A stretch of 64,000 nucleotides of DNA, taken from the sequence record CP089609.1; one strand, given 5' to 3'. Source of the stretch: a plasmid. Both the position numbers and the translations under genes were made by a program. Shown here one piece after another: positions 1 through 64,000 of this stretch (position 1 is its first letter; each line of letters begins with the position of its first letter). Below the pieces are notes generated by a model. That model was not told the DNA's origin and did not search any database. It saw only the letters and a list, made by a program, of their open reading frames with translations.

Positions 1-1545
1 AGCTTCGGCACGAGCATGCTCACCGAGAAGGCCTATGCCCTTGCCGATTACAACCGCCTCATCGAAGGTGCCGATGACGAGGTTGAAATCCGCTTCACCC
101 CAATCTTCGCCGTCGGCGCCAAGACCCATGCCGCGGCGACCGCCGCAGTCAACGACCTAACCCGAGCCTGCAAGGCCAAGCGCATCACCTTGGAAGCCCC
201 GCTGGGAGCCCAGCGAGAACTGTGGATGTCGATGGTGCCCGGCTCGCACCACACCAGAGCGATCGATGCGTGCGTGCACATCAGCACCAGCGCCGACGTC
301 GCCGCCTTTGTCCCGTGCGTCTCTGCCCGCGTTGGCGACATGACCGGCCCGATCATCGGTGTCAACCTCACGTCCGGCTGCTTTGAACCGGTCCACCTCG
401 ACGTCGTAGGAAAAACCGCTCGTCAGGAGGCGGCAAGCCTGGCGACCGTCGGCCAGCCCGGCGGCGGCAAGACGTACTTCCTGCAGACCGTCCTGGGCCA
501 GGTCATCGACCAGGCCGGCCAGGTCCTGGCGGTCGACCGCACCGAACGCGGCGAGTACGCCGAGTGGGCACGCGGGCTGACCAATCCCACCGTCATCAAC
601 CTGTCGAAGCCGGATTACAGCATGGATCCACTGCGGGTCTTCGACCGCAATGAGGCCGCCGGCCGCACTCTCGATCTTCTGCTTCCTCTGATCAACCTGT
701 CGGCAACCGACAGCGCGGCAAACCTGTTGCAGCGCATGCTTGCCCCCGACTTCCGAGACACCCACGGCATCCTGAGTCTGCCCAATCTCGTGTCGTTCAT
801 CACCGGCCCAGATCTGCCCGCCGAGTTCCGCTGCGGCGAGATCACGGCACTGGGCAATCTATTGAACTTCTGGGTTTCTGACCCCAACGCCGCCGTTCTG
901 TTCGACCCGAATCTCGACCCGCTGCGGCTGGACTCAGCCGCCACCATCATCCGCACCCACCGCTTGCAGCTGCCCACTGTTGAAGAAATCCACTCCCCGC
1001 ACCTGTTCAAGCAGCTGACCCCGACAAAGCACATGGGTCGCGCCTTGTACGGGCTCACCGCGACCATCGCGCGCCGCACCTTCTTCGATCCCCGGAATCT
1101 CGACCGCCTCGGCGTCTATGCCTTGGACGAGGCACACCATCTCACCACCACACACGGTGGCCCTCAGGTAGTTACCGAATTCGCCAGGGACGGCCGCAAG
1201 CACAACGCCGCCATCGTGATGGGTTCGCAGGATCCCGACGACTACGCCGACCTCACCGACTTCTTCACCACCTTGGTCGTCTTCAAGCAGACCAAGGAAA
1301 ACCAGGCCCGCAAATCGTTGAAGTGGCTCGGTCTGGATCCCGACGCCAACCCTCAACTCGTCAAAGACCTTCGCTACCACACCTCCCCGGCCGGCAAGAA
1401 CGGTGAGCAGCCTCCCGTGCATCGCCGCGGGGAGTGCTACATCCGCGATGCCGCTCTCAACATCGCGCGGATGAAGACTCTCGGCCCAGCACTGCAGCGC
1501 CGCGCTGAGAGGATGAACACCAACGCTCCCGGAGCCCGGCGATGA
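1..1545 (+). CDS. Conjugative transfer ATPase, VirB4/TrsE-like (5' partial; frame continues from window start)
   Basis: ORF is in frame from nt 1 with no upstream stop. Walker A GQPGGGKTYF and a DEAH-like Walker B (YALDEAHHL) spaced as in T4SS VirB4/TraE-family ATPases. It sits in an operon with a membrane protein, a wall hydrolase and an FtsK-like ATPase. Confidence 0.6.
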   Translation, partial: SFGTSMLTEKAYALADYNRLIEGADDEVEIRFTPIFAVGAKTHAAATAAVNDLTRACKAKRITLEAPLGAQRELWMSMVPGSHHTRAIDACVHISTSADVAAFVPCVSARVGDMTGPIIGVNLTSGCFEPVHLDVVGKTARQEAASLATVGQPGGGKTYFLQTVLGQVIDQAGQVLAVDRTERGEYAEWARGLTNPTVINLSKPDYSMDPLRVFDRNEAAGRTLDLLLPLINLSATDSAANLLQRMLAPDFRDTHGILSLPNLVSFITGPDLPAEFRCGEITALGNLLNFWVSDPNAAVLFDPNLDPLRLDSAATIIRTHRLQLPTVEEIHSPHLFKQLTPTKHMGRALYGLTATIARRTFFDPRNLDRLGVYALDEAHHLTTTHGGPQVVTEFARDGRKHNAAIVMGSQDPDDYADLTDFFTTLVVFKQTKENQARKSLKWLGLDPDANPQLVKDLRYHTSPAGKNGEQPPVHRRGECYIRDAALNIARMKTLGPALQRRAERMNTNAPGARR

Positions 1546-3698
1546 CCATTCTGTCCCGTCCGCGGCCCCTGTCCTGGGACACCACATGCCCGCCGCACCT
1601 TGCTGTCGCCGGCCTCCTCTTGCGCTGGGTCCACTCCGGAAGCCGTTGGCGCGTACGCATCTTCTACGGACTGCTCATCTGGCAACTCGCCGGCATCTTC
1701 CTTCTGGTCATCGCCGGTCCGGCCCTCGCAGATCCCGCGGGGGCACAGCCCGGCGGCGAAAAACCAAACCCCGCCGACACCTCAATGTTCGGCTGGATTG
1801 ACGTCAAAGACTCCAGCGACATCCCGGTCAGCCAGTACTTCATCGCAGTCGACCAAGGCAACGCATTCTCCGTCATCCCCGGTGTCAACAACGACAAGAA
1901 AGCGAACATCGCCCTGGCCCCGATCCTTGAACTCGAATACGGCTTGATCAAGATCACCTGCCAGATCGCGTTGTGGATCATCGGCTACGGACTGTCGTTC
2001 AAGTGGATGAACTTCATCGCCAGACCATTCCAAAAGCTCGGTGAGGCCACCGAAAGTCTCACCAACAGCACAGCACTCCTGGTACTCGCGTTGACTCTGG
2101 CCGGCGGTGTCGCAGCCTTCTCGGTAGTGCGCGGCCGCCACTCCAAAGCCGCATATCAAGTCGGCTCGGCGCTGGTGATCACCGCCCTGATGGGCAGCAT
2201 CTTCGCTCAACCAGTCGCTCAACTGCTCGGCGAAAACGGCTACCTGTCCAAAGCCCGCGACGTAGGTATCAGCATCTCGTCAGGCATTACCGACGGCACC
2301 GGAGTCTCCCCAGCCGGGTCGGAAGCCAGTATCAACAAGCTCCAGACCAGCCTGGCCGACGGATTCCTCCGCACCCCCACCCAACTCCTCAATTTCAACG
2401 CCAACGTTGACAAGAACGGATGCAAGGGCGTGTGGAACACCGGAATCCGCAATGGCGATCGAGACAAGCTCAAGGACAACATCGAAAAGTGCGGCGCCTC
2501 AGGCAAGAAGATGAAATACGCCGCCGATCACCTCACCGGCGACCGACTCGCCAGCGCCGCCGCCATCGAATTCCTCGCCGGGATCTTGCTGCTGTTCGGC
2601 TGCTTCCTGATCGGCAAGATCGTGCTAACCACCGTCATCGCACTGACCAACGCCATCCTCCTACCTGTTGTTGGCACTCTCGGCGTGGTGGCCGGCGGGC
2701 TGCAAGGCATGGCCTTCAAATGCCTATGCAACATCGGTCTGGCTCTAATCAAACTGCCGCTGACCGTCGTCTACGCCGGCGCCTACGCATCACTGCTAGG
2801 CAGCATGCTCAAAGTCGATGGAAACCCGGTCCAGATTCTGCTCCTCGCAACAGTTCTCCTCGTCATCGCAATCGTCGCTTTCCGGCGTATCGACGCGGGC
2901 CTGAAGAACTCTCACGGCAACGTTCTGAGCTTCCTCAACCGCGGCGGCGGATCCCCCGAGCTCCCCAAGGCCACCACACCCACTCTGCTTAAACGCACAG
3001 GAGCGTTGGCGCTGCAGGCGGGAGGGGCAGCCTTGGGTGTGCCGCCATCGCTGACTGGGTTGGCAATCGGCGCCGGCCGCGGAGTACACAACAAACTCTC
3101 GTCGTCGAAGGCGCACAAACTGCCGGCCACCCAGTCAGCACAAGAGCAGGAACGGCAGCAGTGGTGGGCACAGCAACACCAGTGGTATGGCGCGCAGTAC
3201 CAATGGTGGGCCACGAACCAGGCCAGCGAAAATGCACCTACTCCGGTCGGCTCTGGCCCGTCCTCCCCGCTCCCCGCGCCGCCGGCCGATGGCCCGTCGT
3301 CGTCCGCGCCACGGGTCAACGAAATCCTTCGCGAAGCGCCTCCGATGCATCCTTACGTCGCCAGCGCTGTCGGCGCCATGCCTCAGCAGATTCAGCCCGT
3401 CATTTCTCTTCCGCCTGAGGACCACCCTCACCACACCGCTGGCGGCGGTTCAGTGCCGCCCGTTAACACGTCGTTCTGCGGTGCGCCGCTAGCCCGCGGC
3501 GGTCGATGCAGTAACCGCGCCGGTTCGTGCCCTCATCACTCTGCCGGTGGAGGAATTCTGCCGCCCACACGGGCTCCGCAGCCCACCCCGGTCTATTCGG
3601 CTCCCTCCCCGCCGATTCCGCCCGCACGATGTCCATGCCCTCCGAACCGACGCCCTCGTCCGAGGTGTCCCCGGCGCGGTCCCGAGTCGCCGACCTGA
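1542..3698 (+). CDS. Polytopic membrane protein with Pro/Gln/Trp-rich C-terminal tail (possibly VirB6/TrbL-like channel component)
   Basis: 718-aa ORF with at least 8 hydrophobic helices. Its ATGA start overlaps the upstream ATPase stop. The C-terminal 100 aa are compositionally odd and may be mistranslated. Confidence 0.5.
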   Translation: MTILSRPRPLSWDTTCPPHLAVAGLLLRWVHSGSRWRVRIFYGLLIWQLAGIFLLVIAGPALADPAGAQPGGEKPNPADTSMFGWIDVKDSSDIPVSQYFIAVDQGNAFSVIPGVNNDKKANIALAPILELEYGLIKITCQIALWIIGYGLSFKWMNFIARPFQKLGEATESLTNSTALLVLALTLAGGVAAFSVVRGRHSKAAYQVGSALVITALMGSIFAQPVAQLLGENGYLSKARDVGISISSGITDGTGVSPAGSEASINKLQTSLADGFLRTPTQLLNFNANVDKNGCKGVWNTGIRNGDRDKLKDNIEKCGASGKKMKYAADHLTGDRLASAAAIEFLAGILLLFGCFLIGKIVLTTVIALTNAILLPVVGTLGVVAGGLQGMAFKCLCNIGLALIKLPLTVVYAGAYASLLGSMLKVDGNPVQILLLATVLLVIAIVAFRRIDAGLKNSHGNVLSFLNRGGGSPELPKATTPTLLKRTGALALQAGGAALGVPPSLTGLAIGAGRGVHNKLSSSKAHKLPATQSAQEQERQQWWAQQHQWYGAQYQWWATNQASENAPTPVGSGPSSPLPAPPADGPSSSAPRVNEILREAPPMHPYVASAVGAMPQQIQPVISLPPEDHPHHTAGGGSVPPVNTSFCGAPLARGGRCSNRAGSCPHHSAGGGILPPTRAPQPTPVYSAPSPPIPPARCPCPPNRRPRPRCPRRGPESPT

Positions 3699-3725
3699 TT
3701 AATACGCCCCGGTAAGCGCAGCGCC

Positions 3726-4922
3726 ATGAATTTGAGTTCCAAGTCGCTCATCGCGGGGCTGATCACTCTGCTGATCAGTGCCATGGCCATCCCGATCGTG
3801 ATTATCGGGATGGTCATCGCGCCGTCGTCATCCGTCAACAGCCCTGACCAGCAGCTCAACGACTGCGACACCCAGATGCGCGCTGCCGGAGTCCTGGCCC
3901 AGAACGCCCCAGCCACCACTGTCACCGGACCCAACGCCGGATCCAACGCGGAAACCGTTGTCGCAGTCGGCGAGAAGATGGGCATCCCGCCCCAAGGCAT
4001 CATCGTCGCGCTGGCCACGGCCCTCACCGAATCGGGCTTGAAGAACTACGCCAACGACGGCTCCGATCCGCGCCTCAAACCTGACCAGAAGGGTGTCGAG
4101 GCGTCACTGCGGTTCCCGCACGACGCGGTCGGCCGTGACCACGGATCCATCGGCATCATGCAGCAACAGTGGCCCTGGTGGGGCACCATGCAAGAGCTCA
4201 TGACGCCGGCGATCGCCGCGCGCAAGTTCTACGAAGCACTACTCAAAGTCGCGAACTGGCAGAACCTTCCGGTAACCGTCGCCGCGCAGTCGGTGCAGGG
4301 CAGTGCGCTGCCCGATGCCTACGCCAAATGGGAACCTCGAGCACGAGCGCTCTACGCCGCCTACCGCGGCGCCGGCGGGCATACCAGCGACGAGGACGCC
4401 GCCATGGTCGGCGTCGCCGTCGCCGCAACAGGCCCCGCCGACAACCAGGAAGCCAACGCCGGCAACAGCGGCTCTCTGTGCGACATCCTCAAAGTCAGTG
4501 TCGCCCAACAAAAGGTCCAGGAAGCCAACCCAGCAATCCACTCCAGCGAAGCCGGAGTACGAGCTGTCCGAGCCGCCCAGTCGCAAATCGGCCAGCCGTA
4601 TGTATGGGGCGGCGGAGCACTCGACGGGCCATCCAAAGGCGGATTCGACTGCTCTGGCCTGACCCGCTACGCCGTCTACCAGGCCACCGGAAAAGAACTA
4701 CCACGCACCACATACGACCAAGTCAACGCCGGGGTCGCAGTCCCCGACCTCAGCCAAATGCTCCCCGGAGATCTCGTGCTGTCCAACTTCAGCGAGCGCG
4801 GCCCCGAACACGTCCAGCTCTACGCCGGCGGCGGCCAGGTCGTGGAAGCTCAAACCTTCGGCGTACCCGTGAAAATGAGTCCGTTCCCGAAGGACAAGGT
4901 GATCGTCCGCCGTGTCCTGTGA
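3726..4922 (+). CDS. Secreted peptidoglycan hydrolase: transglycosylase-like domain + C-terminal NlpC/P60 peptidase
   Basis: N-terminal TM/signal segment. The central domain has GSIGIMQQQWPWW...AARKFYEALL (lysozyme-like/transglycosylase fold). The C-terminus has GQPYVWGG..GFDCSGL...HVQLYAG, the NlpC/P60 Cys-His signature. Confidence 0.75.
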   Translation: MNLSSKSLIAGLITLLISAMAIPIVIIGMVIAPSSSVNSPDQQLNDCDTQMRAAGVLAQNAPATTVTGPNAGSNAETVVAVGEKMGIPPQGIIVALATALTESGLKNYANDGSDPRLKPDQKGVEASLRFPHDAVGRDHGSIGIMQQQWPWWGTMQELMTPAIAARKFYEALLKVANWQNLPVTVAAQSVQGSALPDAYAKWEPRARALYAAYRGAGGHTSDEDAAMVGVAVAATGPADNQEANAGNSGSLCDILKVSVAQQKVQEANPAIHSSEAGVRAVRAAQSQIGQPYVWGGGALDGPSKGGFDCSGLTRYAVYQATGKELPRTTYDQVNAGVAVPDLSQMLPGDLVLSNFSERGPEHVQLYAGGGQVVEAQTFGVPVKMSPFPKDKVIVRRVL

Positions 4923-5277
4923 GCACCAAAACTCCAGCCATGAACGACGTACACAACGCCTCAACGCACACGAACTTCGCTGCCACATTCTTCGTGTGCT
5001 GCAAGCAGCCGACGGTCCGCTGACCACGGCGCAGCTTCGCGATCGGATCAGCACATCGCTCGGTCGCACGGTGGTGATCGAAACTGTCTACCGGGCCTTG
5101 GCGATCCTGGCCGACCGCGGCGCGGTCCGCCGTACCGCGCGCTCCCAGGGCCGCCATACCCACTGGGTGGTGGCCGATGCCGCCTTAGTCGGCGGCCTTG
5201 GCCCAGATATTGCTGCCTCCGCCGTGACCGGATCGCCAGATCCACCGGCATATACCTCAGGCCATGAGCACCACTGA
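4912..5277 (+). CDS. Winged-helix DNA-binding protein (PadR/ArsR-like)
   Basis: 121-aa ORF; LRCHILRVLQAADGPLTTAQLRDRI...VYRALAILADRG matches a wHTH recognition pattern. Start is uncertain. Confidence 0.45.
   Translation: MSCEHQNSSHERRTQRLNAHELRCHILRVLQAADGPLTTAQLRDRISTSLGRTVVIETVYRALAILADRGAVRRTARSQGRHTHWVVADAALVGGLGPDIAASAVTGSPDPPAYTSGHEHH
5247..5266 (+). promoter_or_regulatory. Leaderless promoter/start motif GGCATATACCTCaGGcCATG (copy a)
   Basis: The motif ends in the ATG of 5264-6046. A TATACC hexamer sits at -13..-8 relative to the A of the ATG. Confidence 0.5.
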
Positions 5278-6046
5278 CCCCGTGCGCGATCCCGATGAGG
5301 CCGCAGATTGGCCCGACGACTGGGACTCTTTTGATGAGTCGGGCTACCTCGACAATGACGCGCCGGCAGCGGTCCCACGCGTGGAGTTGATTCCCTCGAT
5401 GTGGGCCTACTCTGACGGCGCAGAGCATCGCCCGCCGACCCATCGGCGCAAGATTGGTGTTGCCGTGGGGATCGTCGGTGTGGTTCTGGGCGCGCTGGTG
5501 TGGTGGTGGTCTGACCGATCCGACACGGCCAGCGCCGTGATCATCACCCCTGCCCCGGCCTCCGCACCGCCCAGCTCAGCTCAAGCGCCCGATGACTCGA
5601 CGTATGCCGCCGTGCCGACGATCGATGCTCCCCCGCCGACCGGCCAGCCAGCCACCGGCCCTGCCGACCAGGTAGCTGCCGGCTTCGCCGCCGACTACGG
5701 CAATCCCGGTACGGGCAAAGACGACTGGCTGGCCCGCATCAGTCGATGGACCTCTCCGCAGCTGTCCGACGGATACCGGTTGACAGACCCGAACCGGTTG
5801 CCAGAAGCAGTCTTTCAGCATCTTTCCCCGCCGCTCAACGATGACAGCGGCACGATCGTCTACAACGCGATCTACGACACCATGACGTTGGAAATCCGCC
5901 TAGGGTTCGTCGAGGACCGGTGGCAAGTCATCGCCGCGCTCGACACTCAATCCCACGTCGCTGACGTTTCTCCACCGGGCAGCACACCGGCACCGACTCC
6001 TCCGTTTCTTCCACCCGGGCTGACCCCAGTGCCCGCCGGAACGTGA
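5264..6046 (+). CDS. Pro/Ala-rich membrane-anchored hypothetical protein
   Basis: 260-aa ORF with a single TM helix (VAVGIVGVVLGALVWWW). The start codon sits directly after the conserved GGCATATACCTC..CATG motif. Confidence 0.55.
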   Translation: MSTTDPVRDPDEAADWPDDWDSFDESGYLDNDAPAAVPRVELIPSMWAYSDGAEHRPPTHRRKIGVAVGIVGVVLGALVWWWSDRSDTASAVIITPAPASAPPSSAQAPDDSTYAAVPTIDAPPPTGQPATGPADQVAAGFAADYGNPGTGKDDWLARISRWTSPQLSDGYRLTDPNRLPEAVFQHLSPPLNDDSGTIVYNAIYDTMTLEIRLGFVEDRWQVIAALDTQSHVADVSPPGSTPAPTPPFLPPGLTPVPAGT

Positions 6047-6176
6047 TCCTCAACTCCTCTCCTGGCCCTAATGGAGATCCCTCAGAACAGGACGCCCGCA
6101 TGCCCGAGCTGATCGTCCCCGCCGATCTCAACGACACCGCCGGATCGAACCCGGCGGCGCATCCCAGGCGGTCGTT

Positions 6177-8452
6177 ATGACGCGGCGCCGCGAATCTCAG
6201 CTTGTTTGGCGAGGCACCCAGGTGCCGTGGGTGGCCGCTACGCTGCTCGTCGGCTCGCTTGGCATCGCAGTCGCCGAGTGGTCACATTTGAGCGATCCTG
6301 AGCGAGTTCCCATGTTCGCAGCGGCCATCATGATGGCCGCGTCGCTGGCCGCCGCAGCGATCACCGCCATCTTCACCTACCAGGCCTCCAGACGGGCCAG
6401 CATCACAGCTGAGCTCGTCCAGGCGTTGCATCAAGTATTGGGGTGGTCCGAAGCAAGTCACGGAATTATCCGCGCCAGCTCCTGGAAATCATTGGATGCC
6501 AAGGCCAGTCGCCACGGAGTAGCACCGCAGAAGGTCCGGATGACCTACACGCCGGCAGCCTCCGCGGCGATCAAACAACAGACCGTCGCCGCCCGGGGAC
6601 GCAGCAGCGCCCCGACTCTTTCAGAACCCTCGACAGACGACGCCGCCGGGGCCAATCCCGACTGGCTTCGCGTCATCAAGGATCTGCTGGCAGAAACGCT
6701 CGGACAGCCCTACAAGCTGTCGGTAGACCGTCGACGCTGGCAGTTGACCGCCATCCCGCTATCCGACGCGGACGAACCAGAGGAAGAGCCAAAAGCGATA
6801 CAACGGCTCAGGGCGATCATGGCGACCCTGTTCGAGAACACCGCCACGGTCACCAGCTACGAGATGAACAGCAAGGGGCACATTACTGAGTTCGTGGTGA
6901 AGCACGACATATCGGCCAAACTTATTGGAACGCCACGCATTCACCGCATTGAGCGTGTCGTCACCACGGTGTTGCCCGGGCGCTGGCGCGGCGACTTCGA
7001 TTGGATGACTGACACAGTCACATTCCAGCTGCGGCCCACCCTGCCCAAGCTGGTGTGGCCCCGTGTCTACCCCGAGACTGCGGGTAATGCAGCTGCTCTG
7101 GCGGCCTACAGGAGCTGCAAGTTCGTCTACGCCTACGACGAAGATCGCAAGCCGATTTCCTGGGAGCCGCGAAAGGTACCGCACCGACTGATCATCGGTC
7201 CCACAGGCAGCGGCAAGACTAGTACGATCCACACCTTTATCACGCAGGCTTCGCGCGCCCACTGGGCGATCAGCATCGCTGACCGAAAGAACGTGGAGTA
7301 CAAGGGTTTCCGAGACTGGCCGAACGTTCAGATGGTGGCTACCAGGATCGAAGACCAGATCGCCCTGATCCACTACGCCTGGGTACTGATGAAACAGCGC
7401 TACGAAAGCGTCGAGACAGGTGCGGCGCGGATCGAAGACTTCCCACCGGTCTTGCTGGTGCTCGATGAATTCACTGAACTGGTCAAAGATATCGCAGCTT
7501 GGTATATCAAGCTGCGCGGCTCACGTAAGCCATCCGAAATCAAAGGGTGGCCCAAAGAACTACCGATCGAGGAGGAAGTTGGGTCGATTCTGCGTCTGGG
7601 CCGCACCGCCCGCATCCACATCATCATCGGCATGCAGCGTCCCGACGTGAAGTACGTCGAAGGCGAGAACCGTGACAATCTGACAGGTCGACAGTCCCTG
7701 GGCCGGCTTGGCCGCCAAGGCGCCGACATGCTGTGGGGCGACTACTACACCGGCACCACGATCCCGCCCGGGCTGCTCGGCCGGGGAATGGCCTATGACG
7801 ATCACGGTGACCCTGTCGAAGTACAGAACTTTTTCACTCCCGATCCGAACAAGCCCGACGACTTGGCCGATAGCAACGCCAACAAGGTTCTCAAGGCGCT
7901 GCGCCCGACCACCACCACCCACAAACGCATCGTGTTTGACACTCCGTTCGACCCGCACCAGGACGACGACTTTACATGGACTGACTACCTGGAGGCGCCC
8001 GTTTGGTATGCGACGGATCGTCCCGACTTGGACCCGATGAGCCCGAGTATCGGTTCAAGCCCAAGGCGTCGGCCACGGATCCGACGGCGGCCACCTCGGC
8101 TCTGGGACCCGGTCTTACCCCAAATGTCACCCCGCTGCGGCAGAGCACAACCAGTGGTGGCTCCAAGACGCGTCGCAGGGACGTTGAGGATGACAAGTGG
8201 GCTGGATACGGATCGCCGGCGCCGCGCGCCGTCGATGACCTCCTAATTGGCGACCTGGTGTGCGTGGATCCCGGCCATGGGGTGTGGGCAATCCTGGAGA
8301 AAGAGCCCGAACCCGACCCGATCGATCCTGATGCAGTGATGCTCAGCGTGCGCGGCGAAGGCGACCAGTTCGACCTACTAACTGTTCCCTCCGAGGGCAC
8401 GGTGGTCTCCCGCCCGCTACTTGACGACGACGAGGAATCCAGCGCCGCATGA
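6177..8452 (+). CDS. FtsK/SpoIIIE-family DNA translocase, TraB/TcpA-like conjugative coupling ATPase; apparent frameshift near 7985-8040
   Basis: Two N-terminal TM helices. Walker A LIIGPTGSGKTS, Walker B VLLVLDEFTEL and an arginine-finger region RLGRTARIHIIIGMQRP. After about nt 8030 the GC3 signal moves to a different frame (ORF 8003-8452, acidic C-tail) while the original frame turns Arg-rich. Confidence 0.7.
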
Positions 8453-8476
8453 CGCACGTGAAGAGGAGTTCAGGAC

Positions 8477-8779
8477 ATGACGCAACCCCAACAGTCCGGG
8501 GAACCGGACTGGGTCGAGACGTTCTTTCCGCTGATCATCGCCGGGATGATCGGGTTTGTGGTGTACATCCAGCGCGGCGCGATTCTCGGCTGGCTCGCCA
8601 CCGAACACATCCTTATCGCACCCGCAGCCCAGCCGCCGATAACGCTTTTCGAGGGCTACGGTATCGACGTTGCCCGCATCGCATTCCTACTCATTCCGGC
8701 CACAGTCGCGGTTATATCCGCGGTGGTTATCGGCTTGACTATCTGGCGCAATTGCACAGCTCCGCGGCGGCCTCGCTAG
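8477..8779 (+). CDS. Small membrane protein
   Basis: 100 aa with 3 hydrophobic helices and a GAAGAGGAG SD. The longer overlapping ORF 8449-9306 is Arg-rich junk in this part. Confidence 0.5.
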   Translation: MTQPQQSGEPDWVETFFPLIIAGMIGFVVYIQRGAILGWLATEHILIAPAAQPPITLFEGYGIDVARIAFLLIPATVAVISAVVIGLTIWRNCTAPRRPR

Positions 8780-8868
8780 CTAATTCGCCTGGGATTCCCT
8801 GTCTTCACCTGGGTACGATATGTCTCCATAGCAATCCGGTTCGTAGCACCGAGGAAGGGTCGCTCTGT

Positions 8869-9306
8869 ATGCCGAGAAGCACCAGCAAGAAGGCTCAGTA
8901 TCAAGCCGCGGCGGACAAAGCTATTCGAGATCAGCTGGCCCAACGTAAAGCATTGGTAGGTGCGATCGGCACCGCCGAGGAGAAGTACGAGCAGCAACAG
9001 AAGACGGTTGCCGACGCTCAGCAGCAACTCGAAGTGCTCGCCAATGAAGTCGCCGACGCCTACAACAACGCCATTGAGGGCGGTTGGACTGCGGCCGAAT
9101 TGAAGGGCCTCGGCATCAGCCGGCCGGATGCGAAACCCACCAAGGCCAAGAGCAGCAGCTCCAAAGCGGCCAACAGCGCTGACAATTCGGGGTCGTCGCA
9201 CAACCCACAGACCACCGATAACTCGGACAGTGAGGCGCCGGCTGACACCGAACCAGCGTCGGCCACCCCGGACCCACACCTCGACCCCATGCCTTCCTAC
9301 CAGTAG
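8869..9306 (+). CDS. Coiled-coil / low-complexity hypothetical protein
   Basis: ATG at 8869 preceded by a GAGGAAGGG SD. Gln/Ala-rich helical N-terminus and Ser/Asp-rich tail, with coding-like codon usage. Confidence 0.5.
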   Translation: MPRSTSKKAQYQAAADKAIRDQLAQRKALVGAIGTAEEKYEQQQKTVADAQQQLEVLANEVADAYNNAIEGGWTAAELKGLGISRPDAKPTKAKSSSSKAANSADNSGSSHNPQTTDNSDSEAPADTEPASATPDPHLDPMPSYQ

Positions 9307-9331
9307 CCAGTAGTCCCCGAGGAGTTCAGCG

Positions 9332-9604
9332 ATGCCAGCACAGTCCGGTGGCGACACCTACCCAATGACTGGAGATCCCGCGATCGACGAGGCGATCCGC
9401 CAGGTGTTCACCGATCTGGTCGACGTCCGTGACGCCCACGGCACGGGCCAAACTCCGGTGAGCGGCACCTATTTCACCGACGCGGCCAAAACGGCTTCGG
9501 CCATCCACACCGGGATCCAGGATGTCAGCCGGTCGGCCGGCACTCACTGGCACGGCGAGTCCGGCGATATCTACCAGGCAATCACCAAGCGCCTCGCAAC
9601 CTAG
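9332..9604 (+). CDS. Small hypothetical protein (90 aa)
   Basis: ATG preceded by a GAGGAG SD 8 nt upstream. Confidence 0.45.
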   Translation: MPAQSGGDTYPMTGDPAIDEAIRQVFTDLVDVRDAHGTGQTPVSGTYFTDAAKTASAIHTGIQDVSRSAGTHWHGESGDIYQAITKRLAT

Positions 9605-9639
9605 AACCCAGCGAAGAGTAACGACGAGGGGACTCAACA

Positions 9640-10976
9640 ATGAGTACCGACGGAGCGCAAGACACCCACACCGCGCCCGACCCGCGGGCCGCCACCCTGC
9701 CCAGTCCTCTGGCGGACCTTCTGAACTCCATCCCGAAACCGGCGGCCCCGGCCCCGGCACCGGCACCGGCCCCGGCACCTGCCTCCGGCGGCGGTGGTTC
9801 AGGCAACGGCGGCAAAGGCGGTGGCGGCAACCCCAAGGGCGGCGGCGGTAGCGGCGGACAAACCGGGTCGGGCGGCGGAGCCAACACAGCCTCTCAGACC
9901 GATCAGACCGCAGCCGGGGCCGTCGACGCGTCCGCCGCCAACTCTGCGGCTGGTTTCAACAACAGTCAGGGCAACCTCGACCAGCTGCGCGCCGAGATCG
10001 CACGCCTTGGACCGATCCTTGGCACTCCCGAAGGTGATCAGCAGTTGATGGAAGCGCTGCAGCGCTACCTCAATGCCGGCGGCGGACAGCTGCAGGCCAC
10101 CGATGGCGCTTCACAACAACAGGCTGGAAGCCTCCAGTCGCTGCTCGACCAGCTGCAAAGTGACAAGAAGTCGAAGTCCTCCAGCAAGGACGAAGACGAT
10201 GACAGCTCCGACCACAAGGACAAGGGCAAGGACGAATCGTTCAGTGCCAGCGACCTCAAAGACATGTTGTCGTCGCTGCCCCAGGCACTTCAAAGCCTCA
10301 ACCCCTTCGGGCAGCAGTCCCCGTTCGGTCAGCAATCCCCCTTTGGACAGCAATCTCCCTTTGGGCAGCAGTCCCCGCTCGGTCAGCAGTCCCCGTTCGG
10401 GCCGAACAGCAATTCGCCGACCAGCGGCGGTATCACCCCGGCGGCCAATCCGTTCGGATCACTTCCAGGCACAGGATCCAGCGGCAGTTCAGGCAGCAGC
10501 GGTGGAACGCCGGGTACCCCGGGTCTCCCTTCGACGCTCTCAAAACCGAGGCGGAGAAGGAGGGCGGCGACGGTGGCGACGGCAAGGACGACCCCAACAG
10601 CAAGAGCGTGACGTTGCCCAACGGGGAAACGATCGAGGCCGCTACCCCCGAGTTGGCCAAGGCCATGCGCGACAGCATCAACAACGACAACGCCGCAGCC
10701 GTGTACCAGGAGGCGGGCATCGACACCAGCCACGGCGAAAGTGTGGATCCCGACCAGGTACAGCCAGGCGATTGGGCCCGCTACGACGATGGCAGTATCC
10801 GGGTCGCGGCCGGACCCGGAAAAGTGCTCAACAACGGCCAGGTGGTCGACGTAACTTCGTCCTCAGGTGAAACCGACGGCTTCGAAGGCTGGTACTCACC
10901 ACCGGACAGCGGTGGCGATGCGAGCAGCAGCGGTGGCACGACGGACACCACCGTGACAGCAAGCAAGCATCAGTAG
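9640..10976 (+). CDS. Secreted/low-complexity repeat protein (PAPA run, Gly-rich GGxGG run, 5x FGQQSP), frame switches near 10505-10525
   Basis: ORF 9640-10611 and ORF 10608-10976 are both coding-like and meet at a CCCCGGG run. After GGTPGTPG the +1 frame reads SPFDALKTEAEKEGGDG..., while the original frame decays into RRRRRAATVATART. Confidence 0.55.
10305..10400 (+). repeat. Tandem 18-nt repeat x5 encoding FGQQSP
   Basis: ttcgggcagcagtccccg-like units repeated five times directly in the sequence. Confidence 0.85.
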
Positions 10977-10983
10977 GCCCCCG

Positions 10984-12636
10984 GTGACTGCATCGACGAC
11001 AGAATCGGCGATCGACTGGTACTTCCAGGGCGCTGGGGACGGCTTGGTCGATTCCGCAGTGGCTTCCCTCGGCCAACCGCCGCCACCGATGATGGCGGTC
11101 CTTGCCGAACCCGGCACCATTTCGGTTCTACCGAGCTTGGATGCGTCGTTTCCGCAGCCGCCGTCTCCGTGGGCACACGTTCCCGAAATCGACTCCTGGG
11201 CGTGTGACACCGCGGTGCTGCGCCCGGCTCACGCACCGACGCGATGGCCGGTATTGCTGCCGCTGGGCATCGCCCGAGGTGGGGTACTGCTCGTAAGCCT
11301 CGAGGAGGTCCGTCCACTGGCGGTCACCGGTGAAGCCTCGGATGTGGCGGCCGTCCTGAGGGCCTGGGTGATGAACCTTCTGTTGACCCCGCGTCGTGTC
11401 GTGGCCTCGACGGTGCCCGCAACCAGGCAGCTCGACGTGGTGGGCAGCGACCGCTTCATCAGCGCCTCGGACGCCGAAGCGTTACGCCGCCGATGCGCCG
11501 ATCAGGGGGTCACCCCTGACGTTGTCATCCTCGACGACGGCTCGGACGCCGAGATGTTTCCCTCCACGCCCTGCGTGACCACCACACTGCCCGCGGCTGG
11601 ATGGGATTTCAGGGTTACCGGCTCGATGGCCACCCTCACCAACGCCGGCCGCCAACTCTCGCTTCCCCTCGACGCTGTCACTGCGATCGACGACACCACG
11701 TGGCACGACATGGTCGAGTGTCTACAGGACGATGTCGTCCAGGCACGCTCTGCGCCGCCGGCCGCACCCGAGGCACCCGACGCATCAGAGCTGCCCGCAA
11801 CGCTCCCCGCTCCTGCCGCACCGCACTCTGAGCCCGTCGAGACCATTGCGCCAGATGACGCGGATGACCAGGCTTCAGCAGACGAAGAAGAGCCCCACAT
11901 CTGGGTTCGTGTGATGGGTAGGCCGATCATCACACCACCCGGCGGGCGCACCATCGACGCTCAGGGCCGCGTCAACACGTGGACCTCGATCATCGCTTAT
12001 CTGGCCACGATCGCACGCCGCGGCGCCACACGCGAGGACATCCGCCGCGCCTGCTGGCCATCCAGCGAAGACTTGCCGACGCCGGAAACGGTCCGCCAAA
12101 ACCTCAGTCGGATCCGGCTTTTCCTCGGGCAAGGCCCTGACGGCGAGGAATTGCTTCCCCCGCTCACCCGGGGTGGGCGACGCTCAGACTCCGAACCCGC
12201 CCAGAAGGAGCAGCTCCACAAGTCCGTCCTCAGCGACTGGGAACGCTGGCTTCAGCTTGTCGGCGACAACCCCGAGGAAGCCACCGACGTGGCGTTGGCC
12301 AAGGCGCTGGCGCTGGTCCGCGGTCCCGCATGGGATGTCAGCGCAGACATCGCCAACCGCTACGAATACGCAAAGCACCTCGCTGACACGATGACCGACG
12401 CAATCCCCGACGCAGCCCTCATCCTGGCCGGGCGATGCATCAAGGACGAAGACACCGCCGGCGCCGCCGCGGCCGCGGCCGCCGGACTCAAAGCCAACCC
12501 CCAGCGCCAAGATCTGTGGCGGATCCTTTTGTCGTCCACATCTGACGGCGTCCTACGCGCACAGCTGGTCGACCAATTCCGGCAGACCGTACCCCACGGA
12601 GAGATCGAGCCCGAAACCAGAAAGTTATTGACTTGA
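10984..12636 (+). CDS. Hypothetical protein with C-terminal SARP/AfsR-like winged-helix + BTAD domain
   Basis: C-terminal third: IWVRVMGRPIITPPGGRTID...IIAYLATIARRGATREDIRRACW...VRQNLSRIRLFLG (OmpR-type wHTH of the SARP family), followed by a helical WERWLQLVGDNPEEATDVALAKALALVRGPAW BTAD-like segment. The N-terminal 300 aa are of unknown function. Confidence 0.5.
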   Translation: MTASTTESAIDWYFQGAGDGLVDSAVASLGQPPPPMMAVLAEPGTISVLPSLDASFPQPPSPWAHVPEIDSWACDTAVLRPAHAPTRWPVLLPLGIARGGVLLVSLEEVRPLAVTGEASDVAAVLRAWVMNLLLTPRRVVASTVPATRQLDVVGSDRFISASDAEALRRRCADQGVTPDVVILDDGSDAEMFPSTPCVTTTLPAAGWDFRVTGSMATLTNAGRQLSLPLDAVTAIDDTTWHDMVECLQDDVVQARSAPPAAPEAPDASELPATLPAPAAPHSEPVETIAPDDADDQASADEEEPHIWVRVMGRPIITPPGGRTIDAQGRVNTWTSIIAYLATIARRGATREDIRRACWPSSEDLPTPETVRQNLSRIRLFLGQGPDGEELLPPLTRGGRRSDSEPAQKEQLHKSVLSDWERWLQLVGDNPEEATDVALAKALALVRGPAWDVSADIANRYEYAKHLADTMTDAIPDAALILAGRCIKDEDTAGAAAAAAAGLKANPQRQDLWRILLSSTSDGVLRAQLVDQFRQTVPHGEIEPETRKLLT

Positions 12637-12971
12637 GTAACAACGCTTTTGCCGTCGAAGAACCCACTGCCCACGATGAGCCTGAACTGTTCGTCGGATA
12701 CAACCGCGATCGATCGATCATCGTCACCTACAGCTACTACGGCTTCGTGGGGCTGCAGCTGACAGCTGATGCCTACCGGCTCACCGAATCATCGCTAGCG
12801 CGAGCAATTGTCGAAATCGCCCACCTCGCCCACCAACGCGCCATGGCCAGCATGCGCGAACTGGAGCTGAGCCTTGGAGTCGCCAAGATCAACCTCGATC
12901 GGCGAGGTCTACCCACCCGCGATCAGGTCGACGAATTACAGCACCGCATCCACGAATCACCCGATTTCTGA
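12633..12971 (+). CDS. Small hypothetical protein (possibly YbaB/EbfC-like fold)
   Basis: 112 aa with a TTG start. The pattern FVGLQLTADAYRLTESSLARAIVEIAHLAHQRAMASMRE loosely resembles YbaB-family proteins; weak. Confidence 0.4.
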   Translation: MSNNAFAVEEPTAHDEPELFVGYNRDRSIIVTYSYYGFVGLQLTADAYRLTESSLARAIVEIAHLAHQRAMASMRELELSLGVAKINLDRRGLPTRDQVDELQHRIHESPDF

Positions 12972-13066
12972 CCTCGTCCGGCCCCGACCGGTAGCAGCGC
13001 ACTTCCAGCGCCCATCCAGCCCGAATCGCCTGGGCAATACATCGGTGCGGGCGTATTGTCCGGCGC

Positions 13067-15157
13067 ATGGGCGATCCCGCCGACACCGGACCACCCCCGG
13101 AAACCCGGCAACCACCCCAGGATCTCAGCGCCGAACAATCCACGCTCGGCGGCATGTTACTGAGCAAAGACGCCATCGCCGACGTCATAGAACGACTCCA
13201 ATCCAACGACTTCTACCGGCCAGCCCACCAGACGATCTTCAATGCGATCCTCGACCTCTACGCCGAAGGCGAGCCAGCCGACGCAGTCACCGTCGCAGCA
13301 GAACTCGATCGCCGCGGACAACTTAGAAGGGCCGGCGGCGCACCCTATCTGCACACCCTGATCGCCGGCGTGCCCACGGCGGCCAATGCCGGCTTCTACG
13401 CCGCCATCGTCGCCGACAAAGCCCAACTGCGGCGCCTCGTTGAAGCCGGAACTCGCATCGTCCAGTACGGCTACGCCGGCGCGGACGGCGCCGATGTTCC
13501 CGACGTGGTCGCCCGGGCGCAGGCCGAGGTGTACGACGTCACTGCCGGCCGTCATGCCGAGGACTACTCCCCCTTGGAGGAACTGCTTCAGCCCACCATG
13601 GACGAGCTCGACGCCATCCAGAACCAAGGCGGATCAGCGCGTGGCGTACCAACTGGATTCACCGATCTTGACGCCGTCACCAACGGGCTGCACGGGGGCC
13701 AGATGATCATCATCGCCGCGCGCCCCGGTGTCGGAAAAGCGTTGGCCCTCAATACCGCACTTCCTACGCCGACCGGGTGGACCACCATGGGTGCTGTGAA
13801 TGTGGGCGACGAGCTGCTCGGCGCCGACGGCCGCCCAACTCAAGTCGTAGCCACCACCGAGGTCATGCATGACCGCCCGTGCTATACCGTCGAATTCGAC
13901 GACGGGACGACTCTTGTCGCTGACGCACAGCATCAATGGCCCACCCTCAGCGGCATCCGCACCACCATCGAATTGCAGCCCGGACAAGACCGCATCCCCA
14001 CCACCACCGCTCTCGCGGGCCAGGATTCACGAGGCGCTCTGCCGACGGACCCGTACGTCGCCGGCTGCTGGCTGGCCGACAGGCCCGCCACCCGCCACCT
14101 CCCGCTGTCGGTACCTGAACTGCGACCGTTGCTGCGCGCCACGGCCGAACACCGCCGCTCGGTGCTCGCGGGTCTCCTCGGATCGATCGCCGCCCAGCCC
14201 GCCGGCGGAGTCGTCACGATCCGCGCCAATCCGCGCCGCCCCGGACTGCTCGACTTTGTCGAGGAACTCCTCGCCGCAGAAGGCCTGGCCGCCAGACGCC
14301 TGGGCTGCGACCTGGGCATCCGTTATCGACCGACCGCGCCCCGGCAGCGCACCGTCACCGCAGTGCGCCAGGTCGCATCGGAGCCTGTGCGCTGCGTCGA
14401 GGTCGACAATGCCGATCATGTGTACTTGGCGGGCCGATCCATGGTGCCCACGCACAACTCCACGCTCGGCCTGGACTTCATGCGGTCATGTTCGGTCAGG
14501 CACGGGCTGGCCAGCGTGATCTTCTCGCTGGAGATGAGTAAGTCCGAGATCGTGATGCGCCTGTTGTCGGCGGAAACCGGCATCAAACTCGCCGATATGC
14601 GCTCTGGCCGGATGAGCGATAACGATTGGACCCGGCTTGCCCGAAGGATGGGGGAAATCAGCGAGGCTCCACTCTATATTGACGACTCCCCCAACATGAC
14701 GTTGATGGAAATTCGAGCCAAGGCTCGACGCCTTGCACAGAAACAGGACATTCGCCTCGTTGTCGTAGATTATCTGCAGCTGATGACAACCGGAAAGAAA
14801 TACGATTCGCGACAGCAAGAAGTCTCAGACATGTCACGAGGAATCAAATTACTCGCGAAAGAGCTAGATGTTCCCGTAGTGGCGATATCTCAGCTCAATC
14901 GTGGCCCTGAGCAGAGGCAAGACAAGAGGCCGGTCGTTTCCGACCTTCGCGAAAGCGGATCTTTGGAACAGGACTGCGATTTAGCTATTCTGCTTCATAG
15001 ACCGGATGCAATTGATCGCGATGACCCCCGCGGCGGAGAAGCTGACCTAATTCTAGGAAAACATAGAAACGGAGCAACTGCGGTAATTACAGTTGCCCAT
15101 CAGTTGCATTTAAGTCGCTTTTCGAATATGGCGCGTGGCGACTATACTCAGCTGTAG
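13067..15157 (+). CDS. dnaB: Replicative DNA helicase DnaB interrupted by an in-frame mini-intein
   Basis: N-terminal DnaB primase-interaction motif (LSAEQSTLGGMLLSKDAI). The Walker A RPGVGK is split from its continuation STLGLDFMRS...SLEMS by 240 inserted residues. C-terminal DnaB motifs are present: DYLQLM, SQLNRGPEQR and LRESGSLEQDCDL. Confidence 0.85.
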   Translation: MGDPADTGPPPETRQPPQDLSAEQSTLGGMLLSKDAIADVIERLQSNDFYRPAHQTIFNAILDLYAEGEPADAVTVAAELDRRGQLRRAGGAPYLHTLIAGVPTAANAGFYAAIVADKAQLRRLVEAGTRIVQYGYAGADGADVPDVVARAQAEVYDVTAGRHAEDYSPLEELLQPTMDELDAIQNQGGSARGVPTGFTDLDAVTNGLHGGQMIIIAARPGVGKALALNTALPTPTGWTTMGAVNVGDELLGADGRPTQVVATTEVMHDRPCYTVEFDDGTTLVADAQHQWPTLSGIRTTIELQPGQDRIPTTTALAGQDSRGALPTDPYVAGCWLADRPATRHLPLSVPELRPLLRATAEHRRSVLAGLLGSIAAQPAGGVVTIRANPRRPGLLDFVEELLAAEGLAARRLGCDLGIRYRPTAPRQRTVTAVRQVASEPVRCVEVDNADHVYLAGRSMVPTHNSTLGLDFMRSCSVRHGLASVIFSLEMSKSEIVMRLLSAETGIKLADMRSGRMSDNDWTRLARRMGEISEAPLYIDDSPNMTLMEIRAKARRLAQKQDIRLVVVDYLQLMTTGKKYDSRQQEVSDMSRGIKLLAKELDVPVVAISQLNRGPEQRQDKRPVVSDLRESGSLEQDCDLAILLHRPDAIDRDDPRGGEADLILGKHRNGATAVITVAHQLHLSRFSNMARGDYTQL
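13739..14458 (+). other. DnaB mini-intein (240 aa) in the P-loop; Ala1, block-F Cys, ends THN with +1 Ser (class-3-like)
   Basis: Insertion exactly after GVGK. First intein residue is Ala, not Cys/Ser. CVEVDNADHVYLAG is block F with Cys, VPTHN|S is block G, and there is an HQW in the block-B region. 240 aa leaves no room for a full homing endonuclease. Confidence 0.65.
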
Positions 15158-15394
15158 CGGTTTGGACGCCACTCAACATTTCATGCCTAGTGTTGGACTT
15201 TACTATATTCGCGCCGAAATTTCCTTGCGTGGGCGAGGTCGGCGAGTCCCGCCGCCATGTACCACGGCTGACCATCACAGCTCACTGGACGCGGCAGAAC
15301 GTGCGGGAGATTCCACCGGTGATGCCCGACAATGCCCGACAGTAATGGGAGCGGGCTTCAGGCCCTATCGGCCAGCTCCCCCTGCCAAATGCCC

Positions 15395-15613
15395 TCAGCT
15401 CGGCTGCGTTGTCTCGACGGCCGCCCACGGTTCATGCAGCGTCGCGGCTCTCACGATCCGGTGGTGCTCGACCGCGATGAACAAGGTGTTGCTCTGGCCG
15501 CGGGAATTCACGACCTCGACCACTCCCGCATCAGCGTCGACCAACGTCGGCTCCCCGGTGAGGGTGTAGCACCGACCTCGGTAGACCACCTGAGTTCCGA
15601 CGAAGCCGGTCAT
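15395..15613 (-). CDS. Hypothetical small protein (internal-Met start MTGFVGTQ...)
   Basis: Downstream partner of the 15613-15918 ORF. The longer annotated ORF 15395-15736 overlaps it in another frame. Confidence 0.35.
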   Translation of the reverse strand: MTGFVGTQVVYRGRCYTLTGEPTLVDADAGVVEVVNSRGQSNTLFIAVEHHRIVRAATLHEPWAAVETTQPS

Positions 15614-15918
15614 CACGGCCACTGCTCCGGGATCGCGTCGCGCACGAATTTCTCCCAGGCCAGCGACGTGGGCTCCCCGCGCCCCGGGGGACGCGGCTCG
15701 CCGAGCTCCACCCACAGGCAATGTTCGCGATCCCATTTCTCGGGCTCCTCCCAGTACTCGTCTTCGCGGTCGGGCATGAGATCGGCTTCCCTGAGGACCA
15801 GAGCGAACGTGTAGACGGGTCTACTGAGATCGCTCCATGCGAATGCGGCCTGGGCCAACTCACTGACCTTGCCGACGGTGTTGTGCGACATCGATCGGAT
15901 CCCTTCCGTTCTTCCCAC
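15613..15918 (-). CDS. Hypothetical small acidic protein
   Basis: 101-aa ORF. Its stop overlaps the start of the downstream ORF by 1 nt (TGATG), which suggests coupling. Confidence 0.4.
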   Translation of the reverse strand: MGRTEGIRSMSHNTVGKVSELAQAAFAWSDLSRPVYTFALVLREADLMPDREDEYWEEPEKWDREHCLWVELGEPRPPGRGEPTSLAWEKFVRDAIPEQWP

Positions 15919-16095
15919 TCAGCGCGATGGACCGAGTTCAGCAAACACTCTGCGTAGCTGGTCGAGCCGAGTCTCCCCACACCGATGTGAGCGCATAATG
16001 CTTGCGTTTAATGTAGTTACGCTTTCCAGCGATTGCCCACCGGGTGGTATGGGAGCCAGTTTTCTCCCCCGTTCAGCTACCGTCAATCGACGTCA

Positions 16096-16119
16096 CTGAT
16101 AAGCCCCCTTATCAGTGTG
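16096..16119. other. Perfect 10-bp inverted repeat hairpin (CACTGATAAG-N5-CTTATCAGTG) 3' of minus-strand gene 16131-16478
   Basis: Seen directly in the sequence. No U-tract follows, so at best an I-shaped terminator. Confidence 0.3.
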
Positions 16120-16130
16120 ACTGTGAGCCG

Positions 16131-16478
16131 TCAGCGACCGGCGGATAGGTCGGTGCTGAAGGATTCTGGGCCCAGCCACAGCTGCATGGTGATGGCGCTA
16201 TGCCCGTTTGCGCTGGCGGCATCCAGCAGTACCACTGCGAGGAATCCGCCGGCGCTGGTCCGTATCCAGGCCACCTGTCGGGCACTCATCCACGGCTCAA
16301 GCCGCAGCCCGAAGCCCCGCACCCACAGGGGGAGCGTGTCTTGGCGCATCCCGGCACCGATGTCGGGCAATGCCCGCGCGATCTCAACACGGACGGGCCT
16401 GTCGACCCGAAACAGCGTGGGGTACGCCGCGTCGTTCTCCCAGCGATCGAACATGGCGCCACCGCTCATGCGTTCCAC
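16131..16478 (-). CDS. Hypothetical protein
   Basis: 115-aa ORF with coding-like composition. Confidence 0.45.
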   Translation of the reverse strand: MERMSGGAMFDRWENDAAYPTLFRVDRPVRVEIARALPDIGAGMRQDTLPLWVRGFGLRLEPWMSARQVAWIRTSAGGFLAVVLLDAASANGHSAITMQLWLGPESFSTDLSAGR

Positions 16479-16529
16479 ACGCTGTATCGTACGTATGTTC
16501 GACTGTGCTGGGTTTCAGTCCGCCCAAGA

Positions 16530-17120
16530 TTAAGGTGTGCCGGCCGGCGGTGAGCTGTCAGCCAGCTCGTCCTGAGCGATCTGGACGTGAACGCCGTGGC
16601 CGATATGGATTAGTCGCACCAAGCCACCGCTGTACGGGTTTGTGCTCCTCGCCAAGATGGTGACGGGCTGCCCTTGGTCGGCTATGGCGGGGCGGTATGC
16701 CTGAGCGTGGTAGGTGCGCAGCCCGATCAGGGTCAGCAGCGGATTGCTGGTGAGCAGTATCGTCGTGCGGACTGCGAGGAATCCGAGGAGGAACAGGGCG
16801 GCCAGCGCCGCCCAGCGGGCCGCCGACGGAGAAACCAGTGCGATAGCACTGGGAACGACGTAGAGACTCAGAAGGCTGTCGGCGCTCGTGACGCTGCGCA
16901 CATCCTGGAGCTGCCACAGACCCGAATTGAGGTTGGGAACCGCGCGGCGGAAAAACAGTACGGTGATCGCAACACCGACGGCGGCGACAACGGCGATCGT
17001 GACGTTCACCCAGGTCTGCGGCCAGAGATGCCGTGTGGCCAACATCAGCAGCGATGGCGAGAGCGTGGAGACCGCCAGAGCCGTCGTGATGAACGGTGAC
17101 GGGCCGAATTCACGCATCAT
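16530..17120 (-). CDS. Polytopic membrane protein downstream of jetC
   Basis: 196 aa with about 5 TM helices. Lies directly 3' of the jetABC-like operon; it has no Toprim motif, so it is not JetD. Confidence 0.5.
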   Translation of the reverse strand: MMREFGPSPFITTALAVSTLSPSLLMLATRHLWPQTWVNVTIAVVAAVGVAITVLFFRRAVPNLNSGLWQLQDVRSVTSADSLLSLYVVPSAIALVSPSAARWAALAALFLLGFLAVRTTILLTSNPLLTLIGLRTYHAQAYRPAIADQGQPVTILARSTNPYSGGLVRLIHIGHGVHVQIAQDELADSSPPAGTP

Positions 17121-17252
17121 CGGGCTGCCCCCATCCCTGTTGCGCGCTTACGGCAGTGCGATCCGCAGTGCCGCGCTGATCTCTCTTGCACGGTTCGATG
17201 GCGAAACCACATGGCCCGTCAACCTTTCCGGGCAACCCAACGTGGTGAGACT

Positions 17253-20200
17253 TCACATCGAGCCTTTCGGTCTGCGGCTTCTGCCGGCGCGGCGAGACCG
17301 CGACGGGTCGGCCGACGGTGTCGGTTCGGGGCCAGTGAGCACGGTGATGCGTGATCGGTGATGGCTGTTCTTGGTGATGCACAGGATCCGGTCAACGTGG
17401 GGTTCGATGCTATTGACCTTGTCGTCAGGTGCCCCGATGATCAGTTGGAAGCCCAGACCTTTCCATGCGGCCACAGCGCGGCCGGCGAAGGCGGCATCGG
17501 ATTTGATGAAGCCTTCATCAAGGATGATCGGCGCGTACCGAGGCCAATGGGCGTCGCCGAGTTGGTAGCGCAGCGCGGCGCCGACGATGAAGGCGATCAG
17601 TTCCTGGGATTCGCCGCCGGATTTGCCGGCCAGGCTGGCGTAGACGTTGAGAGTATTCCCGTCGAGGTCGCGGCGTTCGGCTTCTATGTAGACATGGCGC
17701 CGCACGTCGAGGTAATAGTCACGATCAGAGCCGCCGGCGGATTGCCGGATTCGTTGAATGAATCGGGCCAGGGCCAGGAATCGTTTGTGGACCGCGGAAT
17801 CGTCGTCGCCGGGCGCGGTGGTCGCTCCGGCCAGGGCCTTGAGTTCTTTGCGGAAGGCTGCGATATCGGGGGTTTCGGTGTGGCGCAGCGTAATGTGCAG
17901 TCGGTCGCGGCCGGCACCGAAGGGCAGTGTGGTCAAGATGTCGTTGATAGGGTTGAGTCGCGATTCGATGTCGTCGATGGCTTCTTCGAAGGCGCCGTGT
18001 AGCCGCAGTAAGTCGATGCCGGTCCAGTCGTTGACGTCGCGGACGAAGGTGGCTCGGCGGCGGTGCAAACCTTCGGCGGTGAGATCCTCGAAAATGTCTC
18101 GGTAGCCGGGGTAGGACGACACTTCGGTGCCCAGATCGGGGCGGGGCCATTGACGTTGGAAGGTTTCGAAGGTGCTGGTCAGCATCTTGGCTGCCCGTGC
18201 GGCGGCGTTGCGGGCGGCATCGATCTTGGCGTTGAGGGTGGCGTGCAGCCGGGCCAGCGCGGACCCGAACGCGTCTGGGGTGAGGTCGGTGGTGCCCACG
18301 GCGGCCAACTCGTCATCGAGGCGGGCGACCAAGGCGTCGGCCAGGATCGGAGCGCCGGCGGGTTCGACGAGCTCGCCGCGCCTGCAGTCCAGCCGCCTCA
18401 GCTCGTCGATCAGCCGCTCGGTGTCCGCCTCGGCGAGGTGTCGGGCTCGGGCGGCGGATTCGCGGCGGGCGAGCAATTCTTCACGGCGCGCTCCGGTGTC
18501 GGTGTTCCCCTCGACCAGAGCGGTGCGGTGGGCGTGCAGCGCGTCGAGCTGGGCTGTCGCGGCGGCGACGTCGACGGCAGGCCAGGTGGTGTCGGCTACG
18601 TAGCGGTGGGCGTCGCGGCGGACGGTGAGCTCGTCGAGATCGGTGGCGAGACTGTCGAGTTCTGCGGCGGCTGCGGCCAGTTCGGTCTCGGCTGCGGCCA
18701 GTTCGGTCTGCAGCTGGGTGCGGCGTTCAGCATTGGATACGCCGATCACCGGAGGCCGGCTACCGCCGTGGGCTCCTCGGCGTCCGCTCTTCGTTTGTCC
18801 AGTGATCGTCAGGCCGCGGTCCACGTCGTTCAGTTGCGCGGGGTCATCGACGCAGCGGTAGTCGAAGCTGGTCAGGATGCGGGTCATGAGCCAGCCCGCG
18901 AATGGTGAGGTCTCATCGACTCTCAACCGTGCGGGCAGCATCGCAGTGTCGGCGCAGTCTGGGATGGGCTGGTCGACGGGCGCTCCTTCGAAGTTGACCC
19001 GGCGCGGCAGCTTCAAGGTGTTGATTCGGACCCGGGCTTGTTCGATGCGCCGGGTATCGATCAGCACGGTGACCGAAAGGCCCCCCAGCGCGCGATCAGC
19101 GGCCAACCTCCAGTCGTGGAACCCGTCGGCCATGTCGAGCAGTTCTCCGACGAACGGCACCTCGTGGGGATCGAGTTCGAGCGCTTCGGCGATCAAGCAC
19201 CGCGCGTTGTGCAGTTCGGCGGGGATTACGCCGGCACGGCCGGCCAGCGAGTGCAGTTCGTCGACAAGGGCGCCGCGGCGGGCCTGCAAGCCTTGGTGGC
19301 GACCGACGGCGCGGTCGCGTTGCTCGCGCAGTTCGCCGGCGACGTGGGCATAGTCGACGGACAGGAATTGTGCTGCGGCGGCTTGAGCCGCCGCGAACTG
19401 CTCCGCACTCGATGGTGGATCACCGAGCACCGTGGTGCGTTCCCGGTAGATTTTGAGGGCCTGTTCGGTGTCTTGCTGGGCTTGTGCGACCTGTTCCAGA
19501 GTGCGATCGAGTTCATCGAGCGCGACCGTGCCGGGCTCGGTGTCACGTAGGGCAGCCAGTTCGGTCTCGGTGGCCCGTTCCGCTACTCGGGCCTCAGCTG
19601 CCCGCGCCTCGGCTGTAGCACGGTCAGCGGTGAGCTGTCCGATGGTCGCGTCGATCAGCCGCCGTTCGGTCAGTGTTGCCCACACCTGTATCGGCGATGG
19701 CGAATGATCGTCTGCGGCACCGACCAGCATGCTCAGCGTGGCGAGGTCCTCGTGTGCGCTGCTCCAGTCGCCGTACCATTCGGTGATCGGGGTGAGCGTT
19801 TCGACTTGCAGTTCAGCGGTTTTCATGGCCTCGTAGGAGGCTTGCAAGTCGTCGAAATGGGTGATCGCGTCATCGGCGACCGCCAGGGTCTTGGGTCGTT
19901 CAAGGACCATGCTTTTGAACAGGCCGTCCACGGTGGTGACCGCCCGACCGGCCTGGATCCGTGCCAGCAGTCCCAGTGCGCGCTCCCCTTCGCCGGGCAG
20001 GCCGATGCCCAGCCGGGTGCACACTGCGGTGCAGAACGCTCGGTATGACCCGTGAAAGTCGATGCCCTCGAACCGGGTCCGCAGTTGGGCTGGATCGAAC
20101 TGGGAGGGGGCGGAACTGGCGACCTCTGACAGATCGAATCCTCCATCGATGGTGGCCATCCGTTTGGTGATGTCGTCGAAGCGGGTGGCCGACGGCTGTG

Positions 20201-20615
20201 CGTAGTAGAGCCGCATCGCGGTGAACCGCTGATCGGATTCGGTTCGCCAGGTTGCTGCGATCGCCGACCAGGTCGGGGTGGTGCGACCGCGCAGCACCTG
20301 GTCGGTTAGGGCAGATGATCCCTCGACTCGGTTGTCGTCAATCTTTCCGCGCATGTACCGCAGCACATTTCGCTGATCGCCGCCCCGGGCTCGACCGGAC
20401 ACATTGTCGTTGGATGCGCCGTTGAACGGGATCCGCGAGGGCATCAGCAGCGCGATGTAGGCGTCGAGAAGAGTGGACTTGCCGGTGCCGGTCGCCCCGC
20501 TGATCAGCGTCGACGTCGTCGAGACCTCGACTCGGTGGTGCCCCTCGAAACCGCCCCAGTTCACCAGCTGTATCGATTCCAACAGCCACTGGCCGTGCAT
20601 GGTGTCCTCGGTCAT
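17253..20615 (-). CDS. jetC: SMC/MukB-like ABC ATPase, JetC/MksB-like (wadjet/Mks condensin-like system)
   Basis: 1120 aa. N-terminal LESIQLVNWGGFEGHHRV...LISGATGTGKSTLLDA (Walker A), about 800 aa of coiled-coil-type sequence, and a C-terminal signature GKSGGESQ, Walker B PIILDEGF and a D-loop. An ATGA overlap links it to the upstream gene. Confidence 0.75.
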   Translation of the reverse strand: MTEDTMHGQWLLESIQLVNWGGFEGHHRVEVSTTSTLISGATGTGKSTLLDAYIALLMPSRIPFNGASNDNVSGRARGGDQRNVLRYMRGKIDDNRVEGSSALTDQVLRGRTTPTWSAIAATWRTESDQRFTAMRLYYAQPSATRFDDITKRMATIDGGFDLSEVASSAPSQFDPAQLRTRFEGIDFHGSYRAFCTAVCTRLGIGLPGEGERALGLLARIQAGRAVTTVDGLFKSMVLERPKTLAVADDAITHFDDLQASYEAMKTAELQVETLTPITEWYGDWSSAHEDLATLSMLVGAADDHSPSPIQVWATLTERRLIDATIGQLTADRATAEARAAEARVAERATETELAALRDTEPGTVALDELDRTLEQVAQAQQDTEQALKIYRERTTVLGDPPSSAEQFAAAQAAAAQFLSVDYAHVAGELREQRDRAVGRHQGLQARRGALVDELHSLAGRAGVIPAELHNARCLIAEALELDPHEVPFVGELLDMADGFHDWRLAADRALGGLSVTVLIDTRRIEQARVRINTLKLPRRVNFEGAPVDQPIPDCADTAMLPARLRVDETSPFAGWLMTRILTSFDYRCVDDPAQLNDVDRGLTITGQTKSGRRGAHGGSRPPVIGVSNAERRTQLQTELAAAETELAAAAAELDSLATDLDELTVRRDAHRYVADTTWPAVDVAAATAQLDALHAHRTALVEGNTDTGARREELLARRESAARARHLAEADTERLIDELRRLDCRRGELVEPAGAPILADALVARLDDELAAVGTTDLTPDAFGSALARLHATLNAKIDAARNAAARAAKMLTSTFETFQRQWPRPDLGTEVSSYPGYRDIFEDLTAEGLHRRRATFVRDVNDWTGIDLLRLHGAFEEAIDDIESRLNPINDILTTLPFGAGRDRLHITLRHTETPDIAAFRKELKALAGATTAPGDDDSAVHKRFLALARFIQRIRQSAGGSDRDYYLDVRRHVYIEAERRDLDGNTLNVYASLAGKSGGESQELIAFIVGAALRYQLGDAHWPRYAPIILDEGFIKSDAAFAGRAVAAWKGLGFQLIIGAPDDKVNSIEPHVDRILCITKNSHHRSRITVLTGPEPTPSADPSRSRRAGRSRRPKGSM

Positions 20616-21325
20616 GGCTGCACCGCCTCATCGACCGGTTCGGCCGCCAGTTCCTCTGCGCTGCCGCCATTGTGGGCGCGCAGCCAGGTGCCCAATTCTT
20701 TGAGCCGGTCCAGTGACATCAGCGCTTCCACGATCGGGGCGACCTGGTATCGCTCGCCGTCGCCGGTGTCGATCAACAGGTCCAAGCGCACCAGTGAATC
20801 GATAGCGGCTCGGACCGCTTTCTCGTCGCGAACGTGGTTGGTCGCATCAGCGGGCCGGTAGTTGGCGGCCTCGGCCACCAAATCTGAGCGGTCGACGAAT
20901 ACCGCGGGGTCATCGAGATGACGCCCACGCAGCAGCATGCGTAGGTGCACGAGCAGGATCGTTTCTTCCCTCGAATAGCTCTGATCGTGCAACACCGTCG
21001 GGAAGGGCTGACTGCCTCCATCCGGGCGGGCATGACGCTTGTAGGCCACCGCCCGATCGGTATCGACAACCAACTGAATAAACAAATCGTTGAGCCGCGA
21101 CTCCAACAGCGGCCGGTTCTGGATCAGAACCCGCCAGTCAACAGGGTTGCGGTCGGCGGAAATGTAGCGCTTCTTCAACAAGGAAACCAGGGTCCGCCGT
21201 ACATCTGCACCCAACTGCCCCTGATCACCGTCGAACAGCGGCCCCGGGCCGTCAAAGTCCTCCACAGCCTCCGGTGCAGCCCACTGAGGGCCGATCATGT
21301 CTTCGCCGTCACGCATGTCAGTCAT
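20612..21325 (-). CDS. jetB: JetB/MksE-like protein (DUF4194-like)
   Basis: 237 aa when started at ATG 21325 (MTDMRDGED...). The upstream part of the longer ORF is out-of-frame Arg/Trp junk. It overlaps the jetA stop by 8 nt and the jetC start by 4 nt (ATGA). Size and pattern (VSLLKKRYISADRNPVDWRVLIQNRPLLESRLNDLFIQLVVD...) match JetB. Confidence 0.65.
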   Translation of the reverse strand: MTDMRDGEDMIGPQWAAPEAVEDFDGPGPLFDGDQGQLGADVRRTLVSLLKKRYISADRNPVDWRVLIQNRPLLESRLNDLFIQLVVDTDRAVAYKRHARPDGGSQPFPTVLHDQSYSREETILLVHLRMLLRGRHLDDPAVFVDRSDLVAEAANYRPADATNHVRDEKAVRAAIDSLVRLDLLIDTGDGERYQVAPIVEALMSLDRLKELGTWLRAHNGGSAEELAAEPVDEAVQP

Positions 21326-22840
21326 CGTCACCCCCGACCGCCGCGAGCCCGTCGCGATGACGCTCACCGAATGCGATCGCCGGCAGCCGAAGTTGCCGGT
21401 ACGTGCCATCAGCTCGCACCGTTTCGGCCACCTCGCCCCCCTGCGGATCTGCTTCGTCGAGCTCACCCAGGACCGCGGCCAGTTGCATGAGGCCGAACAC
21501 TTCGACGGGTCGTCGCAGCTCCTCGGGCAATCCGTTGAAGATGCTGCCCGCGCTGGTCTCGTCAGCCCCGGCACCGTCGATCGCCGCGGCCACCGCCGCG
21601 CGCAAAGCACGGACACTGGGCCCTCCACGCCGGCGAAGATCTTCCAGGGACGGGGCATCGGCCATGTCACCGGCGGTGTCGGCCAGGGGCGGGGGCGGCG
21701 CGTGCTCAGCCGGATCGTAGAAACGTTCCCTGGTATTGCCGATCGCCAGTCCGGACAACCCCAACTCCAACGGCACCCTCGCACGCGGCCCACTGAGCGT
21801 CATCCACTGTGCCAGTTCTTTTTTCGCCTCACGCAAGGCCTCATCGAAATCGCGATCACGCAGCGCATCATGGCTTGTGATGTAGGCGCGCAACGTTGAG
21901 GACAACCGTCTGCGAGCCTCCAGCACGGTGGTGATGCCCCGCCTGATGGACGTCACCGTCGCACGGAACTCGGCGACCTCGGTGGGCGGCTGCTGACTCG
22001 TGAACGGATGCGCGGTGATGCTATCGAGATCTCGGCGCAGCTGATTCATCAACGTCTCGTCACGGAGCAGTTCGACTGCACCCATAAACGCTTTGCCTTC
22101 AAGAGATTCCGACATGAGTCGCGCAGAACGGTCCAGATAGGTGTCGAGGACCTCGCCGGTGCGTCGGCCTTCCTGCCGGAATTCTTCGACCACACTGCGG
22201 TGAATCGTCTTCACGTGCTCGGAGAGCCGCAGAAAGTCGGCCGGGAGTTGAGCTGTCATGTCACGAATGTTCAGGTACTGCTCTACTACCCGCGCCTCAG
22301 GCACCATCGGCACTGCGCCGGCGGCGAGTTGATCGCGTTCAGCGCGCAGCTCGGCGATCTGCTCGTCGATGCGCGCCAGCCGCGCGTCGAGGTCTGGATC
22401 TGCATCCATAGCGCAGCGTCGAGCTGCGGCGATGATGGTGCGGATCCTCGATTGGCCGAACACTGATCGATCCCCGGCCACGCGGTAGACGTAGTCGATG
22501 GCCTCGCGGGCGTGGGAGGTCAGCGAATATTCTTCTCCGCCTTCGTCGCTCGGGCCAGGACGAGCCATTGTTCGCCGACCCAGCGTCGGCACAGTCCGCG
22601 GGCTGGTTCGTCGATGGTGTCCGCGCCGGCGGCGCGCAGTTCCCCCAGGAGTGCCTCGACGAGGGTGTGGAAGCGGTCGGCGGGCACCACGCGGTGTTCT
22701 TGGCCGAAGATCGTGGTGAACACGGCGATGACTACCGCGGCATTTTTGCGGGACATGAGGCTCAAGGTGGGTTTGTCGAATGCCCGCTCGGCGCGCGCCA
22801 GATCGGCGGCAACTCCGCTCATCGACGCAACTATCGGCAT
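21318..22840 (-). pseudogene. jetA: JetA/MksF-like protein (DUF3375-like) with an apparent frameshift near 22555-22580
   Basis: The N-terminal 100 aa (ORF 22840-22520: ...RKNAAVVIAVF...ADRFHTLVEALLGELRAAGA...RRWVGEQWL) and the remaining 420 aa (ORF 22592-21318: ...PGPSDEGGEEYSLTSHAREAIDYV...) lie in different frames overlapping by 70 nt. Together they reproduce the JetA layout (W-x-E-x-GWL then YP-GSDEP-YDLT). Confidence 0.65.
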
Positions 22841-22904
22841 GTTCAGCGAGCCTAGGCGCGCTGGCGAGGATGGTCGAGGCGATTCATCGGTGCCTGTGAC
22901 CAGC

Positions 22905-22975
22905 GGCGACAGGCAGTAATGTTACGGATCGCCACCACGCCCTGAGCTTGTTATGGTGCCGTACCATTGGATGGG
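22905..22975 (+). repeat. Copy A of a 60-70-nt repeated regulatory-like element (ATGTTACGG..CGC.ACCA..GAGCTTGTTATGGT.C.GT.CCAT..ATGG)
   Basis: About 75% identical to 26545-26612, which forms the hipB promoter/start region. Contains short inverted repeats (GGTA..TACC, CCAT..ATGG). Confidence 0.6.
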
Positions 22976-23262
22976 TCGGCGGTTTCGCGCAGCGAACCCA
23001 CCAGAACGCTCATCGCCCAGACCAGCGTGGCAGTCGCCAATACCAAGATCGCCAAGACCACGACCCGCACCCACACGGCCACACTGTCCGCGCCGGTGGC
23101 CACCCAGAGCGCGCTGCACACTACGCCAGCCAAGTACAGCCCCACGACAAACATCAATCGAGTGGTTCGCGATCGGCCACGCGCCAGACGCTGGGCCCGC
23201 TGCATCACAACGGTACCGGTCAGGTAGAACCCCAGAACGATCCAGCCCAAGCTCAAGCTCAT
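22951..23262 (-). CDS. Small membrane protein (3 TM)
   Basis: 103 aa and strongly hydrophobic. The competing plus-strand ORFs here are Arg/Pro-rich artefacts. Confidence 0.5.
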   Translation of the reverse strand: MSLSLGWIVLGFYLTGTVVMQRAQRLARGRSRTTRLMFVVGLYLAGVVCSALWVATGADSVAVWVRVVVLAILVLATATLVWAMSVLVGSLRETADPSNGTAP

Positions 23263-23342
23263 GTCCGAAGACTAAGCCGGGCCCCCGACAAACCTCGGCA
23301 CCATTGCGCAGTCTCGGCCATGACCGGTTTCACGTCGGAGCG

Positions 23343-23362
23343 GGCATATACCTGGGGACATG
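23343..23362 (+). promoter_or_regulatory. Leaderless motif copy b (GGCATATACCTgGGGaCATG)
   Basis: Followed only by a 39-codon Arg-rich ORF; may drive a short or non-coding transcript upstream of palindrome copy 1. Confidence 0.4.
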
Positions 23363-23436
23363 AGACCTCCCCGGACTCCTTGGCCCCCCAGCGAGCGACA
23401 ACGGACTCACAGCAGAAGCGCCTCACACCGCGTTTA

Positions 23437-23458
23437 TATACACCGCTACCGGTGTATA
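23437..23458. promoter_or_regulatory. Operator-like palindrome TATACACC-gctacc-GGTGTATA (copy 1); right half carries a TATAGT -10-like hexamer
   Basis: Perfect 8-bp arms with a 6-nt spacer, 38 nt upstream of the 23496 start. Confidence 0.6.
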
Positions 23459-23495
23459 GTGTCGTCGTGAGCGTCGCTGACCGCCAGGAGCATTC

Positions 23496-24518
23496 ATGAG
23501 CACCACCATTGCGTTGGCCGATGTCTCAGCGATATCACAAGGCTTCGCGGAATTCACCATGACGGCCAGCTCCATCGTCGCCTTCTGGATCATGCTGGGC
23601 GGTGCGGCGAAGGCCATCGTCGACCTCGTCAAGGGTCGCGGACCGGTCGCCGCGATCCGCACCCTAGGTTTCAGTGCGGCGCTCTGCGCACCGCTGTGGC
23701 TGCTCCCCACAGTCTTCAAGACGCTGCTGCACGCGGACACCGCATCCACACCGACCAGCGACGCACCTACCTCCCCGAGCACCTCGGCGGCGCCCCCGAG
23801 CACACCGCCCGCGTCGCCAGCGCCGCAACCAGACGTAGACCCCACCTCATGGCTGGTCCCGATGGGTATCGCCGCAGCCGGGATCGCGGCGATCGCCGCC
23901 CTGATCGGGTCGAGCATCGTGATCGCGCGAATCATCGCCGGACGCCGGACTGCCCGTCGGCAGGCCACGCAGCGCCGGGCGGCGCAGCTGCAGCGTTGGG
24001 CCGCCGGCGAGAAGGCCCTCACCGCCACCTCTGCGGCATTGATGGAGTTCGAGTCAGATGTGGAGTCGGTGTATTTCACCCGGCCGCTGCTGGCTGATGT
24101 CACAGAGCCCCTGTCAGCTGCGTTCTACACCGCCTACAGCGACGCATTGTCCCTTCAGCTCGATACCGTGCCGACCGACGACGATCAGATCGCCGCCTTC
24201 GTCACCGCCGCGAACGCTGCACACCGCGCGTTCACCGCCGCCAACGACAGTGCGTTACACAAGGCACGGCGCGGCGTGGTTCACGGCGACCGCGAACTCA
24301 CTCCCGCAGAAGCACGCAAGCTCGGCCATGCCCGCAAGCTCTTCGCCCAAGCCCTCGATCCGGCCAACACCACGGAGGCAGCGGCCACGGCTCATTCCAA
24401 AGCCCAGGATCTGCTCGACGAGGTCGGCCTGATCGTCCCTGAACGTCTGGCCTCCACCGTGGTGCGCAGCATCGAGGCTCTACACCAGCCCGCCCTCACC
24501 ACCGGAGCCCAGCAATGA
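23496..24518 (+). CDS. Membrane hypothetical protein (Pro/Thr/Ser linker, 2+ TM)
   Basis: 340 aa. Start lies 38 nt downstream of a TATACACC-N6-GGTGTATA palindrome. Confidence 0.55.
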   Translation: MSTTIALADVSAISQGFAEFTMTASSIVAFWIMLGGAAKAIVDLVKGRGPVAAIRTLGFSAALCAPLWLLPTVFKTLLHADTASTPTSDAPTSPSTSAAPPSTPPASPAPQPDVDPTSWLVPMGIAAAGIAAIAALIGSSIVIARIIAGRRTARRQATQRRAAQLQRWAAGEKALTATSAALMEFESDVESVYFTRPLLADVTEPLSAAFYTAYSDALSLQLDTVPTDDDQIAAFVTAANAAHRAFTAANDSALHKARRGVVHGDRELTPAEARKLGHARKLFAQALDPANTTEAAATAHSKAQDLLDEVGLIVPERLASTVVRSIEALHQPALTTGAQQ

Positions 24519-24775
24519 GCACACCTATCCCGCCGGCCACTCCCGACCAGGAATGGACCTATGTCGATCTCCCCTACTGGACGGCAACGGCCCGGTGGCC
24601 GGCCTTGACCGCGATCAGCCTCTGGGTACATGCCCACGCCGGCTGGCCCCCTTACCAGATGACAGTCATCTCCATGGCGATCGTCGCCACGTTCACGTTC
24701 ATGGGTTGTGCAGATTGGCAAGACCGCCGCGCCACCCGCCGCCGCGACGCCCCGACCATCGAAGAACTCCGCTGA
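24515..24775 (+). CDS. Small membrane protein
   Basis: 86 aa. ATGA overlap with the upstream gene. Confidence 0.5.
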   Translation: MSTPIPPATPDQEWTYVDLPYWTATARWPALTAISLWVHAHAGWPPYQMTVISMAIVATFTFMGCADWQDRRATRRRDAPTIEELR

Positions 24776-24784
24776 AAGGCTCTT

Positions 24785-25255
24785 GTGAAGCTCAACAACG
24801 CCGCACTGATCACCGCGGACGCTGACGACCTCTCCTTCTGCATCAACACAATCCGCGAGAATCCGCACCTCGGGACGTGGTTGTCCATCGAATTCGACGG
24901 TGCGGGCAGCACCGCCGTCGTGCGCGTGACTTCAGCGGCCCTCATCAGCGATACCGACGACGACTACTGGGCGCTGGACTGCGAGATCACCGAGATCCAT
25001 TCGGCTCCCGGGATCGACGTCGGCTACCGCGTGCACGATCAGTGCACGCTGACCACCCCAGCCGATAGCCACTCTCACGAGGCACACCCTGACGGCTTTC
25101 TGTCCCTGCCCGACCCTCCTCGGGGATCGGGATTGCCGCACCAAACGCCAGAGCGCGATGTGCAAGAGCCCGACGAGCAGCAAAACGTGGCTCCCGGCTC
25201 CACTCGCCTGGCTCTTCAGCAAGACACCACCCATGCCAGCCGACATTCCGCCTGA
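24785..25255 (+). CDS. Hypothetical protein
   Basis: 156 aa with a GTG start. Confidence 0.4.
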   Translation: MKLNNAALITADADDLSFCINTIRENPHLGTWLSIEFDGAGSTAVVRVTSAALISDTDDDYWALDCEITEIHSAPGIDVGYRVHDQCTLTTPADSHSHEAHPDGFLSLPDPPRGSGLPHQTPERDVQEPDEQQNVAPGSTRLALQQDTTHASRHSA

Positions 25256-25282
25256 TGAATGACCGGATGTCGCCCACCGACC

Positions 25283-25302
25283 GGCATATACCTCCGGGCA
25301 TG
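25283..25302 (+). promoter_or_regulatory. Leaderless motif copy c (GGCATATACCTCcGGgCATG)
   Basis: Ends in the start codon of 25300-26487. Confidence 0.5.
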
Positions 25303-26487
25303 AGTGATCGCGAAGCCCTCAACCCGGGTCACCAGGACACCTCAAGCCTGCCGCAGCCCTCGGACGGCCAGTGGATGGAAGAGTGGGCCAACCCCGACGC
25401 CGACATCCCGCTGTCCAACGACGTCGACACCGGCATCCCCCACACCTACAGTGCGCGCGAGATCGTCGACGCGCTCGACGCATCCACCCCCAGCGGAATC
25501 CTCGACGACACCGCCCTTCCCGCCGACTTGATCGCCAAGCGCGCCGCCCGCGGCGACATTCCCTACTGCCCACCAGCGCCACGTAAGTCCCTGTCCCTGA
25601 CAGGCTTTCGCGTCGCGCTGCTGGCAGCGATCCCCATTTTGTGGGCCCTGGCCGTGGCCGGTGTCATCACCGGGTTCGTCACCGGCATCGTGGCGATTAT
25701 CGGCTGCCTCGCTGTGCCGACCGTCTTCACCGGCGGAATCTGGACATGGGCGCACAGGCCCACACTGCTGCACCGCGACCCCTACACACCCGAAGATCAC
25801 GCCGCACTACAGCGCGCCATGGCGGATTGGCCGGGCCGGGCTCATCTGGCCCTCTACAGCGACCGCGCAGCGCTGCAGGCGACGTGGGATGACCGCTGGC
25901 CTTGGGCCGGCGACAAGGGGGCCGCCGCCGCGGTCTGGCGCGAACCACACCTCGTCGGCGTTTCCCAGCTCATCGCCAACGACATCACATCCGGAACCGC
26001 ATGGCGTAGCGACCTTTTCGACACCCATCGAGTACGTATCGATGTGCCCGCAACACTGACCAACATCCGGATGCGCGCGTTCCGCATTTGGCGCATCCGC
26101 GCCGACACTCTCGCCCCGACCGAGGCCTCCGATCCAGACGGCGCCGCGGCACGCCGCTACACCGAAATCACCGATGCCCTCGCCGAGGCCGAAAAGCAGC
26201 TGATCGCCATCGTCTGGGAACTGTGGGACTACCGCTGCTCAATGGCCCCCATCAATTCCCTGGTCGACGAGATCTCGGCCCTCAACCTCAGCACCGAGAG
26301 GGTTTCTGACGACGCGGTACGCCAGCTGCGCATCGACGGTGCCGCCAGTGCATTGGAGCGCACACAGATCTCCGATGCGCACGACGAGCTGGCCGACCTG
26401 AAGGCGAATCTCACCGCACGTCTGGAGGTGCTGCATTCACAGCTTCATCTACCGGCCGCAGCCTTGCCCTTGGTTGCGAAGAGGTGA
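25300..26487 (+). CDS. Membrane hypothetical protein (start at conserved leaderless motif)
   Basis: ATG at 25300 directly follows GGCATATACCTCCGGGC. 2 TM helices followed by a helical C-terminal domain. Confidence 0.55.
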   Translation: MSDREALNPGHQDTSSLPQPSDGQWMEEWANPDADIPLSNDVDTGIPHTYSAREIVDALDASTPSGILDDTALPADLIAKRAARGDIPYCPPAPRKSLSLTGFRVALLAAIPILWALAVAGVITGFVTGIVAIIGCLAVPTVFTGGIWTWAHRPTLLHRDPYTPEDHAALQRAMADWPGRAHLALYSDRAALQATWDDRWPWAGDKGAAAAVWREPHLVGVSQLIANDITSGTAWRSDLFDTHRVRIDVPATLTNIRMRAFRIWRIRADTLAPTEASDPDGAAARRYTEITDALAEAEKQLIAIVWELWDYRCSMAPINSLVDEISALNLSTERVSDDAVRQLRIDGAASALERTQISDAHDELADLKANLTARLEVLHSQLHLPAAALPLVAKR

Positions 26488-26544
26488 CCGGCTGCACGGT
26501 GGTTGCACAGGTACCTTCGCCCTCGGGTAGGCGGCGCGGCGAGC

Positions 26545-26612
26545 ACCAGCCAACAGCAGATGTTACGGTACGCTACCATTATCGAGCTTGTTATGGTACG
26601 GTTCCATCATGG
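26545..26612 (+). repeat. Copy B of the repeated element; overlaps the hipB promoter and start codon
   Basis: See copy A. It ends in CCATCATGG, which contains the hipB ATG. Confidence 0.6.
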
Positions 26613-26896
26613 TGTCTGACGTGCGTGAACAGCTAGCCCAGCTCGGGTCGCAGCTCCGTCATGCCCGGCTGGCAGCGAAGCTGAGTCAAGACGAGCTCGG
26701 CCGGCGCGCGGGTATATCCCGCCAACTGATCAGCCGCATCGAATCCGGCCACCCCAACGGGGAGATTTCCGCTGTCGCCGCAGTCGCCGACGCCCTGGAC
26801 TATCGCCTCACCGCAGTGCCCCACAAGGAGCCCAACCGAAGCGAGCAAGCCGCCCTCGATCTGATCAACCGACTCCGCGACACACCCACCGTCTGA
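26609..26896 (+). CDS. hipB: XRE-family HTH antitoxin HipB-like
   Basis: LSQDELGRRAGISRQLISRIESG is a classic XRE HTH. The stop overlaps the hipA start (TGATG). Confidence 0.7.
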   Translation: MVSDVREQLAQLGSQLRHARLAAKLSQDELGRRAGISRQLISRIESGHPNGEISAVAAVADALDYRLTAVPHKEPNRSEQAALDLINRLRDTPTV

Positions 26897-28323
26897 TGCC
26901 CTCGGATCTGGTTGTCGTCCTCAACGGTGAAGTCGCCGGGGTGATCAGCCACGAATTCGGCCGCCCTCGCTTCGCCTACCTCGACAGCTACGCCTCGGTC
27001 GCCGGCCAAACCCCACTGTCCTTGTCGATGCCGCTACGCATCGGCCACCTCTACGGACACCGCACCACCGCACCCTGGCTCTCAGGACTTCTGCCCGACG
27101 ATGCCCGGGTCCGTGAACGGTGGGCACGGGAGTTCGACGTCTCCCCCGACAACCCGTCAGCACTACTGGAGCACCTCGGCCGCGACTGCGCCGGCGCCGT
27201 CCAAATCACCCCACCGGATTCTCTCCCCCAGCTCCTCACCCAGTCCGGCCACCTCGAACCAACCACCGAGTCCGCCATCGGCGCACGACTGCGCCAGCTG
27301 CACACCGAATCCGACCACTGGACTCGCGACAACGACCGCTGGAGCCTGGCCGGCGCACAGTCGAAGTTCACCGTTGCCTCCACTGACGACGGGTGGGCCT
27401 GGACCCATGGCACGGCAGCCAGCACCCACATCATCAAACCCGGCATCACCCGATTCCACGACCAGGCGCTCAACGAACACTTATGCCAGCGCGCATTCGC
27501 CCTCATCGGCATCCATGCCGCCCGCACGGCCTATCACGAATTCGACGGCACCCCAGCCATCGTCGTCACCCGCTATGACCGCGTCATCGACGGCGACGGA
27601 ACCGTCACCCGCATCCACCAGGAAGATATGTGCCAAGCGCTCGGAGTCTGGCCACACAAGAAGTACGCCTCCGACGGCGGGCCGTCGGCCGTCGCGATCG
27701 CCCAAATGCTCGGCCGCTCGGCCACACAGCACGACGTCGACCGCTTCACTGATGCTGTTGTCGCGCAATATCTTTGCGGAGCTCCCGACGCGCACGCGAA
27801 GAACTACAGTGTCATCCTGGCCGGTGACCACGCCGCCCTGGCACCGGTTTACGACGTCGCCAGCGTGTTGCCCTACCACCCCGACCCAAACTCCGGTCTG
27901 GCCCGCGTCGCAATGCCCATCGCCGGGCACAGCCGCTTCGGCGACGTCGATCTGCACTACGTCGAGAAGTTCGCTACCACCGCCGGAACTGACCCCGACC
28001 GCCTCGTCGCCCGCGCCCGCGAAATGGCCGCCGACCTCCCCGACGCCATCTCCACCGCAGCTGCAGACATCCCACCCGAAACCCTGGGATCCATCGCCGA
28101 CCAACTCAGCACCGGAATCTCCGAACACTGCGCCACACTCGACCGCCCGCCCACCAACACCCGGCGCCGACGTCTACCCCCGACCGACCCCGAACCCGAG
28201 CTGGTCCGAGACGCAGAACCCCTCGACGACACCATCCCGGTCGTCGGACACTCCCGCGGCGGCCACCCCATCACCGCCCACCGCCGCCACCGCCCGGGCC
28301 AATCGCTGAGCCGCCCCAGCTGA
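26896..28323 (+). CDS. hipA: HipA-family Ser/Thr kinase toxin with Pro-rich C-terminal extension
   Basis: HipA N-terminal couple domain; catalytic motifs WSLAGAQSKF and CGAPDAHAKNYSV (the D-x-H-x-K-N loop); DVASVLPY. Confidence 0.8.
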   Translation: MPSDLVVVLNGEVAGVISHEFGRPRFAYLDSYASVAGQTPLSLSMPLRIGHLYGHRTTAPWLSGLLPDDARVRERWAREFDVSPDNPSALLEHLGRDCAGAVQITPPDSLPQLLTQSGHLEPTTESAIGARLRQLHTESDHWTRDNDRWSLAGAQSKFTVASTDDGWAWTHGTAASTHIIKPGITRFHDQALNEHLCQRAFALIGIHAARTAYHEFDGTPAIVVTRYDRVIDGDGTVTRIHQEDMCQALGVWPHKKYASDGGPSAVAIAQMLGRSATQHDVDRFTDAVVAQYLCGAPDAHAKNYSVILAGDHAALAPVYDVASVLPYHPDPNSGLARVAMPIAGHSRFGDVDLHYVEKFATTAGTDPDRLVARAREMAADLPDAISTAAADIPPETLGSIADQLSTGISEHCATLDRPPTNTRRRRLPPTDPEPELVRDAEPLDDTIPVVGHSRGGHPITAHRRHRPGQSLSRPS

Positions 28324-28363
28324 CACACCTCACAGACCCGGGGGCCTCACCAAGCGCGAGGAC

Positions 28364-28750
28364 GTGCTTTCCATTGTCCGTGTCACTCTCGTGGTGCACC
28401 ATGCGCCTATGACTGCCCTCTACGTCGCAGCACTTCTGACCACCGTCTCGCTGCTGCTCAATATCGCTCACCGCCGGCGGTGGTGGCCGCCACTGTCCAC
28501 ACCCGCGTTCCTCACTGCCTTCATGTGGCTGGCCACCGCGCTGTCCTACATCGCCGCGGCGATCGAAGCCGCGGTGACCAACCCGGACCAGCCGGCGGCG
28601 TACGCCGGCCCGCTGGTCCTGCTGGCCATCCTTCCGCTGCTGCCGGCTCTTGCCATCGGCGGACCTGTCATTGTGCGCTCGCTCTACCAGGAGGCCCTCG
28701 CGCTCGAACGCGACGGCGCACGCACGACATCCCCCGACCCCGCGGGCTGA
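28364..28750 (+). CDS. Small membrane protein (3-4 TM)
   Basis: 128-aa hydrophobic ORF. Confidence 0.5.
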   Translation: MLSIVRVTLVVHHAPMTALYVAALLTTVSLLLNIAHRRRWWPPLSTPAFLTAFMWLATALSYIAAAIEAAVTNPDQPAAYAGPLVLLAILPLLPALAIGGPVIVRSLYQEALALERDGARTTSPDPAG

Positions 28751-28772
28751 CGCTTCCGTTGGCTCACCACAG

Positions 28773-28785
28773 CCCCCCCCCCCCC
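28773..28785. repeat. Poly-C homopolymer tract (13 C)
   Basis: Seen directly in the sequence; intergenic. Confidence 0.9.
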
Positions 28786-28897
28786 GCAACACCGCGGCGA
28801 CAGACTGCCCCAGAAAGAGCCGATACTTCGCCAACGCGGCTAAAACTGACCCGCGTACGCCACAGCCTCATCGCGCTGCGCGCGCATCTGGCTTACC

Positions 28898-28926
28898 GTA
28901 CTTCGAATGTACTTCGACATGTACTC
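28898..28926 (+). repeat. Iteron-like direct repeats GTACTTCGA x2 + GTACTC (11-12-nt period) upstream of the winged-helix gene
   Basis: ccGTACTTCGAatGTACTTCGAcatGTACTCag lies 9 nt before the ATG at 28935. Confidence 0.45.
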
Positions 28927-28934
28927 AGAAGGTT

Positions 28935-29802
28935 ATCTATAGGCATGTCTGCCGACGCATTTGGACATACCCCACCATGGTTGCCGATCAAAGTTGTAGC
29001 GGCCATGATGAGACGCGTGAATCGCACCATCTCGACTGAGCAAAAAGACACGATCGCGGACATGCTGGCAAAGTCCAAGCGACCGGGTCGACGGGTCCAG
29101 TTCCGTAATCGGTTCGTGCAGCGTGGCACCCAGAGCGCTCCCGAACCTGGCCCTCTAGCCAAGATCGTGCGGTCCCACGATGAACTCGCCCTCGACGCCT
29201 TCATGCTGCACCGCGCTCTGGCCAGCAAGGAGCCGTGGCAGAGCCGTGAACTGCACTCGCTGGTGTGGGCGCGCTCGCTCGGAGTGCACACCGACAGCGA
29301 CGGCGGCGCGGCAGCGGTGTCGCGGGTGTGGCGGCGCCTCGACCAAACTCATCACCTCATCGCGCGCGGGAAGAAAGGCCGCACGGGCGTTTATACGTCG
29401 CTGTGCGAGGACGGCGGCGGCGACCCGTACACCTCCCCGTCAGGCACCGGGGTCGACGGGCGCTACTTCCAGGTGCCGTTCGAGTACTGGGAGCAGGGCT
29501 GGCATCACAGCCTGTCACTGCCCGGCAAGGCGATGCTGCTGGTGGGCTCCACCCTCAAGCCTCCGTTTCTGCTTCCAGTGGACAAGGTCCCGGGCTGGTA
29601 CGGCCTGAGCACCGAGACCGCGCAGCGAGGATTGGCCGAGCTGCGCGATCTCGGAGTGCTCATTGAAAGCATCGAGCTGAAGTACACGCCATTGACCGCC
29701 ACGATGACCACCCGTGAGTACCGGTACACGCTGGCGGCCCCGTTCGGCCGCATTCAGCGGGCCCGCCATCTCACCGTCGTCCCTGATGCGGCGGGCGCAT
29801 GA
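28935..29802 (+). CDS. Winged-helix DNA-binding protein, possible plasmid Rep-like initiator
   Basis: 289 aa starting at ATG 28935; the upstream part of the longer ORF overlaps the previous gene and is junk. C-terminal LSTETAQRGLAELRDLGVLIE is wHTH-like. Iteron-like repeats lie immediately upstream. Confidence 0.45.
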
Positions 29803-29899
29803 CAACGACAAAGCCCCGGCGACATGGCAATCAGCGGTCGTCCGGGGCAATTCGGGAGCCAATCTATCACGCCTCGCGCGCCACTTGGAGGGACCACCG

Positions 29900-30625
29900 A
29901 TGAGCATGCCGATGAACCTAGCTGCGCTCGATGGCCCCTGGGTCGATCAATGGCTCACCCCGCCGCGGTTGGCGACCTATCTGCGCGCTGCCGGCGGATC
30001 CCGCGAGAAAGCTCTGCGCCTCTACGAGTGGAACCATGACGCCGCCAACGCCATCCATCGCGATCTCGGCCACTTCGAGGTTGGTTTACGCAACGCCTAC
30101 GACCACGCACTGCGTGCGCACTGGACGGGGCCGGCCGACTGGACTGACAGTGCCCCGCAACTGTTCCCACCCCGTATGGGTTCGCGCGGAAAGCCGAAAG
30201 TGTCTGTTGACCTCAACGCCACCACACGAGCATTGCTGGTGCGCGCACGCCAGGACGCTGGCGGTGTGGCCGCCCGCCCGGAGAAGGTCGTGGCCGAGCT
30301 GACGTTGGGGTTCTGGCGGTATCTATCCATCAAACGTCAGGAGTCCGCCCTGTGGATCCCTTACCTGCGTCACGCGTTCCCCGCGGGCACTGACCGCGCC
30401 CGCGATGTGGATGGTCCGGTCGGCCGAATTCATGACCTTCGAAACCGCGTTGCCCACCACGAGCCGCTGCTCAACGTCAATCTCGCACGCCGGCACAGCG
30501 ACATCATCGACCTGGCCGATCTGATCAGTCCTGATCTGGGCTCGTTCGTCGCGCGCACAAGCACGCTGCCCGAGGTCCTGGCCCGACGCCCCATCGCCGC
30601 GCTGCCACCGAAGTCGGGCCGATAG
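29900..30625 (+). CDS. Abi_2-family (AbiD/AbiF-like) abortive-infection-type protein
   Basis: ATG 29900 with a GGAGGGACC SD. Family hallmarks: HFEVGLRNAYDHAL...LGFWRYL...LRNRVAHHEPL. Confidence 0.65.
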   Translation: MSMPMNLAALDGPWVDQWLTPPRLATYLRAAGGSREKALRLYEWNHDAANAIHRDLGHFEVGLRNAYDHALRAHWTGPADWTDSAPQLFPPRMGSRGKPKVSVDLNATTRALLVRARQDAGGVAARPEKVVAELTLGFWRYLSIKRQESALWIPYLRHAFPAGTDRARDVDGPVGRIHDLRNRVAHHEPLLNVNLARRHSDIIDLADLISPDLGSFVARTSTLPEVLARRPIAALPPKSGR

Positions 30626-30698
30626 CGTGCCCAAGACGCACTCCTCGCGCCCGCGTTCTTGAGTGTTCTTCTCCTGCCCAATCGGCCTGACGCTCTCC

Positions 30699-30959
30699 TT
30701 ACATCGGGATGGTGGGGATGCCGTGCTCGTCGCAGTGCTGGCGCATGATCTCTCTGCCGGCATGAAGTTTGTCCACGGCGCCCGTTAGAAGCTGCTGCTG
30801 GATGTAAGGGTCACCATCGGCAGCCTGGCCGAGTATGCGCTCGCCGGCGCCGACCTCAGAGATCAAGGCGTGCACGGCGTCCCGCTTGTCAGCGGCCAGG
30901 TTCGGGAGTTCGGCTATCGTGTGCAGCACTTCGCGTGCCAGCCCAGCTTCAGCGGTCAC
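30699..30959 (-). CDS. Hypothetical small protein
   Basis: 86-aa ORF. Confidence 0.35.
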   Translation of the reverse strand: MTAEAGLAREVLHTIAELPNLAADKRDAVHALISEVGAGERILGQAADGDPYIQQQLLTGAVDKLHAGREIMRQHCDEHGIPTIPM

Positions 30960-31219
30960 AAGTCCACCGTCCGTTCATTCAATCGGTTCGTCGGATCGTT
31001 GAACGTCATTGTTTCGCATCGCAGTGGACCGCCGCGTCGATTATTGAGGGCAGTTCGGCGCTCCGTGTTCGGATGCCTGACACGTTGAGCGCTGGTTCAG
31101 CCGAGTTCTCCGTGACACTGGTTCGCCTTCTACGACACCCCTGGGATCAGACAGCGCGCACCGGTTTTCTGATCGATATTCGAATCCGAACCGGTCTAGG
31201 AAATGCTGAGGACGATTAG

Positions 31220-31567
31220 TTGTCGGTGGCTACTCATAAACTCTCCGACATGAAGAACATCGGGTTTATCGGCCGGTCTCGCGACGATCTTCGCGCCTTT
31301 CCGAAAGATATTCGACAGCTAGCCGGGTACCAGCTTTTCCTTATGCAGATGGGCGAGACCCCGAAAGGCTCCAAGCCGATGTCACGGGTGGGGAAGGGAT
31401 GCGTTGAGCTGATCATCAACGGTCACGGGGTCTGGTTTCGCGTCCTTGTGGCTCCCACCGTCGACGCGGACACGATCTGGGTTCTTCACTGCTTCCAGAA
31501 GAAAACGAACACCACACCGGTCAGTGACATTCGCCTGGGGCAAACCCGGTATCGGCAGATAGGCTAG
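31220..31567 (+). CDS. higB: Gp49/HigB-like RelE/ParE-superfamily toxin
   Basis: KPMSRVGKGCVELIINGHGVWFRVLV...IWVLHCFQKKTNTTP matches the DUF891/Gp49 signature (…FRVxY…IVLLHgFqKKTqKTP). Confidence 0.7.
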   Translation: MSVATHKLSDMKNIGFIGRSRDDLRAFPKDIRQLAGYQLFLMQMGETPKGSKPMSRVGKGCVELIINGHGVWFRVLVAPTVDADTIWVLHCFQKKTNTTPVSDIRLGQTRYRQIG

Positions 31568-31571
31568 GGGT

Positions 31572-31826
31572 ATGGCGACGTACAGCCGTGTCTGGGATGC
31601 GATCACTGATTCCGCCGCTGAGGCCGATGACCTCCAGGCGCGCGCGGAGTTGCTCTATGCGTTGCAGAAGCAGATCTCGTCGCGTGGGTGGACGGTGGAT
31701 GAGGCCGCGGACCGCTTGGGTCTCGCGACGGCCCGGGCCAGCCAGTTGATCGCCGGCGATATCGCCGAGTTTCCCCTCCCTGACCTGCAGCAGCTCACCA
31801 GCACCGCCGCCGGCTGCGCGCATTGA
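31572..31826 (+). CDS. higA: HigA-like XRE HTH antitoxin
   Basis: WTVDEAADRLGLATARASQLIAGD is an HTH. Lies immediately downstream of the toxin gene (toxin-first order typical of higBA). Confidence 0.65.
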   Translation: MATYSRVWDAITDSAAEADDLQARAELLYALQKQISSRGWTVDEAADRLGLATARASQLIAGDIAEFPLPDLQQLTSTAAGCAH

Positions 31827-31885
31827 CCCTCAGCTAGTGCGACGCCGTGTCTTGACGATGTACAGGATAGGGAGGCTTTGACCAG

Positions 31886-32026
31886 ATGAGCGAAGACCAG
31901 CCGGCGGGCACGTCGGGTGAAAATGATGTGGTCGAGGATGCCGCGTTGCTGAACGATCTTGCTGACCGGCTGATCCTCGGCGGCGCGTGGACGTGGGCTG
32001 ACGGCGGCCTGGGCGCCACCCGATAG
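31886..32026 (+). CDS. Small ORF (46 aa)
   Basis: A GGGAGG SD sits 11 nt before the ATG; otherwise unsupported. Confidence 0.25.
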   Translation: MSEDQPAGTSGENDVVEDAALLNDLADRLILGGAWTWADGGLGATR

Positions 32027-32491
32027 AAAGCGCTACCTGCGCGGTAGGTCTTTGTCGCATGGGCCAGTTCCGCGGCGGATCCGTCTCCGACAGGAAGCGC
32101 ACTTCGGGGTTGGCGGCGCTCCTATTCGCCGGCCCAGGGCTCGTGCGGGGCGTCCCTACGCCTGCGCGCGCATTACTGACTTCACTTGCTGATACCTATT
32201 TATCAATTCCGCGTAGGTCACCCTGGACTTTTCCGCGAGGAACTTCTTAGCTTAAACAGTAAGCATTCGGAATAAACTCTTTACTCTGAAACTGACAATT
32301 GGGGAACGGATATTTCCTCGCGTGGACCCACACAATGAAGTAGCGGCGGTGACACAATTGTTGACATCGCTGGCAACTGCGCTCGTCGGCTGTCATGATG
32401 GGTGACATGTTCGCTTCAACGGCACGTTGCGCAGCGATCGCCACGCGCATCCTTGGGCGGTGCCATTCCCTCCAGCCAGGACGGTGTGACG

Positions 32492-32860
32492 ATGCCCGCC
32501 GCTGACATCCCTTCGGCCGCCGACGGAAATGCTCTGCGCGCCGAAGTGGCACAGGCCCAGAAGCTCATCGCCGAGGGCGCTCAGATCGGCACGACGCCGG
32601 CAGCAGAATCCGCCGCTTCAGCAGCTCCCCCATGCCGCCCGACTGCAGCGGAGTCTCCGTTTGACACCGCGTTCCAAGCGGTCGTGACTGCACTGCCCCT
32701 GGGCGATTCGGGAGTGGCAACGACGTCCTCAGCTAGCTCCTCCGTACATGCCGGCGGATCGGAGGCTGCGGTGGCCACGGTCGTTACCGCCGACCTCGAC
32801 TCGGCCAACGAGATGTCCCAGGCCGGATCTGCCACCGCCGGAGCGCAGTTCACCATCTGA
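32492..32860 (+). CDS. Ala/Ser-rich hypothetical protein
   Basis: Internal Met of ORF 32402-32860; low complexity. Confidence 0.3.
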   Translation: MPAADIPSAADGNALRAEVAQAQKLIAEGAQIGTTPAAESAASAAPPCRPTAAESPFDTAFQAVVTALPLGDSGVATTSSASSSVHAGGSEAAVATVVTADLDSANEMSQAGSATAGAQFTI

Positions 32861-32904
32861 ACACTCCCCGGATCAGCCGGGCGCGGGTTACGGGTCTCGT
32901 CGGC

Positions 32905-33402
32905 TCAGCACCCGAAGCCCGGCGCAGCCAGGGTCAACCAATCAAGAATTTCGCGTTGCGGCAACGTCCATCCGTCGAGCGGGAGTTGTGCCACCACAAC
33001 GTGTTTATATGCCTGATATACCTCAGGCAGGACCGCGCAGCCGTCGTCGCATGCCGTGCAACACACGCGATATGACGGTGCAGCGCCCTGGGCCTGCCTC
33101 GACGTTGCGGTCTCCGCCGCGGTGAGCGGTTGCAACGTATCTCCATCCCAGCGGGCCCATACTTTTCCACTGCCCGAGCACACCGCGCATCGTGCGCGTG
33201 GGCCGAGCGCATGGATCAGCAATGAGCGGGCCAGGTCGGCCGGGCTGGATCCTTCGTAGCCCCAGCTAAGTCCCCCTGGGGCATGTTTGACGATGTGCGG
33301 TAGTGGCCCGACAACATGGTCATCGATCTCGATGACGACCAGCCGGGGTCCGGCGGGGTTGTCTGGACGGTATCCGCGATAGGTGACCGTACATCCGCTC
33401 AT
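32905..33402 (-). CDS. Hypothetical protein
   Basis: 165-aa ORF. Confidence 0.45.
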   Translation of the reverse strand: MSGCTVTYRGYRPDNPAGPRLVVIEIDDHVVGPLPHIVKHAPGGLSWGYEGSSPADLARSLLIHALGPRARCAVCSGSGKVWARWDGDTLQPLTAAETATSRQAQGAAPSYRVCCTACDDGCAVLPEVYQAYKHVVVAQLPLDGWTLPQREILDWLTLAAPGFGC

Positions 33403-33459
33403 CGGGGACTGTCCTTTCTCAACGGCCCCTATGCGAGACCAGGCCTTGCCTCCGACATT

Positions 33460-33481
33460 AATACACCCATATCGGTGTATT
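33460..33481. promoter_or_regulatory. Palindrome copy 2 (aATACACC-catatc-GGTGTATt)
   Basis: 7/8 arms; upstream of 33639. Confidence 0.5.
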
Positions 33482-33638
33482 CAATGGATCTCAGCGCGCG
33501 ACGCCGGCTCGATGACCCACATTTCCCGTGCGGAACCCGTACAGAAACACAAATCCTCGTTCTGGACCGCCATGAGAACGTCTGATCTGCAAATACCACT
33601 GTTTACCATCCCTGTGTCGCATTGATGGTATCTCCCGT

Positions 33639-36053
33639 ATGTGCTATTCATGGCTCATGGTGTTCAACACTCCCGAGTTTGGCCGTATCGCTCGATCAGC
33701 TCGCGGTGAGCTCAGCCAGGACGACATCACCACCCGCGGCGGACCACCCCGACAACGACAGTCACCGATCGAGCGCGGCGATCGCGTCGAGCTGTCTGAC
33801 ACGGTTCTGGCCCAGCTGGACATGGGCTATGCGTGGGCGCCGGACACCGCCCGCGCACTGCTGGTCCGGCCCTCACGGCCGGAAGGATTCAGTGAGCAGT
33901 TCAGCGCACTGTCGGCAAACGCTTTGGGACTGGATGAGGACGGTGCCGACGTCCCACTGCCCGATCTCCTCGTGACCCGCTGTGCTCGCGACCTTCTTCC
34001 CGTCATCACGCGGTGGCCGGGACCTGTGCTGATCGGCGTTGCCAACGACGCCATGGCCCGCCGGGACCCCGATTCGCTCGCGGCGCTGATCGAGAACTGG
34101 GATGCGTGGACCGACGATGCCGATGATCCGTACCGCCGGCGCGAGTTCCATCTGCGCGCCGGATTACACAGTCCGGCCGCAGCTTCGGCGATCGCTCTGG
34201 ATCCCATCGTTGCCGTTCGCTCCTTCCGTCAAGTGGTTGACCTGTTTCTTTCGCTCGCCAAAGTGCAGACCTCTGTAGAACATGAGACTCGCGAAACGCT
34301 TGAGAAGCAGGCGTTTACGCTCCTGTTCGTTGCCAGTGAGGCTCGCCGCCGCGGTCTCGGCGCCGGGCTGAACGCCTTGGACGATCTGGCTGGCTTCATT
34401 CGTCAGGAACCTTCCCACGGTCTCGGCTGGCGGACCCCGCGCGACGGCGGCTGGGATGTCCAGAGCGATTGGGAGACGTTTCGCAACCACACCGGGCTCA
34501 GTTCTCGTTTCGAGAAGCCTCATGCCGGCCTCATCGCGGTGCTCGACGGTCTCAACGCCATCCGTGATTTCCACGTCGACGCCGAACTTGTCGATCCCTA
34601 CCCCGATGGTCTGGTCAATCCCGACGATCAGTACGACCCTGATCGGGCCGTTCAGCCGACGACGCAGCCTGCCATGCGCGCGATCACCGATCTCGACGAG
34701 ACCATCTTGTTCTACAACGCATCGTTGTGCCCAGAACTGCCGGTGATCGTCGACTGGGCCTATCGCGGACGTCCGCACCCACCACTGGTTATCAGTGACT
34801 TCCACGATACGACAAGGGGTTTGAGTAGCTCCAAGTTCATCATGGTCGACAACAACGCCGAGCTCGACACCGAGATCGCGAAGGCGCCGTTGTGCTCGCG
34901 CCTGGTGCAAACCGACAGCTTCGGGCGGGCAATCTTCGTCCCGGCCCGTTCGGCTTCAGGGCCGTCGCAGCCGGCCAGACACGTCTGGTTGGCTCGAAAT
35001 GGACGCATCACCTCCAACCGGTATGACGGTGCATCCCGTCTCACCTCGGCAGCCGCAGCCACCGAGGTTCGCGATTTCTACGACGCCCACAAGGACTCGC
35101 TGGGCCCTGTCCTCTACGCCCATCACAACCGCTTCGCCAGCCGCAGTCCCCTGCTCACCCTGGTCGACAACACTGGGCATCAAATGCTGCTCTGGGGACC
35201 ACCGGACCTCAAAGAGCGTGAGCACGGTCCGGGGATCGCTCCGGTAATCACCCCGACGCGCATGGCAATCGCATCCATCCTCGAGGAGGCGGGGTTCGGC
35301 TCGGTCCAGGCGATGATCGACGAAACCCACACCGCCGACAGAAGGCTGTTTCGCTCGAACCCTGATCTCGTGCTGACGTTCGACGTAGACCACGGTGAGG
35401 CCCAGCGCCAACTCGTCACCGTCAACGCCACTGAATTCACCATTGGGCTCTGCCTTTCCGACGACGAAGGCGCCCGCGAGCTGATGATCGACGCGATCTG
35501 GCGGCTCTGCAACGAGCGACCCACCCATGAGATCCGGGTGCTCACACTCATCGGGGAAAACCTATCGACGGACAGCCCGTGGACCGACATCACCAGGCAG
35601 CCTCACCTGTTGGCACACTTCTCACCAGCCAAACCGGCCGACCTCGATACCGTCCTGGAGAAGTTCAACGCGACGCTGCAACACGAAATCGACGCTCGCG
35701 AGGCGGTCCCCCGCCAACCCGGGATCTCCGGAATGCCCGCCCGCCGACAGCCTTTGCCGCACCTTCTGGTCGCCATCGACGGCTTCGCCGACGCCGAACG
35801 ACTGCTGCGTTCACCGGCGTTCTGCTACGCAGTGCAACACGGTAAAACCCTCGGTATCCACGTGGTGCTCTGCGGTCCCGGCCAGGCACTGGATTCCTAC
35901 AACCACCTCGACTGCTACCACGTCCCCAGCGCCGGACCGATCGTCATCGACTCAGAGGGGAAGTACCGCCCAGGGATCCCGAAGGTGGAAGGCGTCAACA
36001 CGCTCCCGGGGTCAGGGTCACAAAACCTAGCCGCCAACCCTTTCCAGCGGTAG
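33639..36053 (+). CDS. Large hypothetical protein with C-terminal degenerate FtsK-like domain (Walker B only)
   Basis: 804 aa. The C-terminus has PHLLVAIDGFADAE and KTLGIHVVLCGP, which correspond to the Walker B and arginine-finger regions of the FtsK-like proteins at 6177 and 36840. No P-loop was found. Confidence 0.6.
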   Translation: MCYSWLMVFNTPEFGRIARSARGELSQDDITTRGGPPRQRQSPIERGDRVELSDTVLAQLDMGYAWAPDTARALLVRPSRPEGFSEQFSALSANALGLDEDGADVPLPDLLVTRCARDLLPVITRWPGPVLIGVANDAMARRDPDSLAALIENWDAWTDDADDPYRRREFHLRAGLHSPAAASAIALDPIVAVRSFRQVVDLFLSLAKVQTSVEHETRETLEKQAFTLLFVASEARRRGLGAGLNALDDLAGFIRQEPSHGLGWRTPRDGGWDVQSDWETFRNHTGLSSRFEKPHAGLIAVLDGLNAIRDFHVDAELVDPYPDGLVNPDDQYDPDRAVQPTTQPAMRAITDLDETILFYNASLCPELPVIVDWAYRGRPHPPLVISDFHDTTRGLSSSKFIMVDNNAELDTEIAKAPLCSRLVQTDSFGRAIFVPARSASGPSQPARHVWLARNGRITSNRYDGASRLTSAAAATEVRDFYDAHKDSLGPVLYAHHNRFASRSPLLTLVDNTGHQMLLWGPPDLKEREHGPGIAPVITPTRMAIASILEEAGFGSVQAMIDETHTADRRLFRSNPDLVLTFDVDHGEAQRQLVTVNATEFTIGLCLSDDEGARELMIDAIWRLCNERPTHEIRVLTLIGENLSTDSPWTDITRQPHLLAHFSPAKPADLDTVLEKFNATLQHEIDAREAVPRQPGISGMPARRQPLPHLLVAIDGFADAERLLRSPAFCYAVQHGKTLGIHVVLCGPGQALDSYNHLDCYHVPSAGPIVIDSEGKYRPGIPKVEGVNTLPGSGSQNLAANPFQR

Positions 36054-36102
36054 CCCTGTTCCCGAATCGCACCGCACTAACAACGAACTCACCCGTGCGT
36101 GG

Positions 36103-36714
36103 CTATCCGCAGATGCTCGACTCGTGTTGGCGGTAGAAGGTCCGCGCGGCCGGCACCTCATCGGCGTAGGGCCCCAAGAACGCCGCTCTTTGCACTGCTT
36201 GCGCGGCAACGGCTTCCGGCATGTGTTGCCAGCCCGCGATCTTCTGCAGCGCGTCGAAGAACCGATGGGCGGCCATGCTCGGCGTCATCCGCTCGACAAC
36301 CGAACCCCAGTCTGGGCCTTGCAGAAACAGTCCCACGGCCTGGCCGTTGTCGAGGGCCAGACCGTCATGGCGCATCGCGAGGGATTCCGGCACGCGTGGG
36401 TTCGCCACATTCCGCATTCCGGTTTCACGCTGTGCGGCGATCAGTCCGGCGACGATGCCTCGCTGGGGGATCCCCATGTGTCGTCCGGTCGAGATGATCG
36501 ACACACCGTAGTCGGCCGGGCCGCTCACCTCGTGAGAGCATGGCGCCGCCGCTGTCGTCTCGGGCGCGGCGATAATGTCCGGGCTGACTATTCGAAGGCC
36601 CGCCAGCACCGGCGCGGCCAGCGCAATAACCAGGGAGGCCGCGGCGCCCAGGACCAGCCGCCGGCCGCGGCGATCGCCGCCCGCGCCCAGCACGCGCTCT
36701 TCAGGTGTGCTCAT
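36103..36714 (-). CDS. Secreted transglycosylase-like protein (paralog of the central domain of 3726-4922)
   Basis: GQAVGLFLQGPDWGSVVERMTPSMAAHRFFDALQKIAGWQHMPEAVAAQAVQRAAF aligns with GSIGIMQQQWPWWGTMQELMTPAIAARKFYEALLKVANWQNLPVTVAAQSVQGSAL. N-terminal TM. Its start sits at a conserved leaderless motif. Confidence 0.65.
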   Translation of the reverse strand: MSTPEERVLGAGGDRRGRRLVLGAAASLVIALAAPVLAGLRIVSPDIIAAPETTAAAPCSHEVSGPADYGVSIISTGRHMGIPQRGIVAGLIAAQRETGMRNVANPRVPESLAMRHDGLALDNGQAVGLFLQGPDWGSVVERMTPSMAAHRFFDALQKIAGWQHMPEAVAAQAVQRAAFLGPYADEVPAARTFYRQHESSICG

Positions 36715-36731
36715 GTCCTGAGGTATATGCC
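36712..36731 (-). promoter_or_regulatory. Leaderless motif copy d (minus strand) for 36103-36714
   Basis: The reverse complement reads GGCATATACCTCAGGACATG. Confidence 0.5.
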
Positions 36732-36822
36732 GGCACGCTCGCTGATCCGGTCAACTGGCTGCGCCTCCGATCGAGCCGCCCGTCTCTGACGCCGGATGTG
36801 TGACCGGAATAATCGATGGACG

Positions 36823-36842
36823 GGCATATACCTCAGGGCATG
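36823..36842 (+). promoter_or_regulatory. Leaderless motif copy e for 36840-37610 (divergent from copy d, 110 nt apart)
   Basis: GGCATATACCTCAGGGCATG. Confidence 0.5.
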
Positions 36843-37610
36843 ACCGTCCATACGCAGTTCGTAGCGCATACGAAGTCACTCGCGCAGCCGCCGCTGCATC
36901 CCGAGGCGGTCGACGCTCACGCGGCGATCACGGACTATTCGCGGTTCACCGTCGCCCTGGCCGAAGACAATGCCGGCCGCATGCTCTGCTGGCGACCGGT
37001 GGACTGCCCGCACCTTGCTGTCGTCGGCGACTCTGGGTGCGGCCAGACCGTCACCGTCCAAAACGCTGTGGTCCAGTTCGCGCGTGCGCATTGGGCCGTG
37101 CACGTCGCGGCGCGGTTCGACTTCGAGTACGAACAGTTCCGCGCGTGGCCGAATGTGCGGTGCATCGCCACCGATCCGGATACGCAGATCGCGTTGATCG
37201 GCCATCTGAAGCAGATTCTCCGGCAGCGGCTCCTCGCGGGTCGCACCCGTGTCCCTGCGCCGATAGTCCTGCTGGTCGACAACCTCTACGAGCTCACCGG
37301 AAATTTCTCGTTCGCCCACGCCTATTCCGGGACGCCAACCTCGGATCCAGCCACCACTGATCTCCGCCTTCTGCTGCGGTACGGCCGCCGGGCGCGCATC
37401 CATGTGCTGACAGCGACAATGCCCCGGAGCCACGCCGCCCAGCTCGACGGCGAAACCCGTGAGCATTTTGTGGAACTGCCCCTCAGCCGCCGCCATCACG
37501 GGCCCGACTTATCGGCATATCTCGACGAGGACCGCGGATTCATCGCCCACCGCAATCTCGCCGTTCTTCGACCCACGCGCACCAGCTACGAGCCGCTGGA
37601 CCTGAACTGA
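36840..37610 (+). CDS. Stand-alone FtsK/SpoIIIE-like ATPase domain protein (Walker A + B)
   Basis: Walker A VVGDSGCGQT, Walker B IVLLVDNLYEL and an R-finger region RARIHVLTAT. Paralog of the C-terminal domain of 6177-8452. Starts at a leaderless motif, divergent from 36714. Confidence 0.7.
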   Translation: MTVHTQFVAHTKSLAQPPLHPEAVDAHAAITDYSRFTVALAEDNAGRMLCWRPVDCPHLAVVGDSGCGQTVTVQNAVVQFARAHWAVHVAARFDFEYEQFRAWPNVRCIATDPDTQIALIGHLKQILRQRLLAGRTRVPAPIVLLVDNLYELTGNFSFAHAYSGTPTSDPATTDLRLLLRYGRRARIHVLTATMPRSHAAQLDGETREHFVELPLSRRHHGPDLSAYLDEDRGFIAHRNLAVLRPTRTSYEPLDLN

Positions 37611-37662
37611 CCGGTGCTGACCTGTTGCAACCCTTTCAGCACCAACGAAACGGAGACCCACC

Positions 37663-38229
37663 GTGACCAATCATGCTGACTTCCCCACGCGTCCAACATG
37701 GTTGACCCGCACCGTGCGTGCGGGTACAGCCCTGGTCCTGAGTGTGGGGTGCTTCGGCGCGGGATGGTGGACCGGCGCGAGGACCACCAGCGACCCGGTA
37801 GCGCACCAGGTGGCCGCCGATATGCAAACGTGCGGCGCATTCCAGGCGATTGACCACCTGGCCGATGAATCGAAGGATCCACTGTCTGGCCCCCACGGGT
37901 CGACGCAGACACACGATTTCATCGCCCTGTCCTCGGCAATGAACAACGCCCGGGCAGCAGAGCTTTCCGACTCGCTCGATGCTGCGGTCACGACCTACGT
38001 GTACGCCCTGGCGAATCTGGGTGCGGTCGTCAACGCCCGGGAGCCGATCGACGACATCGAGTCGATGCGCCTGATCGTGAATCTGAGCGCGCACACCGTG
38101 GCCACGGTATGCCAACGACCAGCCACCGATCGAACCTCGGGGACCGCCGATCACGGTGCCGATGAGGCCGCCACCCAGACGCATCGTGACGTCCACGGCT
38201 CGCAGTCCACAGCCACCGACCACCCGTGA
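37663..38229 (+). CDS. Secreted hypothetical protein
   Basis: GTG start with a GGAG SD. Signal peptide/TM segment TALVLSVGCFGAGWW. Confidence 0.5.
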   Translation: MTNHADFPTRPTWLTRTVRAGTALVLSVGCFGAGWWTGARTTSDPVAHQVAADMQTCGAFQAIDHLADESKDPLSGPHGSTQTHDFIALSSAMNNARAAELSDSLDAAVTTYVYALANLGAVVNAREPIDDIESMRLIVNLSAHTVATVCQRPATDRTSGTADHGADEAATQTHRDVHGSQSTATDHP

Positions 38230-38283
38230 CCCTGCCCAACACCCAACCATCGCCGCCGCGGTGACAGGATTGGCATGCGCGCC

Positions 38284-38303
38284 GGCATATACCTGTGGTC
38301 ATG
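38284..38303 (+). promoter_or_regulatory. Leaderless motif copy f for 38301-38807
   Basis: GGCATATACCTGTGGTCATG. Confidence 0.5.
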
Positions 38304-38807
38304 ACCAACGAATTCGCTGACCGCACTAAGCCGACCGAGGTCGCCAACCTGGCGGCCTATGCCACCAAAACCGGATGGGCGGTGAGTGTTCTCACGCTCA
38401 AGGACTCCACACACCACGGTATCGACGACCCCCGTATCGACATTGCCTCCACCCCCGACGACCATGTGAAGCTCATCGCCCGCCTCTATGCGCAGATGCA
38501 GCAGCGGGCCGCGGCCGAGCCCTGCCAGGATCCACCGGTTCTCCTGGTCATCGACGAGTACGCCGATGTTTCTTCCGCCTTGGAGAGCTGGAGGCAAGAC
38601 CACCCCGACGCCCAGGCCGGTCGGCAGCTGCGGGAGCTTTTCCGGCTCGGCCGCCGACAGAAGATCACCGTCATCGCCCAGAGCCGGCGGCCCGCACCGG
38701 ACTTCTTCCCCGCTGAGCAGACAGCAGACCTCACCAACCGTCGGGTAGGGCCCGGCGCGCTCCCCTACGCCGTCATCCAGCAGTACTTCGGATCATCGCC
38801 GCAGTAA
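38301..38807 (+). CDS. Degenerate FtsK-like fragment (Walker B + R-finger region, no P-loop)
   Basis: PPVLLVIDEYADV and RLGRRQKITVIAQSRRP match the Walker B and arginine-finger region of 6177-8452 and 36840-37610. Starts at a leaderless motif. Confidence 0.5.
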   Translation: MTNEFADRTKPTEVANLAAYATKTGWAVSVLTLKDSTHHGIDDPRIDIASTPDDHVKLIARLYAQMQQRAAAEPCQDPPVLLVIDEYADVSSALESWRQDHPDAQAGRQLRELFRLGRRQKITVIAQSRRPAPDFFPAEQTADLTNRRVGPGALPYAVIQQYFGSSPQ

Positions 38808-38837
38808 TCGGCGCTGCCGATCACACCTGAGCGCGAT

Positions 38838-40835
38838 TCACGAGAGGCCAGGAGCCTCCGCGCCGGCCAGGACGGATCTCAGCAGCGCAGTGGCGGCGGC
38901 CACCTTGGCTGCGGTCTTGGCTGGCGCTGCCGCGGTGTACGTGACACCGGCCAACGTCGCCCTACAGGTGAACCCGTCTTCCTGAGTAGGCCCGGCCGGC
39001 GCGACATTGAACTCCACAGGGCCCAGCGACTGGCTGGCGGCAAAACCCGTCAGCCAGCCGACCGGATTGGCGAAAGCGTTCGTCCGCTTGACGTCGCTCA
39101 TGCTGGCGACTTTTCTGCGAGCCGTTTCCGGCAGGAGCATCTCCCCGACGTGCTCCGGTACAGTCGGCGCCGCCGGCGCCCCGGTCTGAGTCGTTGGCTG
39201 CAGGTTCGCTGGCACCGGGGCCGGCGGATCCGCCGGCCAGGAGACCGCCTCATCGACTGAGTCTGTGTGTCCGCACACCACGTCGAGCAGTTCCCACATC
39301 GCTTGTGTGGAGGCGGTTTTCTTCGATTCCCCGATCTGCCACCGGCCCACACCGTCCCCGAGCCGTGCGCGGGCGGCGAACAGCGGTTGATGGATTGGTC
39401 GGCTCGGATGGTTCTGTATGTCGATCTCGGCGCCCTGATCGGTGCCGAGGATCTGGGATCGACCGCTCAGTGCGCTGGGACCGAATTCGGGGTGCACCTC
39501 ACGAACTTTGGCGAAGAATCGTTTCCGGATGCCATCCCAGGCCGAGCTGGTGGTGGCCAAGCGGGCAATGTCGTTGGCTACCAGTAGATTTTCATCGAGC
39601 CGGCGGCACAGTTCGGCCTCGATTCCCGGCGCGGGTCCGGTGGCGGTCATCAGGTCGAACATCTTGCGCCACTGCTTTTGATCGAGCGCATCGTAGTTTC
39701 GGTCCAGGATGTGTCGCGCGCTGACTTTGCGGCTCATCTGCTTGAAATGGTCGGCGGTCTCGTTTCGTTTGGCGTCGTTGGATGCGTTGATTTCCGTGGC
39801 GATCGCCGCCAGTTCGTCGGAGCTGTAGACGGCCGGTCCTCCGGCAAGGTGATTCCACACAATCCGTTGAGTGATCAGGTCGGCATAGCGGCGCAGTGGG
39901 GAGGTCACATGGGCGTAGGCGGGCAACCGCAGACCGTGGTGCCCTCGCGGCCGCGGTTCATAACGGGCGCGTCCGAAGGTGCGGGTGACCCGCTGCGCGA
40001 GCTGCTCGAACAACCCTGGATCGTGCAGCGCCGCAGCGAGGTCGGCGGCGATTTCGCGGCCATCGCTGAGCAGGTTGGATTGGTGATTGCGGTAGAGGAC
40101 TTCCAGTCCCTCGTCGATGCACCAATCGGCCAGGGCGCTACTGGCTGCGACCATCAGTTCGGTGTTGATGAGATATCCCACGGTGCGTTGAGCCGGGGGA
40201 ATTTCGGTGAGTTGGCCGTCCTCGGTCACGGTGATTCCGTGGACGAGGTCGTACACGGTGGCCGCACCGGCGGCTGAGCGTCTGGCGAACAGCTGCTGGG
40301 CCAGCCGGTGCGCGGCGTCGAGCATCGGGTTCAGCTGATGCCCTTGCTCATGCAGCACCTTGGGGACGTCCTTGTAGGACAACCGTATGCACGTCCCGGC
40401 GGGCAGAAAGCTCTGGCGCACCGACACCTCGGTGCGTTGCCCGGTGGCATCGAACACCGCTGCGATGGTCAGTGCCGAGCGATCCAGACGGTCGGACAAT
40501 GTGACCTCACGCTCGACTTCGCCGAGCATCGGAATGGTTCTACGTGGCAGATATCGTGAGGCCACCCGGGCCCGGGCCAGCCGATCGTGCTCGCTGTCGC
40601 GCGCGATAACAGCCGCTGTGGCGGCGACGTGAACGGTCAGATTCCATCCTCCGTCAGCGATGGGCTCGACGGTCAGGGCATCGTCAAGGTCGATACTGCC
40701 CGCAGGATCGATCATCACTGCTGACCCGCGCCATTGTCGGCCGGACGCGTTGGGGCAGCTCGCGGTCGCAGTTGGACCGGGTGCTGGTGTCGAGTGGATT
40801 TCGGTCACGGTTTCGGCAGGTCGTTCGCAGCGCAC
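38838..40835 (-). CDS. RNase II/R-family (RNB domain) exoribonuclease with C-terminal dsRNA-binding domain
   Basis: RNB motifs IDLDDALTVE and HHGLRLPAYAHVTSPLRRYADLITQRIV. No N-terminal cold-shock/S1 domains. C-terminal ...FTCRATLAGVTYTAAAPAKTAAKVAAATALLRSVLA is a DSRM-like pattern. The true start may be the internal MIDPAG (about 40715). Confidence 0.7.
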   Translation of the reverse strand: MRCERPAETVTEIHSTPAPGPTATASCPNASGRQWRGSAVMIDPAGSIDLDDALTVEPIADGGWNLTVHVAATAAVIARDSEHDRLARARVASRYLPRRTIPMLGEVEREVTLSDRLDRSALTIAAVFDATGQRTEVSVRQSFLPAGTCIRLSYKDVPKVLHEQGHQLNPMLDAAHRLAQQLFARRSAAGAATVYDLVHGITVTEDGQLTEIPPAQRTVGYLINTELMVAASSALADWCIDEGLEVLYRNHQSNLLSDGREIAADLAAALHDPGLFEQLAQRVTRTFGRARYEPRPRGHHGLRLPAYAHVTSPLRRYADLITQRIVWNHLAGGPAVYSSDELAAIATEINASNDAKRNETADHFKQMSRKVSARHILDRNYDALDQKQWRKMFDLMTATGPAPGIEAELCRRLDENLLVANDIARLATTSSAWDGIRKRFFAKVREVHPEFGPSALSGRSQILGTDQGAEIDIQNHPSRPIHQPLFAARARLGDGVGRWQIGESKKTASTQAMWELLDVVCGHTDSVDEAVSWPADPPAPVPANLQPTTQTGAPAAPTVPEHVGEMLLPETARRKVASMSDVKRTNAFANPVGWLTGFAASQSLGPVEFNVAPAGPTQEDGFTCRATLAGVTYTAAAPAKTAAKVAAATALLRSVLAGAEAPGLS

Positions 40836-41216
40836 GCATTGGTGACGGGAAGCGTCGCGATCATCGTGTCGAATCGCCTTCTTTGATCTCGACGTGACGC
40901 GTCATAGCTGGTGACTCTCCTTCACATCCCCTGTGGTTGTACCGGCCAGGGTGACCCAATTCTGGTCATCGTCTCATTGGCGATTGTTTCCGCGACAGCC
41001 GATTCGTCGGCTGGACAGCAACACCCGCCACTACCAGCGGATTCACCCACGGCGGATACACCGCATTCGGTCTATATTTGCCACCACCCCTGTCCGCCCT
41101 CCTCGATGGCGGCGCGAGAGGGGCGATCGCACAGACCCCGTCCGCCCGTGCTCTTGAAAGACCCCATGCCACCCGAAAACCGGCAGCCCTGGACTGACCG
41201 GATCAGCCAACCCTGT

Positions 41217-41236
41217 GGCATATACCTCAGGTCGTG
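41217..41236 (+). promoter_or_regulatory. Leaderless motif copy g (GTG variant)
   Basis: GGCATATACCTCAGGTCGTG, upstream of the family-A gene 41398. Confidence 0.45.
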
Positions 41237-41371
41237 ACCACCACTCCCACGCTCCCTGCCGACTGGGCCATCCGGATCCGTCCCATGCCGCGGCGTGAAT
41301 CGCTCGCACGCACCGCGCACGCACTGCGCCGCCTCAACAAGGCACCCGCACGCGGCCAAGACAACTGACCC
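41234..41371 (+). CDS. Small leaderless ORF (45 aa) defined by the conserved promoter/start motif
   Basis: The GTG is aligned exactly as the ATG in the other motif copies; no other support. Confidence 0.25.
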
Positions 41372-41397
41372 CGACACCCTTCAGGAGAAACCACCGC

Positions 41398-42315
41398 ATG
41401 GCCTACGAACGCTGGACACCCATCGCCGCGCAGAGCAACAACTGCTCCCCGCACACCTGGATCCTCTCCTGGGACCGCGACGTCGAATCTCTGCGGGCGG
41501 CGGCGCTGGCCGCCGCCTGGCAGTGGCACCTCGCCCTCGACACCACCCGGAACCACCAGCTCGTCATCGACCTCCATCAGCTCGCGGCCACCCGCTACGC
41601 CGACTACCGCGACGCCTCGACACACGACCGAAACCGCTACCTCAGCACCGTCGAGCACGTGATTCTCGCCGTAGGCCCAGGCTTCGACTGCACCAACCGC
41701 CACCTCCGGTGGATCGCCCGACTCGGCCGCACGACAGGCATTCATCTCGCCGTCGACTCCCGCCACCGCGACGACCCACTGGTAGCCGACGAGTTCATCG
41801 ACAACATCAACGGCTACTGGACGCCCATCCCCAGTGAAACCTCATATCCCAGCAGCTATAGCTATGTCAGCACCGGAGCATTACAGATCCTCACCGACAC
41901 CACCCGAGCTCATGCCGCCACGATTGACGCTCGCGCCTCGGCACTTGACACCATGTTCGCCGGCGCCGCACGCAGTGCACAGCACCTCGTCGACGCGAAC
42001 CCGCTTTCCCCCGACGATCCCCGCATCCAAGCGGTCATTGCCGCGGCCAAAAACCAGCGGTGGCGGGTCACACCGTACAACGCCGGTCGCTGCGATTTCA
42101 TCCATGACGCCAGTGACACCGCGGTGGTGGTGCGCTGGGGCACCGAGCAGCATCCGGTGCGCTACGCGGCCACCGGCCCTGTAGATGCTGAGCGCGGAGC
42201 CGACCGTCGCACCCTGGTCTCGGCCGGCAGCCCGGCCGACGGTGACCCCATCGCCGCGCTGGTGCGGTTCTTCACGCAAGCGCCCCGGCCTGACACGAAC
42301 ACGTTGAGCGAATAG
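41398..42315 (+). CDS. Hypothetical protein, paralog family A (short form)
   Basis: N-terminal HTWILSWDRDVESLRAAALAAAW...YLSTVEHVILAVGPGF...RHLRWIARLGRTTGIHLAVDSRHRDDPL is clearly homologous to 47556-48902, and the C-terminal RWGTEQHPVRYA region as well. CAGGAG SD. Confidence 0.55.
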   Translation: MAYERWTPIAAQSNNCSPHTWILSWDRDVESLRAAALAAAWQWHLALDTTRNHQLVIDLHQLAATRYADYRDASTHDRNRYLSTVEHVILAVGPGFDCTNRHLRWIARLGRTTGIHLAVDSRHRDDPLVADEFIDNINGYWTPIPSETSYPSSYSYVSTGALQILTDTTRAHAATIDARASALDTMFAGAARSAQHLVDANPLSPDDPRIQAVIAAAKNQRWRVTPYNAGRCDFIHDASDTAVVVRWGTEQHPVRYAATGPVDAERGADRRTLVSAGSPADGDPIAALVRFFTQAPRPDTNTLSE

Positions 42316-42376
42316 TCACGAAGTGCCCAAACCATCGCAGCTGGAGGACAGGACACTGGACCAACAACGATAGTTG

Positions 42377-42398
42377 TATACACCCTTTTAGGTGTATT
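42377..42398. promoter_or_regulatory. Palindrome copy 3 (TATACACC-ctttta-GGTGTATt, TATTGT -10-like)
   Basis: Between 41398-42315 and 42515-42805. Confidence 0.55.
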
Positions 42399-42514
42399 GT
42401 TTGATCGGTTGCCACCCCATCTCATCTGCGCAGCCGCACGAGGCCTTCGCGGGCGCGAACCATGTTGCCAGGCAAGCCGGATTCGCCCGCCACGACGACA
42501 GGAGCACTCTTTTG

Positions 42515-42805
42515 ATGGCTACCCGGCGCGAACTGAAGGTCACTCACCGTTTGATCGGTCAGGACAAGGTCGACGAATTCACCGCGCTGTGTTTCGTCCT
42601 GAAATTGCGTCCTCACCAGTTGCTGAGTCAGCTGGTCACAGAGGGAGTCGCTCGGTACCGCGAGGACCCCGATCTCGACGAGGACATTCGCCAGCTCTGC
42701 CAACTACGCCAGCAGCACCTCGACCACATCAGCCACAGAGATGACGACGGTAGGAATTCCTCAGCACACCTTCCGGGTCACTTTGCCGCAGACCGAACTA
42801 CCTGA
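42515..42805 (+). CDS. Small hypothetical protein (candidate DNA-binding/regulator)
   Basis: 96 aa from ATG 42515 with a GGAGC SD. Lies 117 nt downstream of a palindrome copy. Confidence 0.4.
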   Translation: MATRRELKVTHRLIGQDKVDEFTALCFVLKLRPHQLLSQLVTEGVARYREDPDLDEDIRQLCQLRQQHLDHISHRDDDGRNSSAHLPGHFAADRTT

Positions 42806-42825
42806 CCACCAAGGAGATACGTCCG

Positions 42826-43329
42826 ATGACAACGACCACCGCCCCTAGTGCGCAGGTCGCCGGCGCCGAGCCCGGCCCCACTCGGCCCACCAAGCACACC
42901 GCACCGGCACTGCTGGAGACCACCCCTGACGCCAACACCGCGATCTGGACCAGCCACGGCCACGGCGACTACAACGGCCACGACATCACCGCATCCATCG
43001 CCAGCGACGACACCCGGCGCCTCTGGGTCAGCATTGCCGAGGCTGACCCGTTGACCCCCAGCGACGTACGCCAGCTGATCGCGCATCTGCAGTACGCCCT
43101 GACCACGCTGGAGGGCGCCCCGCTCAACGTCGACACCTACCGCGCCCACGCCACCTCTCCACAGAGAGACGGGATCATCGAGGCCGTCGTCGACGAAACC
43201 ACCGACATCGACACCATCACGTCGTTCTGCAGCGACCACCGTGACCGCGGGCGCACTGTGAGCGTCGAAACCAGACACTGGCAGACCCTCACCGAGGCCT
43301 CCGGCTGGCACCGGAATCACGATCTGTAA
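42826..43329 (+). CDS. Hypothetical protein
   Basis: AAGGAGA SD; 167 aa. Confidence 0.5.
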   Translation: MTTTTAPSAQVAGAEPGPTRPTKHTAPALLETTPDANTAIWTSHGHGDYNGHDITASIASDDTRRLWVSIAEADPLTPSDVRQLIAHLQYALTTLEGAPLNVDTYRAHATSPQRDGIIEAVVDETTDIDTITSFCSDHRDRGRTVSVETRHWQTLTEASGWHRNHDL

Positions 43330-43379
43330 CTGGTCATCAGTCCTCACTCGATAGTCGAATCACTGCAAGGGAATCGGTC

Positions 43380-43778
43380 ATGATCTACGGTGCGAGCAAC
43401 CCCGACGAGTATCTGCTCAACCTGACGAAGTCCACCGGATCGCTGATGCTGATCCGCGTCTACCGCACCCCGGCGGGAACGCTTCAGGCGCACTGGGCCA
43501 CTGGCGAGCAGGACACGACCGAAATCGACCCTCTCGACGTCGTCAAGATCGCCCACTCAACCACGGGATGCAGACCCGGCCGTCGGATAGATCCCACCCC
43601 AGGCGATGACGAGCAGCTCGCCACAGCGTGGGAGGCCGGCTATCAGGCCGCACAGAAGTACCAGCGGGAACGTGAGGAAGACCGCCGCGTATTCGAACGC
43701 CACAACCTACCGTGGGGTGGCCTCATCCCGGATCGACCCACCAATCCGTACCGCTCAACACCGGAGTGGGACTTCTAG
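43380..43778 (+). CDS. Hypothetical protein
   Basis: 132-aa ORF. Confidence 0.45.
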   Translation: MIYGASNPDEYLLNLTKSTGSLMLIRVYRTPAGTLQAHWATGEQDTTEIDPLDVVKIAHSTTGCRPGRRIDPTPGDDEQLATAWEAGYQAAQKYQREREEDRRVFERHNLPWGGLIPDRPTNPYRSTPEWDF

Positions 43779-43838
43779 CTGCGCTGTTCCATGACATTCG
43801 TTACAGGAAAAACGAGCGGGGTAAGGAGCGAAAACCCA

Positions 43839-44516
43839 ATGGACGTAACAACAGTCACGAGTCCTGACGCACTGGAAATGCTCACCGACGACAAGGAGAG
43901 TCGCCATGCGGATCTTACGTTGATCGGCGGCCCCGCCAGGGTGGGGAAGACAACTTTGGCCCGGCGCTGGACCGCAACTAGGCCAGCGGAGCTTGTACAC
44001 CTTGATCACCTTCTTCACGCCGTAGCTGCGGTCGCCACGGGGGATGAACTCAGTGCGCTGCGACAAGCGCCGAGCATCACCACTCACAGCCCAGAGCAGT
44101 GGTTAGCCGGACTGCGTGAACGTGACGAAGTGCTCTGGAAGGCGGCGGGAGCTTATTCCACGGCCGCGAAGAGTGGCTTGGTCTTGGAAGGCGGACTCTG
44201 GCCCGACTGGGTAGCCAACATCAGCCGGCCTCATGCGGCGATCTTCATCGTAGACACTGGTGACAGTGCCGATCGCCTGGTCGACATCACGCGCGCTGAC
44301 CCGCATAGCTGGATGGCTCAACGCCGATGGCCGGAGGAAAAGATCCGGAAGTGGGCGTGCTACAACATGTTCCGCAGCACGGTCATCGCCGAACTTGCAG
44401 ATCGTCATGGCTATCCCGTCTTCGATATCGCCGACGGCATAGCTGCAGCCCAGGACAAAGCACTCGCGTACCTCGCGACCATCACAAGTGCAGGGATGAC
44501 TGTTCATGAGCATTGA
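43839..44516 (+). CDS. P-loop NTPase, nucleotide/polynucleotide-kinase-like
   Basis: ATG 43839 with an AAGGAGCG SD. Walker A LIGGPARVGKTTLARRW plus Walker B-like AIFIVDTGD. A locally lower-GC leader. Confidence 0.6.
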   Translation: MDVTTVTSPDALEMLTDDKESRHADLTLIGGPARVGKTTLARRWTATRPAELVHLDHLLHAVAAVATGDELSALRQAPSITTHSPEQWLAGLRERDEVLWKAAGAYSTAAKSGLVLEGGLWPDWVANISRPHAAIFIVDTGDSADRLVDITRADPHSWMAQRRWPEEKIRKWACYNMFRSTVIAELADRHGYPVFDIADGIAAAQDKALAYLATITSAGMTVHEH

Positions 44517-44937
44517 CGCACTCATCACCGCTCGAGAAGCTTCTTACCGCGGCGAAGGGGACTGGAGAACACCGGCCATTTACAACACCGTGGACGAGTT
44601 GCTTTTCCTGCGGGAATCCCGGTACTTGATCGGACCTGACGCTAGAACCGTTGCGGCGCAGAAGTTCACCGCACACAAAGACAACCCCCACTACAGCCAC
44701 GCCCCACCGGGCCAAGGCACTGCTCGCCACTGGACCGCCGAGGAAATCGAGAGCATCAGGCGCTGCTACTGGCGCGAGGAGCATGTTGCCCGTATCCGCC
44801 AGGCGTTTCCCGTTGAAACCGCCGCGTTTGACCGCGAGAAGTGGAATCTTCAGGTGTTTAACGATCCGGAGTTGTGCGACATCTGGGACGAACCTGGTGA
44901 TATCGGCCGGAGCCAGGCCCAAGGCGAGCACCGGTGA
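44506..44937 (+). CDS. Hypothetical protein (overlaps both neighbours; operon member)
   Basis: 143 aa. Start and stop overlap the flanking genes. Confidence 0.45.
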   Translation: MSIDALITAREASYRGEGDWRTPAIYNTVDELLFLRESRYLIGPDARTVAAQKFTAHKDNPHYSHAPPGQGTARHWTAEEIESIRRCYWREEHVARIRQAFPVETAAFDREKWNLQVFNDPELCDIWDEPGDIGRSQAQGEHR

Positions 44938-45830
44938 TCCCCGTGGCGCCAAACGTCTCAAATGGCTGGCACTCCACGCCGGCAACCACGTTGATTGCCG
45001 TTGATCTCGACCGGACCCTGATCTATTCGCGCCGGTGGTTCTCCGACACCGACCGTGACACCGCGTGGTGCGTGGAACGTCGCGATGGCCGAGAAGTTTC
45101 GTTCATGACCCCCGCCGCGATGGCCGCTCTTGAACAGCTGGCAGCGGGCCCGGGCCAGATCGTTGTCCCTGCCACGACCCGCGCCCTGGCCCACTACCAG
45201 CGCATCGCGTTGCCCGGCGGGCCCTACCGCTATGCGGTAACCAGCAACGGAGGCACCATCCTCGTCGACGGGCAGCCCGATCCCACGTGGACCGCGACCG
45301 TGGCGGCCACACTGCGTGCCGAAAGCGTCCCACTCGAAGTGTTGAGGACAGCTCTGCACACCGCGATCAGTGCCGCCGACTGGGTGCACCGTGTCGTTGT
45401 CGTCGACGGACTGTTCTGCTATGTCGCCATTGACGAATCAGCGCTGCCCCAAGACTTCATCGAGTTGTGGAAAGACTGGTGCGAACCGCGCGGCTGGAAA
45501 GTGGTACGCCAGGACCGCAAGATCTACACCCTTCCCCGATCACTGTGTAAATCCCACGCCGTCGAAGAGGTCAGGAAGCGACTTACTACCCGGGGCGAGT
45601 TGATCGCCGACGCGCCGGTGCTTGCTGCTGGCGACGGTGCGCTCGATACGGCACTTCTGGCCGCAGCCAACGCCGCTATACGCCCATCTCACGGCGAGCT
45701 GCACAACACGGGATGGCGCACCGCCAAGACAGTCGTCGCAACGGCATTCGGCGCGAAAGCGGCCGAACAGATTCTGACATGGTGCCGTCTGCGGGCCGAA
45801 GCTGGCCGCGCCGAAGGTACCTCTGTGTAA
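44934..45830 (+). CDS. HAD-superfamily phosphatase (HAD-IIB/Cof-like)
   Basis: Motif I IAVDLDRTLI (DxDxT), motif II VPATTR, motif IV AAGDGALD. Confidence 0.7.
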   Translation: MIPVAPNVSNGWHSTPATTLIAVDLDRTLIYSRRWFSDTDRDTAWCVERRDGREVSFMTPAAMAALEQLAAGPGQIVVPATTRALAHYQRIALPGGPYRYAVTSNGGTILVDGQPDPTWTATVAATLRAESVPLEVLRTALHTAISAADWVHRVVVVDGLFCYVAIDESALPQDFIELWKDWCEPRGWKVVRQDRKIYTLPRSLCKSHAVEEVRKRLTTRGELIADAPVLAAGDGALDTALLAAANAAIRPSHGELHNTGWRTAKTVVATAFGAKAAEQILTWCRLRAEAGRAEGTSV

Positions 45831-45904
45831 CCGACAGGTGGAACACCAACATGTCAGTGGCGGATGCCACACTGACCAACATCTATCCGAGGAGAAGGAC
45901 AGCG

Positions 45905-46150
45905 ATGAACACCGACGGCGCGGAGTGGACCATGTTCACGATCCCTCGCGCGGTCAGGCTGGTGAAATGGCTGATCTACGCGGCTGGCAACGCACTGGCG
46001 GCATATTCGGCGATCACCGCTGCGGGATGGCTGGCCGTCCCCCTGGTCATCGTGTTCGCCGCGTTCGCCATCGCATGCCTGGGCTCAGGCTGGGCAGAGT
46101 GGACCGAACAACGGCCCGAGCTCGGGCCGACGATCGAAAGCCTCCCGTAG
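45905..46150 (+). CDS. Small membrane protein
   Basis: A GAGGAGAAGGA SD 8 nt upstream of ATG 45905; 2 TM helices. Confidence 0.4.
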   Translation: MNTDGAEWTMFTIPRAVRLVKWLIYAAGNALAAYSAITAAGWLAVPLVIVFAAFAIACLGSGWAEWTEQRPELGPTIESLP

Positions 46151-46594
46151 CTACCGGCGAAAGCTGTCCACGGTGTACCGGTCGGGATCTCTGGCGATCA
46201 ACGCCCGTTGGTGCTGATAGTGCACGTCCGAGCCCCACCACGGCGGCGCCAGCCATCCGGCGCTTCGCCCGAAGTGAAGGACTCGCTGCAGTTCGGCGAC
46301 GTGTTTGAGGCGACAGGTAACCTCGTCGGCGCTGATCACCCCATGCTTCTCCAATGCGTATATCGCCCACATGTTGTACACACTCAACGCCGGGCCGTGA
46401 CGGGTCCACTCTCCCAGATCGCTGTCCGGATCGTTGGCATGCAGTTCGATGGCCAACAGGGACAGATTGTGCGCCTCAATGAGTTCTGGACTGTCCAACG
46501 CGCACAGCGCATCTCGATACCGATAGCCGTTGTCCGCCCCAAGGCCAGGGGAGGGAACCCAGATGCGGGAGGACGCATCCGGCGAGCTAGGCAT
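46151..46594 (-). CDS. Hypothetical protein
   Basis: 147-aa ORF. Confidence 0.4.
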   Translation of the reverse strand: MPSSPDASSRIWVPSPGLGADNGYRYRDALCALDSPELIEAHNLSLLAIELHANDPDSDLGEWTRHGPALSVYNMWAIYALEKHGVISADEVTCRLKHVAELQRVLHFGRSAGWLAPPWWGSDVHYQHQRALIARDPDRYTVDSFRR

Positions 46595-47162
46595 CCAAGT
46601 GCTGCGCGCCGCTGAGCGCTGCTTGACGATCGGTCTGCGGCCAGAGGACGCGTGATGCCGCGACGGCCAGTGACATGACCGTGGCCAAGCGCTGCTGTAG
46701 TGCTGCGCCGTCGGCTGGGCGCCAGCCGTTGTCGCGCCACCGTTCGGCCGCGGCCAACAGCCCCACCGAATCGTCGATGCTGTTGGTGACCTCGTGCAGT
46801 GCTGTCACGGCCGCAATGAGATGGTCGGCGTCGCCGCGGCCTTCGCAGGACGGGCAGGGTTCCTCGGCCGGTGTGCCGGCGCCGGGACTGTGCGCGTCGA
46901 GCTCGGCGTAGTCGGCACTGGCGGCCCAGCGCTCCTCAGGATGGACGGTCTTCCACGCCCGTTCAGCATCATCATGGCGCTTCCACCACAGCGCCCCCAG
47001 CGGATTCTCGACAGTGCCGCTGCCGCCGCAGTCCAGGCACTGATTCACAGCTGCTTGTTGGTTGCATGGTTCAGGTGTCCTTTGCGAGCTCGCGCTTCTG
47101 CCGTGGTCAGTGTAGGTCTGGTCACCTCCTGGATCGAGCCATGTCACCAGGACCCAGTCCAT
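46587..47162 (-). CDS. Zinc-ribbon hypothetical protein
   Basis: Started at internal Met MDWVLV (47162); the upstream ORF part is junk. CLDCGGSG...CPSCEGRG is a Cys4 pattern. Confidence 0.45.
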   Translation of the reverse strand: MDWVLVTWLDPGGDQTYTDHGRSASSQRTPEPCNQQAAVNQCLDCGGSGTVENPLGALWWKRHDDAERAWKTVHPEERWAASADYAELDAHSPGAGTPAEEPCPSCEGRGDADHLIAAVTALHEVTNSIDDSVGLLAAAERWRDNGWRPADGAALQQRLATVMSLAVAASRVLWPQTDRQAALSGAQHLDA

Positions 47163-47224
47163 GGGAGCTGGGAGGCCTTCGGCCCGCCTACCGCGCCCGA
47201 TAGCCTGGTCCACGGACCGACTTT

Positions 47225-47246
47225 TATACACCCTCGCCGGTTCATA
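47225..47246. promoter_or_regulatory. Palindrome copy 4, degenerate right arm (TATACACC-ctcgcc-GGTtcATA), between divergent genes 47162(-) and 47556(+)
   Basis: The left arm is perfect; the right arm has 6/8. Confidence 0.4.
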
Positions 47247-47537
47247 GTGTGATGTAGGGGCACCGCCCTCGATCCGCATTTCATGTTGGAGCACCAAGGG
47301 ATATGACGCTCGCCGATGCGGCACTATTCGGTTACGCCAGCACCGACAACGCTCGGCCACCGGCAGTGGTGATGAGCTACGGCATGGGCCTGGATTCATC
47401 GTCATTGTTGCCGACCGCAGCTGTACTGCAGGGAATGTGACTGAGCACCTCACACACGCGGTGTGGGCGACACACACCCCGTGTGGGTCGCCTGGCTAGA
47501 GATGCGTACTGATCGTTGACCGGATCTCCGAAACCCC

Positions 47538-47558
47538 GGGCATATACCTGTGGGCATG
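47538..47558 (+). promoter_or_regulatory. Leaderless motif copy h for 47556-48902
   Basis: GGGCATATACCTGTGGGCATG. Confidence 0.5.
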
Positions 47559-48902
47559 AGCAACATGTCGACTCAGGCGACGACACTGGATGCCTTCAAC
47601 GACGCCCCGCACACCTGGATCGAATGCTGGGATGAGGAGGTCGAGCCGCTGCGAGCCGCGGCGCTGGCCGCCGGCTGGACGTGGCATTGCGTTGATACCT
47701 CCGAGGATCTCCCGGCCCTGCTCTGGGCCCTTGAGCTCGCCAGTTCCCGCCACCAGAACCTCATGCCGGCAGAGCGCCGGCGCTATCTGGCGGCGGTCGG
47801 CCACGTCGTGATCGCCGTCGGCCCCGGCTACCAGGGCAGCTACCGCTATCTGAGGTGGATTGCACGGGCGGGAGCGCGCACCGGAATTCACCTGGCTGTC
47901 GCTGCCAGCCACCGTCGAAACCCCCTGGCCCCTCAGGATCTCAAGGACGGCATCACCGATCCACCGAGTGCGTACGTGGGCCCGGTGTCCGGCTGCGCAG
48001 CCGCCGCGCGGTCCAGCGAGCACCCGTGGCTGCCCACGTCGCCCGATGGGCACGGGCCCGACGACTACAGCGCACCGGCGGCCGGTCTCCTGGGTGCCTT
48101 CCGGCATCGCCTGCGCCGGCGTCGTAACGCCGATCGTCGAGTCCGTCCAGAGCAGCGGGTGTGTTCGGAATCGGATCTGGCTTGGCTCGATGACGATCCT
48201 CGGGTTCAGCTGATCGTCGCTACGGCCACGCGCGAGGGATGGCGCCGTGAACCTGGCGCCCAGACGGCTGTGTGGCGGTTCGTGCACGACATCGGGACAA
48301 CCCTCACGGTGCACTGGGGGACTCCGGAGATGCCGCTACTTCACGCCGCAGCGACCGCGACGGCGACGGTACGTTGGGGCGCCGTCACCTTGCCCGTCCT
48401 GGTAGCTGCCGGCGACACCGCCAGCAGCCCGGCCGACAACATCGTCTTGGCTTGCGACGCCGACGCCCAGTGGATCGAATCGCAGATCGATCGGGTTCAG
48501 AACTTTCTCCGTAGCCATCCCGCCGAATATCGCGTCATGTCCCAGATCTCGGCCGACCCGCGCGCGCGTTCGGTGATCAATACCGCTGAGCAACACGGCT
48601 GGGAAATTCACCCGCACGACGTGGACAGGTGCACCTTCGCCCGAGGTGGAACCGAGATCTGGCTTCGCTGGGGCATCATCGATTGCCCATGGCCATTCCT
48701 CTATGCGCACACCGCCCCGCACGGCGATGGGCCCTCCGTCTACCTCTCTCATGGGGATGATCCTCCCGAGGAGCAGCTCGTGGCCATGCTGCGATTCCTC
48801 GCGGCCCCAGACACCGGCCCAACAGGCGCTTCCTCCAATGCAATCGAGCCGAAAGGCCACAGCTTCGAGTTAGGAGACACATCACTCAATACACCTAAAT
48901 AG
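47556..48902 (+). CDS. Hypothetical protein, paralog family A (long form)
   Basis: Homolog of 41398-42315 (see above). ATG 47556 sits at a leaderless motif. The stop overlaps a palindrome copy. Confidence 0.55.
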   Translation: MSNMSTQATTLDAFNDAPHTWIECWDEEVEPLRAAALAAGWTWHCVDTSEDLPALLWALELASSRHQNLMPAERRRYLAAVGHVVIAVGPGYQGSYRYLRWIARAGARTGIHLAVAASHRRNPLAPQDLKDGITDPPSAYVGPVSGCAAAARSSEHPWLPTSPDGHGPDDYSAPAAGLLGAFRHRLRRRRNADRRVRPEQRVCSESDLAWLDDDPRVQLIVATATREGWRREPGAQTAVWRFVHDIGTTLTVHWGTPEMPLLHAAATATATVRWGAVTLPVLVAAGDTASSPADNIVLACDADAQWIESQIDRVQNFLRSHPAEYRVMSQISADPRARSVINTAEQHGWEIHPHDVDRCTFARGGTEIWLRWGIIDCPWPFLYAHTAPHGDGPSVYLSHGDDPPEEQLVAMLRFLAAPDTGPTGASSNAIEPKGHSFELGDTSLNTPK

Positions 48903-48909
48903 GTGTATT
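48888..48909. promoter_or_regulatory. Palindrome copy 5 (aATACACC-taaata-GGTGTATt), overlaps stop of 47556-48902 and lies 73 nt upstream of the Rnl1-like gene
   Basis: Seen directly. Confidence 0.55.
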
Positions 48910-48981
48910 GTTCGCATCGGGTCACCACCTGACGCAGGCCTCATCAGATCACCGAATGTACCGAGGAACGAGAACCTACCC

Positions 48982-50076
48982 ATGACCGCCGTCACTGATG
49001 TGTTCAGCGAAGACGAACTCGAGGCCGCCATCGGCAGCGGGTTCATCGAGTCTTTCCGGCATCCTCAGCTGCCACTGACCATCTACAACTACACCGAACG
49101 CGCCCAGTTTGAGACCGCCTGGAACGCCGCCACCCGCGCGTGCCGGGGCCTCATCGTCAACGACGATCGCCGGATCGTCGCCCGCCCCTGGGCGAAGTTC
49201 TTCGAGTACAAGCCGGTAGGCGGACAACACGGCCCCGTGGACCTCGACGCAGCTGTCGAGGCCACCGATAAGGTCGACGGATCTCTGGGCATCCTTTACC
49301 CCGCCGGCCACACGTGGGCGATCGCCACCCGTGGATCCTTCACCGGCAACCAGGCCGCTCACGCCACCACCCTCTATCAGCAGCGCTACGCCGGCGCCTG
49401 GTCCCCTGATCCCGAACTGACCTACTTGTTCGAGATCGTCTATCCGGACAACCGGGTCGTCCTGAACTACGGCGACACAGACGATCTCGTCCTTCTCGGC
49501 GCTTGCCGCATCGCTGACGGTGCATCCGTTACAGCAAGTTCGATCGGCGACTGGCCGGGGCCGCGTGCACAGACTCTGCCGGTCACAACCCTTCGCGATG
49601 CGTTGGCCTTCCCAGACCGGGCCAACGCCGAGGGCCTCGTGGTGACCGTGGTGGAATCCGGCCTCAAACTCAAACTCAAACAACGCGATTACGTACTCCG
49701 GCATCGCATGGTCACCGGGATGTCGGCGCTGGCGGTATGGGAGTACTTGGCCACGGGTGCGGGGATTTCAGGTCTGATATCGGATGGGCACCTTCCCGAC
49801 GAGCTCCACGACTGGGCCCGCGCCGTTGTCGCCGAGCTGCAAGGCCAGCATCTCGCGCTCAAAGATGCCGCCGAACAGGCACATGCAGAGATCATCGCGC
49901 GCCTCGAACCCGGGCACACCCGAAAGGACTATGCCGCCGAGGCTGTCAAACACGCTGACCTGAAAGGCTTCCTGTTCGCGCTCGCGGACGGGCGCCTGGA
50001 CAAGTTCGAGGCTGCGTTGTGGAAGTCCGTTCGACCTGATGCCAACGAACTGCGCTCCGAAGGGGCTTCCCGATGA
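48982..50076 (+). CDS. T4 Rnl1-family ATP-dependent RNA ligase
   Basis: Motif I TDKVDGSLGILY (compare T4 Rnl1 LTKEDGSLVSTY). N-terminal LTIYNYTERAQF...RACRGLIVN...RIVARPWAKFFEY parallels T4 Rnl1 RIFSYNYASYSDW..ALECRGIMFE..VRIASRPMEKFFNL. Later EGLVV..SGLKLKLKQRDY parallels [20 protein letters not shown]. About 364 aa, the same size class as gp63. Confidence 0.8.
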   Translation: MTAVTDVFSEDELEAAIGSGFIESFRHPQLPLTIYNYTERAQFETAWNAATRACRGLIVNDDRRIVARPWAKFFEYKPVGGQHGPVDLDAAVEATDKVDGSLGILYPAGHTWAIATRGSFTGNQAAHATTLYQQRYAGAWSPDPELTYLFEIVYPDNRVVLNYGDTDDLVLLGACRIADGASVTASSIGDWPGPRAQTLPVTTLRDALAFPDRANAEGLVVTVVESGLKLKLKQRDYVLRHRMVTGMSALAVWEYLATGAGISGLISDGHLPDELHDWARAVVAELQGQHLALKDAAEQAHAEIIARLEPGHTRKDYAAEAVKHADLKGFLFALADGRLDKFEAALWKSVRPDANELRSEGASR

Positions 50077-51097
50077 ATCACCAGCCGCCCCGCCCCGCCT
50101 CGACCAATCACGCACCCGCCGAGCGTGGCCTCGCCCCTATACTCGGAACTTTCCCGTCTGTCAGAATCGCACTGTTCGGGCCCCGAGTCTTGTTCGCCTA
50201 CCTGGGCGCGATGAACACGCTCTACCTCATCGGCTACATGTTGGCGGCCATCTTTCCCCGGCCCCCTGCCACCATTTTGGAGTACGACACCGCGGGCGCC
50301 ATGCTGTCGGTTTTCGGCGAGGTTTTCTCCGGAATTCGAGATTTTGCCGCGCAATGGGCATTCTTCGGCGCCACGCCTTCTCCCCTCGTCGCCGGCGGCC
50401 TCGTCGTCTTTTCCCTGATGTGTGGTCACGCACTGGCGACCATGTCCCGGCCCGCCCGCCGACGGCCCGAACTTGTCGAACGCTTGATTCAGCTCCCAGA
50501 CGTGGCTGCCGATAACGGCGACCAGCTCGGCGCCGTGGACGCCAAGGATCGGGCCCAACGGACACGCGGGACAAGATCGCCGACGTACATGCCGCCCTGT
50601 CCCAGCTGGATGCGGAGTGGCTTGCTTACACCATGGACGTGACCGCCTACTACCTCACCAAACCTGTTCTGCGGGACGCCGATACACCGCAGACTGCGGC
50701 ATACCAGGCCGCGCTCTACGAGTTGCGTGAGCGCTCAGAAGGCCTCGGCGACCATTCCAGCGACAGTCAGATCCAAGCCGCCGAGAAGGCCGCGGACTCA
50801 GCGTTGCAAGCGTGGGCGACAGCCAACGACCATGCTCTGACGGTCGGTGTCAGTGATCGCAGCCCGACCGAACGGGCCGCGCTGCGCCGTCTCCACGCTC
50901 TGATCGGCCAGTTGAGCGACCCAGCAACACCGAAGCCGATGCGCGACACCATCGTCGAGGCGATGGCCCGCGAAATGGACAAGCTGACCACGGTTCCCGC
51001 TTCACGGGAACACCTGGCGGCTTTGCCGGCATTGGCGGGACGCAACTTCGACGCAATCGCGTCCGGCCGGTCGAAGCAGCCGACTGTTGAGAGATGA
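50073..51097 (+). CDS. Membrane protein; either two genes (50073-50642, 50633-51097) or one gene with a frameshift near 50555-50575
   Basis: The GC3 signal moves from frame 0 to frame 2 around 50560, and frame 2 reads protein-like (RDKIADVHAALSQLDAEWLAYT) upstream of the annotated ATG 50633. Confidence 0.4.
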
Positions 51098-51122
51098 CTG
51101 TCCAGCCAGCCAGAAATGTCTT

Positions 51123-51144
51123 CATACACCGCTTCGGGTGTATA
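51123..51144. promoter_or_regulatory. Palindrome copy 6 (cATACACC-gcttcg-GGTGTATA, TATAGT)
   Basis: 43 nt upstream of the 51187 TTG start. Confidence 0.55.
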
Positions 51145-51186
51145 GTATGAGAATGTCGACTCGCTCTAGCCTGAGGAGGGAAAACC

Positions 51187-51522
51187 TTGACAACCACCGC
51201 TGAGCAGTTGGCCGCCTACAAGGCGCAGATCGACGCAAAGTATGCACGTGGCTACGTCCCGGCGAAATCTGCTGCCGCGCAGCGCCACCAACGGATCGCC
51301 GAGGACCGCGCTCAGCCCGGCTGGCTACTCCTCGATCCGAACGGTGTCGTTGACGGCTTCCACACCTACTCGCGTGATCTCGGCTGGGACACCACTGAAA
51401 ACGTGTGGGAGAAGTTCGAGAAGCGCAAGCGCGACCGCGAACGGCTGCAGTCAGAGGGATGGACGGTCATCCGCGACGACGGCCGAGTCCGCAACACAAC
51501 CCCGACAGCCAACGAACCGTGA
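51187..51522 (+). CDS. Hypothetical protein (TTG start, GAGGAGGG SD)
   Basis: 111 aa. The start is 43 nt after a palindrome copy. Confidence 0.5.
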   Translation: MTTTAEQLAAYKAQIDAKYARGYVPAKSAAAQRHQRIAEDRAQPGWLLLDPNGVVDGFHTYSRDLGWDTTENVWEKFEKRKRDRERLQSEGWTVIRDDGRVRNTTPTANEP

Positions 51523-51532
51523 GAGAAACGCA

Positions 51533-51703
51533 GTGGCAACCAAGTACAGCAACACATTCGTCGAATTCAACGCCCTAGAGGCAGCGCTCTCTGATGACAC
51601 CGAAGGCATGCGCCAGGTGCTGGCATCGATGTTTCCCACAGAGCGCCAAGCACTCAAACGAGCAATGCTCGATGTGGTCGACGCGATAGACGATCTGGAC
51701 TGA
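51533..51703 (+). CDS. Small hypothetical protein (56 aa, GTG start)
   Basis: Coding-like tail of ORF 51242-51703. Confidence 0.3.
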   Translation: MATKYSNTFVEFNALEAALSDDTEGMRQVLASMFPTERQALKRAMLDVVDAIDDLD

Positions 51704-51708
51704 CTGAC

Positions 51709-52179
51709 ATGTCCACACAGCCCAGGACGAGGCCGCTGACCGACAACCAGCTCGAAGTGCTGCGTCAGTTCGGTTCCGAGACCGGCTGGCTGCGGCCACT
51801 GGACCTCGGCGGGAGTAACCGCTCCAACCACAGCGCGGTCCTGGCGCAGCTGCAACGCCGCGGCCTCGTCGACTCGAAGGTCCGCTCACACGGCGTACGA
51901 GGCTCCAAGCTCTACAGGATCACTCCCGCCGGCCGCCACGCACTCCTGACTCGCACCACAGCGGTGAACACGCCAGGAGGCGTGGAACACGGCGGGTCTG
52001 AATCCACACCCCAACATCGCCCTACCACCGCCGCCCGGTGCCGCGCACTCGCCGACCAGCTGGACACAGCGGACCCGACCAAAGCATCGAACTACCGCCA
52101 GTTCGCCGACGCGCTCGACCACAAAGACATGGGCGCAATCTGCGCCGTCAGTGCATCCATCAACCACACCGTCGGCTGA
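51709..52179 (+). CDS. Winged-helix (MarR/PadR-like) DNA-binding protein
   Basis: LTDNQLEVLRQFGSETGWLRPLDL...NHSAVLAQLQRRGLVDS...KLYRITPAGRHAL. Confidence 0.5.
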   Translation: MSTQPRTRPLTDNQLEVLRQFGSETGWLRPLDLGGSNRSNHSAVLAQLQRRGLVDSKVRSHGVRGSKLYRITPAGRHALLTRTTAVNTPGGVEHGGSESTPQHRPTTAARCRALADQLDTADPTKASNYRQFADALDHKDMGAICAVSASINHTVG

Positions 52180-52193
52180 ACCACGGAGGCGAC

Positions 52194-52643
52194 ATGGACC
52201 CGATCGATCACGTTGTTCGTACATCATTGCCTTGGCGCAGTGAATCTTTGACCGAATGTGGGCGAGGACTCAACGATGTCGGCTCAGCGATCACTCAGCA
52301 AAAGCTCCACGAGCGCGTCAAGGAGTACGGCGCGCAGCGTACCGCGTTCACCGTGTGCATGACGTGCTGGACGACGGCCTCAGCACACCGGGAAACCTGG
52401 GAATCTGACCCCATCGCAGTGCTCTACCGAGAGGCGCAGCGCGCTGGAGGCGCACTGGTGAGCCCGCGCTCCGACAGACCGGAACGAGTACTACTGACAG
52501 CGGAACTGCGGGCCATTGCAGCACTGATCGAGGCGCATCGCGACGAGTTCGATCATTACATCGCCAGCCTGGCCGAAACGGCAAGCCTCGACGCCGTGCG
52601 GAACGCACGTAGATCGAGTCAACTACGCCGCGCCCCTCGCTAG
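52194..52643 (+). CDS. Hypothetical protein
   Basis: ATG with a GGAGGCGAC SD; 149 aa. Confidence 0.45.
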   Translation: MDPIDHVVRTSLPWRSESLTECGRGLNDVGSAITQQKLHERVKEYGAQRTAFTVCMTCWTTASAHRETWESDPIAVLYREAQRAGGALVSPRSDRPERVLLTAELRAIAALIEAHRDEFDHYIASLAETASLDAVRNARRSSQLRRAPR

Positions 52644-52680
52644 ACCGGCCCGAACCCCGTACGAGGAAAGAGATTCCGCG

Positions 52681-53603
52681 ATGTCCACCCGCTGGTTGAG
52701 CCCCTTGCGGTACCCCGGCGGAAAAGGGCGCATGGCCGACGCGTTAGCCGACGTGTTCCAACAGCAGTTCGGTCTGCTCGACGTCGAAGTATGGGCCGAG
52801 CCATTCGCCGGCGGCGCGGGGGCCGGACTGCATCTGCTCGATCGCGGCGTCGTCGACGAGGTCTGGCTGACCGAGAGAAACCCGGCCCTGGCCGCGTTCT
52901 GGCGCACCACCACCACCAACAGCGACGAACTGGCCGCGCGGGTCCGCACATGCCAACCCGACATGTCCACCTGGCACGCCGCGCGCGAGATCGTCGCGGA
53001 GGCGCGGACTGGCGCCGAGATCGCCGATCTCGACCTCGCATTCGCCGCCCTTCTCATCAACCGGTGCTCACGTTCAGGCATGGTCAACCCCAGTGTCGGC
53101 CCGATCGGCGGCAAGAACCAGAACGGCCGCTGGCACCTTCGCTCCCGATGGAACCCCGAGGGCCTGTCCGAACGCATCGATTCGATCGGACGGCTCGGCA
53201 ACCGGATCCGCGTCAGCGAAGGAGATGCGATCACACACATCGCGGAGTTGAACGGATCGGTGGGCATTGAGCACGAGCTCCTGCTGTTCGTCGACCCGCC
53301 CTATCTGGTCCAGGGCAACAAGCTTTATCACGACGGTATGACCTTCGACGACCACAAGAACCTCGCCGAGGCACTACCAACTGCGCAGCTCGCTGGCTGC
53401 TCACCTACGACAGCGACGAACGCATCCTCGGCCTCTATCCGGGCCATCGCATCCTGGCCTACGAGATCGCCCACACCGCTAACCAGGCCCGCATCGAAGA
53501 GGAATACGCGGTCCTATCCGACAATCTCGCGGTCCGCGACGACCAAAACCTACTCACCACGGGCGCATCCCGATGGGTCCAGCACGAGCCCACGCACAAC
53601 TAG
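52681..53603 (+). pseudogene. Dam-family N6-adenine DNA methyltransferase with apparent +1 frameshift near 53380-53390
   Basis: Motif I YPGGKGR, FAGGAG and motif IV FVDPPY are all present. After ...FDDHKNLAEAL the annotated frame turns to Pro/Ser/Thr junk, while the adjacent frame reads ARWLLTYDSDERILGLYPGHRILAYEI..., the canonical Dam C-terminus, ending at TAG 53601-53603. Confidence 0.7.
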
Positions 53604-53629
53604 TCCACCCCGCGAGGAAGGAAACCCGC

Positions 53630-53860
53630 ATGTCAACACCCACCGGCGACCACGAATGGACTAGCGAAGCTGTCGACGGCGCATCTCTAGTCCACCTGGC
53701 CCGCCTCGCAACGGCCGGCGACCAGACCGACATCGTCATGTACGTCCGCAGGCAGGCACACCGGCTCCGCACCCGGGCCCCACAAACGTCACAAGCGCTC
53801 ACCGCACTGATCGACGGAGCTGCCCCGCCTCCCAGCCCGCTACGTGGTGCAGCAACATGA
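53630..53860 (+). CDS. Small hypothetical protein
   Basis: ATG 53630 with a GAGGAAGGAAAC SD. Confidence 0.4.
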   Translation: MSTPTGDHEWTSEAVDGASLVHLARLATAGDQTDIVMYVRRQAHRLRTRAPQTSQALTALIDGAAPPPSPLRGAAT

Positions 53861-54177
53861 GCTCGCCGCTAACCAGGTCAGGATGGGCACTCGGCGGCCT
53901 CTCGACAGCGCTCATCTTGGCGACCTTGTCAGCGCCGATCGCCGCAGCAGCCAAGGTGGAGCCGACCCCGCCCGAGCCCTCACATTGTCGGGTACCGCTA
54001 CAGCTGATCGGCGATACGGCTGTCATGCCTCCGGATCCGCGGTTCGACTGGAGAAAGTGGCTCGACACAGCCCCAGACGATGCGGATCTCCCATGTGATC
54101 CAGACGCGGTATTCGGCGGCACCCTGCCGGCACACATGATCCCGTCATGGGTTCTCGATGAACTGCTGCGGAGATAA
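53857..54177 (+). CDS. Secreted small protein (signal peptide)
   Basis: ATGA overlap with the upstream gene; N-terminal LGGLSTALILATLSAPIAAAA. Confidence 0.45.
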   Translation: MSSPLTRSGWALGGLSTALILATLSAPIAAAAKVEPTPPEPSHCRVPLQLIGDTAVMPPDPRFDWRKWLDTAPDDADLPCDPDAVFGGTLPAHMIPSWVLDELLRR

Positions 54178-54219
54178 AACACCCAGTGCGCGAACACAGT
54201 TGAAAGAAAGGGACTGAAC

Positions 54220-54732
54220 ATGACGATATGGCTCATGTCTGTCGCGCTGACCACCCAGGCAGTGCGGGACCGCCAGAAAACACAAACCCGCAGAGCCGGT
54301 TGGCGGCACCTCAAAGAAGGTGATCAGCTGGCCCTGTGTCCGAAAGTTCGCGGCGTCCGCCGCGACAATCGCGAGCTGATCACCATCGTCGATGTCGTTT
54401 CAGTGCGCCGGGAGCTGCTGCGGGCGATCACAGCAGAAGACGTTGTTGCCGAAGGCTTCCCGAATCTCACCACAGCTGACTTCATCACGTTCTTCTGCGA
54501 CAGCCACCGCGGTGTCCGACCGGAATCGGAAATCACGCGCATCGAATGGGCCTATCCCCGCCTGTGTCGACAGTGCCGCTGCACGGAGTACGCCGCATGC
54601 ACAACAATCACTGGACCGTGCAGCTGGCGAACAACATATGACGACAACACCGGCATCTGCACCGCATGCACCGCTGCCGCGACCACAAGGCAACTCGATT
54701 TGTCGGAACGTCGAGGGAGGATGGGAGTATGA
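54220..54732 (+). CDS. ASCH/PUA-like domain protein with Cys-rich C-terminus
   Basis: N-terminal MSVALTTQAVRDRQKTQTRRAGWRHLKEGDQLAL resembles the ASCH pattern (G-K-T-x-R...GD-L); weak. The C-terminus has 7 Cys. Confidence 0.4.
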   Translation: MTIWLMSVALTTQAVRDRQKTQTRRAGWRHLKEGDQLALCPKVRGVRRDNRELITIVDVVSVRRELLRAITAEDVVAEGFPNLTTADFITFFCDSHRGVRPESEITRIEWAYPRLCRQCRCTEYAACTTITGPCSWRTTYDDNTGICTACTAAATTRQLDLSERRGRMGV

Positions 54733-55190
54733 CGAAGGAATTTGACGAGTTGCCGCCCGTTTCGGCGGCGCCGTTGTCACGAATCCGTCGCGGGTTCATC
54801 GTCGCGGAAGGGTGCGTGATTGGCCTTTTGGCGGGGACTGCGGCGGCAGTCCTCGCGCTATCAGTGGCACCGTGGGTGGTGAGGTTGATCGCGTCTGTAT
54901 CGGCGGGGGCGATCGGCGATCGACCGGCAGAGGCGGCGTCATTCAGCGGGGGCCCACCCTGGTTTATGTGGCTGACCGGAGTGGTCGTTGGCCTGTTCGG
55001 AGCCGGGATCGTTGGATTTGAGGCGATCGAGAAACGTATCGCTGAAGCCAAGCTGCGTGTGCATGTCGCCATGTACCGCAACGTCATTGAAGAACACATG
55101 CGCAGCGAAGCTGCGCTGAGAAAACCCCACGACGACTACGCCCCGAGCCAGGATGATCGCCGTCGCCCCGACGCGGTTGGCGGCGACTGA
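54729..55190 (+). CDS. Membrane protein
   Basis: ATG 54729; 3 TM helices. Confidence 0.45.
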   Translation: MTKEFDELPPVSAAPLSRIRRGFIVAEGCVIGLLAGTAAAVLALSVAPWVVRLIASVSAGAIGDRPAEAASFSGGPPWFMWLTGVVVGLFGAGIVGFEAIEKRIAEAKLRVHVAMYRNVIEEHMRSEAALRKPHDDYAPSQDDRRRPDAVGGD

Positions 55191-55277
55191 CGATTCGAGC
55201 ATAGGCAACACCTACGCCCATGACCGCCCAGCTGAACGACCACGAAATGTCAGACCTGTCCAGGAGAATTCAGACCC

Positions 55278-55775
55278 ATGAAGATTTCCAATGGCGAACC
55301 GCGGAGTGAACGGCTAATTCGAGCCCTGGCCGCTGTCGGTGGGTGCGCGATCCTCGTCGCATCTGTGCTAACGACGATCAAGCTGATCGCTTGGCTACAG
55401 GCCTCGGCTTCGGCGTTTAGCACTCTGGATGCGGCAATCGCAGCATTTGCATTGTGCGGACTGGTCACCGCCGGCTTGATCGCTCTGTACATTTTCCAAC
55501 GAGGATCAGTTGGGGCACGCCGTATCGGTGCGTTACTCACCGATACGGCACCGGGACAGGTCCTTGGCGGACTGATCGGACTTGTCCTCGCCATCGCCTC
55601 AATCTCTACCGCGGCCGCCGCCGCGCAAGGGTGGGGATCATGGTTGATATCGGTCTTGTCAGCCGTGTTCTGGGGCGCTGTGGGACTGCGCGAGCTGCGC
55701 AACGGGTGGCGCCAATGGGCATCGCGCCGCGACGACTTGCGTAATGGCCCTGCGATCGAGCGTATTCCGGAATAG
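55278..55775 (+). CDS. Membrane protein (4 TM)
   Basis: SD CAGGAGAA; hydrophobic. Confidence 0.5.
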   Translation: MKISNGEPRSERLIRALAAVGGCAILVASVLTTIKLIAWLQASASAFSTLDAAIAAFALCGLVTAGLIALYIFQRGSVGARRIGALLTDTAPGQVLGGLIGLVLAIASISTAAAAAQGWGSWLISVLSAVFWGAVGLRELRNGWRQWASRRDDLRNGPAIERIPE

Positions 55776-55824
55776 ATGGCCAAGACCACCCCGACCGCAC
55801 ACCAGCACTGGCGTTGAGAGGGAG

Positions 55825-56166
55825 ATGATCGCTATGGACGTGAACATGTTTCCCGTCATTGACAACCGCGGGCAACTAGAGGAACTCACCGGCCGCCAGG
55901 CCACGACGTCCGTCTGGACCGCAGTCGTTGTCGACCGACAAGGCGACGTGTTTGGGACGTACTTGGGCAATGGAACATGGACCGAACTGGGCTCGGCCGT
56001 CCCCTTCTGTCTGAGCGGACGGATAGCTCTGCCCGCACGCTTGGTGGCAGGCCAGGCATCCGAGCGCCCTCAGACCGCCCGCGTAACCAACGTGGCGGAA
56101 CACAAGGTCGGTCTGCCCAAGCAGCTTTCGTCGCCACAGACCGCTGACGTGTCTTTGCTCGACTGA
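55825..56166 (+). CDS. Hypothetical protein
   Basis: GAGGGAGATG SD region; 113 aa. Confidence 0.4.
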   Translation: MIAMDVNMFPVIDNRGQLEELTGRQATTSVWTAVVVDRQGDVFGTYLGNGTWTELGSAVPFCLSGRIALPARLVAGQASERPQTARVTNVAEHKVGLPKQLSSPQTADVSLLD

Positions 56167-56297
56167 GTGGATTTCAGATCCACCCACAGTCACCACCTCG
56201 ATTCCCACGATCCGAACGGCTTGCAACGCCCCTGGACAGCGGCCGCAAACATGGTGTGCACACTTGTGCGGCACAACTGTGCGTAAAATCTGGGCAC

Positions 56298-57209
56298 ATG
56301 CCTGACAACTACGTCCGCGGCTTCGATCAACGAGCGGACTACCTGACCGCCACCGCCCAGCTCTACCTGAGCACTCAACAGGTCGCCGACCGTCTCGGCA
56401 TCACCCGTGACGTGCTACAGCACCAAATCCGCGACGGCGACTTCATCGCACCCGACGTCGTCGTCGGCGAACGCGGGATCCAAGGCTGGTCACCCGCTCG
56501 CATCGATGAGGTCCGCCTAGAGAGAATGGGCAACTCGGTAGACATCGACCCTGACAAGGTGTTCGCCGAACTCAACCACCTACGCGCCGCGGCCGAAACA
56601 CTTCGCGCCTACATCCGTGATGACGATCGAGCCGAGCCCATCCACCGGCTCCCATACGATCTGCACAGGCTGTGCGCGGCAATCGAAAACTCCGTCCGGG
56701 ACATGATGACCGTCCACGAGGAGTTCCTCACACAGATCGAACCTGAACGGGCTACGGGCCAACCCCGGCGCATGCCAGTCGCGTGCCAATCCCCCGACCT
56801 GATCATTCCCGACCCATCGACCAATGACCGCCTCCGGATCCATCAACTCAGCACCGCGGTAAAGGTTCTGGAGTCGGTGATTCAACAGATTCCCACGATA
56901 TTCGCGTCGAAACCTGGCCGTGAAGCCTTGCGCAAACTGCAGAACTACCGGTCCGAGATCGCCACCTATATCGACAAACTTAAGGCCCGCCCGGGCCAGC
57001 ACGACGTCGTGCGGCTACTGCAACCGTTGCCCGAGCACAGCATCGCCGCTGGCACCGAAGGCACCGTGGAGACGGTTCACGACCACAGCTACCAGAGGAA
57101 ACCACCAGCCTACGAAGTGAAATTCTCCGACTCCGACGGCGCGACACTGGCAACGGCGATCCTTGGGCCTGAAGACGTCGAAGTCACCTGGCGATGGACC
57201 GCCGTCTGA
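56298..57209 (+). CDS. HTH (MerR/excisionase-like) protein with C-terminal DUF4926-like domain
   Basis: ATG 56298 sits 7 nt after a TAAAAT -10-like hexamer, so the transcript may be leaderless. LSTQQVADRLGITRDVLQHQIRDGDF is an HTH. Confidence 0.5.
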   Translation: MPDNYVRGFDQRADYLTATAQLYLSTQQVADRLGITRDVLQHQIRDGDFIAPDVVVGERGIQGWSPARIDEVRLERMGNSVDIDPDKVFAELNHLRAAAETLRAYIRDDDRAEPIHRLPYDLHRLCAAIENSVRDMMTVHEEFLTQIEPERATGQPRRMPVACQSPDLIIPDPSTNDRLRIHQLSTAVKVLESVIQQIPTIFASKPGREALRKLQNYRSEIATYIDKLKARPGQHDVVRLLQPLPEHSIAAGTEGTVETVHDHSYQRKPPAYEVKFSDSDGATLATAILGPEDVEVTWRWTAV

Positions 57210-57282
57210 CCGACAAGTCCCCTTTCTCACCCCGACACTGACAATTGGATCGCCCACTGCTGACCGGATCGCCGGACCAGCC

Positions 57283-57302
57283 GGCATATACCTCCGGGCA
57301 TG
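57283..57302 (+). promoter_or_regulatory. Leaderless motif copy i for 57300-57713
   Basis: GGCATATACCTCCGGGCATG. Confidence 0.5.
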
Positions 57303-57713
57303 TCCACACATACACATACAGAAATAACGCCGACCGACAGCGATAGGCATCGCCACGAATTCCCGGTGGTAGAGACGGTATTGACCCTCGCAGTGACGCT
57401 GACTCCACTGGTGTGGGCTATGACGTCGGCGCCGACGCGCGGCATCTCGACCACGGGATCGTTTGTTGATGCGGTGTTCCCCTTCCCCGCCGGCACCTAT
57501 ACCGCATTCCTCGTCTTCGGGATCAGCCTCGTCCTCGGCGTCAGAATCGCTGTCAGAGCCGCGCGCACCTCGACAAGACTGCTGACCGTCACGGCGACCG
57601 TGCTCCTGGTCACCGCCGTTTCCCTCACAGTGAATGGCTTGTTCGGCATCGCGAGTGATACAGGCGGCATCTGTGTGGGATGTCCAGTGCACCCTTACCC
57701 TACGGCTCACTGA
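57300..57713 (+). CDS. Small membrane protein with C-terminal CxGC motif
   Basis: Starts at a leaderless motif; 3 TM helices. The C-terminal GICVGCPV is paralogous to the TICVCTG of 57948-58220. Confidence 0.5.
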   Translation: MSTHTHTEITPTDSDRHRHEFPVVETVLTLAVTLTPLVWAMTSAPTRGISTTGSFVDAVFPFPAGTYTAFLVFGISLVLGVRIAVRAARTSTRLLTVTATVLLVTAVSLTVNGLFGIASDTGGICVGCPVHPYPTAH

Positions 57714-57816
57714 AAGTCAGGCACCGGGCCGCCTGCCACACTGAAACGCACGGCATTGCCCCCGGCCCGCCGTTGCCGATGTTCACCTCGCCGGTGACCG
57801 GATCACCGAATCGGCC

Positions 57817-57836
57817 GGCATATACCTCAGGTCATG
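57817..57836 (+). promoter_or_regulatory. Leaderless motif copy j (tiny ORF, then 57948-58220)
   Basis: GGCATATACCTCAGGTCATG. Confidence 0.45.
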
Positions 57837-57944
57837 GACACCAACCATGCCTGGGAAACCTTCGACAGATTCCTTCGCGAGAACGTCAGAACAATCGTGT
57901 CGGCCATGACACGCCCGCCCCTTAGCCCCAACTACCCCAGGTGA
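57834..57944 (+). CDS. Tiny leaderless ORF (36 aa)
   Basis: Defined only by the conserved motif. Confidence 0.2.
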   Translation: MDTNHAWETFDRFLRENVRTIVSAMTRPPLSPNYPR

Positions 57945-57947
57945 GAC

Positions 57948-58220
57948 ATGGCACCTCTTGAACTTCTGACCAACGCCTACGATCGGTTCTTCCCGTTCAC
58001 CAGCGGGACCTTCGCCGTATTCGCCCTCGCCGGCATGGCCATCGTGATCACCATCCGGATCGTGCGCCCGATCCCACTCACCGGCAAGCTGCGCACGGCC
58101 ACGGCCGCATTGCTCCTGACCATCGCATGCATGCTCACCGTCATCGGGATGGTGGGACTGTCGTTGCGACTGCCTGACGACACGATCTGCGTGTGCACCG
58201 GTACCGGCTACCTCCGCTGA
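57948..58220 (+). CDS. Small membrane protein (paralog of 57300-57713)
   Basis: 90 aa with 2 TM helices and a CVCTGTG tail. Confidence 0.45.
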   Translation: MAPLELLTNAYDRFFPFTSGTFAVFALAGMAIVITIRIVRPIPLTGKLRTATAALLLTIACMLTVIGMVGLSLRLPDDTICVCTGTGYLR

Positions 58221-58239
58221 GAGACAGGTCCTTATCCCC

Positions 58240-58587
58240 ATGCTCACGGACCGCGCGGAACGTCACGCCTGGTGCATTCGAGACGACGAGGACGACAGCG
58301 TTGTGCATGCCTGCATCAAGGAGTACAGCGACACCGCCTTCACCGATATCGTCGTCGACTACGACGACACTGAGTACGCGCGCTATTTGAAGAACCTCGA
58401 CGAGGACCGGGACGACGCTTTCACACCGCGAGGGGAGAAACACTTCAAGATGCATCGCGTCCCTGAGACGGATATCCCACCGCATGTCGAGATCGTCGGC
58501 TGCCACTGGCCACGCAGACTCAAACTCGACCCCGAGAGTCCCGACTGGGACACCACGCCGCTGGCCGCGACCCACCCGAACACATAG
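58240..58587 (+). CDS. Acidic hypothetical protein
   Basis: 115-aa ORF. Confidence 0.4.
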   Translation: MLTDRAERHAWCIRDDEDDSVVHACIKEYSDTAFTDIVVDYDDTEYARYLKNLDEDRDDAFTPRGEKHFKMHRVPETDIPPHVEIVGCHWPRRLKLDPESPDWDTTPLAATHPNT

Positions 58588-58653
58588 CGGTCACTAGACA
58601 CGCAAGCAACCGAGACATTTGCCCAACCGAGAGCATGATCGGAGTCCCCCATC

Positions 58654-59547
58654 ATGAACAGCAGCATCGACATGCACGGCACGCCAAAGCAAGCCGACTA
58701 CGCCCGCCGAGCCCTAGCCCGCTATACCGAACGTTCCGTACCAAGGCCCGCAGTTCAAAATCCGGGCGAAGACGAGTACGTGACATTCAACGGCGGATGG
58801 CTGCACGCTATCGCCATCGACGAGGACGTGTTCGCACCCGAGTTTGTCACCGAGCTGCGCGACAAAGTGATCGGCGACCTGATCCACCTCACAGAGGAGC
58901 AACTCTCCGAAATCGCTCCCTCAGCCGAGCTGGATCCCGCTGTGGCCGGCCCTGAATTCCTCCACGAAGAGCTCGTGGAAGCGGACTGGGGCGTGGATGA
59001 CGAAGGCGTATTGATCTACATCGAAATCAAAGACGTCTACTTCAAGATCGACAGCGAAGGCCGCATCACGGGCTGCTCAGACGTCGCCAGCGTCGATACC
59101 TTCATCACCGACGCGGGCGCCAACTGCGTCATTCGTGCCATTCACCACCCGGCTGACGTCTTCGGCGCAACAGGAACCCCACTGCGGACCGCTTTCGACC
59201 TTCTCGAAGATCTCGATTCTGACCTCGACGCCATCAACGCCGCCCGACAAAATCTCCTGGCGGACAAGGGCATTGAATTCGGAGATCCCCGCTCGCTTCA
59301 TCAGCGCAGCGGCACGTACACATGTCGGGTGAACGCTGCAGAGAAGGCGCTCACTTCAGCTGGACGAAACGCACGCTTTCCCAGGTCATGCTGCCACGGA
59401 GACGAGTACCTCGCGATCGCCGCACGCGACCTGATCGGCAGTGCTCCGGACTGGACCTGGGACGCCTACGAACTCATCGCCCGCCCGTACGCGGAAGCCA
59501 CAGGCCGCAAGCTTCACCCCGCCGACCCCGATTGGCTAAGGGTGTGA
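58654..59547 (+). CDS. Hypothetical protein
   Basis: 297-aa ORF with coding-like composition. Confidence 0.45.
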   Translation: MNSSIDMHGTPKQADYARRALARYTERSVPRPAVQNPGEDEYVTFNGGWLHAIAIDEDVFAPEFVTELRDKVIGDLIHLTEEQLSEIAPSAELDPAVAGPEFLHEELVEADWGVDDEGVLIYIEIKDVYFKIDSEGRITGCSDVASVDTFITDAGANCVIRAIHHPADVFGATGTPLRTAFDLLEDLDSDLDAINAARQNLLADKGIEFGDPRSLHQRSGTYTCRVNAAEKALTSAGRNARFPRSCCHGDEYLAIAARDLIGSAPDWTWDAYELIARPYAEATGRKLHPADPDWLRV

Positions 59548-59666
59548 CCGGCGACCAAGTGCACCAGCACGTGTGCCTGTCGAGCCCGGGCTGCCAACGC
59601 TTCGCACTGCAATGGCGCGTGGCCAGCACATAACCCACCCGGACCAGGAAGCGAGCCCCACTGTTG

Positions 59667-60700
59667 TCAGGCGGTGGGAATAGTGCGGAGCGCGTTCATA
59701 ATTGCCGCGTTCTCCCGCGCAAAGTTGAACACAGTCGGCGGTGCCAACCATCGGCCATCATCTGGCACGTCAAGTGCGGCTGACGCGGGGCGCATCACGA
59801 GAACATGGTGAGACCCAGCCGCTCGCCCCAGCCCCACCCGGTAGCCGACATTGCCGATCAACTGACGCATATCCTCTTCGCAACGGTCACTGTCGCGAGG
59901 GTTCAACCAGGACAGGACGTGTATGCCCAGACTCGCGCGCGCCTCGGCCGAACCTATCCGCTCCAGGGGAAACATGGAGCTCGCGACGCCGCGGCCGACC
60001 GGTGCATCGATGATCGCCACCAAATCTGGCAACACCGGCGCGTCCGGGGCAGGTCGGCTTGCCTGTACGCGCCGATGCTGTCCACGCAATATGCGGCCAG
60101 AATGTCTTGGCGCCGTTGATACTCGCACCGGAGCACCTCACCGAGCTCATCGACAATCGGCGATACTCCCGCTCCAAACGGATCGTCGGCGCTCGGGGTG
60201 CGCATCCAATGCTGCAGAACGTGAGGCAGTCCCGTCGGCAGGTCCGCAAAAGTGCCCTGTCCAAACGCGTCTAGATCCGCCAGCAGTAGATTGACCCGCT
60301 TCGGGAGTACTGCAAGCAGAGCGCCGCCGCGGCGGCGGCGAGGAGAGTGCTTTTGCCGAGACCCCCACAACCTCCAGCAACGAGGCCGAAGATCAAGCCA
60401 GGTACCCCGACGGTGACCACGGCCCCGTCTTCGTCGTAGCCCACCGGGATCTGCAACTCTGAGTCGTGCTCATGGGTCCGCCAGACACCGGCGGGGTCGA
60501 AACCTCTGGTAGTGATACCGAGAGCTTCAGCGAAGCTGGGCACGATGGACGTCCGAGTGACAGCTCGGGCTGCATCGCGATATTCGCCGCCATACTTGGC
60601 TTGGTGGGCACGCGCGGCTTCTTTGCGGGCATTGTTTCGCTGGCGGGGATGATTGGTCACGAGAGGCCTCCATTGCTTACCTTCGGGCGCACCCCACACA
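59667..60700 (-). pseudogene. ParA/MinD/CpaE-like ATPase remnant spread over three frames (two apparent frameshifts)
   Basis: Minus-strand ORFs 60798-60271 (..VTVGVPGLIFGLVAGGCGGLGKSTLLAAAAAAL), 60370-59954 (..RVNLLLADLDAFGQGTFADLP..) and 60128-59667 (..LVAIIDAPVG...VLVMRPASAALD...) together read as a ParA-like protein. Confidence 0.45.
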
Positions 60701-61094
60701 TGCAGTCCCAGATGACAACGGGGCGTTGTACCGCGTCGCCCGAAGGGCGGGGCCCCAACACAACAATGCCTGGTCGGGATTGCCGGTGCGGGCGGCACAG
60801 ACCGGACGAAGCTGGGGGTACGCCGCGCGGTGCGACGATGCGCTCCAGCCTATCGACGCGGCCACCGATTTCAACCCATGTCTGATCGCGCGCCTGACCG
60901 TTCGCTGGGTGACGCGGATCGTGAGGAACCAAGTTCCATGTGGTCTACACCGCGATCACTGCGACCTATATCGTCGAGCTCTACCAGGTCGAGCACGCCG
61001 AAGGCGGCCACACACCATCAGGGCGCCGGCCGGGTGGCAGATCGGACGGAAGCTCAGACCTGTTGGCTGGCTGTGGGATGCTCACCACTCGCAC

Positions 61095-61116
61095 TATACA
61101 CCGCCTCAGGTGTATA
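61095..61116. promoter_or_regulatory. Palindrome copy 7 (TATACACC-gcctca-GGTGTATA)
   Basis: About 100 nt upstream of the deaminase-fusion gene. Confidence 0.55.
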
Positions 61117-61213
61117 CAGCGGATTGGTTGGACACCTCCGTTCTCGCGCACATTTTCCAGGTCATGCGCCCATCCTGCGAACTTGATCACCTCCGGACAG
61201 TTACGCTGCGCGG

Positions 61214-62628
61214 GTGGTTACCAAGGGCCCGGAACTGGTCATCGGTCTCGTCGCACCGCTGGGCACGAGCACCACCGAACTCGCCACCGAAGTCAAAGGC
61301 GCACTGGCGGCGTACGGCTACAAGCCGGTCATCATCAAGATGTCTGACCTGATACCCGGATCCGGCCCGCTCGGTGAAGCAGAAGATGACCGGATCCGCC
61401 GGCTTATCGCTGCCGGCAATGCCTTCTGCAAAGCAAACGACGATGACCCGGCCGCCCTGGCCCGGCTCGCTATCAACAGAATCCGCGCCAGCCGCATCGA
61501 CCTGCTACGCCAAACCGGCGATACCCGTCCCACCGAGGACCTGGTCATCGGTGGCCGGCCACGCACCGCCTACATCATCCAGTCACTCAAGCGGCTCGAC
61601 GAAGTCCAGCTTCTGCGCGAGGTCTACGGCAGCCAGTTCATCCTCCTGGGCAGCCAGGGCACCCTCGAACAGCGCACCGCCAGCCTGATGCGGTTGAGCC
61701 TGTCCTCGCTGCCCGAATCCAGCCGCCGTGATCTGGTCAAACTCCTGATTCAGGTCGACGCCAAAGACGACGACCCGCTCGGACAGAACGTCAACGCCAC
61801 CTACCCGCAAGCCGACTTCTTCATCCGCAACAACGCCCGCAGTGAGATCGACAGGGCGATCGGGCTGCTGTTCGGAGCTTCCATCGCACCCGAGATCGGT
61901 GAATTCGCGATGTATGTGGCCCGGGCCAGCCGCGCCCGTTCCCTGGCCGCCAGCCGCAAGGTCGGCGCAGCGATCGTCGTCGGCGACGCAGTCGTTGCCA
62001 CCGGCTACAACGACGTCCCCACGGCCAGGAGGCCGACATTCTCGAAGGCGTCGACACCAGTGAACAGTTCAAACGCGACAACCTCTCAGACACTCTCCGA
62101 CGTCTCAAGTCCGCCGGCATGCTCAACGACGCCGTGACCATCGACGAGGCCGCCGTCTCCGCGGCCGCGGCCGCTCTCAAAGGTGGAGACCTGCTGAGCG
62201 TGATCGAATACCAGCGCGCCGTCCACGCCGAGGCCAGAGCCATCGACGACGCCACCATCCGCGGCGTCTCCACCGTCGACGGCATCCTCTACGTCACCAC
62301 CTTCCCGTGCCATCTCTGCTACAAGCACGCCCTGTCGGCACGGATCAAACGCGTCGAATACATCGACCCCTATCCCAAGAGCCGAGCCGTCCAGATGTAC
62401 CCCGTGGATGTCGAAGAACGACTCATCCCGTTCACCGGCGTCGCACCACGCCGCTACTTGGAGATTTTCGACGACCGCCCCGCACCCCAATCGGACGAAT
62501 CAGGGAGATTCCCCACACACGACCCGAGCGTCGCACAGCCACTTGTCGGACCCGTGAGCGAAGATGACAGCCGAGCCGACAAAGAACGCCGCGCGATCCA
62601 CCGGTTGAAGGAGCAGTACCGAACATGA
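61214..62628 (+). CDS. Two-domain protein: N-terminal kinase-like domain (degenerate P-loop) + C-terminal CMP/dCMP-type zinc deaminase; apparent -1 frameshift at CCCC run near 62018-62022
   Basis: The deaminase motifs RKVGAAIVVGDAVVATGYNDVP, HAEARAI (the zinc-binding HAE motif) and PCHLCYKH (PCxxC) are split between ORF 61214-62137 and ORF 62119-62628. The N-terminus has VIGLVAPLGTSTTEL, a P-loop-like GxxxxGT/S motif without the Lys. Confidence 0.6.
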
Positions 62629-62798
62629 CGCCACTACCAGGCCTGACCCCTCAGGACCGCGACTACCTGGCCAGATCAGCTGCCGACTTCAGCGACATCG
62701 ACGCCCGGACCCTCGCAAGAATCGACGCGGGTTTCGAGCGCGCGCACCAAACCGCACGAGGGATCGCCAACGGATTCCTCGACCCACTGACGCACTGA
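62625..62798 (+). CDS. Small ORF (57 aa) coupled by ATGA overlap to the deaminase gene
   Basis: Overlap only. Confidence 0.3.
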   Translation: MTPLPGLTPQDRDYLARSAADFSDIDARTLARIDAGFERAHQTARGIANGFLDPLTH

Positions 62799-62820
62799 CG
62801 AGTCACGGGGCGCTCACTGC

Positions 62821-63258
62821 ATGTCGAACGTGATCGACCGAAGAAAGAGCTTGCTGGCCCGATTCACAATGGACGACGGATGGCACGCACCGGAGATCAT
62901 CCTCGACGAAGACGCTTGCACAACGGCGGGACGCGCGCAGTATCGATCGAAATGCTCATGTGGCGTCGTGTCGCCCGCCACCGACAGCGCCATGGACGCC
63001 CTTGTGGCTCATACCGCGCACGTTGACACCCGCCTCGGACCTTCACACCTCGGCGCACGGATCGCACTGCTGATGTCGGTAATGCTGATGATCTGCGTCG
63101 GCTGCTACATGATCGGTGAGCTCCTCACCCACTCCTACAGCCTCGCCGGCACAACGGCCGCGATCGTGCGCGCCGGATCGTGCATCGTCGGCTTCGCAAT
63201 GGCCTTCAGCCTGATGCTGGCCGTCCGCCGGTTCATCGGGCCCACTCGCCACGCGTAG
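62821..63258 (+). CDS. Membrane protein with Cys-rich N-terminal region
   Basis: 145 aa with 2 TM helices. Confidence 0.45.
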   Translation: MSNVIDRRKSLLARFTMDDGWHAPEIILDEDACTTAGRAQYRSKCSCGVVSPATDSAMDALVAHTAHVDTRLGPSHLGARIALLMSVMLMICVGCYMIGELLTHSYSLAGTTAAIVRAGSCIVGFAMAFSLMLAVRRFIGPTRHA

Positions 63259-63291
63259 TCGATAAACGTAACGGAAAGGGCACCACGGGAA

Positions 63292-63645
63292 ATGACAGAC
63301 ATCAGCAACAGCGTTCAAGCTCCGCGCGGATGGGCAGTCCTGGACCATCACTACAACGACCGCGACTTACCCGAACCGTTCAGATCACTGGGATTCGACT
63401 CCAACAACCTCGGCGCTTCCGTGTGGCTGAACCTGGGAACCGGCGCGATGGTCGGCGCCATCCCGACCGGCCTCTGGAAACAACGCGCTAAATACGCCTT
63501 CTACCACGTCGCACCGAACGCTGGCCAAGCAATCCCGATGCCAGCATGGACCTACGAGCAGCCACAGTGGGATGGGTCCAACGTCAACGAATGTGTTCGG
63601 TTGCACGACGCCGCTATCGAGTACTTCAATAAGCTCAATGATTGA
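63292..63645 (+). CDS. Hypothetical protein
   Basis: GGAAAGGG SD; 117 aa. Confidence 0.45.
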   Translation: MTDISNSVQAPRGWAVLDHHYNDRDLPEPFRSLGFDSNNLGASVWLNLGTGAMVGAIPTGLWKQRAKYAFYHVAPNAGQAIPMPAWTYEQPQWDGSNVNECVRLHDAAIEYFNKLND

Positions 63646-63973
63646 CAACAGCAGTGATGGCTCGTCGCGAACCGGGATAATCGCCGATGGCTATCGCTAC
63701 GGCACTGATTGAGCAGTAGTCTCACGACGGTTCTCGACACACATCGATTCCCGATTACGCTGCCGCTCGCCTCGACGGCGTATACGACCTACCCGCGGTC
63801 GCCGAGCACGCAGTGGACCAGCTGGAAGCCAAGTCTCCGTTCGCATTCGAGCTGGGCCTTCTAGTCGAAGCATTCTTCGGAAACGACGAAGAAGTTGCGG
63901 TCGGGGTATCTGAAATGTTCCCCGACGAGAGACGCACCGCATCAAGTGGTCGAGTGGTTCCAACCCTACACCG

Positions 63974-63995
63974 TATACACCTGCTGCGGTGTATA
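63974..63995. promoter_or_regulatory. Palindrome copy 8 (TATACACC-tgctgc-GGTGTATA, TATAGT) at window end
   Basis: Perfect arms; an extra TACACC half-site lies just upstream (63966-63971). Confidence 0.55.
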
Positions 63996-64000
63996 GTTTG

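Follow-up and report, generated by a model that had tools for sequence, protein, structure and literature searches.

The plasmid DNA analysed here, a 64,000-nt stretch of sequence record CP089609.1 (referred to below as the window), is best explained as carrying a two-gene anti-phage cassette of the AvcD/DCD family, a reading that we consider likely. The apparent frameshift in its first gene is almost certainly artefactual, and we propose tentatively that the small product of its second gene restrains the product of the first. The AvcD/DCD-family deaminase gene spans positions 61214-62628 on the + strand, where a missing C divides it into two ORFs. ORF A (61214-62137, + strand) starts with GTG and encodes 307 aa, and ORF B (62119-62628, + strand) encodes 169 aa in a frame offset from that of ORF A by one base; the repaired product has 471 aa. 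An earlier note on this DNA had read the interval as a kinase-like plus zinc-deaminase fusion split between two ORFs, and our analysis confirms that gene structure.

The window has a G+C content of 63.7% and encodes VirB4-like, NlpC/P60 and FtsK-like proteins, DnaB, JetA/B/C, an RNB nuclease, an RNA ligase and a D12 methylase. Because of this gene content, and because window proteins are identical to UHJ58792.1 and UHJ58733.1 from a 220-kb Mycolicibacterium fortuitum plasmid, the window is, as judged from its sequence, part of a large conjugative-type mycobacterial plasmid of the Mycolicibacterium fortuitum type. A megablast search with positions 58000-64000 against phage and plasmid collections returned no match. 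Homologs of the deaminase are distributed sparsely and patchily and are tied to mobile elements, further copies being chromosomal or located in prophage-like islands. The homolog on M. adipatum plasmid pMYC1 adjoins a Phd/YoeB toxin-antitoxin (TA) pair, the M. abscessus gene shares its island with HicA, a cytosine methylase and a P4 cII-like gene, and other homologs adjoin a Bil system, HEPN_Swt1/DUF499 or ImmA-like proteins. Such a context fits an accessory, defence-type gene. It would place a nucleotide-depletion defence family on conjugative plasmids of rapidly growing mycobacteria and in islands of M. abscessus and M. marinum, and a mycobacterial cassette of this kind, currently annotated just as 'deaminase', bears on mycobacteriophage therapy and host range.

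Origin of the split reading frame

The frame breaks within GAC GTC CCC ACG, at a C4 homopolymer (62017-62020, + strand) that is C5 in all near-identical copies, the missing base producing the apparent frameshift. The earlier note had correctly assigned the break to a CCCC run but gave its position with a small offset, as 62018-62022. Insertion of one C at the run yields a continuous 471-aa protein that reads ...GYNDVPHGQEAD..., and the corresponding gene of a 99%-identical relative (protein P0001, locus L001), in which the run is C5, reads DVPHGQE. P0121, the repaired protein in exact form, is present in 14 other contigs. Six independent public assemblies (L084-L089), retrieved by exact-protein look-up of the neighbouring gene and 99.9% identical to the window, all encode an intact 471-aa deaminase, and in these same assemblies the adjacent FtsK-like gene is intact at 331 aa.

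In a base-by-base comparison with L086 (15,350 nt), the window differs by 2 substitutions and lacks a single base at 6 places; the same comparison with L093 (22,091 nt) gave 4 substitutions and 4 missing single bases. The totals over 37.4 kb are 10 single-base deletions, 6 substitutions and no insertions, and all 10 deletions are on the window side, each in a G or C run of 4-6. Besides the C run in the deaminase gene, the affected positions are approximately 3606, 8041, 10516, 22551, 50567, 56228, 57758, 60045 and 60302. Four genes besides the deaminase are truncated by the window deletions: one FtsK-like gene (from 758 to 689 aa), JetA (from 507 to 424 aa), a 445-aa ORF and the 331-aa FtsK-like gene, which has suffered two deletions. 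Because the deletions all fall in G/C runs of the window, insertions are absent and intact copies exist elsewhere, we attribute the split to under-calling rather than to biological inactivation. The split is thus almost certainly a sequencing or assembly artefact, and the real gene is almost certainly intact. Where the earlier note had left a choice between an inactivated and a mis-sequenced gene, the intact C5 copies and the 10 G/C-run deletions in the window favour the latter and speak against the former.

A genuine pseudogene, in which a real one-base deletion in the C run inactivated a costly, toxin-like defence gene, would agree with the C4 in the window sequence as given, with the frequent loss of self-toxic defence genes and with the lack of an NCBI accession from M. 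fortuitum for the exact repaired protein, the last point being consistent with a frameshift in the deposited record. We nevertheless regard it as very improbable, since nine further G/C-homopolymer deletions break unrelated genes (the two FtsK-like genes, JetA and the 445-aa ORF), and since the lack of insertions and the mere 6 substitutions in 37.4 kb against independent assemblies form a signature of platform error and not of selection. Programmed frameshifting or phase variation at the C run was rejected, as the other copies are in frame with C5, and it is also disfavoured by the same type of deletion at nine other genes or sites. With about one homopolymer deletion per 4 kb, the source plasmid record would generate false pseudogenes, namely the deaminase, JetA and the two FtsK-like genes.

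Domains and family of the repaired deaminase

The repaired protein comprises an N-terminal P-loop-kinase-like domain (61214-61888, + strand; approximately residues 1-225), delimited from an AlphaFold (AF2) model, Foldseek and alignments, and a zinc cytidine/dCMP-type deaminase domain (61895-62472, + strand; approximately residues 228-420) with a ~60-aa helical insert, delimited from PF00383 and Foldseek. The AF2 model, computed from 87 homologs, has a pLDDT of 93.8 and a pTM of 0.92. The kinase-like N-domain described in the earlier note therefore exists, but in the model it extends over some 225 residues and not over 270 aa. The zinc-deaminase signature recognised there is likewise in place, with HAE at 62224-62232 and PCHLC at 62305-62319, and the Pfam model PF00383 (dCMP_cyt_deam_1) matches residues 235-383 with E=4.5e-14. 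Among the 87 homologs H338, A339, E340, C366 and C369 are invariant, as are the PCHxC and LKR...E motifs, the latter being contained in a conserved SLKRxxEVxLLR of the N-domain. In Foldseek searches the C-domain matches the dCMP deaminases 2w4l, 2hvw, 1vq2 and 7fh4, and the N-domain does have a kinase fold, matching the adenylate-kinase-related structures 3h0k/3lw7 as well as AK5 and UCK2 (uridine-cytidine kinase). Neither by sequence nor by Foldseek did the PDB yield a full-length AvcD-like structure, the sequence matches being single-domain dCMP deaminases only.

The degenerate P-loop-like motif GLVAPLGTSTTEL was also found as previously noted, and its G17 is invariant in the 87 homologs. 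Walker A reads GLVAPLG17-T-S-T, lacking Lys and carrying Thr in the Lys position, where a residue other than Lys is the family norm. The Walker B position reads YIIQS, and in the comparison with AvcD of enterotoxigenic E. coli (ETEC) the Asp-Gln of AvcD becomes Gln-Ser here; the Walker-B Asp-Gln is essential in V. cholerae AvcD, and the N-domain as a whole is conserved and essential in relatives. Because the P-loop lacks Lys and the Walker-B Asp-Gln is replaced by Gln-Ser, the N-domain more probably serves nucleotide binding or regulation than kinase activity, and this degenerate kinase-like domain is probably non-catalytic.

More than 1,100 database homologs of the repaired protein were found, and chance cannot account for the features of the locus described above. 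The PADLOC dCTPase model (PDLC02373) matches residues 4-468 with E=1.3e-115, and ETEC H10407 p58 AvcD aligns through both domains (residues 4-433 with 32-490) at 29% identity with E=7e-43. The best NCBIfam model is NF041025 'anti-phage dCTP deaminase', at 287.4 bits and E=1.8e-85, which lies below the equivalog cut-off of 400 bits; because of this shortfall, relatives are named merely 'deaminase' in RefSeq/PGAP. With the ComEB model (TIGR02571), which has a cut-off of 219.45 bits, the protein reaches 46.5 bits and is thus set apart from the ComEB-like housekeeping enzymes, and the DCD-like reading of the earlier note is upheld by the PADLOC, NF041025 and AvcD matches. On this evidence the repaired protein is a two-domain member of the AvcD/DCD family, with intact deaminase catalytic residues and predicted activity. 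It forms a divergent clade, for which functional equivalence is not guaranteed, NF041025 leaving it uncertified.

Upstream region and the coupled small gene

A -10-like hexamer, TACGCT (61202-61207, + strand), is separated from the GTG start of the deaminase gene by exactly 6 nt. The arrangement TANNNT-N6-ATG/GTG recurs in 11 of the 13 homologous loci, with the hexamer variants TACGCT, TATGCT, TACGAT, TAAGCT, TAGGCT and TAGGAT, and an alignment of the upstream regions of homologs (~65% identity) shows no conservation beyond the -10 box. In mycobacterial promoters the -10 element occupies positions -12 to -7. Given this geometry and the position of the hexamer 6 nt before the start, the deaminase mRNA appears to be leaderless, with transcription predicted to start on the start codon. 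In the validated proteobacterial AvcID systems the antitoxin is the labile AvcI sRNA (~150-175 nt), which is encoded directly 5' of the deaminase gene and shares its transcript; a leaderless mRNA would leave no room for a co-transcribed 5' RNA of the AvcI type, and an RNA regulator, if present, may be transcribed separately.

The promoter lies in a 200-nt upstream block (61014-61213, + strand) that moves together with the gene from one related plasmid to another and also holds a palindrome. Homology between the window and L001 extends over 61014-62863 at 97.3% identity, and the L001 DNA further upstream is unrelated. Rfam gave no match in 60000-64000, and a scan for sigma-70 consensus elements and terminators gave nothing useful. 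The fold of the 200-nt block has z=-0.79 against shuffles and that of the validated ETEC AvcI region z=+0.54, a test that cannot detect AvcI-like RNAs.

The palindrome, TATACACC-N6-GGTGTATA (61095-61116), is located 98 nt upstream of the GTG. The window contains nine copies of this motif, where chance alone would give 0.06. The sites are at 23437, 33460, 41055, 42377, 47225, 48888, 51123, 61095 and 63974. According to the ORF lists, all nine lie in gaps upstream of + strand genes, and at seven of them a -10-like hexamer is made up of the right arm plus the adjoining bases after it. The palindrome therefore belongs to a regulatory motif spread across the plasmid and is not specific to the deaminase; as the probable operator of a global plasmid regulator, it would link the cassette to the regulon of the plasmid. 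The earlier note was thus right about a palindrome some 100 nt upstream, but, with nine plasmid-wide copies, it is not an operator dedicated to this gene.

Directly downstream lies a 57-aa ORF (62625-62798, + strand), the candidate partner or regulator of the enzyme; its ATG and the stop codon of the deaminase gene overlap in a 4-nt ATGA. The earlier note had missed this ORF, and the RefSeq record of pMYC1 leaves its counterpart unannotated. All 13 actinobacterial loci examined (L001, L002-L007, L082, L090, L091, M. abscessus and M. marinum among them), which represent Mycobacterium, Dermatophilaceae, Aeromicrobium and Micromonosporaceae, have such an ORF, of 55-70 aa and in overlap with the stop codon (as ATGA, GTGA or TGATG), and it is kept even where the deaminases share only 42% identity. 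Across seven sequences, substitutions by codon position number 299/237/672, and many are synonymous; this third-position bias indicates that the ORF is under protein-level selection. Judged from the ATGA overlap, the second gene is translationally coupled to the deaminase gene.

A profile search with the 57-aa protein retrieved 52 database clusters, all 'hypothetical' and without Pfam domains; for many of them the longest contig is as long as that of a deaminase match, which is consistent with both genes lying on one contig; in the loci examined, matches to the profile occur only directly 3' of the deaminase. Pfam, NCBIfam, PHROGs and PADLOC contain no known family for the protein, Foldseek found no PDB fold, and no homology to antitoxins was detectable with any of these resources. 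Its AF2 model (pLDDT 88.6) is a helix-loop-helix formed by helices 9-20 and 27-48 and followed by an extended C-terminal tail, which carries the conserved DPLTH, or DPL(T/S) when the variants are included. The locus is a probable two-gene variant of a known family, so far undescribed. Together with the apparently leaderless promoter, the constant presence of a small, unannotated gene suggests that control of the deaminase differs from the AvcI RNA paradigm.

Outside the actinobacteria, a second family of small ORFs, with a 'WPEWMK'-like motif after an N-terminal helix, lies directly 3' of the deaminase in 21 of ~74 loci. It also occurs on a Vibrio nigripulchritudo plasmid, on which PGAP names the deaminase 'anti-phage dCTP deaminase'. 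Profile-profile comparison indicates that the 'WPEWMK' proteins are unrelated to the actinobacterial small protein (probability 0.2%), and they have no match in Pfam, NCBIfam, PHROGs, PADLOC or Foldseek. ETEC p58 and an E. coli IncI1 plasmid show the reverse arrangement, with an AvcI-type small ORF region upstream and no ORF downstream, and in ETEC p58 a terminator hairpin directly follows the deaminase stop codon. It is conceivable, though short of probable, that a large branch of AvcD/DCD systems consists of obligate two-protein cassettes, in which a translationally coupled protein of 50-65 aa takes the place of the AvcI RNA and serves as labile inhibitor or infection sensor; the branch would include all actinobacterial members examined and the 'WPEWMK' members from Acidobacteriota, Burkholderiales, Chloroflexota and the Vibrio plasmid. 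If so, one kind of deaminase toxin has on separate occasions been combined with an RNA antitoxin and with two or more protein antitoxins that are unrelated to each other.

Proposed mechanism and comparison with known systems

The enzymatic activity of the repaired protein and its role in anti-phage defence are inferred from homology. Upon phage infection, the enzyme would convert dCTP/dCMP to dUTP/dUMP, emptying the dC pool and thereby stalling phage DNA replication. In uninfected cells it would need restraint, because AvcD is toxic when unrestrained. From the anatomy of the locus, the 57-aa protein could be a labile antitoxin that disappears once the phage shuts off host gene expression. Its gene adjoins the deaminase gene in 13 of 13 loci, with the 4-nt overlap in the window and selection at the protein level. 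The small protein is the best candidate for the restraint because family members with a 5' RNA lack a 3' ORF and those with a 3' ORF seem to lack a leader. This inhibitory or antitoxin role is the weakest step in the scheme, and we propose it tentatively. If it holds, one effector would be regulated by interchangeable RNA or protein antitoxins.

The adjacency of the two genes is also compatible with the small protein being an activator, a phage sensor or an oligomerisation subunit, with restraint coming from nucleotide binding by the N-domain or from an unseen RNA. Two unrelated small-protein families in the same position leave that position silent on the sign of regulation, the small protein shows no homology to antitoxins, and the N-domain is conserved and essential in relatives. 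We consider this option, the main alternative, rather unlikely: a 3' ORF is missing from the members whose 5' RNA antitoxin is proven, and a leader seems to be missing wherever the 3' ORF is present, a complementarity that fits functional replacement.

The purpose of the cassette might alternatively be plasmid addiction through post-segregational killing, in which the deaminase is the toxin, the 57-aa protein the labile antitoxin and plasmid stabilisation, over defence, the benefit. Its carriage on large plasmids, the toxin-first translational coupling to a small protein, the toxicity of AvcD if unrestrained and the Phd/YoeB pair beside the M. adipatum copy would all suit such a system. Relatives, however, are also chromosomal or reside in prophage-like islands beside defence genes, and validated family members act in phage defence, which makes addiction improbable as the main function, the two roles being compatible. 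A housekeeping or salvage dCMP deaminase of the ComEB type, with an accessory kinase domain and a place in ordinary pyrimidine metabolism, is hardly credible: the closest solved structures of the C-domain are indeed dCMP deaminases and databases name relatives 'deoxycytidylate deaminase', but the ComEB score is far below its cut-off (46.5 bits against 219), the gene occurs sparsely and in association with mobile elements, its product has degenerate Walker motifs, and the full-length similarity is to AvcD/DCD and not to the housekeeping enzymes of 150-190 aa. We therefore retain the two-gene anti-phage cassette as the preferred reading.

The housekeeping dCMP deaminases (human DCTD 2w4l, S. mutans 2hvw, T4 Cd 1vq2 and ComEB) share the C-domain fold and the zinc site with the protein described here. 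They differ in being single-domain proteins of 140-190 aa under allosteric regulation by dCTP/dTTP, whereas the plasmid protein adds the 225-aa kinase-like domain, the ~60-aa helical insert and a C-terminal tail. RnlAB and LsoAB are toxin-first anti-phage TA pairs in which a small downstream protein is the antitoxin. The cassette resembles them in the order of toxin and small coupled ORF, in its carriage on mobile elements and in the proposed labile-antitoxin logic, but it has no sequence or fold relationship to them, its toxin is a nucleotide deaminase and not an RNase, and the interaction between its two proteins is putative.

Closer likenesses are found with the DCD systems (Tal et al.; PADLOC dCTPdeaminase; NF041025), to which the deaminase is connected by matches that span the family HMMs completely, by the presence of both domains and by a sparse distribution; actinobacterial homologs were already counted by Tal et al. 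The deaminase here falls below the NCBIfam equivalog cut-off, and DCD is described as a single-gene system, whereas a second gene is constant here. In the AvcID systems of V. cholerae VSP-1 and ETEC H10407 p58, which are type III-like TA defence systems, ETEC AvcD depletes dC nucleotides (dCMP/dCTP) and is restrained by the upstream AvcI/DifV RNA (bioRxiv 10.1101/2021.03.31.437871). The plasmid deaminase and AvcD have in common the two-domain architecture with full-length similarity, the HAE/PCxxC signature, a non-canonical P-loop without Lys, the LKRxxExxLLR motif and carriage on mobile elements. The differences are that the plasmid protein has 471 aa against 532 aa and Gln in place of the Walker-B Asp, that neither a small ORF nor an sRNA region can be made out 5' of its gene, where the -10 box lies 6 nt before the start, and that it is followed by a conserved, coupled 3' gene for a small protein, which ETEC lacks.

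Limits of the deaminase cassette and its small partner genes

The sequences flanking the cassette, which comprises the deaminase gene and the overlapping 57-aa partner ORF, differ between the window (60895-61014 and 62863-63264) and L001, a related plasmid with a deaminase homologue (1398-3607 and 5456-7291). In L001, the cassette is preceded by a 2.2-kb block including a DUF6884 gene and followed by an IS200/IS605-type element encoding a Y1 transposase and OrfB/TnpB. Because the flanks differ, the conserved unit extends from ~200 nt upstream of the deaminase start to ~65 nt beyond the small ORF.

A conserved 58-aa partner ORF, unannotated in the RefSeq record, is present at 7395-7571 of L082, the M. 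adipatum plasmid pMYC1 locus. The GO annotation of the pMYC1 deaminase, tRNA wobble adenosine-to-inosine editing, is misleading.

A second family of small proteins (50-65 aa) is encoded directly 3' of AvcD/DCD-like deaminases among the non-actinobacterial loci L008-L081 and in the Vibrio plasmid locus L103, as exemplified by L012:5508-5669, L015:5496-5678, L072:5662-5880 and an ORF just after position 2949 of L103. In these proteins, an N-terminal helix precedes a 'WPEWMK' motif, and the tail is of low complexity; their hosts are Acidobacteriota, Burkholderiales, Chloroflexota, Armatimonadota and Gaiellaceae, in addition to the Vibrio plasmid, and they match no known family.

Homopolymer deletions in the window

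Compared with near-identical public assemblies, the window contains 10 single-base deletions (~3606, 8041, 10516, 22551, 50567, 56228, 57758, 60045, 60302 and 62016) and no insertions, with every deletion lying within a G/C run of 4-6. They falsely break the reading frames of an FtsK-like gene (6177-8246), a 445-aa ORF (9640-10870), JetA (21318-22592, minus strand) and a 331-aa FtsK-like gene (59667-60798). Some of the 10 may be intergenic.

A plasmid-wide palindrome

The palindrome TATACACC-N6-GGTGTATA occurs nine times in the window versus 0.06 expected, each 22-nt copy starting at position 23437, 33460, 41055, 42377, 47225, 48888, 51123, 61095 or 63974. The copies appear to lie between ORFs, 5' of plus-strand genes, and most of them overlap a -10-like hexamer. 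A regulator acting across the plasmid probably uses the palindrome as its operator.

Wadjet-type and other plasmid genes

A T4-type RNA ligase domain protein (48982-50076), an RNB-domain exoribonuclease (38838-40835) and a D12 adenine methylase (52681-53664) possibly provide further defence, counter-defence or RNA-repair functions. This conjugative-type plasmid also carries Wadjet-type JetA, JetB and JetC genes on the minus strand (17253-22592), with PADLOC E-values reaching 0. JetC is not followed by a JetD-like gene, and the ORF after it (16530-17120) shows only a weak resemblance to KwaA. JetABC may represent a plasmid-borne condensin without the nuclease.
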